A DNA stretch of 32,000 bases from Candidatus Saccharimonadota bacterium (lineage in GTDB: Bacteria; Patescibacteriota; Saccharimonadia; Saccharimonadales; UBA4665): positions 270,001 to 302,000 of the forward strand of contig OY970322.1 of assembly GCA_963716945.1 (NCBI GenBank). Reading direction: 5' to 3'. Below the pieces are notes generated by a model. It saw nothing but the letters and a program-made list of their open reading frames with translations, was not told the origin of the DNA and did not search any database. Positions within the stretch are counted from its first letter, which is position 1, and every line of letters starts with the position of its first letter. A program made the position numbers and the translations under genes. This document shows, piece after piece, positions 1-32,000 of this stretch.

Positions 1-2
1 CG

Positions 3-476
3 CGCGAGCCGCAGGCCATCGCCGGTATTACGGCCGGCGGCACGCTGGCCTACAACCACGCTTATTCTGACGGCGAAATCGACGAAATGGTCGGTGAGAA
101 CTACGGCTTTATCGAGCAGGAAAAACTATCGCAAATGCATAACCTGAACCAGCTGGTCGGCAGCGGCGGCACCATCAATAAGGATTTGCTGCGCGGCCAT
201 AACGTTATCATCGTCGCCGACGGCCTCAAAACCGGCTTCATGATCGACCTGGCGGCCGAGTTCCTGAAACCGATTGCGACCGAGAAACTGATCGTGGCCG
301 TGCCGTTTGCCAGCGTGCCGGCCGTCGACCGGATGCACGTTTTGGCGGACGACCTGTACTGCCTGGACGTTATTCAAGACTACATTGACACCGACCACTA
401 TTACGACGTCCAGGACGTGCCGGACCACGAAACCGTCCTCAAAACCATCGAGAACATCGTCCTCAAGTGGAAGTAG
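3..476 (+). CDS. phosphoribosyltransferase-family protein, C-terminal part (5' end outside window)
   Basis: Frame is open from nt 3 to the stop at 474-476, so the Met at 87 is probably internal. 'HNVIIVADGLKTGFM' resembles the PRPP-binding loop of type I PRTases. The tail 'LIVAVPFAS...ADDLYCLD...YYDVQDVPDHE' has the layout of stand-alone putative phosphoribosyl transferases. By-eye match only. Confidence 0.55.
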   Translation, partial: REPQAIAGITAGGTLAYNHAYSDGEIDEMVGENYGFIEQEKLSQMHNLNQLVGSGGTINKDLLRGHNVIIVADGLKTGFMIDLAAEFLKPIATEKLIVAVPFASVPAVDRMHVLADDLYCLDVIQDYIDTDHYYDVQDVPDHETVLKTIENIVLKWK

Positions 477-494
477 CCTGGCCGGTTCCAATAA

Positions 495-1148
495 TTAGCT
501 GAGGTATTTGCTCAAGGCGTCAACGTCTTTGAGCAGCGTGAAGGACTGCTTGTTCTCGAGCAGGCCCTTGCGCTCCAGGGCCGACAGCTCGCGGCTGGTC
601 GTTTCGCGGGTGGCGTTGACCGAACTGGCGATGTCCTGGTGGCGCAGGGGGACTTCGATCAGTAAGCCCTCGTCGGTTTGTTTGCCGAACCGCTGGCTCA
701 TCGTCAGCAGGAAAGAGATGATCCTCTCCCTGACGGTGCGGTACTCAAGCGTCAGTATGCGTTCGCCGTGGAGGCGGTACATCTCCAGCGTCATGTCGAG
801 CAAGGGGATCAGAACATCGGGGTGGTCTTTGATCAGGTCGAGGAAGCTCTTGCGGCTGATTTGCCAGGTCGTCGTCGGCGACAGGGCCTGGTAAATAATC
901 CCGTGTTCGCGGCCGCTGAGGCCCCAGATAAGCGGGAAAATCTCGTCCTGTTTGCGGATGATCAGCAGGTTCTCTTCGTTGTACTTGGTGATGTCGTAGG
1001 CTTTGACCAGGCCTTGGTAAATATAAAAAACCCCTGGCGGGGTCTCGCCCGGACGGATTACGAAATCGCCTTTTCGGAAAGTTTGCTTGACGCCGTGCAC
1101 CCTGAAAAATTCCACGAATTCCGCCGTCTGTTTCAGCGTGGCAAGCAT
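495..1148 (-). CDS. Crp/Fnr-family transcriptional regulator (cNMP-binding-like domain + C-terminal HTH)
   Basis: 217 aa. N-terminal beta-roll-like 'FRKGDFVIRPGETPPGVFYIYQGLVKAY'. C-terminal HTH 'RHQDIASSVNATRETTSRELSALERKGLL' is typical of HTH_Crp. Effector cannot be inferred. Confidence 0.85.
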   Translation of the reverse strand: MLATLKQTAEFVEFFRVHGVKQTFRKGDFVIRPGETPPGVFYIYQGLVKAYDITKYNEENLLIIRKQDEIFPLIWGLSGREHGIIYQALSPTTTWQISRKSFLDLIKDHPDVLIPLLDMTLEMYRLHGERILTLEYRTVRERIISFLLTMSQRFGKQTDEGLLIEVPLRHQDIASSVNATRETTSRELSALERKGLLENKQSFTLLKDVDALSKYLS

Positions 1149-1224
1149 AGCGCTATTATGTTACAGCCTGTCGCTGATGTCAATTTTTAGTTCCGGTATA
1201 GCCGGAATAGCCGGCACGACAGAA

Positions 1225-1240
1225 TGTGAGGAAAATCGCA
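1225..1240. promoter_or_regulatory. candidate Crp-type operator TGTGA-N6-TCGCA
   Basis: TGTGAggaaaaTCGCA lies in the divergent crp-like/PH-gene intergenic region. It has one mismatch to the classical TGTGA-N6-TCACA dyad. Confidence 0.3.
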
Positions 1241-1325
1241 AAACATTGGTAAGTATTCTTACTCGCCGATTAACGGCGCCGGCCTATGATGAAATCAGTG
1301 GGAGGTCCGAAAAGGAGGCATCACC

Positions 1326-2273
1326 ATGGTAAGCGCAACATTGATAGAAGAACAACTGAAACAAATAGGCTTTAACCACCACGGTTGGGGTAGAACTGAA
1401 GTCAAGGAACTCCAGAACATTATCATGCCCGACGAGGTAATCGAAGAGTGCGTCAACGGCATCTACGAGGGCGGTTTCGCCTTGCTGCTGGCCACCGACC
1501 TGAGGGTCCTGCTGGTCGACAAGAAACCGCTGAACTACCTGACCGTCGAGGACCTGCGTTTCGACATGATTAACGAAATCGATTACAGCCACCGGCTGAT
1601 CGGAGCCCACATCAGGATTTCGGCCGGGGAAACCAGCTTGGAGTTTAATAGCGTTAACCAGGCCCGCCTGCGCAAGCTGATCGGGCACGTCCAGCACGCC
1701 ATGGCCCAGGCCAAGAAGAAGCAGTCGTACCACCAGGAGGGCCAAACCCAGCACCTGGAGAGAATTAACCAGCAGCTCCGGTCGTACCTGCTTAAGCAAT
1801 ATGAGCAGCAGCAGGAATTGCAGGACCGGTTGCACGAGGTCCAAACCGGCCGCCGCCCCAGCACCGAGCTCAGGCCGCCCACGGAGGTGATCAACCCCGA
1901 TCCGGAACTGGCCGACTACCTGTTTGCCCAGAGCTTGCTGGCCGACCACCAGGCCCGGACGCGGGCGGCCCAGCCGGCCTATGAGTTGCCGCCCGAAATC
2001 GCCCCCGTGACCCGCGACGAGCTGGCCGAACTGTATGCCGAGGGCGTCCAGGAGATATTTGGCAAGCACTACCAGGAGGAGGCGGAGGCTAGTGGAGCCG
2101 AGACGGCGGAACCGGGGGGCTTCAGGCCACTGGAAATCAACCCGCTAAGCATCGCCTATGCTAAATTACCGATGGCTCTGCGCAACCGTAAGTTCGGTAG
2201 GCCCCTGTTCCACGCCCACAGTCAGGAGGCGGTTTCAGTACCGCCAGTACCGGCCGCCGAGGCCCGGCTATAA
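1326..2273 (+). CDS. bacterial PH-domain (YokE-like) protein with long Q/E/P-rich C-terminal tail
   Basis: AGGAGG 7 nt upstream of the ATG. The N-terminal ~125 aa ('VNGIYEGGFALLLATDLRVLLVDKKPLNYLTVEDLRFDMINEIDY...') has the bacterial PH / YokE-like pattern. The rest is low-complexity coiled-coil and proline-rich sequence. Confidence 0.7.
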   Translation: MVSATLIEEQLKQIGFNHHGWGRTEVKELQNIIMPDEVIEECVNGIYEGGFALLLATDLRVLLVDKKPLNYLTVEDLRFDMINEIDYSHRLIGAHIRISAGETSLEFNSVNQARLRKLIGHVQHAMAQAKKKQSYHQEGQTQHLERINQQLRSYLLKQYEQQQELQDRLHEVQTGRRPSTELRPPTEVINPDPELADYLFAQSLLADHQARTRAAQPAYELPPEIAPVTRDELAELYAEGVQEIFGKHYQEEAEASGAETAEPGGFRPLEINPLSIAYAKLPMALRNRKFGRPLFHAHSQEAVSVPPVPAAEARL

Positions 2274-2302
2274 CGCCGGCGAAGAACCGGCCCTAAGCGG
2301 CC

Positions 2303-3388
<1,086 letters not shown>

Positions 3389-3395
3389 ATATGCT

Positions 3396-3404
3396 ATTTT
3401 AACA
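3396..3404 (-). promoter_or_regulatory. extended -10 (TGTTAAAAT) 7 nt upstream of the ychF ATG; candidate leaderless promoter
   Basis: Minus strand reads cTGtTAAAAT-agcatat-ATG. No Shine-Dalgarno sequence lies between them. Confidence 0.4.
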
Positions 3405-3422
3405 GAGGTACCAAAATTATCT

Positions 3423-5609
3423 TTATTTGGATTCGTGGTAAAGCTTAGACGGCCACCAGTTCCAGCGGCCGAGCAGGGCGACGATCGACGGCACCAGCAA
3501 AGTACGGACGAAGAACGTGTCGAGCAGGATACCGAAGGCGATACCGAAGCCGATCTGCTGGATCTGGCTGCTGCCGCCGACCAAGCCGAGCACGGTAAAG
3601 GTGCCGGCCAGGATCAGGCCGGCCGAGGTGACCGTAGTGCCGGTGATGCCGACGGCTTTGGTGACGGCTTCGGCCATCGAGTCGTGCTGGTGGGCCTCTT
3701 CGCGGATGCGGCTCATGACCAGGATGTTGTAGTCCTCGCCCAGCGCCATACAGAAGATGAACATCAGGAAGGGCAGAATGAAATTCAAGCCGGCGCTGCC
3801 GCCGAGATGGACGAACACGATCATGGCGAAACCGAGCGAAGCCAGGTAGGACAGGCCGACGCTCAGGATCAGGTACCAAGGTGCTACCAGGCTGCGCAGC
3901 AATAGGGCCAGCAGCACGGCGATGATGATCAGCACGACCGGGATGATTTTCTCGAGGTCGCTGGTCGCCGTTTTGTTGATATCGTAAGCCGCCTCGTCAT
4001 TGCTGTAGACGCTGCTTTGGACCGCGCCGACGCTGGAAGCTACCTTTTGCACGGCCGCCCTGGACACGGGCGTGGCGGCGGTAGCGGCCGGGCTGCCGCT
4101 GGCCCCGGCCTTTAGCACGGCATAGAACTGCACCGTCCGGCCGTCGGGGCTGATGAATTGCGAAATCGCCGACAAGGCCGGGCTGGCCAGGCCGCTGGCG
4201 TGCAGCCGCTGTAGCTCGGGCGGCGTCAGTTTGAAGCCGTTGGCGTTGAACGGCCCGCTGACCGCCTTGTAAACGCCGCTGGCCGCTAGGGCGGTTTGGG
4301 CCTTTTGGACGACTTCCAGATTACTCCAGACGGGGTTTTCAAACTTCAATATCAGCAGTTGCGGGTCCTTGTCGGCAGCCGGGAAGTGGGCCGAGATCAC
4401 CTGCTGGCCGATGCCGGACTGGCTGTTATCTGGCGCGTTCTGGTTGTTGAAGCCGGCTGTCCGGTAGCCCAGGATACCGAGGGTCAAGCCGCCAAAAACG
4501 ATTACGCCCAAGACCAGCATAGCGACCGGCCGCTGGATAACTTTGTCGGCCAGTTTGCCCCACAGGCCGATTTTGAGCGGCTGTTTGGCGGTGTTGGCCG
4601 GCCAGAAAACGGCCCGGCCGAGGACGGCCAGGACGGCCGGTAGGAAAGTCAGCGAAATCAGCAGCATAATGCCCAGGCCGATTGCCAAGGCCGGACCCAG
4701 ACCTTTGTAAAGGCCGAACGAAGCCAGCACCAGGCTCAGCAAAGCCGAGGCGACCGTGGCCGCCGAAAAAGTGATCGACTCGCCGACCTTGGACAGGGCC
4801 TTGACAACCGCTTCCTTAGGCTCCAGGCCGCGGCGTAATTCTTCGCGCACGCGGAAAACCAGGAACAGCCCGTAATCCGTACCCGCCCCCAACAGCAGGA
4901 CGATTAACAGGATTTGGGTAATGAACGAAACTTGGACGCCGATCTTGGTCGACTCGGCGATGACCGGCTGGGCCACGGCCAGCGCCAGGCCGGCCGGCAC
5001 CAGCGTCACGATCGGCGCCAGGACGGCCCGGAAAACCAGCAGCAGCAGAACCAGGATCAGGATAACCGTGTAGCTCTCGGTGCTATTGCGGCCGGTGCGG
5101 TCGGAGTTGCTGGAGTCGACGCTTTCCGCCAGCTGGCCGGTCAAGTAGACATGCAGGCCGGCCGGCACGTCTTTATTCATTTGGGCGCGGATGTCCGAGA
5201 CGATATTGGTGGCCTGGTCGCCGAACGCGGCGCCGGTAACGCCGACCAGCACCTGCCGGGCCTGGCCGTCGGCCGATACGCCCTGGTCCTGTACCAGGCT
5301 GATGTCTTGGACGTTCTTGACGCCGGCTTCGATGCGCTCAATGGCGGCATTATCGGCGGCCGTCAGCGGACCGGAATTCCTGACAGCTACGATTGTCGCG
5401 CTGTCGACGGTCTTTTTGCCTTGGAAGACGGTTTCCAGCTCGGCCGCTTGGGTGGTGGGGCTGCTTTTGGGCAGAAACTGCGTGTTGTCATTCTTGCTGA
5501 CGTTGTTGATGTTTAATAAATTATGGGTCAGCACCGGTACGGCGATAATCCAGGCGACAATGATAAACCAGCGGAACCGGACTGAAAAACGCGCGATTTT
5601 CTCAAACAT
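3423..5609 (-). CDS. MMPL-family (RND superfamily) membrane transporter
   Basis: 728 aa. Two blocks of about 6 TM helices are separated by large extracytoplasmic loops. 'GTDYGLFLVFRVREELRRG' and 'GEDYNILVMSRIREE' are duplicated MMPL signature segments. AAGGAG lies upstream of the ATG. Confidence 0.9.
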   Translation of the reverse strand: MFEKIARFSVRFRWFIIVAWIIAVPVLTHNLLNINNVSKNDNTQFLPKSSPTTQAAELETVFQGKKTVDSATIVAVRNSGPLTAADNAAIERIEAGVKNVQDISLVQDQGVSADGQARQVLVGVTGAAFGDQATNIVSDIRAQMNKDVPAGLHVYLTGQLAESVDSSNSDRTGRNSTESYTVILILVLLLLVFRAVLAPIVTLVPAGLALAVAQPVIAESTKIGVQVSFITQILLIVLLLGAGTDYGLFLVFRVREELRRGLEPKEAVVKALSKVGESITFSAATVASALLSLVLASFGLYKGLGPALAIGLGIMLLISLTFLPAVLAVLGRAVFWPANTAKQPLKIGLWGKLADKVIQRPVAMLVLGVIVFGGLTLGILGYRTAGFNNQNAPDNSQSGIGQQVISAHFPAADKDPQLLILKFENPVWSNLEVVQKAQTALAASGVYKAVSGPFNANGFKLTPPELQRLHASGLASPALSAISQFISPDGRTVQFYAVLKAGASGSPAATAATPVSRAAVQKVASSVGAVQSSVYSNDEAAYDINKTATSDLEKIIPVVLIIIAVLLALLLRSLVAPWYLILSVGLSYLASLGFAMIVFVHLGGSAGLNFILPFLMFIFCMALGEDYNILVMSRIREEAHQHDSMAEAVTKAVGITGTTVTSAGLILAGTFTVLGLVGGSSQIQQIGFGIAFGILLDTFFVRTLLVPSIVALLGRWNWWPSKLYHESK

Positions 5610-5670
5610 ATTAATTTCTCCTTGCAGCTATTTTACCTTAACCGGCCGGCAAAAGTCTTTTAAACTTCGT

Positions 5671-5703
5671 TTGCCAAACAACCTGCGTAGTATACAATGT
5701 ATA
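5671..5703 (+). promoter_or_regulatory. sigma70-like promoter TTGCCA-16-TACAAT for the MFS gene, overlapped by palindrome TATACAaTGTATA (5691-5703)
   Basis: -35 at 5671-5676 and -10 at 5693-5698. A 13-bp palindrome with perfect 6-bp arms covers the -10. It lies between divergent MMPL and MFS genes. Confidence 0.45.
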
Positions 5704-5739
5704 GCAAGCAAAATGCCGATAACTCATGAGGAGGGGTCC

Positions 5740-7230
5740 ATGGCCGCAACGCCAACCGCTAAAAAAACAGGCCGAAAACAAACCAACCACTGGCTGATCC
5801 TGATACTCGTCGCCCTGGCGCAATTCATGGTCGTGCTGGACGTATCGATCGTCAACGTGGCCTTGCCGGCTATCCAGAAGGGTTTCCACATGAGCGATAC
5901 CAGCCTGCAGTGGATCGTGACCGCTTATACGCTGACATTCGGCGGCTTCCTGCTGCTCGGCGGGCGGGCGGCCGACCTGTTCGGCCGACGCCGGACATTC
6001 ATGATGGGTACGGTCGCTTTCACGCTGTTCTCGCTGGCTGACGGCTTGTCGAATTCGGGCGGCATGCTGACTATTTTCCGAACCTGCCAAGGCCTATCGG
6101 CGGCATTCATGTCGCCGGCCGCGCTGTCCATAGTGCTGGTGACTTACCGGGAAGGGCACGAGCGCAACGTGGCGCTGAGCGTCTGGGGCGCGGTAGCTTC
6201 CGGCGGCGCCGCCGTCGGCGTGCTGCTGGGCGGCATCTTTACCCAGTACTGGGGCTGGCGCTGGAACTTCTTCATCAACGTGCCGGTCGGTATCTTCGTT
6301 ATTATAACGGCGCTGCGCATTCTGCCGCGGCACGAGTCGCAAGTCGACCACAACAACCTTGACCTGGCCGGCGCCATATCGGTAACCGGCGGCCTGATGA
6401 TGCTGGTGTACGCCTTGGTCAAAGCGCCGGTTTACGGCTGGACCGAACACCGCACGCTGACCTATTTCGCGATTAGCCTCGTCCTGCTGGCCTTCTTCAT
6501 CTTCAACGAGCAGCGGGCCAAGCATCCGCTGATGCCGCTCAGGATTTTCCGCATCCGCAACCTGGTCGGGGCCGACACGCTGATGCTGCTGATGGCCGGC
6601 GGCCTGTTCTCGATCTTCTTCTTCACTACGCTCTATATGCAGGAAGTCCTGGGCTACACGCCGATTAAGACCGGCGTCAGTTTCCTGGTAGTGCCGGTAG
6701 CTATCGCTATTACCGCGACTAACGTGCCGCGCCTGATCCAGAAGATCGGCTACAAGCCTATCCTGATGGTGGCGCCGCTGGTCGTTTCGTCCGGCTTGTT
6801 CTGGATTTCCCACTTGCCGGTCAACGGCACTTTCTGGGGCAACGTGGCACCCGGCATGATTCTCCTGGGGCTGGGTATGGGCGCGACTTTCGTCAGCGCT
6901 ACCATCGCCGCGACCTCGGGCGTGCCGCAGCATGAGGCCGGCCTGGCTTCGGGCTTGCTAAACACTTCGCAGCAAATCGGCGGTTCGCTGGGCCTGGCCG
7001 TGCTTACCGGCGTGGCCACTTCGAGCAGCGCCCGTTACATCAAAGGCCTGCACCTGCGGGCCGCGCCGTCGCAGCACGCTATCACGGCCGCGACCGTCCA
7101 CGGTTTCCACGACGGCTACCTGATCGCTTCGACCTTCGGCATCGGCGCCGCGCTGGTCGCTACTTTCATAATCCGGGTCCAAAAAGCCAAGAACGACCCC
7201 AGCCACGGCGAACCGGTTATTGCCGTCTAG
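5740..7230 (+). CDS. MFS transporter, DHA2 (EmrB/QacA-like, 14-TMS) drug:H+ antiporter family
   Basis: The track ORF starts at 5191 but overlaps the MMPL gene. The in-frame ATG at 5740 follows GAGGAGG (5728-5734). 'LVALAQFMVVLDVSIVNVALPAIQKGF' and 'GRAADLFGRRRTF' are typical DHA2 motifs. Confidence 0.9.
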   Translation: MAATPTAKKTGRKQTNHWLILILVALAQFMVVLDVSIVNVALPAIQKGFHMSDTSLQWIVTAYTLTFGGFLLLGGRAADLFGRRRTFMMGTVAFTLFSLADGLSNSGGMLTIFRTCQGLSAAFMSPAALSIVLVTYREGHERNVALSVWGAVASGGAAVGVLLGGIFTQYWGWRWNFFINVPVGIFVIITALRILPRHESQVDHNNLDLAGAISVTGGLMMLVYALVKAPVYGWTEHRTLTYFAISLVLLAFFIFNEQRAKHPLMPLRIFRIRNLVGADTLMLLMAGGLFSIFFFTTLYMQEVLGYTPIKTGVSFLVVPVAIAITATNVPRLIQKIGYKPILMVAPLVVSSGLFWISHLPVNGTFWGNVAPGMILLGLGMGATFVSATIAATSGVPQHEAGLASGLLNTSQQIGGSLGLAVLTGVATSSSARYIKGLHLRAAPSQHAITAATVHGFHDGYLIASTFGIGAALVATFIIRVQKAKNDPSHGEPVIAV

Positions 7231-7255
7231 CGGCCCCGGCCCGCAAGCCGTTTAA

Positions 7256-7906
7256 CTATTTACAAACCGGAGCCGCTTTGCCGGTGAAGACTTGGCTGAC
7301 CTTGGGGCCGCTGATGGGCGTCCAGGTCTTCCTGACGGCCGGGCGGCCGAGGCGGTGGCGGATCTTGTCGAGGTTGCCATAGCCGCCGGTCGAGCGCGGC
7401 CAGCATTCATGAACAGCCCGGACTACGAAATCTTCGCGCTTGGGCTGGTCGGTTACGGCGCTGGCGCTTAAGCCGTTGGCCGTCCAGACCAGCTTGGGGT
7501 GCAGGCCGTCGCCAAGTTCCTGTTTCTGCTGAAAAGCCGTTACCTTGAGCTTGCCTTCGCTGGCGCAATTGACCAGTGAATTCAGCCCGAAACGTATCTG
7601 GTAGAAGTTGTCGTTGGGCGTGTCGTAGCTTTCGTATTCGCCGGTCAGGCCTTTCGGCGGCTCCATGGCTTCGGTAGCGCACTCTTCGGCCGTAGCGCTG
7701 GCAGTTGCAGTCAGGCTGTCGGACAGTCCGGGCGTGCCGAACGGATCGGCGGACGCGTAAAGCGGTGCGGGGGCCTGGGCGGCCGCCGCGGGCTGGGAGT
7801 TGATACCGATACCGGCGAACAGGGCCGAGCCTACAGCCAGGCCGGTCTGCCAATTGAACCTTTCGGCGACCTGGGCCATCTGTGTCTTAAGTTCTGCCAT
7901 AACCAT
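7256..7906 (-). CDS. hypothetical secreted protein (signal-peptide-like N-terminus, 4 Cys)
   Basis: The track start at 7930 is GTG. The ATG at 7906 is preceded by AGGAGG with a 6-nt spacer. The hydrophobic 'GLAVGSALFAGIGI' is followed by 'AAAAQA'. No family recognised. Confidence 0.6.
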   Translation of the reverse strand: MVMAELKTQMAQVAERFNWQTGLAVGSALFAGIGINSQPAAAAQAPAPLYASADPFGTPGLSDSLTATASATAEECATEAMEPPKGLTGEYESYDTPNDNFYQIRFGLNSLVNCASEGKLKVTAFQQKQELGDGLHPKLVWTANGLSASAVTDQPKREDFVVRAVHECWPRSTGGYGNLDKIRHRLGRPAVRKTWTPISGPKVSQVFTGKAAPVCK

Positions 7907-8042
7907 AGCGTTCCTCCTGACAACTCCCACCGAGTTAGTAGGCTCACTTTACCACATAGAGTCAATATATGCAAGTCAAATCGTCGCCAAACTGCCATTT
8001 AGCAGGGGTCCGCCAGCCGTTTATTAAGCCCCGCCAATGGCT

Positions 8043-8071
8043 TTGTGCTATTGCTTATGAGGCTGTATAAT
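8043..8071 (+). promoter_or_regulatory. sigma70-like promoter TTGTGC-17-TATAAT upstream of the giant gene
   Basis: -35 at 8043-8048 and perfect -10 at 8066-8071. GAGGG lies upstream of the ATG at 8095. Confidence 0.5.
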
Positions 8072-8094
8072 GCCACTCATGAGGGTGTCTAAAG

Positions 8095-11000
8095 ATGAAG
8101 GCTGAAACCCAAAAAACCCGAAAAAAAAGGTTTCCACAGATCAATATTTCGGTCGCGGTGGGGGTCCTCTTACTGGTGGTAGTAGCCGGCCTTATCATCC
8201 TTAAAGTCACGCACAAGCACAAAGGTTTCCCGATCACCATCGGCTCTACCCGGATCACCGTTCAGGATGTTAATAACTATGCCGCGGAGCTGAAAGCTTA
8301 TTCCAAGCTGAACCCCAACTCCAACTTCGGCGGCAGCCCGACCCAGGTAGCGGTCAACGACCTGGTCCTGAACGCGGCTTTCAAACAGGAGGCCCAAAAG
8401 CTCAACAAACCCCTGACCGATAGCGATATCGCCCAAGCCAACAGTTATGGCGGCACTATGACGACCGCCCAGCAGCAGCAATACCTGGCGGTGCTCCACT
8501 CCGAAAACAAGGCCCTGCAAATCCGGGCGCAAAACATCGCTTACGAGCAAAAATTCGACAGTACTTTCATAGCCAGGAAGAACCTGATGATCGCCGGTAT
8601 CGACTTCGATACGCCTTACTTCGCTAACGCCCCCCAGTCACAAGTGCAGTCACTCTATGACCAGGCTAAAGCCCGGGTCCAGAACACCATTATGCCTTTG
8701 CTCCAGCAGAAGGCGTCCGACACCGAAATCGGCAACCACGTCGACCTGAGTTTCAAAAACGGCCTGCTGACCAAAGGCAACGACAACTATCAGCAGTACT
8801 TCCAGAAAGCCGTCCTCGATATGGATGTCAAAACCGGTTACACCGACGGCGAATCGCTGTTTAACGACATTGACAGTACCGGTTATTTGAGAGGTAATGT
8901 CGGCAAACTTTACAGCACCAACGCCAAGATCGATAGCCTCAAAAACGTCGGCGACAACACCGGCGTTTTCGCGTCTAAAGCCGGGATTTTCATGGTTATC
9001 CGGCTCGATTCCAAGACCGGCGGCAGCTACAATTCGTGGAGCGATTTCCTGGCTCATTACAAGCAGATGTACGGCCTGACTTCTACCAGCCTGACCAAGC
9101 AGCTGGGCACCAAGGTCGCCAGCTCCATCAATAACGTTGTCGAGTCGCTGGCTTCCATCGGTGAAGGGCAGGCCGACGCTACCACCGTTCCGGGTGGCTG
9201 CGGTCAGCACAACGTACAATTCACGGCCCGTTCCTGGGATACGGTCGCCAATACCCCGATCGGCGGTACCGGCACCACTTTCCAGGAGTACCGGCCGCCC
9301 GCTGGTTATGACTGCCCTGGCACGGTCAGCGGCACCGCCACGGCCACGACCGGCGGCCCCAATAATACGATTGACGATAACTGTTTTGCGCCCGCTCCGA
9401 GCTGGGCCGTTAACGCCCTGGCCAGCGGCTACACCCCGGTTAGCGGCGGCCCGTACACGCCCCAGCCCCAGCCTTACACGCCCGGGGCTACGTGGGACAA
9501 CTCGGCCGGCGGCAAAAGCGTGGCTATCCGCTCCGGCCCGGACCCGACTATCGGCAACGGCGACGACTACAACGGCTGGCCGATCTGGACGCCGGGTACC
9601 ATTAATGATACCGGCCACATTTACATAGTCTTCTTATATAAAGGCAACCCCCCTACCTGTACTGATTGTACCTGCACCGGGACTTGCCCGGTGGGCAGGA
9701 CGGTAACCTGTACCAATGTCAGCTTGGACGGTCCGTCCGGGTCGAATCAGGAATACTACGCTTGGGTCAGCGACAGCTCGGGTAATACCGAATTGGGCTC
9801 GACCGTCGTACACCACGGTTCGACCTGGAACGCCTCTTTCCAGCCGGAAGGCCAGCAGATTACCCTCTACGCCTATACGAGTACCCATAATTCTGATGGT
9901 ACGTGGACTAATGGGGCGACGCATGCCATTGCCACGTCCAGCGGCAACTGTTTCGGGGCGGTCTGTTCAATGTACGTTGACGGTAATTTGCCGGATGGCG
10001 GCGTCCTGGCCGGCACTAACTATACGGTGACGGTTACTTTCTCGAATACTAGCCAGCCGGGCGTGACGTTACCGAGTTCCGTTCCCGGCCACGGGCTTGA
10101 CTTAACTACCGGTCCGGGCGGCGGGCCCGGTGTGGGCACCAGCATACCGCCGGGGGGATCGGCTACGTTCTCGTTTACTCAAACGGCGGGCGGGCCCGGC
10201 ACGGGGTCAGTCAGCGGTTACCCCGATTATCACGGCGCCTTCGCCTTAGGGTCGTCGTGCGGCACCAGCTTCAATATCGAAACCAGGTCGGCGTCATGTA
10301 CCATCAATAGTATCGTCGGCACCTTGCCGGGAGGTTATGTTCAGGCCGGCAAGTCGTTCACGGTTAACGCGACGGTCACCAACACCGGTACCTCGGAACT
10401 GGCGTCTTCGGACAACGGCAATCCTTTCTCGCTGAACGCCGGCGACAACAGCGGCGCCAACAGCTACTGGGGCTTCCCCGATAATAATCTCGGAGTGTCG
10501 TTATTCCCCGGACAGTCGGTGCCGGTGTCGTTCACCATTTCCGACGCTAACCTGCCCAGTCCGCCCAATCCGGCCCAGGAAGCCATCTGGGCGCACGTGG
10601 CCTATTCCAACGACTTCAACCTAGGGGGGCAGTGTACGGCTAACGTCGATATGTACGTGCCTTTCGGATTGACGGGCGGGTCGTCTTCGAGTCCAGTCCC
10701 CAGCACCGAGGACCCGACCTCTTTGACCTATAAGACCTGGGTAAATAACTCGGCCCCGGTCGCGGTATCGATACCCGCCGCCGACGGCACCAGCGTCAGC
10801 TCGGTTTACGAAAAGCCGGCCGGCGGCGGCACGCGCGTTATTGTTCCCGGCTATGACGATAGCGGGCCATTCGCGGCCGGCGCCCAGACCGTCATACTAA
10901 ACGGCAGCTCGTCGATTCTGCCGCCGCTCCAGGCCGGCGACGCCTACTATGCCGAAATCGACGTGCCGTTCACGTCGGCTTACGTTGGCGCCAATGGTCC

Positions 11001-12357
11001 CGGTGACGTCGTCGACCCCACGACGCCTGCGACCTATCCGGCCCACTTCACGGTTCAGAACACACCGTTCTTCAAAGTCTATAACGGCAGCGCTTCGGCC
11101 GGCGGCGCCTTTAAGTCGGCCAGCCCGAACTGCAGCGGCGGCGGTGTCCTGGCCAGCTGGAACAACGACAGCGGCACCTACCCGTCCGGCGACTTCGGGG
11201 CCTCGGCCCAGATAGGGGCCTTGGCCCTGGGTCCGATTACCGGTTTTGCCAGCAACCAGTCGGCTTTCAGCAATAACCCTGCCGGTTTGAGTTTCGCCAA
11301 CTCCGTGCTGGCCGATAAGTCACCGCCCGACACCTACAGTCCGGCTTTGGGGGGTAACTTCAATACCGCCCCCGGCGCCGGCGATTGTTTCACCGATGTC
11401 ATACCACCGGCCGGCGTTACGCCGACCGCCGGTCCGGTAACCATTGGCGGCCGGACGGTTTCACCCGGTGCCAGCCAGAACCAGTCGGTCTTCGTCAATG
11501 GCGCCAACGGCAACGTCTATATATCGGGCAACATCTTATATAAGGGCGACAACGGTCTGACCGGTTCGGCCGCCGCCTGGAACAGCCCCAGCGACGTGCC
11601 GTCATTCGTGGTCCACGCTACTGGCAATATTTATATCGGCTCGAACGTTACCGAACTTGACGGCCTGTACGAAGCCAACGGCAAGATTTACACCTGCGCC
11701 CAAAACACCGTTCCGTACTCCGCTGTACCTTTCAACCAGATGTACACCAAGTGTAATAAGCAACTGACCGTCTACGGCAAATTCGTCGCCAACCAAATCA
11801 ACATGGCGCGCACCTTCGGGTCGCTGCGCGACGAGACGCCGATACCCGGTACGGCGCCTACGCTGGCCGCCGGCGAACAACTGAGCAAGCCTCCCCAGCG
11901 TCGCCCGACACAGTACGTCCACATTTGCAATGTCGGCTCCACCACCTACATCACCCAAGGCAGCCCCAATTGTCTGCCCGGCGGTAGCTATTCGGGTGAC
12001 TACGGACCGGGCGTTCCCGGTACCACTTATGACATCCCTTGCTATAACCTGACCGGCACCGTCATACGTCTGGTTTACATATCCGCTCCCGAAACCTGCC
12101 CGGCCGGCACCACGGCCGTCGGCGCCAGCTTGCCCGGCGGTACGCCGGCCCACGCGCCGTCGCCGGCCGAATTGGCCGCTCTGAATTCCGGCACCGGCTG
12201 CAGCAATAACGGCGGCGGCTGGCTGTCCCCGCAAACCTGCGCCGCCGAAGTCTTCTACGCCACGCCGGAGCTTTACCTATCGTCGCCGGCCCTCGGCCAA
12301 CCGAGTTACGGGGCGCCGCAATGGGATTCGATAACCAGTTTGCCGCCGCTGCTATGA
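8095..12357 (+). CDS. giant membrane-anchored surface protein: N-terminal signal-anchor, PpiD/SurA-like module, Cys-rich cluster, two CARDB-like modules, Gly/Asn/Thr-rich C-terminal region
   Basis: 1,420-aa uninterrupted ORF with its own promoter and SD. TM segment 'INISVAVGVLLLVVVAGLIILKV'. See findings for the domain reasoning. No named family recognised for the C-terminal ~570 aa. Confidence 0.85.
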   Translation: MKAETQKTRKKRFPQINISVAVGVLLLVVVAGLIILKVTHKHKGFPITIGSTRITVQDVNNYAAELKAYSKLNPNSNFGGSPTQVAVNDLVLNAAFKQEAQKLNKPLTDSDIAQANSYGGTMTTAQQQQYLAVLHSENKALQIRAQNIAYEQKFDSTFIARKNLMIAGIDFDTPYFANAPQSQVQSLYDQAKARVQNTIMPLLQQKASDTEIGNHVDLSFKNGLLTKGNDNYQQYFQKAVLDMDVKTGYTDGESLFNDIDSTGYLRGNVGKLYSTNAKIDSLKNVGDNTGVFASKAGIFMVIRLDSKTGGSYNSWSDFLAHYKQMYGLTSTSLTKQLGTKVASSINNVVESLASIGEGQADATTVPGGCGQHNVQFTARSWDTVANTPIGGTGTTFQEYRPPAGYDCPGTVSGTATATTGGPNNTIDDNCFAPAPSWAVNALASGYTPVSGGPYTPQPQPYTPGATWDNSAGGKSVAIRSGPDPTIGNGDDYNGWPIWTPGTINDTGHIYIVFLYKGNPPTCTDCTCTGTCPVGRTVTCTNVSLDGPSGSNQEYYAWVSDSSGNTELGSTVVHHGSTWNASFQPEGQQITLYAYTSTHNSDGTWTNGATHAIATSSGNCFGAVCSMYVDGNLPDGGVLAGTNYTVTVTFSNTSQPGVTLPSSVPGHGLDLTTGPGGGPGVGTSIPPGGSATFSFTQTAGGPGTGSVSGYPDYHGAFALGSSCGTSFNIETRSASCTINSIVGTLPGGYVQAGKSFTVNATVTNTGTSELASSDNGNPFSLNAGDNSGANSYWGFPDNNLGVSLFPGQSVPVSFTISDANLPSPPNPAQEAIWAHVAYSNDFNLGGQCTANVDMYVPFGLTGGSSSSPVPSTEDPTSLTYKTWVNNSAPVAVSIPAADGTSVSSVYEKPAGGGTRVIVPGYDDSGPFAAGAQTVILNGSSSILPPLQAGDAYYAEIDVPFTSAYVGANGPGDVVDPTTPATYPAHFTVQNTPFFKVYNGSASAGGAFKSASPNCSGGGVLASWNNDSGTYPSGDFGASAQIGALALGPITGFASNQSAFSNNPAGLSFANSVLADKSPPDTYSPALGGNFNTAPGAGDCFTDVIPPAGVTPTAGPVTIGGRTVSPGASQNQSVFVNGANGNVYISGNILYKGDNGLTGSAAAWNSPSDVPSFVVHATGNIYIGSNVTELDGLYEANGKIYTCAQNTVPYSAVPFNQMYTKCNKQLTVYGKFVANQINMARTFGSLRDETPIPGTAPTLAAGEQLSKPPQRRPTQYVHICNVGSTTYITQGSPNCLPGGSYSGDYGPGVPGTTYDIPCYNLTGTVIRLVYISAPETCPAGTTAVGASLPGGTPAHAPSPAELAALNSGTGCSNNGGGWLSPQTCAAEVFYATPELYLSSPALGQPSYGAPQWDSITSLPPLL

Positions 12358-12450
12358 TACAATTACTAATGAAGTTCAGAAAAAGCATAAACAGGAAATA
12401 GATATAAAATGGGTGGGCCGACAAACCAGTTTATAAGACGTTTTTCTCGA

Positions 12451-12479
12451 TTACCGGCCGATTGCGCTTATGCTATAAT
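12451..12479 (+). promoter_or_regulatory. promoter TTACCG-17-(TGc)TATAAT upstream of pilM
   Basis: Extended -10 TGCTATAAT at 12471-12479, with a 17-nt spacer to TTACCG. It predicts a leader of about 78 nt before pilM. Confidence 0.5.
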
Positions 12480-12563
12480 TCCACTGGTAAAGGATAACTA
12501 CACGCTGATAACGGGCCGGCTTCGGTTGAAGGCGGTTCGGGGCAGTATAATCGAGGCCGCATC

Positions 12564-13601
12564 ATGAGCTTGCTCGCCAGTAAATCCGAATTCTTCAGCC
12601 TGGACATAGGTACCACAGCCGTCCGCCTGGTACAACTGCACAGTGCCGGCAATCAGCTTAGCCTTGTCAAATACGCCTACGTACCACTCGACAGCAACCT
12701 TTCGCTCAGCGAAGCAAAGGGCGACCAGCAGAAACTGGCCCAGGCTATCAAGCAGCTGGTCGACCGCGCCCATGTCAGTACCCGCAACGTGGCCGTCGGC
12801 ATACCATCGAACCGCGTTTTCACGACCGTTGCCGACGTCGAGCGCCTGCCGGCCAACGAACTCGCCAAATCAATCCGCTACCAGGCCGACTCCCTGATTC
12901 CGACACCGCTGGCCGAATCCAAGATCGACTGGACGCTAATCGGCGATTCGCCGGTCGACAAGACCAAGCAGGAAATCCTGCTGACCAGCGTGCCCAACAA
13001 ATTCGTCGAGGAACGCCTGGATCTGCTAGAGTCGATCGGCCTGAACGTCATCGCTTTCGAGCCCGACAACCTCGCTATGGCGCGGGCCTTGGCCGTGCCG
13101 GAAGCCGGCGCCCAGCTCTTGCTTGACGTCGGCCGCCGCTCGACCGACCTGGTCGTCGTCCTGAGCGGCACGCCGCACCTGACCCGCAGTATCCCGACCG
13201 GTGTCGAGGCAATTGTCCGGGCGGCTACCCAGAACCTCAACATCGACGAGAAGCAAGCCGAACAGTTCGTCTTCAAGTTCGGTCTCAGCAAAGAAAAGCT
13301 CGAGGGCCAGGTCTTCCACGCCATCACCGGCACGATCGACCTGCTGAGCACCGAGATCGAGAAGTCCATCAAGTTCTTCCAGACCCGTTACGTCGGCTCC
13401 AAAATCGAAAAGATCATCGTCACCGGCGGCGCCTCGGTCATCCCCGAATTTCCCCTGTACATGGCTAACAAGTTCGGCCTGAACGTCGAAATCGGCAACG
13501 CCTGGCGCGGCGTGTCGTACAGCCGCGACCGCCAGAACGAACTGTTGGCCATATCTAACCAGTTCGGCGTCGCCGTCGGGCTGGCGGAGAGAAACGAATG
13601 A
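12564..13601 (+). CDS. pilM: type IV pilus assembly protein PilM (actin-like ATPase fold)
   Basis: 345 aa. 'FSLDIGTTAVRLVQL' is the N-terminal phosphate-1-like motif. 'KIIVTGGASVIPEFPLYMANKFGLNVEIGN' is the typical C-terminus. The stop overlaps the pilN start (ATGA). Confidence 0.9.
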   Translation: MSLLASKSEFFSLDIGTTAVRLVQLHSAGNQLSLVKYAYVPLDSNLSLSEAKGDQQKLAQAIKQLVDRAHVSTRNVAVGIPSNRVFTTVADVERLPANELAKSIRYQADSLIPTPLAESKIDWTLIGDSPVDKTKQEILLTSVPNKFVEERLDLLESIGLNVIAFEPDNLAMARALAVPEAGAQLLLDVGRRSTDLVVVLSGTPHLTRSIPTGVEAIVRAATQNLNIDEKQAEQFVFKFGLSKEKLEGQVFHAITGTIDLLSTEIEKSIKFFQTRYVGSKIEKIIVTGGASVIPEFPLYMANKFGLNVEIGNAWRGVSYSRDRQNELLAISNQFGVAVGLAERNE

Positions 13602-14311
13602 CCACCCAGCTCAACCTTCTGCCCGATGTCAAAATGGACTACATCAAAGCCCAGCGCACCCGCCGCTTGGCAATCAGCATCGCCCTGCTGGTGACCGCTG
13701 CGGCCGTCGCCTTGCTGGTCCTGTTAATCGGGGCCGAGGGCTTGCAGAAGAAGCACCTCAATGACCTCAGCCGCGATATCACCAACGACAGCGCCAAACT
13801 GCAGGCCAAGCCGCAAATCACCAAGATTTTAACCGTCCAGAACCAGCTGGAGAGCCTGACCAACCTCCACGACAGCAAACCGGCGGCATCGCGCCTGTTC
13901 GACTACCTCAACGAACTGACGCCGGCCCAGGTCGATATCACCGACCTCAAGCTCGATTTCACCCAGCAGACCGAGAGCATAACCGGCACGGCCGACTCCC
14001 TAAGTAGCGTCAACCAGTATGTCGACACCCTGAAGTTTACGACTTACAGCGTTAAGGGCACCCCGGGCAGCCAGCCGGCTTTCAGCAACGTCGTCTTGAG
14101 CAGCTTCAGCCTAAGCAAGCAGGCCGATAACAACAACCACCCGGCCGACTACACGATTACGCTGTCCTATGACAAGACCATCTTCGACATCACCCAGAAT
14201 GTCAGCTTATCCGTGCCTAGCCTGACGACGACCCGTCTCGGTGTCGCCCAGCCGCTCGATTTGTTCCAGGCCGCGCCGACGACGCCCGATACCAGCAAGG
14301 GAGGACAGTGA
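13598..14311 (+). CDS. pilN: PilN-like pilus assembly protein (bitopic)
   Basis: N-terminal 'LNLLPD' PilM-binding-type motif, a single TM, a coiled coil, then a periplasmic-type domain. Its position after pilM supports the call. Confidence 0.8.
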   Translation: MTTQLNLLPDVKMDYIKAQRTRRLAISIALLVTAAAVALLVLLIGAEGLQKKHLNDLSRDITNDSAKLQAKPQITKILTVQNQLESLTNLHDSKPAASRLFDYLNELTPAQVDITDLKLDFTQQTESITGTADSLSSVNQYVDTLKFTTYSVKGTPGSQPAFSNVVLSSFSLSKQADNNNHPADYTITLSYDKTIFDITQNVSLSVPSLTTTRLGVAQPLDLFQAAPTTPDTSKGGQ

Positions 14312-14312
14312 T

Positions 14313-14990
14313 ATGGCCAAACAACAGATCATCACTAAACGGCTGGCCATCAGCAAAGCCAATACCCAAATGGTAATCATAGTGGCGGCGGCGTCCTTCG
14401 TGGCGGTTTTCTGCCTGGTCGCATCCCGGGCCGTCTGGAGCCAGTACCGATACCAGGCCCGCGTCACCTCCGTCAAACAGAAGGCCCTGACGCAGCTGCA
14501 AAAAAACGCCATCGCCTTCAACAGCCTGTCCAGCTCGTACAACAACTTCGACAGCCAGCAGGCTAACATCATCGGCGGCAGCAAGACCGGTACCGGCAAC
14601 AACGACGGCAGCAACTCGCAAATCATCCTTGACGCCTTGCCGCCGACCTACGACTTTCCGGCCCTGACCTCCAGCCTCGAAAAAATCCTGACCAACGGCA
14701 GCTTCACCATCAGCAGCATCACCGGTACCGACGACCAGCTCAACCAGCAATCCAACGTTTCCAGCAACACCCCGCAGCCGGTGCCGATACCGTTTGCCTT
14801 TACCGTTACCAACGCCAACTACACCTCGGTCCAGAACCTGATGAACACGCTCCAGCAATCCGTCCGGCCAATCCCGGTCGATACGCTTGAACTATCGGGC
14901 GGCGTTAATAACATGACGCTGGCCGTAACTGCCCACACCTATTACCAGCCGGCCACCAGCCTGACCATAACCAAGAAGGTAGTGAAATGA
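14313..14990 (+). CDS. pilO: PilO-like pilus assembly protein (bitopic)
   Basis: The track ORF starts at 14241 inside pilN. The in-frame ATG at 14313 follows GGGAGG. It has a TM, a coiled coil, and 'ILDALPPTYDFPALTSSLEKIL', typical of PilO. Confidence 0.7.
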   Translation: MAKQQIITKRLAISKANTQMVIIVAAASFVAVFCLVASRAVWSQYRYQARVTSVKQKALTQLQKNAIAFNSLSSSYNNFDSQQANIIGGSKTGTGNNDGSNSQIILDALPPTYDFPALTSSLEKILTNGSFTISSITGTDDQLNQQSNVSSNTPQPVPIPFAFTVTNANYTSVQNLMNTLQQSVRPIPVDTLELSGGVNNMTLAVTAHTYYQPATSLTITKKVVK

Positions 14991-15244
14991 AGCAAAAAGA
15001 CGTAGTCCTCATCATAGTCATAGTTTTCATCAGTGCCGTCGTGTCGCTAATCGTGTCGAAGTCCGTCTTCGTGCCGCCCAAGAACCGGCAGCAGGAGGTG
15101 GAAGTCGTCCAACCGATTACCGCCGACTTCCCCAAGCCGGACGGCCAATTCTTCAACAGCCAGGCTAACGACCCGACCCAACTCATAACTATAGGCCAGA
15201 ATGCCAACAACGACCCCTTTAGCTCCACCACCACTACGCAGTAG
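14987..15244 (+). CDS. small bitopic membrane protein in the PilP position
   Basis: 85 aa. ATGA overlap with the pilO stop. One TM ('VVLIIVIVFISAVVSLIV'). No lipobox. Confidence 0.5.
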   Translation: MKQKDVVLIIVIVFISAVVSLIVSKSVFVPPKNRQQEVEVVQPITADFPKPDGQFFNSQANDPTQLITIGQNANNDPFSSTTTTQ

Positions 15245-15256
15245 AAGGAGCCGTTG

Positions 15257-17062
15257 ATGAGCGTATTATCGGCCACCAGTCAGCAGCAACTGGAAGACAC
15301 CCTGGTCAAAAGCGGCATGCTGGGCATGGACAAGCTGGCCGAAGCCCGGGCCGCGGCCACCAAGGCCTCGCAGCCGCTGTTCAGCTACCTGGTCAAGAAC
15401 AACTACATTACCGACGAACAGCTGACCAAGGCCAACGCTACGATTACCAAAGTGCCTTACGTCAACCTCTCGGCCGCCAAAATCGACCCGGCCGTACTGG
15501 CCTTGCTACCCAGGGATATCGCCAGGCGTTACATGGCCGTTCCCTTGGGTGAAATGCAGCACCGCCTGGTCGTCGCCATGCTCGACGCCGACAACGTCCA
15601 GGCCGTCGACTTCCTCAGCAACCGCATCGGCCGGCCGCTGAAAGTCTACGTCGCCAGCGAAGCCGGTATCCGCCAGGTCCTCAGGCAGTACGAAAACCGG
15701 CTTGATACCCAGATGAAAGAGGCTTTCAGCGCCAAGCCCGACGGCAGCGGCGGGGAAGGCGACGGCAAAGACAAGTCCCAAGCCGCCCCCAAAGGCAAAG
15801 TCATCCAGAACCTGGTCGAAGATTCGCCGATCAGCAAAGCCCTGTCGGCCATCCTGGAATTCGCCGCCCGCAACCGCGCCAGCGACGTGCACATCGAACC
15901 GCTGGAGAACGAGGTCAAGGTCCGCTGCCGTATCGACGGCGTGTTGCGCGAGGTCATGCGTTTGCCCAAGAACACCGAGCCGGCCCTGATTTCGCGTATC
16001 AAAATCTCAGCCAACCTCAAGATAGACGAACACCGCATCCCGCAGGACGGCCAGTTCACCATCCAGGTTGACAACCACGACATCGACTTGCGTATCGCTA
16101 TCGCGCCGATTGTCTGGGGCGAGCAGATCGTTATCCGTTTGCTCGACAAGTCCGGCACGTCTTTGAACCTGGACGACATGGGCTACACCGGCCGGGCCTT
16201 GCGGCTGATCCGCCACGGCCTGCAGCAGCCTAACGGCATGATTCTGACCAGCGGCCCGACCGGCTCCGGCAAATCGACGTCGCTCTACGCCTTGATCCAG
16301 GAAATCAAGAAGGACGCCATCAACATCGTCACCCTCGAAGACCCCGTCGAATACAAGATGGAGGGGATCAACCAGATACAGGTCAATCCCGAAGTGGGCC
16401 TGACTTTTGCCTCGGGTTTGCGCAGTATCCTGCGCCAGGACCCCGACGTCGTCATGGTCGGCGAGATCCGCGACAAGGAAACGGCCGCCCTGGCCGTCCA
16501 GGCCGCCCTGACCGGCCACCTGGTTTTCAGCACGCTGCACACCAACAGCGCCGCCGGTATCCTGCCGCGGCTGCTGGAAATGGGTATCGAACCGTTCCTG
16601 ATCGCCAGTACGGTGCACACCGTCATCGGCCAGCGGCTGGTCCGCCGGATCGGCGAAACGGGCCGGCAAACTTATCAATCCACCCCTGTTGAAACCGAGG
16701 CTGTCAAGCAGTCGCTGGGAGCCCTTTTGCCTCAAACGGCGGAACAGGTCGCCGCCGCCGCCGAAGATCTGGGCTACAAAAGCTTGCCCTTGGCCAACCA
16801 AACCGCTTATACTTTATATAAGGGTACAGACACCCCCGACACACCAGGCGGTTATAGGGGCCGTATGGGTCTATACGAGGTGTTTGAAGTATCGGAAAAC
16901 ATCCAGGAACTAATAATGAAACGAGCCACCAGCACGCAAATCGCTAACGCCGCCCAGGCCGAGGGTATGATTACCATGCGCCAGGACGGATATTTGAAAG
17001 CTCTGGACGGCCGGACGACGCTGGATGAGATCAATCGCGTGGCAGCCGAGGGCAACGCTTAA
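15257..17062 (+). CDS. pilB: type IV pilus extension ATPase PilB (GspE family)
   Basis: AAGGAG lies 6 nt upstream of the ATG at 15257 (the track uses TTG at 15254). It has a T2SSE_N-like N-domain, Walker A 'GPTGSGKST', 'EDPVE', Walker B 'DPDVVMVGEIRD' and His box 'GHLVFSTLHTN'. Confidence 0.95.
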   Translation: MSVLSATSQQQLEDTLVKSGMLGMDKLAEARAAATKASQPLFSYLVKNNYITDEQLTKANATITKVPYVNLSAAKIDPAVLALLPRDIARRYMAVPLGEMQHRLVVAMLDADNVQAVDFLSNRIGRPLKVYVASEAGIRQVLRQYENRLDTQMKEAFSAKPDGSGGEGDGKDKSQAAPKGKVIQNLVEDSPISKALSAILEFAARNRASDVHIEPLENEVKVRCRIDGVLREVMRLPKNTEPALISRIKISANLKIDEHRIPQDGQFTIQVDNHDIDLRIAIAPIVWGEQIVIRLLDKSGTSLNLDDMGYTGRALRLIRHGLQQPNGMILTSGPTGSGKSTSLYALIQEIKKDAINIVTLEDPVEYKMEGINQIQVNPEVGLTFASGLRSILRQDPDVVMVGEIRDKETAALAVQAALTGHLVFSTLHTNSAAGILPRLLEMGIEPFLIASTVHTVIGQRLVRRIGETGRQTYQSTPVETEAVKQSLGALLPQTAEQVAAAAEDLGYKSLPLANQTAYTLYKGTDTPDTPGGYRGRMGLYEVFEVSENIQELIMKRATSTQIANAAQAEGMITMRQDGYLKALDGRTTLDEINRVAAEGNA

Positions 17063-17080
17063 GCAGGGGAAGGGTGGAAT

Positions 17081-18148
17081 ATGCAGGCACAACCAAGGAT
17101 TGAGGTTTTACTCGACGAAGTAGTTAAGAAGAAGGCGTCCGACCTGCACTTGCAAGTCGGCCTGCCGCCGATGCTGCGTATCGACGGCGCGCTGGTGGCG
17201 GTTAACGGTTCCGACATACTTGACGAAGAGGCCGTCGAAGCCCTGGTATTCGCTATCCTCGACGAGGACCAGAAGCAAATCCTGCTCAAAGACAAAGAGT
17301 TCGACTTCAGCTTCGCCTACGGCGACCTCGGCCGCTTCCGGGTTAACGCTTTCCACGAGCGGGGCAACATCGCTGCCGCCCTGCGCCTTATCCCGAATGA
17401 GATCCTGAGCATTGAACAGCTCGGCCTGCCGCCGGTCGTCAATAAGTTCGCCGACTACCCGCGCGGCCTGGTGCTGGTCACCGGCCCGACCGGTTCCGGC
17501 AAATCAACCTCGCTGGCCGCCCTAGTCCACAAGATTAACCTCGAGAAATCAGCCCACATCATCACTATCGAGGACCCGATCGAGTTCACCCACAAATCGC
17601 AAAAGTCGGTCATCGTCCAGCGCGAAGTCCACTACGACACCTACTCCTTCAGCGCCGCCCTGCGCAGCGCCCTGCGCGAGGATCCCGACGTCGTGCTGAT
17701 CGGCGAGATGCGCGACCTGGAAACCATCGCCAGCGCCATCACCATCGCCGAAACCGGCCACCTGGTCTTCGCCACGCTGCACACCAACAGCGCCGCCCAG
17801 AGTATCGACCGTATGATTGACGTTTTCCCGCCGCACCAGCAGCCGCAAATCCGCGCCCAGCTGTCCAACATCCTGATGGCGATCGTTTCCCAGCGCCTGA
17901 TCCCGTCTATCGGCGGCGGCCGTATCGCCGCGGCTGAAATCCTGGTTGCCACGCCGGCCGTCCGCAACATTATCCGGGAAGGCAAGAGCCACCAGCTGGA
18001 AGCCGTCATCCAAACCGGTGCCGAGTTCGGCATGCAATCGATGGACAAACAGCTGGTCAACCTGGTCCACGAAGGCACGATTACCTTCGACGAGGCCCGC
18101 AACTTCGCCGTCGACCTGGACGAACTTGACCGATTGATGAGAAGCTAA
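17081..18148 (+). CDS. pilT: twitching-motility retraction ATPase PilT
   Basis: 355 aa. 'ASDLHLQVGLPPMLRIDG', Walker A 'GPTGSGKST', 'DPDVVLIGEMRD', 'GHLVFATLHTNSAAQSIDRMIDVFP', and the 'AIRNIIREGK'-type motif ('AVRNIIREGKSHQ'). Confidence 0.95.
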   Translation: MQAQPRIEVLLDEVVKKKASDLHLQVGLPPMLRIDGALVAVNGSDILDEEAVEALVFAILDEDQKQILLKDKEFDFSFAYGDLGRFRVNAFHERGNIAAALRLIPNEILSIEQLGLPPVVNKFADYPRGLVLVTGPTGSGKSTSLAALVHKINLEKSAHIITIEDPIEFTHKSQKSVIVQREVHYDTYSFSAALRSALREDPDVVLIGEMRDLETIASAITIAETGHLVFATLHTNSAAQSIDRMIDVFPPHQQPQIRAQLSNILMAIVSQRLIPSIGGGRIAAAEILVATPAVRNIIREGKSHQLEAVIQTGAEFGMQSMDKQLVNLVHEGTITFDEARNFAVDLDELDRLMRS

Positions 18149-18167
18149 CCGGAGAATGGAATAATCC

Positions 18168-19388
18168 ATGCTGACATTCAACTACCAGGCCAGAAACGCC
18201 AAAACCGGCGAGAAAGTCAAAGCCCAGGTCCAAGCCGACAACGAAGAGGCGGCCGTCAAACTGATCCGCGAGCAGGGGCTGACACCGCTGGATATCAAGC
18301 TCGAGAAAAGCAGCGGCGGCGGACGTTTCGGACGGCGCATCAAGACCAAGGACAAGGTCCTGTTCAGCCGCCAGCTGGCAACCCTGATCAACGCCGGTTT
18401 GCCGCTGGTCCAGAGCCTGCGCAGCGTCGCCAGCCAGACGACCAATAAGCCGTTCAAAGTCGTCATTAACCAGATTATCGCCGATGTCGAAGCCGGCACC
18501 GCCTTCAGCGTCGCGCTGGAGAAGCACCCCAGGGTCTTTAACCGCGTTTATATCAGCCTGGTGGCCGCCAGCGAAACTTCCGGCACGCTGGATAGCGGCC
18601 TGGAGCGGCTGGCCGACCAGCAGGAGAAGGACGCCGACATTATCAGCAAAGTCCGCGGCGCCATGATTTACCCGGCTATCGTGCTGCTGGTTATGCTGGC
18701 CGTCATGACGTTCATGGTGGTCAAGGTGTTGCCGCAGGTCCAAAGTATCTACGCCGGTTTGCCGGGGGTATCGTTGCCGCTGATTACCAGAATCCTGCTG
18801 GCCATATCACACTTCGTCATCCATGACTGGTGGGTAGCTTTGATTATTATTTTCCTGCTGATTTTCTTCGGTTCGCGCTGGGCCCGTACGCTGGGCGGCC
18901 GCTCGGTCATCGATAAGATCAAGATGAAGGCCTGGCCTATCGGGCCGCTTTACATGAAGATGTACATGGCCCGTTTCGCGCGGACCGGTACCACGCTGGT
19001 CGCCAGCGGCGTGCCGATTATCCAGGTCCTGGAGATCACCGGCGAAGCCGTCGACAACGTCCACATCAACCACTCCCTTAAGCGGGCTACGGAGAAGGTC
19101 AAAGGCGGCAAGGCCTTAAGCGAAGCCCTCGACAAGGACCCCAACTTCTTGGAACTGGTCCCCAACATGCTTAGTATCGGCGAACAATCGGGCGCCCTCG
19201 AGACCATGCTTGGCAAAGTAGCCGACTATTACGAAAAAGAAGTCGACAACGAAATCAAAACCATCAGCACCATCATAGAACCTGTCCTGATGGTCGTCAT
19301 GGGCATCATGGCCCTGACTATCGTCGCCGCCATCCTGCTGCCCATCTACGGCCTGGTTAACCAATCCGGCTTCACCAACGCCGGCTGA
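18168..19388 (+). CDS. pilC: type IV pilus platform protein PilC (GspF family)
   Basis: 406 aa. Duplicated T2SSF domains ('FSRQLATLINAGLPLVQSL', 'FARTGTTLVASGVPIIQVL') and 3 TM segments. Confidence 0.95.
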   Translation: MLTFNYQARNAKTGEKVKAQVQADNEEAAVKLIREQGLTPLDIKLEKSSGGGRFGRRIKTKDKVLFSRQLATLINAGLPLVQSLRSVASQTTNKPFKVVINQIIADVEAGTAFSVALEKHPRVFNRVYISLVAASETSGTLDSGLERLADQQEKDADIISKVRGAMIYPAIVLLVMLAVMTFMVVKVLPQVQSIYAGLPGVSLPLITRILLAISHFVIHDWWVALIIIFLLIFFGSRWARTLGGRSVIDKIKMKAWPIGPLYMKMYMARFARTGTTLVASGVPIIQVLEITGEAVDNVHINHSLKRATEKVKGGKALSEALDKDPNFLELVPNMLSIGEQSGALETMLGKVADYYEKEVDNEIKTISTIIEPVLMVVMGIMALTIVAAILLPIYGLVNQSGFTNAG

Positions 19389-19394
19389 GCCAAG

Positions 19395-19901
19395 ATGAGC
19401 CGTTTTGCCGCCGACGTCCGCCGACCCCAGCAGCCGAAGGCCGGCGGCTTTACGATCGTAGAAACGCTTATCGTCCTGGCCATGGCCGGTTTGATCCTGA
19501 TGATCGTCTTCTTGGCGATTCCGACCCTGATCCGCAACTCGCGCAACAACCAGCGCCGCCAGGATGTCCAGATCATCTTAGGCTCGGTTTCGCACTGGGA
19601 GCTCAACCACTCCGGCGACGTACCCAATACGCCGACCGACAACTTTCTCCAGTATGATACGTCCAAGCTGACATACTACGACCCGACGACCGAAATAACC
19701 TCGATGACGCTGTCGCCGGGCGCCTTGGTACCGGCCTACACGCCCGACCTCGACAAAGTTTACATCTACAACTACCAAAAATGCAGCTCCACCAGCCCCG
19801 GCAGCCCAACTCCCCAGGGGGCGGGCTATAACGACGTGGTAGCCTTGTACGCTATAGAAACCGGCAATTCGGGCGTATCGCCGGAATGCCAGCAGCTCTG
19901 A
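19395..19901 (+). CDS. type IV pilin (prepilin, class III signal peptide), pilin 1
   Basis: '...PKAGG|FTIVETLIVLAMAGLIL' is a G/F cleavage motif with Glu+5. There is a C-terminal Cys pair. It starts 6 nt after the pilC stop. Confidence 0.85.
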   Translation: MSRFAADVRRPQQPKAGGFTIVETLIVLAMAGLILMIVFLAIPTLIRNSRNNQRRQDVQIILGSVSHWELNHSGDVPNTPTDNFLQYDTSKLTYYDPTTEITSMTLSPGALVPAYTPDLDKVYIYNYQKCSSTSPGSPTPQGAGYNDVVALYAIETGNSGVSPECQQL

Positions 19902-19925
19902 GGAACCGCCCCGGATATTTTATGC

Positions 19926-19954
19926 TTGCTTTTTTCGGAACAAATAACTATCAT
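19926..19954 (+). promoter_or_regulatory. promoter TTGCTT-17-TATCAT for pilin 2
   Basis: -35 at 19926-19931 and -10 at 19949-19954. AAGGGGG lies upstream of the ATG at 19999. Confidence 0.45.
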
Positions 19955-19998
19955 CTAACCATAAGCACTTAAACCAAGCCGCAAAGGGGGCATTTGCA

Positions 19999-20478
19999 AT
20001 GCTTAACAGAATCAAGAAAACTAAACTAGAGAAATCAGACCAGGGTTTCACGATTATCGAAGTCATGATCGTGCTAGCTATCGCCGGCTTGATCCTTTTG
20101 ATCGTCTTCCTGGCCGTACCGGCCTTGCAGAGGAACGCGCGTAACACGCAGATTAAGAATGACGCCGGAACCGTTTCCGGAGGTATTTCTTCGTACGAAT
20201 CCAACAATAACGGCGCCGTACCGAACAGCATTACCGGTACCGGTACCATTACGATTAGCGGTTCGGGTGTTGACGACAAGGTCAGCGTCGGCGGCAGTAC
20301 CATAGTTAACACCACGGCTGCTACCGGTTCAGCCCCAGCCTCAGGTGCGCCGGCTCTGGGTACGATTACGGTTTACCTGGGACACCGTTGCGATGGCACG
20401 GTTTCCGCCCGGGCCACCGCTGTTTACTACTCGACAGAAACTTCTTCGGGTCAGCAGCAGCAGTGTCTGGACAGCTAA
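19999..20478 (+). CDS. pilA: type IV pilin, probable major pilin (pilin 2)
   Basis: '...KSDQG|FTIIEVMIVLAIAGLILLIVFLAVPALQRNARN'. It has a C-terminal Cys pair (C...29 aa...C), its own promoter and SD, and a strong terminator. Confidence 0.9.
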   Translation: MLNRIKKTKLEKSDQGFTIIEVMIVLAIAGLILLIVFLAVPALQRNARNTQIKNDAGTVSGGISSYESNNNGAVPNSITGTGTITISGSGVDDKVSVGGSTIVNTTAATGSAPASGAPALGTITVYLGHRCDGTVSARATAVYYSTETSSGQQQQCLDS

Positions 20479-20497
20479 TCTAGCCGCGTCTCAACAG

Positions 20498-20530
20498 CTA
20501 AAACAGGCCTTCACGGGCCTGTTTTAGTTT
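20498..20530 (+). terminator. intrinsic terminator after pilin 2
   Basis: The 12-bp perfect stem CTAAAACAGGCC / GGCCTGTTTTAG (20498-20509 and 20516-20527) has a 6-nt loop. The GC core is followed by TTTTAGTTT. Confidence 0.8.
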
Positions 20531-20531
20531 G

Positions 20532-20540
20532 TGCTACTAT
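20532..20540 (+). promoter_or_regulatory. extended -10 TGCTACTAT upstream of pilD
   Basis: TGcTACTAT is followed by 7 nt and then the in-frame ATG at 20548 (4th codon of the track ORF). This suggests a leaderless pilD start. Confidence 0.35.
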
Positions 20541-21390
20541 GTTGCTAATGATTATCGCTGTTTTGGTGGTTGTAGGCCTCTGTCTGGGCAGTTTCGTTAA
20601 CGCCCTGGTATGGCGCGTCCACGAGCAACAGGCACAGGCCTCCAAGAAGAAACCGGACAAACAATACCTGGCGCAGCTATCGGTCGCCAAAGGCCGTTCG
20701 ATGTGCCCGTACTGCAAGCACGAGCTGGCCGCCAAGGACCTGGTGCCGATTTTCAGCTGGCTCAGCCTGGGCGGCAGGTGCCGCTACTGCGCCAAACCCA
20801 TCTCGCCGCAGTATCCTCTGGTCGAACTGGCCACGGCCGGCCTGTTCGTCTTTTCCTACATCTGGTGGCCGGTACCTTTTAGTGCTGCCCAGACGGCGGT
20901 TTTTGTCCTCTGGCTGGCCCTGTTAACGGGTCTGGTGGCATTGCTGGTTTATGACGCGCGCTGGTTTTTACTGCCTAATCGGCTGATTTACCCCTTGGGG
21001 GTAATTGCCGCCGTTCAAGCTGTCATTGTCATCGCCGCCGCCAACCGGCCAGCCGTGGCCTTGCTTAACGCCGTCTTGGCGGTGATTGCCGGCGGCGGCA
21101 TATTCTATCTGTTATTCCAGTTTTCGGGCGGCAAATGGATCGGCGGCGGCGACGTCAAACTGGGCTGGCTGCTCGGCCTGGTCATGGCCACGCCGGCCCG
21201 CAGCCTGTTGCTGATATTCCTGGCTTCTATCGGCGGCAGCCTGGCCTCGCTGCCGCTCATCATCGGCGGCCGCCTCAAGCGGACCAGCCTCATCCCCTTC
21301 GGTCCTTTCCTGATTGCGGCCGCCGTTGTCGTCCGGCTTTTCGGGGCTGCCATTCTCCATTGGTATACCCGGACATTCATTACTTTTTAA
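20539..21390 (+). CDS. pilD: prepilin peptidase / N-methyltransferase PilD (peptidase A24)
   Basis: 'CPYCKHEL...CRYCAKPI' is the double-CxxC N-terminal domain. The catalytic Asp contexts are 'VYDARWFLLP' and 'GGGDVKLG'. It is a multi-TM protein. The true start may be the ATG at 20548. Confidence 0.95.
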   Translation: MLLMIIAVLVVVGLCLGSFVNALVWRVHEQQAQASKKKPDKQYLAQLSVAKGRSMCPYCKHELAAKDLVPIFSWLSLGGRCRYCAKPISPQYPLVELATAGLFVFSYIWWPVPFSAAQTAVFVLWLALLTGLVALLVYDARWFLLPNRLIYPLGVIAAVQAVIVIAAANRPAVALLNAVLAVIAGGGIFYLLFQFSGGKWIGGGDVKLGWLLGLVMATPARSLLLIFLASIGGSLASLPLIIGGRLKRTSLIPFGPFLIAAAVVVRLFGAAILHWYTRTFITF

Positions 21391-21414
21391 ACTGGCCTTA
21401 CCAGATAACGCTTG

Positions 21415-21423
21415 TGCTATACT
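21415..21423 (+). promoter_or_regulatory. extended -10 TGCTATACT upstream of the minor-pilin operon
   Basis: TGcTATACT lies 9 nt upstream of the ATG at 21433, with no SD between them. Confidence 0.4.
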
Positions 21424-21432
21424 GAAGACAAT

Positions 21433-22239
21433 ATGAAAGGTGGAAAAAAAACACCTCTTGGTTACACTATCATCGAAGTCATGATCGTGTTGGCCGTCTC
21501 CGGGGTAATGTTTCTGATAGCCGCCAATTTCATCAACGGCAAGCAAGAGAAAACAGCCTTCACCCAAGGAGTTAACGAAATGGCCTCCCGCATCCAAGAC
21601 GTTATCGAGCAAGTCACCGACGGCCAGTACAGCGACGTTTTGCTGCAGTGTTCCTGGAACGGCCCCGGCACGCCAACCACCGTTTCGCCGGCCGGTGGGG
21701 CCACGCCTACGCAGGGCACTAACTCGAGCTGCGTCTTCTTGGGCAAGCTAATGTCGTTCACCGATCCGACTACCGACCAGTACCAGGTAGTTTCAATGGC
21801 GGCCGGGCGGGCGGACGCCACCAACGGCGTCACGCCGAGCTTGGCCAGCGTCGACCCGGCGGTCATTACCAGCCTGACCACTACTTCTACCACCGACCAG
21901 TCGCTGGACGTGACCGGCATGTCGGTCACCGATTCCAGCGGTGCCAAGCACATCAACACCTACTACAATATAGGCTTCGTACAGGGGCTGGGGACCGGCG
22001 ATGGGGTCGACAGTTTCCAGTCCGGTTCCCAGACCGTCTCTTTGGTCTATTCGTCGCTCAGTCCGGCCGCGATTAACGGTGCGACGACCACGACGAACCT
22101 GGGTTTGAATACGGCCCAGGCGGCCGTTATTTGTCTGAGTGACGGCACCCAGTCCGCCCAGATCAACATGGGTACTAATGACAATCAGCTGAACGTCGAC
22201 GTTCAGCGCCTGAGTCCGGGGGCGGCATGCACCTTATAA
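21433..22239 (+). CDS. minor pilin 1 (class III signal peptide)
   Basis: 'MKGGKKTPLG|YTIIEVMIVLAVSGVMFL', with Glu+5. The track start at 21412 is a TTG inside the promoter, so the ATG at 21433 is preferred. Confidence 0.8.
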   Translation: MKGGKKTPLGYTIIEVMIVLAVSGVMFLIAANFINGKQEKTAFTQGVNEMASRIQDVIEQVTDGQYSDVLLQCSWNGPGTPTTVSPAGGATPTQGTNSSCVFLGKLMSFTDPTTDQYQVVSMAAGRADATNGVTPSLASVDPAVITSLTTTSTTDQSLDVTGMSVTDSSGAKHINTYYNIGFVQGLGTGDGVDSFQSGSQTVSLVYSSLSPAAINGATTTTNLGLNTAQAAVICLSDGTQSAQINMGTNDNQLNVDVQRLSPGAACTL

Positions 22240-22697
22240 GGCGCCTGAAACAGCCCGGCCAAACCGGGGACACCATTGTCGAAGTCATGGTCGTGCTGGC
22301 TATTCTGGGTCTGGCTATCAGCGTCTCTTACGCTACGGCTAACCGCAGCCTGCTCAATACCCGGCAGGCCCAGGAAAACTCGCAGGCCACCGAACTGATC
22401 CAGTCACAGATCGAGGCCTTGAGGACCTTGGCTGTGGCCGGCGACATGCCTAATATTTTCCAGGCCGGCCCGTACTGCTTGGTGCCGATTGTCCCGCAGC
22501 CCGCTACCGGACCGTATTACACCTTACAGGCCGGCGGCTGCTCCTACCCGCCGATACCTTATAAAGTCGCTATAGCCTACGTTAACAACCCTCCCAGCCA
22601 GCCTGATACTTTCACCGTTACGGCCACCTGGCCGGACGTGCTGGGCGAGGGTAACGACACCGTGACAACTATCTATAGGCTGCACCAGACACCATGA
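22227..22697 (+). CDS. minor pilin 2 (class III signal peptide)
   Basis: '...KQPGQTG|DTIVEVMVVLAILGLAI', with Glu+5. It overlaps the upstream gene by 13 nt. Confidence 0.75.
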   Translation: MHLIRRLKQPGQTGDTIVEVMVVLAILGLAISVSYATANRSLLNTRQAQENSQATELIQSQIEALRTLAVAGDMPNIFQAGPYCLVPIVPQPATGPYYTLQAGGCSYPPIPYKVAIAYVNNPPSQPDTFTVTATWPDVLGEGNDTVTTIYRLHQTP

Positions 22698-23410
22698 AGC
22701 GTACCCGACGAACCACCGGCTTAAACCAAACGGCTTTCACCATCGTAGAGCTAATGATAGCTACGGCCGTCCTATCGACCATTCTGCTGCTGGTAACGGC
22801 TATGATGATGAGCATCGGCAACCTGTATTACAAGGGCGTCAACCAGGCCAGGGTCCAAGATGATACGCGCAGCATTACCGATGACGTGTCGCAGCATTTG
22901 CAGCTGTCGGACAACGTTCCGCTATCGGCCGTCAGCGCCGACGGCCAGACCCACGTTTACTGTATCGGCAACACCCGCTACATCTACGTGCTCAATCAGC
23001 AAATCGGTACCGCCGCCGGCCAAAGTCCGCACGTACTCTGGCGGGACGACAACCCGACACCGGGCAGCTGTGCGGTGTCGATCGGTTTCTTGAGTAATCC
23101 GACCCCCGGCCTTAACGGCACCGAACTGATATCGCCCAATTCCAGGCTGACGGCTTTTTCGATTTCTTCGGGCTCGCCTTATTCGGTCTCGGTGGGGGTC
23201 GCCTACGGTGATGACGACCAGCTTTGCGACAACGGCTCGGCCGGCGACTGCAGTTTCTCCGGTGTCAGCCCCCACATGAGCCAGATCATCAGCGGCGCGA
23301 TTTCGCCGACCGGCCTGATCGTCTGCAAAGGCACTACCGGCCAACAATTCTGCTCGACATCCAATCTTACGACCACCGTCGTGCAACGCATAACCAGCAA
23401 CGGGAGTTAG
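22694..23410 (+). CDS. minor pilin 3 (PilW-like size)
   Basis: '...GLNQTA|FTIVELMIATAVLSTILLL', with Glu+5. ATGA overlap with the upstream gene. Confidence 0.8.
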   Translation: MKRTRRTTGLNQTAFTIVELMIATAVLSTILLLVTAMMMSIGNLYYKGVNQARVQDDTRSITDDVSQHLQLSDNVPLSAVSADGQTHVYCIGNTRYIYVLNQQIGTAAGQSPHVLWRDDNPTPGSCAVSIGFLSNPTPGLNGTELISPNSRLTAFSISSGSPYSVSVGVAYGDDDQLCDNGSAGDCSFSGVSPHMSQIISGAISPTGLIVCKGTTGQQFCSTSNLTTTVVQRITSNGS

Positions 23411-23424
23411 GAGTATAATAAGCC

Positions 23425-24528
23425 ATGGATATGCCAACAAAACAAAAGCCGGACCTGAACCGTAACCAACAAGGCTTCGCCTCGATAGTTATAGCCTTGA
23501 TTCTGATCGTGGTACTGGCACTGCTGACTGTCGGTTTTGCCCAGTTAGCCCGGCGCGAACAGCAAGATGCCCTCGACAAGCAGCTGGCCAGCCAGGCTTA
23601 CTACGCCTCCGAGAGCGGTATCAACGATGTTCAACAGCTAGTTCAAAAAGTCCTGGCCAACCCTGCCGGCATACCGGGGGTATTGCCCAGTTTGGACAGT
23701 TTGACCCCGCCGTCCGCGGGCTTGGGCGGCCACGAGGACCCGACCAAGTGTTTGGCCGGGCAGGGTTTCCCGGGCATACCGACAGGGACGATTAATACCA
23801 GTACCGGCGTATCATACAGCTGCGTGCTGCTTAATCTGACGCCCCCCAGCATAGTCTGGAGCGGCATTAGCCCCGGCTCCGACCGTGCCATTACCTTTGG
23901 GACCACGGGTAACCTCAACAGCCTGACGATTTACTGGGGCAGCAACGACAATAACAACAACTTCAAGTCGTCCATACCGGCCAACTCGGAATTCACGCCG
24001 ATAGGCGGCTGGGGCGGGGCTCCGGGTGTCCTGGAAGTTAGCTTTACGCCGCTGGGCAACATGAGCCGTACCAGCATGATCAATAACACTTTCAATGTCT
24101 ATCTGTACCCCTCAACTACGGGCGGCAGCGTGGCCTATGGTTCGGGCCAGGGCCAGGTTATAGGCGGGCAGTGCAACGCTTCCAATCCCGGCTACCCCTG
24201 CGGGGTGACTATTACCGGCCTCGGCGGCGGCCCCGGCGAGCAATACGTCGTCCACATCCTGGATTACTATGATGAGTCAAACGTCTCAATCGGCAACGCC
24301 TTGAGCACTATCAACACGCCGCTCGACTTCGTCAACGGCCAGGCCCAGATTGACGTTACCGGAGCCGCCCGTACCGTCCTCAAGCGAATCCAGGTCCGCG
24401 CGCCGCTTACGGTTACGGCGCCCATCCCGCCTTACTCCGTCCAGGGGCAAAATGTCTGCAAGCGCTTTTACACCTATCCGGGCAGCGTGACTCCCGACAC
24501 GCTGTCCCCGAGCTGCAACCTCAACTAG
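23425..24528 (+). CDS. PilX/GspK-like minor pilin (no Glu+5)
   Basis: '...NRNQQG|FASIVIALILIVVLALLTVGFAQLARREQQDALDKQLASQAYYASESGIND' has the PilX_N-type pattern. AGGAG lies upstream. It is the last gene of the minor-pilin operon. Confidence 0.75.
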   Translation: MDMPTKQKPDLNRNQQGFASIVIALILIVVLALLTVGFAQLARREQQDALDKQLASQAYYASESGINDVQQLVQKVLANPAGIPGVLPSLDSLTPPSAGLGGHEDPTKCLAGQGFPGIPTGTINTSTGVSYSCVLLNLTPPSIVWSGISPGSDRAITFGTTGNLNSLTIYWGSNDNNNNFKSSIPANSEFTPIGGWGGAPGVLEVSFTPLGNMSRTSMINNTFNVYLYPSTTGGSVAYGSGQGQVIGGQCNASNPGYPCGVTITGLGGGPGEQYVVHILDYYDESNVSIGNALSTINTPLDFVNGQAQIDVTGAARTVLKRIQVRAPLTVTAPIPPYSVQGQNVCKRFYTYPGSVTPDTLSPSCNLN

Positions 24529-24529
24529 A

Positions 24530-25438
24530 CTACTTGCGGTGGAACTTCTCGTGCACCGACTTAAGGTGCGGGTCGGTGACATGCGTATAAATTTGGGTCG
24601 TGGCGATATTGCTGTGGCCCAGCATGGCCTGGACCGACCGCAGGTCGGCGCCGTTCATCAGCAGGTCGGTCGCGAAAGAGTGCCTCAGCGTGTGCGGACT
24701 GACGTGTTTGGTGATACCGGCCATCAGCGCCGACCGGGCGACGATCCGCTGCACGCTCCGGGCCGTCAGCCGGTGGAAGTTACCGGACAGGTCAACCTGC
24801 TTGCTGCCGCTATAACGAACAAACAATGGTCTCGCCGTGTCTGCCCGCTTGCTTAAATAGTGTTCAACCCATTTCGCGGCCTCGGCGCTGATGAATATCG
24901 GCCGGTCTTTCTGGCCTTTGCCGCGGACCATGAACTCCCGCCGTTTCAAATTAATATGGTCGCGGTCCAGTCCCACCAGCTCGCTGACCCGCAGCCCGGA
25001 ACTGAAGAGTAGTTCAAGAATCGCCCGGTCGCGCACCCCGCTCAAGGTGTTCAGGTCGGGCTGAGCAAATACCCGCGCCAATTCTTCCTCATTTAGGAAG
25101 GTCACTTGTTTGCGCCTGGTCCGCGCCAGTTCGACCTTATCGGCCGTCAGGGCGGGTAAATCGCGCTTCGCACAATATTTGAGGAAACTGCGCAGCGCGA
25201 TCAAATGGTAGTTCTGCGTCGTCTTGCCAAGTTCGTCGGACGTATTGGTGCCCAGACGGTTCAGCCACAGCCGCCACTTGCGCACCATTTCGGCGTCAAT
25301 ATCCGACACCTCGATATCGCCGGCGAAATCAATCAGCCGGGTCAGGTAGTGGTCATAGTTCTGAATCGTCTTCTGCGACCGGTTCTGCTCGATTTCCAAA
25401 TACTCCAGAAAATCGGTCTTGGCTTTGGCAAACAGCAT
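24530..25438 (-). CDS. xerC: tyrosine recombinase, XerC/XerD family
   Basis: 302 aa. It has an N-terminal SAM-like domain. The catalytic set is visible: 'SGLRVSELVGL' (R), 'HTLRHSFAT' (H-x-x-R), 'LGHSNIATTQIYTHV' (H...Y). Confidence 0.9.
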   Translation of the reverse strand: MLFAKAKTDFLEYLEIEQNRSQKTIQNYDHYLTRLIDFAGDIEVSDIDAEMVRKWRLWLNRLGTNTSDELGKTTQNYHLIALRSFLKYCAKRDLPALTADKVELARTRRKQVTFLNEEELARVFAQPDLNTLSGVRDRAILELLFSSGLRVSELVGLDRDHINLKRREFMVRGKGQKDRPIFISAEAAKWVEHYLSKRADTARPLFVRYSGSKQVDLSGNFHRLTARSVQRIVARSALMAGITKHVSPHTLRHSFATDLLMNGADLRSVQAMLGHSNIATTQIYTHVTDPHLKSVHEKFHRK

Positions 25439-25444
25439 AAGCTC

Positions 25445-25453
25445 ATTGTAACA
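25445..25453 (-). promoter_or_regulatory. extended -10 TGTTACAAT 6 nt upstream of the xerC ATG (leaderless candidate)
   Basis: Minus strand reads tTGtTACAAT-gagctt-ATG. No SD. Confidence 0.45.
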
Positions 25454-25469
25454 AAGCCGGGTAAGTAAT

Positions 25470-25481
25470 AGGCTCGAGCCT
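25470..25481. repeat. 12-bp perfect GC-rich palindrome AGGCTCGAGCCT at about -35 of the xerC promoter
   Basis: Read directly from the sequence. It is embedded in AT-rich DNA 32-43 nt upstream of the xerC start. Confidence 0.6.
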
Positions 25482-25558
25482 TAATAACTCATTAAGATAT
25501 TTCGACTGTCTGGGGTTTTACGGTAGGCTTTCATGAGTACCATATACCGGCGGGAACT

Positions 25559-25632
25559 CCCATATCAGAGCCTTACCAAACCAGTATCAAAACATATGTT
25601 TTGATACGACTATCATAATGCTTTGATATGGG
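25559..25632. repeat. 74-bp dyad: 24-bp perfect palindrome GTATCAAAACATATGTTTTGATAC (25584-25607) concentric with 9-bp inverted repeat CCCATATCA / TGATATGGG
   Basis: Both symmetry elements share the centre 25595/25596. There are five TATCA/TGATA half-sites. It lies between xerC and the RHH gene. Confidence 0.85.
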
Positions 25633-25676
25633 GGCTTCAGCCGCGCAATATAAAAGCGGCAGCCGGAGGGCGGCAG

Positions 25677-25895
25677 ATGTTCCACATCAGCAAAATCGTT
25701 ACCATCCAGATACCGATCGAAGAAGAAATGCGGGATGCCCTGCGTCGCAAAGCCCAATTTTTGGGCTTTGACTCAATCCAGGCTTACATACGTTTTTGGG
25801 CCAAGGCGGAGGTCGAAGGCCGCAAGATCGAGGTAGACGACACTGGCTGGGAACCGGATTTGTTCATGGAGCCCAAACACCCTGGTGGCAAATAA
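25677..25895 (+). CDS. small ribbon-helix-helix (CopG/Arc-like) protein
   Basis: GGAGGG lies 6 nt upstream of the ATG at 25677 (the track uses TTG at 25623). 'IVTIQIPIEEEMRDALRRKAQFLGFDSIQAYIRFWAKAE' fits a beta-strand, helix, helix pattern. 72 aa. Confidence 0.5.
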   Translation: MFHISKIVTIQIPIEEEMRDALRRKAQFLGFDSIQAYIRFWAKAEVEGRKIEVDDTGWEPDLFMEPKHPGGK

Positions 25896-25942
25896 ACGCC
25901 ATCCCTGTTAAAATAAGACCAACTAAACAAGGAATATCATAA

Positions 25943-26407
25943 GTGGAAAGAACCCTGATCATTGCTAAACCGGACGCCATCCAGCGGGGCCTGATCGGCG
26001 AAATCATCAGCCGCTTGGAGCGCAAGGGCCTCAAGCTGATCGGCATCAAAATGTCCAGTCTCGACGAGGCCATGCTGCGCAGCCACTACGCCGAACACGT
26101 CGATAAGTCATTCTACAAGGGCCTTGAACAATTTATGAAGAGTTCGCCGGTCGTTGTCATGGCCTGGGAAGGCTACGAGTGCGTCGAATCCGTCCGCACG
26201 CTGGTCGGCGCCACCAATCCGCGCCAAGCCTCGCCCGGCTCTATCAGGGGTGATTTGGCTATCGGTACCGGCCGTAACCTGGTCCACGCTTCGGACTCCA
26301 AGAGCAGCGGTGAAGCCGAAGTCGCCAGCTTCTTCAATGCCAAGGAATTACTCGATTACGACAAGTCCGAGTACCTGCACATATACGAAGACTTTGAGCG
26401 CAATTAG
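25943..26407 (+). CDS. ndk: nucleoside diphosphate kinase
   Basis: GTG start. 'ERTLIIAKPDAIQRGLIGEIISRLERKGLKL', and the active-site His context 'NLVHASDS'. Confidence 0.95.
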   Translation: MERTLIIAKPDAIQRGLIGEIISRLERKGLKLIGIKMSSLDEAMLRSHYAEHVDKSFYKGLEQFMKSSPVVVMAWEGYECVESVRTLVGATNPRQASPGSIRGDLAIGTGRNLVHASDSKSSGEAEVASFFNAKELLDYDKSEYLHIYEDFERN

Positions 26408-26444
26408 CGATTAGTCCGGCCGCGAACTGCTACAATCAAAACGG

Positions 26445-26519
26445 GCCCTTGTAGTTCAATGGATAGAATAACTCCGTCCTAAGGAGCAGATCTGCGTTCG
26501 AATCGCGGCAGGGGTACCA
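26445..26519 (+). tRNA. tRNA-Arg (anticodon CCT), CCA encoded
   Basis: 75-nt manual cloverleaf. Acceptor GCCCTTG/CAGGGGT, D stem GTTC/GAAT, anticodon arm ACTCC-GTCCTAA-GGAGC (CCT at 26478-26480), 4-nt variable loop, T arm CTGCG-TTCGAAT-CGCGG. This is the same architecture as E. coli argW. Confidence 0.85.
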
Positions 26520-26523
26520 ATTA

Positions 26524-27225
26524 TTACTTAACCACCACCACACCCTTAAACCCGCTGCCCGGGTTAAGGTCGTCATGGTAGGTATAGGTACCGGCCTTGC
26601 TAAAGACGTAGTCATAGCTGCCGCCGGCAGCAATAGCCTGGCCTGATTTAGGGTCGGGCGTATTGCCGGTAGGCTTAGGGTCATCCGAAGTAACGAAATG
26701 GGGCTTGCTGTCGCTATTGGTCCAGACCACGGCCTGGCCGGCCTTAACTGAGACGGTAGCCGGGCTGAAACCGCTGCCGGTGATACTGACGGCGGCCGGG
26801 GGAGTGGTGGCGGGGAGCAGGTCGGCTGCCTGGTGGCTGCCCGCCGAGGACGAAACGCCGGCTTTGGGATTCTTGAAAGCGTAAAAACCGCCGACGGCTA
26901 CCAAGGCGACCAAGACCACCAGCGCCGCCGTTACCGGCATCTTACGGTTGCTGCCGGCCGGTTCGGAACCGCCGCCGACAACGATCGATTCACCGGATAG
27001 GCCGTCAACCGGCTGCGGATAGGCAGGCGGGGCTTCGGGCGCCGGACTGGCCGTTATGTCCGCGGGCGTATCGGCTGAGGGGCCGCTTTCTGCAACGTCT
27101 GTCGGAATATTGTCCGCCGGATTAGGTGCGCCGGCCTCCGGAGCGGGGCTGGGCGGCACGGCCGCGGCCGGAACGCTTGGTTCGGGTGGTTGGGTTTGTG
27201 TGTCTTGCGGTTCGTCAGGTTGCAT
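26524..27225 (-). CDS. membrane-anchored cupredoxin-fold protein lacking copper ligands, with Pro-rich N-terminal region
   Basis: GAGGG lies upstream of the ATG. About 95 aa of P/A/E-rich sequence are followed by the TM 'VTAALVVLVALVAVGGFYAF'. The C-terminus 'VSVKAGQAVVWTNSDSKPHFVTS...GGSYDYVFSKAGTYTYHDDLNPGSGFKGVVVV' has the cupredoxin_1-like pattern. There is no Cys in the protein. Confidence 0.65.
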   Translation of the reverse strand: MQPDEPQDTQTQPPEPSVPAAAVPPSPAPEAGAPNPADNIPTDVAESGPSADTPADITASPAPEAPPAYPQPVDGLSGESIVVGGGSEPAGSNRKMPVTAALVVLVALVAVGGFYAFKNPKAGVSSSAGSHQAADLLPATTPPAAVSITGSGFSPATVSVKAGQAVVWTNSDSKPHFVTSDDPKPTGNTPDPKSGQAIAAGGSYDYVFSKAGTYTYHDDLNPGSGFKGVVVVK

Positions 27226-27298
27226 AGTCCCTCTCTCTCAATATCTAGCCTCATCTAATCACGCGGCCGGACGGCTGTCAATCAATAAGCATAAACTT

Positions 27299-27307
27299 TG
27301 TTACAAT
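27299..27307 (+). promoter_or_regulatory. extended -10 TGTTACAAT upstream of the DUF304 gene
   Basis: tTGtTACAAT abuts the ATG at 27308 and lies 6 nt upstream of the ATG at 27314. The 11-mer TTTGTTACAAT also occurs at the xerC promoter. Confidence 0.4.
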
Positions 27308-27922
27308 ATGCCTATGGCGCAAACACCGGACGGCCCGGCCAAACAAACACCGCAGAAGTACTTCGACGACCAGTTCGACGACGAAGAGGTACTGTACGTT
27401 TTCCATAAACACCCGATCGTGATGCGCCGCGGCCTGATTATCGGTATGGTCGCCTGGCTGCTGGGCCCGGTTTACACCTTGATCCTGACCTATACCCAGC
27501 CTAATAACCCGCCCAACCTAACGTTTTTCGGCCTCAGCCTGGCGTTCAGCATTGTTCTGGGCCTGGTTCTTTTCACGCCGAGCTGGATCGGCTGGCATTT
27601 CAGCGTTTTCATCGTCACCGACCAGCGCTTCATCCAAATCAGCCAGAAAGGCTTGTTCCACCGTTCGGTAGCCGATTTGGGGCTGAACCAAATCCAGTCC
27701 GTCAACTACGAAGTCTCCGGCTTGCAGGAAACGCTGCTCGGATTTGGTACAATAAGGATGCAGACATACGTGGGGGACCTGACGATTCACGAAGTCCATC
27801 ATCCGGCCCGGATTCAGAAAAAACTCCTCGAGATACTGCGCAAAGAAGGATTTACTACCAATACGTATCCGGCTAGCCCGCAGCAGCCGAATCAAGCGCA
27901 TGAAGAAACCGAAGCAGATTAA
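27308..27922 (+). CDS. membrane-flanked bacterial PH domain protein (DUF304 / YdbS-YdbT-like)
   Basis: The track ORF from 27056 overlaps the divergent gene and promoter. The first plausible starts are ATG 27308 or 27314. Two TM helices are followed by 'WHFSVFIVTDQRFIQISQKGLFHRSVADLGLNQIQSVNYEVSGL...GFGTIRMQT'. Confidence 0.75.
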   Translation: MPMAQTPDGPAKQTPQKYFDDQFDDEEVLYVFHKHPIVMRRGLIIGMVAWLLGPVYTLILTYTQPNNPPNLTFFGLSLAFSIVLGLVLFTPSWIGWHFSVFIVTDQRFIQISQKGLFHRSVADLGLNQIQSVNYEVSGLQETLLGFGTIRMQTYVGDLTIHEVHHPARIQKKLLEILRKEGFTTNTYPASPQQPNQAHEETEAD

Positions 27923-29012
27923 GAAACCCAAACTCGCCGCCACTATCCGGCGCCCCGTCCAAGGCGTCGGCCGGCTAGCCCGCCGCCGCACCAAAACGAC
28001 CGAGGAAAAGGTCAGCGACGCCCTAAGCAACGTGCCGCGAATTACTAATGAGACCGTCGGCGAACACCGCGAAGAGGTCCTATCCAGCGCCCGCAAATAC
28101 ATCTATCCGCTGCAACACTCCAAGCACCACGTCGTCCGGACCTCGCTGGGCTTGTTCGCCTTGGTGATAGTCGCTTTTTTCGCGTTTTGCGGCCTGGGCT
28201 TGTATAAATTGCAGATGACGTCCGGCTTCATTTACGACGTCGCCCGGGTCGTGCCGTTCCCGGTCGCCAAAACCGGCAAGAGCTGGGTCAGCTACGAATC
28301 CTACCTCTTTGAACTGCGCCGCAACATGCATTATTACCAGACCCAGCAGCAGGCCGATTTCTCGACCAAGGACGGCCAGGCCCAGCTCAAGCGCCTCAAG
28401 CAGCAGGCCCTGGACCAGGTCATCCAGGACTCTTATGTCAAACAGCTGGCTGCCCAGCACGGCGTCAGCGTCAGCAACCGGGCCGTCGATAACGAAATCG
28501 ACCTGTTGCGCGCCGAAAACCGTCTCGGCAGCAGCCAGCGCGCCCTCGACGATTCGCTTAATTCTTTCTTCGGTTGGAATGAGAGCGACCTCAAACGCGA
28601 ACTCAAGCAGGAACTCCTGGCCCAAGCCGTAGTCGCCAAGCTGGACACCGGTACCGCCGCCCGCGCCCAGGCCGCGCTTAAGCAGCTCAAGGCCGGGGCC
28701 AATTTCGCCACCTTGGCCGGCCAGCTGTCCGACGACCTGTCGACCAAAGGCAACGGCGGCCAGTACCCGAGCGCTGTGACGATCAACGACAGCCAGGTCG
28801 CCCCGGCCATCACGGCCGCTCTCTTCAAGCTCCCGGCCGGCCAGTTCGCCGGCCCGGTCAACACCGGCTACAGCCTCGACATCGTCAAAGTCCTCGACGG
28901 CAACAGCAGCAGCGTCCAGGCCGCCCACATCCAGTTCAACTTCCAGCCCATAACTACTTACACCAAACCGCTCCAGGCCAAAGAACCGCCGCACGAATAC
29001 ATCAAGCCCTAA
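27900..29012 (+). CDS. membrane-anchored PpiD/PrsA-like foldase (SurA_N-like + parvulin-like domain)
   Basis: 370 aa, with a basic N-terminal tail and a TM. 'VSYESYLFELRRNMHYYQ...LKQQALDQVIQDSYVKQLAAQHGVSVSNRAVDNEI' has the SurA_N pattern. 'ALKQLKAGANFATLAGQLSDD...GNGGQY...ALFKLPAGQFAGPVNTGYSLDIVKV' has the parvulin pattern. It overlaps the upstream gene by 23 nt. Confidence 0.75.
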   Translation: MKKPKQIKKPKLAATIRRPVQGVGRLARRRTKTTEEKVSDALSNVPRITNETVGEHREEVLSSARKYIYPLQHSKHHVVRTSLGLFALVIVAFFAFCGLGLYKLQMTSGFIYDVARVVPFPVAKTGKSWVSYESYLFELRRNMHYYQTQQQADFSTKDGQAQLKRLKQQALDQVIQDSYVKQLAAQHGVSVSNRAVDNEIDLLRAENRLGSSQRALDDSLNSFFGWNESDLKRELKQELLAQAVVAKLDTGTAARAQAALKQLKAGANFATLAGQLSDDLSTKGNGGQYPSAVTINDSQVAPAITAALFKLPAGQFAGPVNTGYSLDIVKVLDGNSSSVQAAHIQFNFQPITTYTKPLQAKEPPHEYIKP

Positions 29013-29040
29013 TCCGAAGTTTGCTTTTTAATCGGCGAAT

Positions 29041-29049
29041 TGCTATGAT
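29041..29049 (+). promoter_or_regulatory. extended -10 TGCTATGAT upstream of tRNA-Asp
   Basis: TGcTATGAT lies about 42 nt upstream of the tRNA 5' end. It is followed by the 8-bp hairpin GCATTGGC-gtcg-GCCAATGC (29060-29079). Confidence 0.4.
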
Positions 29050-29090
29050 TACCCCTGTTGCATTGGCGTCGGCCAATGCCCGATAGGCAA

Positions 29091-29167
29091 GGGCTCGTAG
29101 TGAAGAGGCCTATCACGCCTCCCTGTCACGGAGGAGATCGCCGGTTCGAATCCGGTCGGGCCCGCCA
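29091..29167 (+). tRNA. tRNA-Asp (anticodon GTC), CCA encoded
   Basis: 77-nt manual cloverleaf. Acceptor GGGCTCG/CGGGCCC, D stem GTGA/TCAC, anticodon arm CCTCC-CTGTCAC-GGAGG (GTC at 29125-29127), T arm GCCGG-TTCGAAT-CCGGT, discriminator G. Confidence 0.9.
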
Positions 29168-29245
29168 AGCATAAGCAATATGTTATGAATGTTTGGCAGA
29201 TATTCTTATCCTTGATATATTCAATGTGTAACTAGAGCGGGAGTA

Positions 29246-29686
29246 ATGACCATGCGCACTTATAAAGTCAACTGCGTTGCACTGGGTATAATCAGTTTTG
29301 CTTTACTTGGACTTGTAGTACTTGTAAGTGGCAACAGTTACGCCGATAGTCCCTATCAAGCAAGCTGCTCAATTAGTGGGGTACCAGCAACGGCTACCGT
29401 AGGCACATCAATGAAGCCCGAATTAACAGTTACAAACAATGGCAGCGCAACTATTAGTCCGCATATGATTTCATTTGTAGCGACCACTGATGGCCCAACT
29501 ACCTATTTTAAAGATAAAGGCGTGGGCAAATTATTGCCTGGCCAGAGTAAAACCATTAAGCTTGGCAAATATACCCTTCAGTCGGGCGTACCGAGTGGTC
29601 CTGCGTCAGTCTTTTCCCACAGTGACCTGAATTTCAACGGCACAAAAGTTTTCTTTGAGTGCTCTCAAGACTTCTCAGTTCAGTAG
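29246..29686 (+). CDS. small secreted protein with a Cys-bracketed CARDB-like module
   Basis: Signal peptide 'VALGIISFALLGLVVLVSGNSYA|D'. The start may be the ATG at 29252 (GGGAG upstream). The mature part runs C41...C139 and contains 'ELTVTNNGSA' and 'LLPGQSKTIKL'. Confidence 0.6.
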   Translation: MTMRTYKVNCVALGIISFALLGLVVLVSGNSYADSPYQASCSISGVPATATVGTSMKPELTVTNNGSATISPHMISFVATTDGPTTYFKDKGVGKLLPGQSKTIKLGKYTLQSGVPSGPASVFSHSDLNFNGTKVFFECSQDFSVQ

Positions 29687-29752
29687 CATAACGGAGATAG
29701 TTCCAAATCTCTAACGGCACGGCCCCGCCAATTCGACAAACTTCCATTTTTG

Positions 29753-29761
29753 TGGTAGTAT
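29753..29761 (+). promoter_or_regulatory. extended -10 TGGTAGTAT 6 nt upstream of ATG 29768 (leaderless candidate)
   Basis: TGgTAGTAT-atcttt-ATG, with no SD. Confidence 0.4.
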
Positions 29762-29767
29762 ATCTTT

Positions 29768-30175
29768 ATGCCTGAAGAACAAAATACTGCTCAAATCCTC
29801 ATACCTGATTATGCGCTTTCTAAACAAGTTCAAGAAACAAGAAACGACCGTAGATACTTTATAGCTGGCATAGTTGCCGGCATCTCGATTGCCGCTACAG
29901 GCGTGGTTTTGGCCTATACTTCGTTAAGGAATGGTGATAACTCTCCAATTGGAGGAGCCTTAGTTGCGCCGGGTGCCGCTATAGGTGGACCTAGCGCATA
30001 CGGAACATTCAAGAAGACCCTGGAACTGCGCACACTCAAGAAGCAAGAACGTCAGGGTTTAGCTGCGGCTCGTGAGCATTATGAACAAAACCAGGGCCTT
30101 TACGAAGACGAGGCCCTTAAGGATGCCGTAGCTGCTGGTATTGTGCCTAACGGCTGGCTTGAAGAAATAAAATAG
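29768..30175 (+). CDS. hypothetical membrane protein
   Basis: 135 aa. TM 'YFIAGIVAGISIAATGVVLAY', a Gly/Ala-rich second hydrophobic stretch, and a charged helical C-terminus. No family recognised. Confidence 0.5.
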   Translation: MPEEQNTAQILIPDYALSKQVQETRNDRRYFIAGIVAGISIAATGVVLAYTSLRNGDNSPIGGALVAPGAAIGGPSAYGTFKKTLELRTLKKQERQGLAAAREHYEQNQGLYEDEALKDAVAAGIVPNGWLEEIK

Positions 30176-30217
30176 TTCCAGACCAGGTCTCGCCAAGTGG
30201 ACAAATTATCACGTTTA

Positions 30218-30226
30218 TGTTAATAT
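30218..30226 (+). promoter_or_regulatory. extended -10 TGTTAATAT 6 nt upstream of ATG 30233 (leaderless candidate)
   Basis: TGtTAATAT-ttattt-ATG, with no SD. Confidence 0.4.
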
Positions 30227-30232
30227 TTATTT

Positions 30233-30913
30233 ATGACGGAGACCAGAAAACCGGCTAAGAAGAACCTAGATCCGATTCAACGTGCAGGACATTTGTTACT
30301 TGCTTCCTTCAAGCACTCCAGAGGTAATCCGGGCTTACAAAAAAGTATATTTCAGTTCGTTGCCCTCTATCATGGCTCTAAGTTTACCTCGGAAGCAGTG
30401 CAACAAGCCCGGCCTATGGTAGTCGAGGCGGCCGGTAAATATATGTATGAGTCAGGGCAACACGTTGCGGTAAGGATTCAACGACATACTTCATCGGTAC
30501 TAGGCCTAATTGAGCAAACAGTAGAAGAGCAGGCGGGTAGCTTTAGGGCACAACTGGACCACTGGGCCCCGCGGAGCAATGGCCTTGACCTTACGGAGGC
30601 GGCAGCAAATGTAGTAGGGCTTGATGCGCGCTGGATTCCACACCTTCGGGATACTTATGATGGCGGTCGTTTCTCTGGGCAACGGGCACCCTATAGGAGT
30701 AACCTAGTCCATCATGGTTTACTCGCACGATCAACGGGCATGGAAGAAATTGATGATTTTTATACTAGAATTAGCGAGAGACTGCTTGCGGTATGGCAGC
30801 GGCCGGAACAGGCACCTCATAACATCATGCCGCACACTTATCAGGCAATTGCGGCTCATTTATCTTACAATCCAGATGATGCCCAACCCCTAATGGGGGC
30901 ACTAACGAAATAA
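30233..30913 (+). CDS. hypothetical cytoplasmic protein
   Basis: 226-aa ORF with no TM and no recognisable motif. It ends 18 nt from the convergent cupin gene. Confidence 0.55.
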   Translation: MTETRKPAKKNLDPIQRAGHLLLASFKHSRGNPGLQKSIFQFVALYHGSKFTSEAVQQARPMVVEAAGKYMYESGQHVAVRIQRHTSSVLGLIEQTVEEQAGSFRAQLDHWAPRSNGLDLTEAAANVVGLDARWIPHLRDTYDGGRFSGQRAPYRSNLVHHGLLARSTGMEEIDDFYTRISERLLAVWQRPEQAPHNIMPHTYQAIAAHLSYNPDDAQPLMGALTK

Positions 30914-30931
30914 TTCCAGCGCCTCTTTGGA

Positions 30932-31312
30932 TTATTCCGGCCAAACCGCGGTTTGCCGGACGCCGTCGCCCTCAGCCGGCTTGGGGCCGCCGATTGCCAG
31001 TACGTCCAGACCCTCCGGTCCGGCCTTGAAGGCCCGGACCACCTCTGGCGCCAACCTTATGACATCCCACGGTCCTATCTCAACCGGCTCGGTATTAATC
31101 AAGATATGCCCCGAACCTTTAACAACGACATAAACCTCTTCTTGAACTTTATGGCTGTGGGCCATCTCGGCCTTATAATTCGGTTCGTAGCTGAATAAAC
31201 TTACCCCCAGATCGCGCGAGTCCAGGTACTTGCGCGCGAACCGCGCTTCAAGCCCTTTGGTCTGCGACGAGCTTTCGACTTCCAGCAAGTTTACCTTAGA
31301 ATAATCCGACAT
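30932..31312 (-). CDS. cupin-domain protein
   Basis: 126 aa. Cupin motif 1 is 'AHSHKVQEEVYVVVKGSG'. Motif 2 region is 'GPWDVIRLAPEVVRAFKAG'. AGGAGGG and TATAAT lie upstream. Confidence 0.8.
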   Translation of the reverse strand: MSDYSKVNLLEVESSSQTKGLEARFARKYLDSRDLGVSLFSYEPNYKAEMAHSHKVQEEVYVVVKGSGHILINTEPVEIGPWDVIRLAPEVVRAFKAGPEGLDVLAIGGPKPAEGDGVRQTAVWPE

Positions 31313-31370
31313 CGGGCCCTCCTGCTTAAACGATAGAATTATACTACTAAAGGGGAGCGGCCGGCAGCGG

Positions 31371-32000
31371 TTATTTCATACCGCCGCCGCCTTTGGCGGG
31401 AATGATACTAAGCTGCCCGTCCTGGCCCGGTTCCAAAATGTAACCGCTGCCGTTAATGTCCGGAAAGCCGGTCAGCCCCTGTCCAAAAACCTGCTGGCTG
31501 CTATCTACGAAATCACCCGTGGTCTGTCCGGTAGAATCAGCCTGGTATTGGTCGGCGCCGGTAGAGTTCAAGAAGTCGGGCGGGGCAGTGCTGTCATGAG
31601 GGTAGATAGATAACAAGTATAAGTCCTGGTCTTCGATATAAGTAAGAGACAGATGTTCGGGGTCGTTGGGATCCGCCCACGCCACGACCGTATTCTTGTG
31701 CTCGGCGTCATGGAACAGAACCGGGTTATTGACCCACATGCCGCCACCCTTTTCGCCACTACTGTCGAGCGGTACCGAGACCACGCCGTTGAGCACCGTT
31801 TTGGTATAAGAAGGATCCGCGAACTGTTCGCGGGCTGTAGCTTCGGCTTGTTCCGGCGACACATAACCGGGAATCTCGCCGGCCGATTTTACGGCGTGAA
31901 GAATCATACCGCCTTCGGACGGCTTCGGCAGTTCGTAGGTGAAGCCGCAAATAGCGGCCACATTATTACTTTTCGAAACCGGCAGAGTAATCGTATTGGG
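31371..32000 (-). CDS. hypothetical protein, probably 5'-truncated by the window edge
   Basis: The track ORF begins at GTG 31961, but the frame stays open to nt 32000. The C-terminus is Gly-rich ('PAKGGGGMK'). No family recognised. Confidence 0.5.
   Translation of the reverse strand, partial: PNTITLPVSKSNNVAAICGFTYELPKPSEGGMILHAVKSAGEIPGYVSPEQAEATAREQFADPSYTKTVLNGVVSVPLDSSGEKGGGMWVNNPVLFHDAEHKNTVVAWADPNDPEHLSLTYIEDQDLYLLSIYPHDSTAPPDFLNSTGADQYQADSTGQTTGDFVDSSQQVFGQGLTGFPDINGSGYILEPGQDGQLSIIPAKGGGGMK

Follow-up and report, generated by a model that had tools for sequence, protein, structure and literature searches.

The type IV pilus locus of this Saccharimonadal genome raises the question of what is encoded by the long open reading frame at its head, in which a foldase-type segment and a large surface body appear to be joined in one polypeptide immediately ahead of pilM. 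From the window analysed here, a stretch of 32,000 nucleotides, we favour with roughly even confidence the reading that it is a lineage-specific accessory of the pilus locus (T4P-1), namely a type-II membrane-anchored, envelope-spanning surface or attachment protein of Saccharimonadia. The reading frame runs unbroken from an ATG at 8095 to a stop codon ending at 12357 (forward strand, as for every feature below) and specifies 1,420 amino acids; its completeness is supported by homologues and by a Shine-Dalgarno-like GAGGG box at 8081-8085. The preliminary description of this DNA had reported a single intact ORF ending 206 nt before pilM, which starts at 12564, and both figures check out. Full-length homologues of 76%, 60% and 56% identity occur in independent assemblies, and head, body and tail lie within one ORF in assemblies from ENA, JGI, NCBI and Logan. 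The possibility that a frameshift or assembly error fused a PpiD-like gene to a surface-protein gene is refuted by this shared architecture, which recurs in more than 100 representative clusters, and we give it practically no credence. A search for support for such an artefact found none, and the dip in GC content over 8001-9000 (52% versus ~60% elsewhere) is explained by a head rich in Lys, Asn and Gln. The ORF is therefore genuine.

The gene had also been credited with a promoter of its own. The hexamers TTGTGC (8043-8048) and TATAAT (8066-8071), spaced by 17 nt, are indeed there, but this weak candidate (8043-8071), read from the sequence, agrees with TTGACA at only three of six -35 positions, and a consensus scan of 7850-12650 returned no promoter-like site where shuffled sequences lead one to expect 2.2, so the putative promoter is no better than chance expectation. 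No terminator-like site was found between the ORF and pilM, as would suit a link to the pilus genes, and the 206-nt gap contains TATAAT-like boxes of its own, which weakens the case for co-transcription with pilM.

The protein opens with a basic tail (residues 1-17) and a 21-residue signal-anchor transmembrane helix without an obvious cleavage site (residues ~18-38; 8146-8208), identified by a Kyte-Doolittle scan and modelled by AlphaFold (AF2) as a helix over residues 18-42. As first described, this is the sole hydrophobic helix, with no other 19-residue window outside residues ~18-38 having a Kyte-Doolittle mean above 1.6. By the positive-inside rule, an N-in/C-out topology is predicted. The 1,420-aa query matches nothing in Pfam or NCBIfam, with the SurA_N, Rotamase and CARDB models all unmatched, and the proposal of a PpiD/PrsA-like head is backed by Pfam matches in relatives, by Foldseek and by hhalign. 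Its SurA_N-like helical chaperone domain (residues ~45-158; 8227-8568) bears the signature I.IG.T.IT..D..Y ... A.DDLVLNAA.K.EA.K. Among diverse relatives, SurA_N_3 is matched by 25 of 36 and SurA_N_2 by 20 of 36; five of ten relatives in a separate set match SurA_N, and one relative (P0010) scores 38.7 bits against a SurA_N gathering score of 27.2. The window also contains an ordinary-sized PpiD-like paralogue at 27900-29012, noticed previously and confirmed by matches to SurA_N_3 (3.3e-14) and Rotamase (8.3e-13). Aligned with this protein by hhalign, the head reaches E = 1e-3 across the segment that bears the SurA_N signature, and the family head profile did not retrieve the paralogue. AF2 models the head confidently over residues 45-325 (pLDDT 80-95; 80-93 in the SurA_N-like domain), and the top PDB fold matches returned by Foldseek for these residues are YacD, LIC12922, SurA, PrsA, PEB4 and CBF2, with alignments that cover the entire PrsA and SurA chains.

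Residues ~159-312 (8569-9030) form an alpha/beta insert of beta-alpha3-beta-alpha-beta2 topology (AF2, pLDDT 80-95) that is plausibly parvulin-like, as suggested by its modelled fold, by Foldseek and by sub-threshold sequence matches. Among the latter the E. coli PpiD parvulin 2kgj recurs (E = 1.4 and 0.12) at LK.vGD.T.VfaSk.G..iiRLE; the PpiD parvulin domain is the best biologically sensible sequence match that keeps recurring. No invariant His is present in this segment of the family alignments, and an invariant M300 occupies the place of the His of active parvulins. Of the earlier claim of an inactive parvulin, the missing His and the likeness at the level of fold stand, but Rotamase (Pfam) is matched by none of 46 family members scanned. 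The module ends in a closing C-terminal helix (residues ~313-330; 9031-9084), modelled over residues 315-325 at pLDDT ~82 and marked by invariant W315, L319, Y322 and K323, which would pack back onto the N-domain in the manner of SurA and PrsA. The evidence supports a membrane-proximal PpiD/PrsA/SurA-like module that has kept the SurA_N signature and lost the catalytic histidines. PpiD of E. coli and PrsA/YacD of Firmicutes, members of the SurA-type chaperone family that are tethered to the membrane and give both the best fold matches and the best sequence hints for the head, share its membrane anchor, SurA_N-type helices, parvulin-like insert and closing helix, and the parvulin domain of PpiD is inactive as well, like the present one without catalytic residues. 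Unlike these proteins, the present one continues for ~1,090 more extracellular residues after the chaperone module and belongs to a family in which the Rotamase model goes unmatched; its gene is fixed beside pilM, whereas the housekeeping PpiD-like gene of the window lies elsewhere.

Beyond the head lies a conserved, unnamed beta-rich Cys/His domain (residues 369-530; 9199-9684), delimited by invariant columns and AF2, with C369, H372, C407, C430, W498 and N504 invariant. It is included in the head profile that retrieves 247 clusters, is modelled as beta strands at pLDDT 45-70, has no match in Pfam, and is weakly matched by Foldseek to sandwiches of the Gram-positive pilin and prealbumin-like kinds. 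A dense Cys cluster, CTDCTCTGTCPVGRTVTC (9658-9711; C522, C525, C527, C531 and C539), is kept in closer relatives only; this cluster and the pairs C624/C722 and C735/C847 sit precisely where the preliminary description placed them. Three Ig-like beta-sandwich modules follow (residues 557-622, 623-733 and 734-850; 9763-10644), modelled by AF2 at pLDDT 50-80, the second bracketed by C624 and C722 and the third by C735 and C847. The latter two are mutually homologous (30% identity over ~100 residues, pairwise E = 6e-7), and Foldseek matches the modules to tandem MG and Ig arrays (A2ML1 at 5e-7, C3/C5, integrin, SiiE). The tandem Cys-bracketed modules are thus true repeats with an Ig-like fold, but their assignment to CARDB is not supported, since the query is unmatched and sub-threshold matches are confined to two relatives (P0008 and P0009). 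A presumed stalk of tandem beta-sandwiches with binding modules that vary among relatives resembles the modular Ig-like or CARDB-type surface adhesins of monoderms and giant adhesins such as SiiE. It differs from them in its N-terminal transmembrane anchor, with no LPXTG/sortase or type I secretion signal, in having no above-threshold CARDB match, and in a C-terminal domain and tail without Pfam counterpart.

The C-terminal region comprises a conserved domain, a variable insert and a conserved tail. The domain (residues 960-1260; 10972-11874), defined by a local HMM, contains the motifs PFFKVYG.G..AGG, LASWNN, G.I.GFAS, GNVYI.GNI.Y, VPS..L.A.GNIYI.P.VTELDG.Y.A, G.IYTC and CN.QLTV.G.F.A....L.RT.G. 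Its HMM matches are confined to ORFs that also carry the head, the two occurring together in 117 of 155 retrieved representatives, the remainder of which are mostly fragments; Pfam, PHROG and PDB sequences yielded no match. AlphaFold pLDDT is mostly below 50 across the C-terminal region, the part once read as a beta-solenoid. The Cys/Pro-rich insert (residues 1261-1378; 11875-12228) is missing or replaced in relatives, with just 4-12% coverage in P0004, P0008, P0009 and P0010 and different inserts in others. The conserved tail, ...CAAEVFYATPELYLS...WDSITSLPPLL-COOH (12229-12354), is evident from the ends of the 155 representatives, 63 of which terminate in LPPx[LIVM], while the remaining full-length ones mostly end ...E(L/V)(A/P)PR(F/Y); the extreme C-terminal motif accordingly takes the forms ...TSLPPxL or ...APRF/Y across the family. 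E1385 and R1239 are invariant in 36-37 diverse members. Domain and terminal motif together are new and previously unnamed. This domain would be the expected business end of a host-binding protein, yet it is conserved rather than variable, which suits binding to a conserved partner of the cell's own (pilus, wall or S-layer) no less than binding to a host.

These features define a large unnamed Saccharimonadia/CPR family to which the protein belongs. It comprises at least 247 clusters at 50% identity (E <= 1e-3; 121 at E <= 1e-30), nearly all of 1,000-2,000 aa with the head N-terminal, and every named member is annotated as a hypothetical protein. Across the family the ends are conserved and the middle and insert poorly so, with the Ig-like modules joined or replaced by others; in Pfam scans of 36 relatives, a ricin-B lectin domain (3.4e-19) turned up in one and Big_7 in another. 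The variable middle and insert and these two domains give the family an adhesin-like variability of the kind that the favoured reading would expect. The architecture had been put forward as unlike any described, and we found no paper describing a foldase-type head fused to a large surface body beside pilM.

Downstream, Pfam scans delineate a type IV pilus locus (12564-24528) with pilM, pilN, a pilO-like gene, an 85-aa ORF, pilB, pilT and pilC, then two pilins, pilD and four minor-pilin-like genes; neither a secretin nor PilY1 was found in it. The gene order is identical in every related locus examined. This is the twitching-type locus of Saccharimonadales (CPR), corresponding to T4P-1 of TM7x, a retractile twitching system (PMC11623550), and to T4P1 of S. 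epibionticum, which is essential (PMC10633639). In all 12 distinct members with readable downstream sequence, the family gene lies directly 5' of pilM on the same strand, bearing out the suspected linkage across related genomes. One could suppose a general surface adhesin or S-layer-like protein, mechanistically unrelated to the pilus, whose adjacency to pilM reflects gene order or shared regulation. Generic Ig-like modules make up its body, promoter-like boxes lie in the gap ahead of pilM, and the stretch between ychF and pilM is a variable island with cargo that differs per genome (MMPL, MFS, Fic/Phd, beta-lactamase and ABC genes). Within that island, however, this is the sole gene fixed in place and orientation in all 12 loci, despite heads of only ~30% identity and upstream neighbours that differ and are unrelated in L004, L005 and L016; tandem paralogues, present in some genomes, are inserted at the same pilM-proximal place. 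We therefore hold a pilus-independent adhesin to be distinctly unlikely.

The strict first position before pilMNO would also suit a component at or near the core of the pilus machine, either a pilin-dedicated PpiD-like chaperone or a strut or collar spanning the envelope, which would align the pilus or guide it across the wall of a cell that has no secretin, standing in for PilP/PilQ/TsaP, with the C-terminal domain binding wall, S-layer or fibre. The retained SurA_N peptide-binding signature, fixed ends with a length-varying middle, as in a spacer between two fixed partners, and a locus without secretin, as in CPR generally (PMC6744442), are consistent with this. Against it, the essential and functional T4P1 locus of cultured S. 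epibionticum has pilM beside ychF with the family gene missing there, and Pfam and ECOD mapping identify the ordinary PpiD-like SEML1_0121 as the only SurA-type protein of that organism; paralogues in tandem and inserted lectin or Ig modules are also more typical of adhesins than of machinery. A machine part is thus unlikely. The gene is better viewed as accessory than as a core pilus component, and any pilus role would be dispensable in some lineages.

The preliminary description further proposed that the protein might stand in for a PilY1-type adhesin, which as a tip protein borne by minor pilins would serve host binding and priming. PilY1 combines a cleavable signal peptide with a vWA-type part on the N-terminal side and a beta-propeller on the C-terminal side, and is encoded in the minor-pilin operon. 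Like PilY1 of Pseudomonas and Myxococcus and PilC of Neisseria, the present protein is a large non-pilin of a type IV pilus cluster with a conserved C-terminal domain, a more variable remainder and a presumed role in attachment, and the minor-pilin operon here (21412-24528) has no PilY1/PilC-type gene. Yet its signal anchor looks uncleaved and leads into a membrane-proximal chaperone module, its gene lies ahead of pilM, outside the minor-pilin operon, no PilY1/Neisseria_PilC Pfam match was obtained with the query or 46 relatives, and the S. epibionticum T4P1 locus is without it. The tip adhesin proposed for Nanosynbacter lyticus TM7x is PilX2, likewise a candidate host-binding protein of a Saccharibacterial pilus locus (PMC11623550), but PilX2 resembles a pilin, bears a beta-propeller on its C-terminal side and is part of the non-retractile T4P-2, whereas the protein described here is unlike a pilin and sits in a T4P-1 type locus carrying pilT. 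A PilY1 substitute is accordingly very improbable.

Under the favoured reading of an envelope-spanning accessory, the chaperone-like base would sit at the outer face of the membrane beside the Sec/pilus platform, much as PpiD sits beside SecYEG, and might act as a non-catalytic holdase or dock, serving either the large beta-rich passenger of the same protein or the subunits of the pilus. The beta-sandwich modules would form a stalk that crosses the wall and bears variable binding modules, while the distal conserved domain would contact a conserved partner. Given expression together with the pilus, the protein could serve as a close-range attachment device once retraction draws the epibiont to a surface or host. 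Extra close-range adhesins have been postulated (PMC11623550), and in S. epibionticum several surface proteins with adhesin-like features are essential (PMC10633639). As to function, an attachment protein that is coupled to the pilus and spans the envelope is most likely, and the family is a good candidate for a pilus-associated attachment factor not described before.

The large gene at 8095-12357 (+) is a single uninterrupted open reading frame, as the preliminary description had proposed, running from an ATG at 8095 to a stop at 12357 and encoding a protein of 1,420 aa. A GAGGG box lies nine bases 5' of the ATG, and the frame ends 206 nt before pilM (12564), the distance that had been claimed; a scan of this gap found no terminator-like site. 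The gene had also been credited with its own promoter. The TTGTGC-17 nt-TATAAT sequence is indeed present at 8043-8071, but its -35 box agrees with the consensus at three of six positions and a consensus promoter scan of the region returned no promoter-like sites against 2.2 expected by chance, and we therefore give this promoter no weight. The basic N-terminus and single transmembrane helix were borne out by Kyte-Doolittle analysis, which finds a single strongly hydrophobic helix, at residues ~18-38 and preceded by a basic tail; AlphaFold2 (AF2) models a helix at residues 18-42. No second segment of transmembrane grade was found, the highest 19-residue mean beyond the N-terminus being 1.21, at residue 1034.

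Full-length homologues at 76%, 60% and 56% identity occur in independent assemblies. A word-indexed homologue search, which saturated at 8,000 candidates, gave 9-10 proteins each time, and the size of the family emerged when residues 1-560 were used as the profile for an exhaustive HMMER search, in which hits are representatives of 50%-identity clusters: at least 247 representatives were matched at E <= 1e-3, 121 of them at E <= 1e-30. Because nearly all members are 1,000-2,000 aa long and carry the match to this N-terminal part (the head) at their own N-terminus, a fusion or assembly artefact is ruled out, a rejection to which the full-length homologues in independent assemblies also contribute. 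Named members are annotated as 'hypothetical protein' throughout and are labelled mostly as Saccharibacteria or Saccharimonadales, with one Candidatus Nomurabacteria.

The head had been read as SurA_N-like, which the large protein does not bear out by a Pfam match of its own but which its relatives, Foldseek and hhalign support. Searched alone, the protein gave no domain match in Pfam or NCBIfam (its sole NCBIfam match, SecE over the transmembrane segment, is non-significant at E = 0.068) and nothing useful in PHROGs, and PDB-chain sequence searches with the protein and three family profiles gave no significant match. Among relatives, Pfam matched SurA_N_3 in 5 of 10 close and 25 of 36 diverse members (best E = 1.1e-10) and SurA_N_2 in 20 of the 36 (best E = 4.6e-12); a single member, P0010, exceeds the SurA_N gathering score, with 38.7 bits against 27.2 over the segment corresponding to residues ~18-140 of the large protein. 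The ordinary-sized gene at 27900-29012, previously singled out as a second, PpiD-like paralogue, does carry SurA_N_3 and Rotamase. BLASTP between the head and this protein found nothing, and hhalign was non-significant both with a 10-sequence profile and with a local 158-sequence profile against the single sequence. A 30-sequence head profile gave a short, correctly placed hhalign match at E = 1e-3, which falls exactly in the SurA_N signature A.DDLVLNAALK.EAKK..v.lt (A.D.LI.....K..A...gv.vt).

AF2 modelled residues 1-560 with confidence over residues 45-325 (pLDDT 80-95): an N-terminal helical domain is followed by an alpha/beta insert (~159-312) and then by a closing helix, residues 315-325, on which W315, L319, Y322 and K323 are invariant in the family alignments. 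The best Foldseek matches of this model among solved structures are all SurA-type chaperones, namely YacD (5e-5), LIC12922 (4e-4), SurA, PEB4/Cj1289, H. pylori CBF2 and PrsA of both S. pneumoniae and E. faecium, and each alignment covers the whole target structure. We accept the head as a SurA_N/PpiD-like chaperone module. It shares with the SurA, PpiD and PrsA chaperones the SurA_N-type helical domain, recognisable by profile in its relatives, and with PpiD (transmembrane helix) and PrsA (lipid anchor) an N-terminal membrane tether, here a transmembrane helix. Those chaperones are stand-alone proteins of about 300-620 aa, whereas this protein and its relatives have 1,420 and 1,000-2,000 aa, respectively, and possess a large extra part that includes a C-terminal domain conserved in the family.

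The order of elements in the insert (~159-312) is parvulin-like in the AF2 model, at pLDDT 80-95, and this topology and the whole-chain Foldseek alignments to PrsA and SurA both favour a parvulin domain. Rotamase, Rotamase_2 and Rotamase_3 had no Pfam match in the large protein or in 46 relatives. The E. coli PpiD parvulin 2kgj recurred near the top of the PDB profile searches, below threshold (E = 1.4, then 0.12), in an alignment of LK.vGD.T.VfaSk.G..iiRLE of the family with LKEKGQLSGVIKSSVGFLIVRLD. The catalytic His that had been described as absent is absent: the family alignments contain neither an invariant His nor an invariant Cys within residues 159-312. Unlike active parvulin PPIases, in which a His pair is accompanied by Cys/Asp and Ser/Thr, the family thus has no conserved catalytic His pair. 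The position of a His in active parvulins is occupied by an invariant Met, M300, in a strand G-x-x-M-I-x-R-L that aligns to G-F-L-I-V-R-L of PpiD. At the level of a predicted fold, the insert is probably a parvulin-like domain that would be catalytically dead.

After the chaperone module comes a conserved beta-rich domain, residues 369-530, in which C369, H372, C407, C430, W498 and N504 are invariant. This domain has no Pfam match, and its AF2 model, of low to moderate confidence, gave weak Foldseek matches to Gram-positive pilin and prealbumin-like sandwiches. The dense Cys cluster (C522-C539) and the two Cys-bracketed modules (C624/C722 and C735/C847) are present as proposed, and the two modules are homologous: along their length they share 30% identity, at a pairwise E of 6e-7. 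AF2 models residues 557-850 as three beta-sandwiches at pLDDT 50-80, for which Foldseek found tandem macroglobulin/Ig-type arrays (A2ML1 at 5e-7, complement C3/C5, integrin legs and SiiE). The modules had been assigned to a CARDB/Ig-like type; a generic Ig-like beta-sandwich stands on this evidence, but CARDB (PF07705) does not, having no match in the large protein at E <= 1 and reaching 18.9 bits in P0008 (gathering score 22.7) and 14.1 bits in P0009, the only two relatives with a sub-threshold match. The middle part differs in content and length among relatives, with a ricin-B lectin domain (3.4e-19) in one and Big_7 in another.

A C-terminal domain, represented by a local HMM built on residues 960-1260, was detected in 117 of 155 representatives, and in all fetched loci this domain is confined to ORFs that also carry the head. 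Its consensus has no match in Pfam or PHROGs, the family profiles found none among PDB sequences, and Pfam beta-helix families did not match it. The short repeats here had been taken to suggest a beta-solenoid; G.I.I-type motifs recur in the consensus. In the AF2 model of the body (residues 545-1420, built on a 9-sequence alignment, mean pLDDT 44), which is of low confidence, short beta strands appear at residues ~1115-1237 (pLDDT 50-77) and the remainder is below 50. A variable insert (1261-1378), absent from several relatives, precedes the tail. In P0006 and P0007 the insert is replaced by a segment of ~150 aa (~residues 1400-1570 of each) that, by eye, resembles a carbohydrate-binding jelly-roll. 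The tail itself reads ...AAEVF.F.PE.YL...(about 20 aa)...TSLPP(V/L/I)L-COOH in 63 of the 155 representatives and ...AEVFNLR.D.YLW...RE(L/V)(A/P)PR(F/Y)-COOH in most of the remaining full-length proteins. Across 36-37 diverse members the invariant positions are two Cys, one Leu, one Gly, one Arg and the Glu of the tail, which suggests that the tail folds back onto the C-terminal domain. A sortase-type (LPXTG/exosortase) signal was rejected, since the ...TSLPPLL end lacks a C-terminal hydrophobic window by Kyte-Doolittle analysis. That the APRF/Y variant might act as an OMP beta-signal or PDZ ligand is pure speculation.

The large gene is followed, in order, by pilM, pilN, a pilO-like gene, an 85-aa ORF, pilB, pilT and pilC, and then by two pilins (19395-20478), a prepilin peptidase and four minor-pilin-like genes (21412-24528). 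Pfam scans of this pil locus found neither a secretin nor a PilY1-type gene. The order ychF ... pilM ... PH-domain protein, PpiD-like protein, tRNA-Asp is that of SEML1_0103 to SEML1_0122 in S. epibionticum, which identifies the locus as T4P-1/T4P1 of Saccharibacteria, a pilT-containing twitching system (PMC11623550, PMC10633639). Within it, the 85-aa ORF (14987-15244, +), between the pilO-like gene and pilB, has no Pfam match; all related loci have an ORF of 73-92 aa at this position, SEML1_0107 (228 nt), its counterpart in S. epibionticum, was scored essential, and the ORF looks like a conserved, unnamed pilus component. The pilO-like ORF (14241-14990, +) has no Pfam match in the window, PilO being matched faintly in relatives. 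As listed it begins at a GTG with a 71-nt overlap with pilN; relatives' products of 220-231 aa start directly after pilN, and the true start is therefore probably near 14311. In one related locus (L015), a 92-aa GIY-YIG ORF at 9130-9408 within the pil operon separates the pilO-like gene from the small conserved ORF; it is a possible insertion of the homing-endonuclease type.

The window is broadly collinear with the S. epibionticum genome except for the island between ychF and pilM. Between ychF and the large gene (3423-7930; matching intervals of loci L001-L017) this island is variable: here it holds an MMPL transporter gene and three minus-strand ORFs without Pfam match (5638-6090, 6094-6933 and 7256-7930), and in relatives Fic/Phd toxin-antitoxin pairs, MFS/ABC transporters, a beta-lactamase or nothing. 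A 679-aa ORF at 5191-7230 (+) overlaps the MMPL gene as well as the minus-strand ORFs; it is long but probably spurious, owing to the G+C-rich DNA. Directly after the last minor-pilin-like gene, and on the strand opposite to it, lies a XerC/D-type tyrosine recombinase (24530-25438, -; Phage_integrase 2e-43). The genes for the bacterial PH-domain protein, the PpiD/PrsA-like protein and tRNA-Asp (27056-29167) are ordered as SEML1_0120 to SEML1_0122. A cupredoxin/plastocyanin-like copper protein lies beside a nucleoside diphosphate kinase and tRNA-Arg(CCT) (26524-27225, -, and 25943-26519), and such a blue-copper protein seems unexpected here given the small, metabolically reduced genome assumed for the organism.

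Linkage of the family to pilM held in every case that could be read: pilM is the next gene on the same strand in 12 of 12 distinct members with readable downstream DNA (that of the window, P0002, P0003, P0006, P0007, P0008, P0010, P0012, P0013, P0017, P0019 and P0023), at a gap of ~47-206 nt, and the same pil genes then follow. This adjacency is kept with heads at only ~30% identity, with the 'ELPARF' tail variant and with unrelated upstream neighbours. In three loci a second, divergent member of 1,395-1,502 aa, complete with the family's head, C-terminal domain and tail, lies just 5' of the pilM-adjacent copy (L003 4858-9045, L006 4764-8957 and L008 3411-7919). Narrow peptide-pattern scans of genome and metagenome contigs found no further independent locus with downstream sequence. 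So fixed a position could belong to a strut, collar or pilin chaperone of the pilus machine itself, and we keep this rival alive because the conserved distal domain fits a conserved partner. Evidence against a core role in the pilus comes from S. epibionticum, whose T4P1 genes are essential (PMC10633639) even though pilM (SEML1_0104) abuts ychF and the sole SurA-type gene (Pfam/ECOD) is the ordinary PpiD-like SEML1_0121.

The protein had also been suggested to substitute for PilY1, and this fared worst. No PilY1/Neisseria_PilC beta-propeller domain was matched by Pfam in it or in 46 relatives. PilY1/PilC are encoded with minor pilins and have a cleavable signal peptide, whereas the large gene lies 5' of pilM and is separated from the minor-pilin genes by about 9 kb, and its 21-residue hydrophobic segment appears to have no A-x-A-type site nearby. 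A PilY1 substitute is accordingly the least likely biological reading. The most economical one is a surface protein that is anchored in the membrane, spans the envelope and works as an accessory with the retractile pilus. In such a protein a PpiD-like base without catalytic activity would sit at the membrane and a beta-sandwich stalk would carry variable binding modules, with the conserved distal domain beyond, and its likely job would be close-range attachment once the pilus has retracted. In TM7x, close-range attachment after retraction has been postulated for unidentified adhesins (PMC11623550).

Literature text searches found neither the family nor any fusion between a PpiD-like module and a large surface body encoded at a pil locus described, in keeping with the earlier view that the architecture is undescribed; the Pam pilus (10.64898/2026.03.03.709456) was set aside as a different, chaperone-usher-like system. 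The SurA-like chaperone, the Ig-like modules and the pilus-locus adhesin are known kinds, and what is new is the combination of parts, the two unnamed conserved domains and the fixed place ahead of pilM. A bolder proposal, which we consider rather unlikely, is a CPR-specific coupler of pilus biogenesis to adhesion in an outer-membrane-less cell, with a catalytically dead PpiD-like base docked at the PilMNO/Sec platform, an Ig-like stalk and a new distal domain gripping the pilus fibre, tip complex or wall. If true, this would be a class of type IV pilus accessory that spans the envelope and has so far gone unrecognised, and it would take over functions performed by secretin-associated proteins and PilY1 in diderms.

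Collectively, these data define a large unannotated family (at least 247 clusters at 50% identity) at the head of a retractile-pilus locus, with two conserved domains that are unnamed in databases and a recognisable, apparently inactivated foldase module. They provide two new domain families to name and solve, and a specific candidate, open to experiment, for a factor that spans the envelope or serves pilus-coupled attachment. Saccharibacteria/CPR live attached to host bacteria, for which type IV pili are essential (PMC10633639, PMC11623550), and the family bears on how the CPR pilus crosses and engages an unusual envelope and on close-range attachment after retraction.

Follow-up and report, generated by a model that had tools for sequence, protein, structure and literature searches.

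Features of the xer-ndk spacer

In the 32-kb window, which is the whole stretch of DNA analysed here, a small gene with a palindromic region upstream of it occupies the spacer between the genes xer and ndk. The genes and signals of this locus are the following.

24530-25438, minus strand: xer, a housekeeping Xer-type tyrosine recombinase, given as context
25459-25904, no strand: inserted cassette of ~446 bp, which consists of a conserved left segment, the dyad and the ribbon-helix-helix (RHH)-like gene and stands where the xer-ndk spacer of the closest relative has ~39 bp
25646-25651, plus strand: candidate -10 box CAATAT, 17 bp after TTGATA; a prediction from sequence, below the threshold of the consensus scan
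25665-25670, plus strand: Shine-Dalgarno GGAGGG, 6 nt before the small-gene ATG
25677-25895, plus strand: gene of a 72-aa RHH-like protein, probably an orphan, C-terminally short member of an antitoxin family in which proteins of ~95 aa are paired with YafQ-type toxins (homologues, YafQ neighbours, structure model)
25943-26407, plus strand: ndk, given as context and preceded by a separate extended -10 box (TG 25906-25907, TAAAAT 25909-25914)

The xer product is a housekeeping recombinase conserved among relatives and not an integron integrase. Its gene has a putative extended -10 box (TGTTACAAT, 25445-25453, minus strand), predicted from conservation, and the xer mRNA looks leaderless. For the small gene, a scan for promoter and terminator consensus sequences found no match in the dyad and no promoter stronger than the candidate TTGATA-17-CAATAT; a loosely conserved GCAATA-like box occurs in relatives at the position of the candidate -10 element. 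No toxin ORF follows the small gene, and only 47 bp separate its stop codon (25895) from ndk (25943).

Geometry of the dyad

The palindromic region is nested, with three levels of symmetry.

25548-25643, no strand: maximal imperfect dyad of 96 bp with 48-nt arms, 75% complementary (inverted-repeat search)
25559-25632, no strand: 74-bp concentric dyad, in which the outer arms CCCATATCA / TGATATGGG flank the core; symmetry holds at 29 of the 37 positions on each side
25584-25607, no strand: perfect core palindrome, which has CATATG at its centre, includes both inner TTTGATA subsites and is conserved in every cassette copy

A sequence-only reading of this DNA had described the geometry, and its letters and coordinates hold throughout. 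The perfect 24-bp core GTATCAAAACATATGTTTTGATAC (25584-25607) divides into the halves GTATCAAAACAT|ATGTTTTGATAC, and the 9-bp inverted repeat CCCATATCA (25559-25567) / TGATATGGG (25624-25632) shares its centre at 25595/25596. Between core and outer repeat, exactly 8 of the 16 positions on each side are symmetric. TATCA/TGATA occurs five times (25563, 25585, 25602, 25611, 25624), and the distance of the core is 146-169 bp to the xer ATG (25438) and 70-93 bp to the small-gene ATG (25677), again as described.

The dyad is real and non-random. Of 300 first-order Markov simulations of the window, only 2 produced a palindrome with a half-length of 12, and no further copy of the 24-mer, allowing up to 3 mismatches, is present in the 32 kb (0/100 shuffles matched). 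Folded as single-stranded DNA, the 96-mer reaches -22.2 kcal/mol (z = -6.6), a value that none of 200 shuffles equalled. An Rfam scan of the window returned two tRNAs as its sole matches and none for the dyad.

Beneath the symmetry lies a repeated heptamer. TTTGRTA occurs 10 times in the 32-kb window, where ~4.9 occurrences are expected, and 4 of the 10 fall within 55 bp (25574-25628). The dyad can be described as six TTTGRTA-like subsites spaced by 11 bp, starting at 25563, 25574 and 25585 on the left and at 25600, 25611 and 25622 on the right.

25563-25569, minus strand: left outer subsite TATCAGA; the reverse complement TCTGATA matches TTTGATA at 6/7 positions
25574-25580, minus strand: left middle subsite TACCAAA; reverse complement TTTGGTA
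25585-25591, minus strand: left core subsite TATCAAA; reverse complement TTTGATA
25600-25606, plus strand: right core subsite TTTGATA, from the heptamer search
25611-25617, plus strand: right middle subsite TATCATA, degenerate (5/7); relatives have TTTGATA or TTTGGCA there
25622-25628, plus strand: right outer subsite TTTGATA, which overlaps the candidate -35 box TTGATA (25623-25628) of a promoter proposed on sequence grounds

Occurrence in relatives

We compared the locus with 80 Saccharimonadales species loci from GTDB, in which Xer is 84-97% identical and the pilX-xer/ndk synteny is conserved. Neither the palindrome nor the small gene was found in any of them (0/80 by exact pattern, any perfect inverted repeat, relaxed pattern and tblastn). 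The closest relative (L001, Xer 97%) has 39 bp in place of the ~446 bp of the window. Every xer-linked copy of the cassette contains the dyad; in loci L081-L084, L097, L108 and L110 the small protein is 79-90% identical and the dyad lies at equal distance upstream. The 24-bp core is identical across genomes whose flanks have diverged, and compensatory double changes in the outer arms of relatives preserve the dyad symmetry.

The dyad is inherited with the small gene and not with xer. The dyad or its core accompanies every close homologue examined, including two that are not linked to xer. One of these, L099, shares a 30.7-kb contig with L108, so that this contig carries two dyad copies; the L099 copy spans 283 bp at 82% identity with a perfect core, its gene is stopped after residue 30, and an MFS gene but no xer is found nearby. 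The other, L091, encodes a 70%-identical homologue beside MazG and trehalase genes and has the core AAAACATATGTTTT together with TTTGGCA repeats. Where the gene is absent the dyad is absent too, with the exception of L103, a solo dyad on another contig, upstream of a secreted-protease-like gene and without an adjacent RHH gene; the site can thus exist without a cis-linked gene. Across the whole metagenome collection only 17 stretches match, most of them in unrelated low-GC contigs. A dispersed repeat of the REP or MITE kind was rejected on copy number (1 in 32 kb, and these 17 stretches in the collection).

Relation to Xer recombination

The sequence-only reading had proposed a dif-like Xer site, and the comparison above does not bear this out. 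The core might be recognised by Xer either as a dif-like resolution site of a single-recombinase system or as an attachment site for cassette capture, and we regard both versions as extremely improbable. The dyad does adjoin the only recombinase gene of the window, and this recombinase passes the cut-off of the single-recombinase XerA model only (227 bits vs 220). In XerS and XerH systems the site likewise lies near the recombinase gene, and arms ending in GAAAA are known, for example AGTTATGAAAA of difH (PMC5357621). A dif site measures 28-31 bp, with inverted arms of ~11 bp on either side of a 6-11-bp centre. The 11-6-11 parse suggested earlier, CAGTATCAAAA-CATATG-TTTTGATACGA, is possible; any 24-bp palindrome fits 11-6-11, and hence the parse carries little weight.

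Against an Xer site, the element is missing from all 80 orthologue loci despite their closely similar Xer, and the core sits within the insertion. The element is also not unique: a single copy is found in the 32-kb window, but two lie on one 30.7-kb contig of a related genome (L099 and L108) and a solo copy (L103) lies on another contig, and the element also stands beside homologous genes far from xer (L091, L099). GC skew does not change sign at 25.6 kb, with negative values at both 19-25 kb and 27-30 kb, within a 32-kb window that is too short to locate the terminus. The recombinase falls far below the cut-offs of the integron-integrase model (146 bits vs 265) and of XerS (113 vs 267), and inspection of both borders of the cassette showed no repeat of the core site.

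In other species, XRE-HTH genes occupy the xer-ndk spacer, and each of them has a different palindrome of its own (ATAGCATATATGCTAT). The recurrence of different small genes with palindromes in this spacer might be taken to favour capture by Xer. Yet Xer is near-invariant while the palindromes of the spacer cassettes are unrelated in sequence, and one recombinase would not recognise all of them.

An integron with attI/attC sites was considered and rejected (TIGR02249, 145.8 bits vs 265; NF011946, 90 vs 435); the dyad lies upstream, not downstream, of the ORF. A literature search on dif in Saccharibacteria returned nothing relevant, and to our knowledge the true dimer-resolution site of this group is still undescribed.

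The small protein and its antitoxin family

The 72-aa protein has no family match in Pfam or NCBIfam. It belongs to a large, unannotated family of 779 clusters from Saccharimonadales without a Pfam model, some clusters of which are named by JGI as antitoxin of RelBE/YafQ-DinJ modules. Homologues of 93-106 aa are encoded immediately upstream of, and overlapping, YafQ_toxin genes (Pfam E = 8e-11). The window protein has kept the invariant N-terminal ~50 residues and is missing the ~30-residue tail with its ...SVEEFMKDL end. As the C-terminal toxin-binding tail and the partner toxin gene have both been lost, the protein can be regarded as an orphan antitoxin. The locus has neither an adjacent toxin, nor a C-terminal toxin-binding region, nor detected homology to DinJ/RelB, and in these respects differs from a type II toxin-antitoxin system; hhalign against E. 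coli DinJ and RelB, both sequences entered by hand, gave probabilities <1% and no similarity. The family profile has one weak match in IMG/VR (32% over 34 residues) and tblastn against plasmids found nothing, so that neither phages nor plasmids are indicated as its source.

That the small protein is of the RHH type had been proposed from the letters. An AF2 model is consistent with the proposal, showing an extended N-terminus or strand followed by two helices (pLDDT ~90 for residues 11-50); T9 and Q11 are candidates for contact with the bases. Its top Foldseek matches are the RHH proteins Arc, which ranks first, NikR, FitA and ParD/PrpA, and NikR superposes with an rmsd of 1.1-1.2 A over 41 residues. 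Statistical significance was not reached by either route: all Foldseek E-values are above 0.1, and the Pfam model RHH_1 matches 2 of 21 family members at E ~0.03. In profile searches of PDB sequences the only match was an unrelated cell-wall amidase (E = 0.016-0.044).

The subsite recurs in the family. Toxin-linked homologues have it directly upstream of their start codons with the same spacing as in the dyad. The 11-bp tandem is found directly upstream of the toxin-linked homologues in L111 (CTTTGATACTATTTTGGTACTATG) and L116 (TTGACA...ATTTTGATACCATTTTGATACTATG); in L086, TATCAAA-N17-TTTTGATA extends across the -35 and -10 boxes. Of 117 loci, only 7 contain TTTGRTA-N4-TTTGRTA, always <=110 bp upstream of a family gene. 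TTTGRTA subsites with 11-bp phasing are predicted to define the recognition element of the antitoxin family. Three YafQ-linked homologues (L085, L089, L115) have no clear subsite.

Proposed repression of the small gene by its own product

That the dyad serves the adjacent 72-aa gene as an autoregulatory operator is highly probable in our view; the gene would encode an orphan RHH antitoxin-like repressor, with predicted binding to the site. An operator array of this gene had been the alternative in the sequence-only reading, and co-inheritance, the 11-bp subsites and the same subsite upstream of toxin-linked homologues speak for it. Hence, the palindrome is most likely an ordinary kind of element, the self-regulating site of a toxin-less relic gene, and not dif. 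We infer the RHH fold, the binding, the repression and the position of the promoter.

A possible course of events can be outlined. The 72-aa RHH-type protein would derive from an antitoxin of the Saccharimonadales-specific YafQ-type family that lost its toxin gene and tail. The left segment, the dyad and the gene (~446 bp) form one insertion in the hypervariable spacer that separates the divergent promoters of xer and ndk, and the position beside xer would mark an insertion hotspot and not a functional tie to the recombinase. RHH dimers are predicted to bind the six TTTGRTA-like subsites, three per orientation, which the 11-bp spacing would place on one face of the helix. The perfect 24-bp core might form the subsite pair of highest affinity, from which cooperative occupancy could spread to the outer right subsite over the likely -35 box and repress the gene's own promoter. 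Read-through into ndk is perhaps affected as well.

Several observations run counter to an operator. Sequence families lend the RHH assignment no support and the Foldseek E-values are as weak as given above, hhalign detected no similarity to DinJ or RelB, the consensus scan placed no promoter in the dyad, L103 has a dyad without an adjacent RHH gene, and the subsite is not clear in all YafQ-linked homologues. Moreover, arm changes that keep the symmetry are also expected of a hairpin or cruciform.

The last point leads to a nucleic-acid structure as the function of the dyad, either a transcript hairpin that affects stability or processing of the 5' UTR, or a DNA cruciform or single-strand hairpin. 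The strong predicted fold fits such a role, as do the compensatory double substitutions, which keep pairing at positions 23, 25, 26 and 30-35 from the centre. What is most conserved, by contrast, is the core and the TTTGRTA subsite sequence at its 11-bp phasing, not pairing alone, and the YafQ-linked homologues have the subsite as direct repeats, which are unable to form a hairpin. G-T mismatches are about as frequent as A-C mismatches, so neither strand looks preferred as an RNA strand, and Rfam offers no match. We regard a structural role as very unlikely.

The dyad might instead be a decaying relic, that is, the operator of a toxin-antitoxin module minus its toxin, without present function and kept because it is young. 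Toxin and antitoxin tail have both been lost, the cassette is absent in most relatives, and the L099 copy is visibly decaying, truncated and with a premature stop. In the window, on the other hand, the 72-aa reading frame is intact and preceded by a strong Shine-Dalgarno sequence. Several distinct clusters share 79-90% identity with the protein, the dyad being kept in those whose DNA was read; compensatory changes maintain its symmetry and the perfect 24-bp core is unchanged despite the diverged flanks. We find a functionless relic very unlikely.

Comparison with known systems

The closest parallels to an autoregulatory operator are RelB/relO and DinJ-YafQ. The 72-aa protein resembles these antitoxins in its predicted N-terminal strand-helix-helix domain, and the genes of its homologues stand in the position of an antitoxin, just ahead of YafQ-type toxin genes. 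RelB dimers are autorepressors that occupy hexads repeated along one face of a palindromic operator (PMC2812701). Short repeated subsites on one helix face within a palindrome are common to both, RelB having four hexads (PMC2812701), but the array of the window is longer, with six subsites over 66-74 bp compared with four hexads over 24 bp. Furthermore, the window unit differs from RelB/DinJ in having neither toxin gene nor toxin-binding tail and no detected sequence similarity. Without toxin and C-terminal tail, conditional cooperativity would be impossible.

As a small stand-alone RHH-like repressor with subsites about one helical turn apart, the predicted system also resembles Arc, CopG and omega. 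These are phage- or plasmid-borne, whereas the 72-aa gene is chromosomal, belongs to Saccharibacteria and comes from an antitoxin family; its binding is predicted. Orphan (solo) antitoxins similarly retain a DNA-binding domain and operator while the cognate toxin is missing. The 72-aa form differs from them in that the C-terminal tail is gone too and in being conserved across several species at one xer-ndk slot.

Likeness to the dif sites of single-recombinase systems (difSL/XerS, difH/XerH, archaeal dif/XerA) consists in the position next to an Xer-family gene and in the 11-6-11 parse with A-rich inner arm ends (PMC5357621). Unlike dif, the window site is not conserved with the recombinase, lies in an insertion, is non-unique in a related genome and is linked to a small gene. 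Known dif sites are imperfect, whereas the core is perfectly symmetric.

Two further possibilities would change this picture, and we hold them to be highly improbable: that Xer recognises the dyad, either together with the RHH protein or in its place, with the xer-ndk spacer as a capture site for cassettes served by Xer, or that a toxin-less RHH protein was domesticated as a trans-acting regulator. If true, Xer capture of regulator cassettes would amount to an integron-like or IMEX-like cassette system in Saccharibacteria that a single housekeeping Xer operates. On the milder reading, the targets of the trans-acting RHH protein would include the solo dyad in L103.

Our general understanding of operators or toxin-antitoxin systems is unchanged by the self-regulating site proposed here. 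For Saccharibacteria, a lineage of the candidate phyla radiation, the analysis removes a tempting but wrong dif annotation, and closeness to xer in this clade should not be taken as evidence for dif. It also gives a predicted recognition element and a domain layout for a 779-cluster, Pfam-less antitoxin family paired with YafQ-type toxins and documents a toxin-less short form that is fixed at one chromosomal slot. Finally, the xer-ndk spacer stands out as a hotspot in which small, apparently self-regulated DNA-binding genes are gained repeatedly.

Genomic Neighborhood and Symmetry of the Dyad

The names of the best protein matches place the source of the window in Saccharimonadales (Saccharibacteria, Patescibacteria). 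Its type IV pilus cluster (PilM, two T2SSE ATPases, T2SSF, a prepilin peptidase, pilin-like genes, and a PilX-like gene) is followed by xer, a 239-bp region with the dyad, a 72-aa ORF, and ndk:

24530-25438, minus strand: Xer-type tyrosine recombinase, 302 aa
25677-25895, plus strand: 72-aa ORF, Shine-Dalgarno GGAGGG 6 nt before the ATG
25943-26407: ndk

The recombinase scores high with XerC, XerD, and XerA models and passes the cut-off of XerA alone; scores with XerS and integron integrase models lie far under the cut-offs. The divergent xer and ndk promoters resemble extended -10 boxes, TGnTACAAT or TGTTAAAAT (25445-25453 for xer, 25906-25914 for ndk), with no clear -35 box at either one in the window or in the spacers of L001-L080, the loci of species-level relatives. 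The xer ATG lies just 6 nt after the -10 box and thus the xer mRNA is probably leaderless. Upstream of the pilus genes, no Pfam domain was recognized at E <= 1e-5 in a 1420-aa ORF (8095-12357).

The symmetry described in the sequence-only reading proved exact: the 24-bp perfect palindrome (25584-25607, halves GTATCAAAACAT and ATGTTTTGATAC) shares its center with the 9-bp arms CCCATATCA (25559-25567) and TGATATGGG (25624-25632), a recount confirms symmetry at 8 of the 16 positions between them on each side, and the five TATCA/TGATA positions are correct. A repeat search widens the imperfect dyad to 48-nt arms with 75% complementarity (25548-25643). Chance does not account for the dyad. With up to three mismatches allowed, the 24-mer is matched nowhere else in the window and in none of 100 shuffles, and only 2/300 Markov simulations reached a palindrome half-length of 12. 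Folded as single-stranded DNA, the 96-mer reaches -22.2 kcal/mol (z = -6.6), and 4 of the window's 10 TTTGRTA heptamers fall inside 55 bp at the dyad. Another long perfect palindrome, the 20-bp GCTGAACGTCGACGTTCAGC (22188-22207), is found where two pilin-like ORFs (21412-22239 and 22227-22697) meet; only 16/300 simulations reached a half-length of at least 10.

The xer-ndk Spacer in Related Species

One genome per GTDB species yielded 80 loci, all with pilX-xer/ndk synteny and an Xer 84-97% identical to that of the window. The exact palindrome pattern occurs in none of them, a relaxed pattern has no match over the whole loci, and a search for perfect inverted repeats of every kind (arms of at least 7) does not recover the dyad palindrome; the 72-aa protein is likewise encoded in 0/80 (tblastn). 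In the closest locus, L001 (Xer 97%), ndk and xer align with high identity; in the region between them, L001 has about 39 bp in place of about 446 bp in the window (25459-25904). The inserted cassette is exactly the dyad and the small gene with a left segment of about 90 bp.

Between the divergent promoters, the spacer ranges from 55 to 1340 bp among species. In 11 loci (L011, L012, L016, L017, L024, L027, L032, L036, L045, L048, and L074) it holds a gene of about 100 aa of the XRE-HTH type, divergent from xer (Pfam HTH_3, E about 1e-16), and upstream of several such genes stands an unrelated palindrome of 16-18 bp (ATAGCATATATGCTAT or a variant). Other RHH-like (ribbon-helix-helix) genes occupy the spacers of L005 and L034, and small membrane proteins those of L010 and L037. 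By its gene content, the xer-ndk spacer can be recognized as a hotspot at which small, self-regulated genes for DNA-binding proteins insert. The L026 spacer carries at least five copies of a tandem heptamer, GTCTACT.

The Xer protein is 84-97% identical in these 80 species and the adjacent PilX-like protein merely 25-49% in most, pointing to a single Xer under unusually strong constraint. Compared with the window protein, Ndk falls into two identity classes, one of about 75-90% and one of about 37-45%, in a constant syntenic place beside near-identical xer. The pattern suggests that two ndk lineages exist or that one has taken the place of the other.

Linkage of the Dyad to the Small Gene

Other Saccharimonadales contigs from metagenomes encode close homologs of the 72-aa protein (79-90%). 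Every homolog examined lies between xer and ndk, with a dyad at equal upstream distance and an invariant or nearly invariant core. The outer arms CCCATATCA/TGATATGGG have undergone compensatory change, to CCCACATCA/TGATGTGGG in L082 and to CTTTACTAAA/TTTGGTAAAG in L110. The cassette left part (window 25476-25547; CTTAATAA.T.ATTAAG.TTTTT...TTTTAGC.TAATCT), conserved among cassette copies and matched in L082, L083, L110, and the xer-independent L099, could be a promoter or terminator-like element.

L097 and L108 are xer-linked cassettes. On the 30.7-kb contig of L108, a second copy (L099; 283 bp, 82% identical to the first) adjoins an MFS transporter gene with no xer nearby, and combines a perfect core with a small-gene copy stopped after residue 30. 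In L091, a 70%-identical homolog beside MazG/NUDIX and trehalase genes is preceded by the core AAAACATATGTTTT and TTTGGCA repeats. L103, whose metagenome also yielded a cassette-bearing contig, has a solo dyad (1755-1830, perfect 22-bp core, no RHH gene) between RNase J and a secreted-protease-like gene (403 aa, about 115 bp downstream). The RHH protein may act on this solo dyad in trans, or the dyad may be a remnant. These copies, together with the xer-linked ones, show that the dyad follows the small gene, can occur more than once in a genome, and is independent of xer.

The proposal of a dif-like site is therefore not sustained, and a role as an Xer site, whether dif or a cassette att, is extremely improbable. 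The core can formally be parsed as 11-6-11, its A-rich inner arms resemble difH/difSL (PMC5357621), and palindrome-bearing cassettes recur oddly beside xer. However, the dyad sits inside an insertion and is missing from all 80 loci with a near-identical Xer, the shortest spacers leave no room for dif, the spacer palindromes differ so that their use by one nearly invariant recombinase is implausible, and GC skew changes no polarity at 25.6 kb, 32 kb being too short for placing a terminus. Conservation of the dyad upstream of xer, for which an alignment of relatives had been proposed, holds in the cassette-bearing loci but not in the 80 Xer orthologue loci. Hence, proximity to xer is no ground for calling dif in the Saccharibacteria phylum. 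That dyad and small gene are a functionless relic is also quite unlikely: L099 displays such decay, but the window ORF is intact and conserved across several clusters, and the dyad symmetry is maintained.

In the metagenome collection, TATCAAANCATATGNTTTGATA was found in 17 stretches only, 12 or 13 of them in unrelated low-GC contigs; the Saccharimonadales-like matches are among the copies described above. ATATCAAAACATATGTTTTGATAT stands beside a second palindrome, GTCAAAACTTATGTTTTGAC/G, in low-GC contigs of unrelated organisms (L093, L094, L096, L098, L101, and L105, some labelled human gut), in which the same 22-mer perhaps forms operators of another repressor.

The Small Protein Is RHH-Like and Probably Antitoxin-Derived

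More distant homologs (45-65% identity, 93-106 aa) lie directly upstream of genes matching Pfam YafQ_toxin (E = 8e-11), with an overlap of at least 4 bp (L085, L086-L090, L111, L115, and L116), and thus stand where a type II module has its antitoxin gene. A profile search collected a family of 779 clusters, mostly of about 95 aa and from Saccharimonadales, with no Pfam domain; a few carry the JGI name of antitoxin component of RelBE/YafQ-DinJ modules. The N-terminal 50 or so residues are almost invariant in the alignment (VKIQVPID..RD.L..RA..LGFDSIQAYIRFWAKAE). Toxin-linked members continue with a tail of about 45 residues, whereas the window protein, like its close relatives, ends after 16 divergent residues. 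No toxin ORF follows the small gene, whose stop codon lies 47 bp from ndk. In several genomes (L085, L089, and L090) the full YafQ-linked module is divergent next to a YchF GTPase gene; the window YchF gene (2303-3388, minus strand) has no such module.

An AlphaFold model from 55 sequences consists of an extended N-terminal segment and helices 16-28 and 34-47 (pLDDT about 90 for residues 11-50). The nearest solved folds are RHH proteins, namely Arc, NikR (41 residues at rmsd 1.1-1.2 A), FitA, and ParD/PrpA; every Foldseek E-value is above 0.1, a common outcome with domains of 40 residues. The window protein matches no Pfam or NCBIfam family, and even the best Pfam matches among family members are weak (RHH_1, E about 0.03 in 2/21 members). 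PDB sequence searches returned only a spurious match to an amidase. Membership of the DinJ or RelB family was rejected, since hhalign found no similarity to approximate query sequences of both. We call the small protein RHH-like and, by context, antitoxin-derived. Its gene is most likely an orphan that descends from an unannotated antitoxin family of Saccharimonadales and has lost the tail.

A Predicted Autoregulatory Operator

The dyad comprises six TTTGRTA-like subsites, three per side:

25563, minus strand: TCTGATA
25574, minus strand: TTTGGTA
25585, minus strand: TTTGATA
25600, plus strand: TTTGATA
25611, plus strand: degenerate
25622, plus strand: TTTGATA

Within each side the spacing is exactly 11 bp, placing the subsites on one face of the helix. 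The same subsite at equal spacing lies directly 5' of the start codons of toxin-linked homologs, in L116 (TTGACA...ATTTTGATACCATTTTGATACTATG), L111 (CTTTGATACTATTTTGGTACTATG), and L086 (TATCAAA-N17-TTTTGATA, spanning the -35 and -10 boxes). TTTGRTA-N4-TTTGRTA occurs in 7 of 117 loci, each time at most 110 bp upstream of a gene of this family, for which we propose the TTTGRTA-like motif as recognition subsite. A purely structural hairpin or cruciform is very unlikely: the compensatory changes in the outer arms would suit it, but the direct-repeat arrangements of the subsite in homologs cannot pair, the sequence is conserved more strongly than pairing, and G-T versus A-C mismatches have no strand bias.

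RelB dimers bind repeated hexads on one helix face of a palindromic operator and repress their own transcription (PMC2812701). The architecture of the dyad is alike. Of the suggested RHH gene with an operator array, the 11-bp subsites and the inheritance of the site with the gene are supported; the nearest folds agree with RHH, but no sequence or Foldseek match is significant. We thus predict that the dyad is most likely the autoregulatory operator of a small RHH-type repressor, a known kind of element; the repressor here would be an orphan, tail-less offshoot of an unannotated antitoxin family. Binding, promoter position, and repression are inferred; the candidate promoter boxes are:

25623-25628: candidate -35 box TTGATA, overlapped by the right outer subsite
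25646-25651: candidate -10 box CAATAT, 17 bp after TTGATA

RHH dimers would bind first at the perfect core and from there fill the flanking subsites cooperatively; because the right outer subsite overlaps the candidate -35 box, its occupancy would shut off the small gene's own promoter. No terminator is predicted between the small gene and ndk, and therefore part of ndk expression could come from read-through and be regulated as well. With about 95 bp between it and the dyad edge, the xer promoter is probably unaffected by occupancy.
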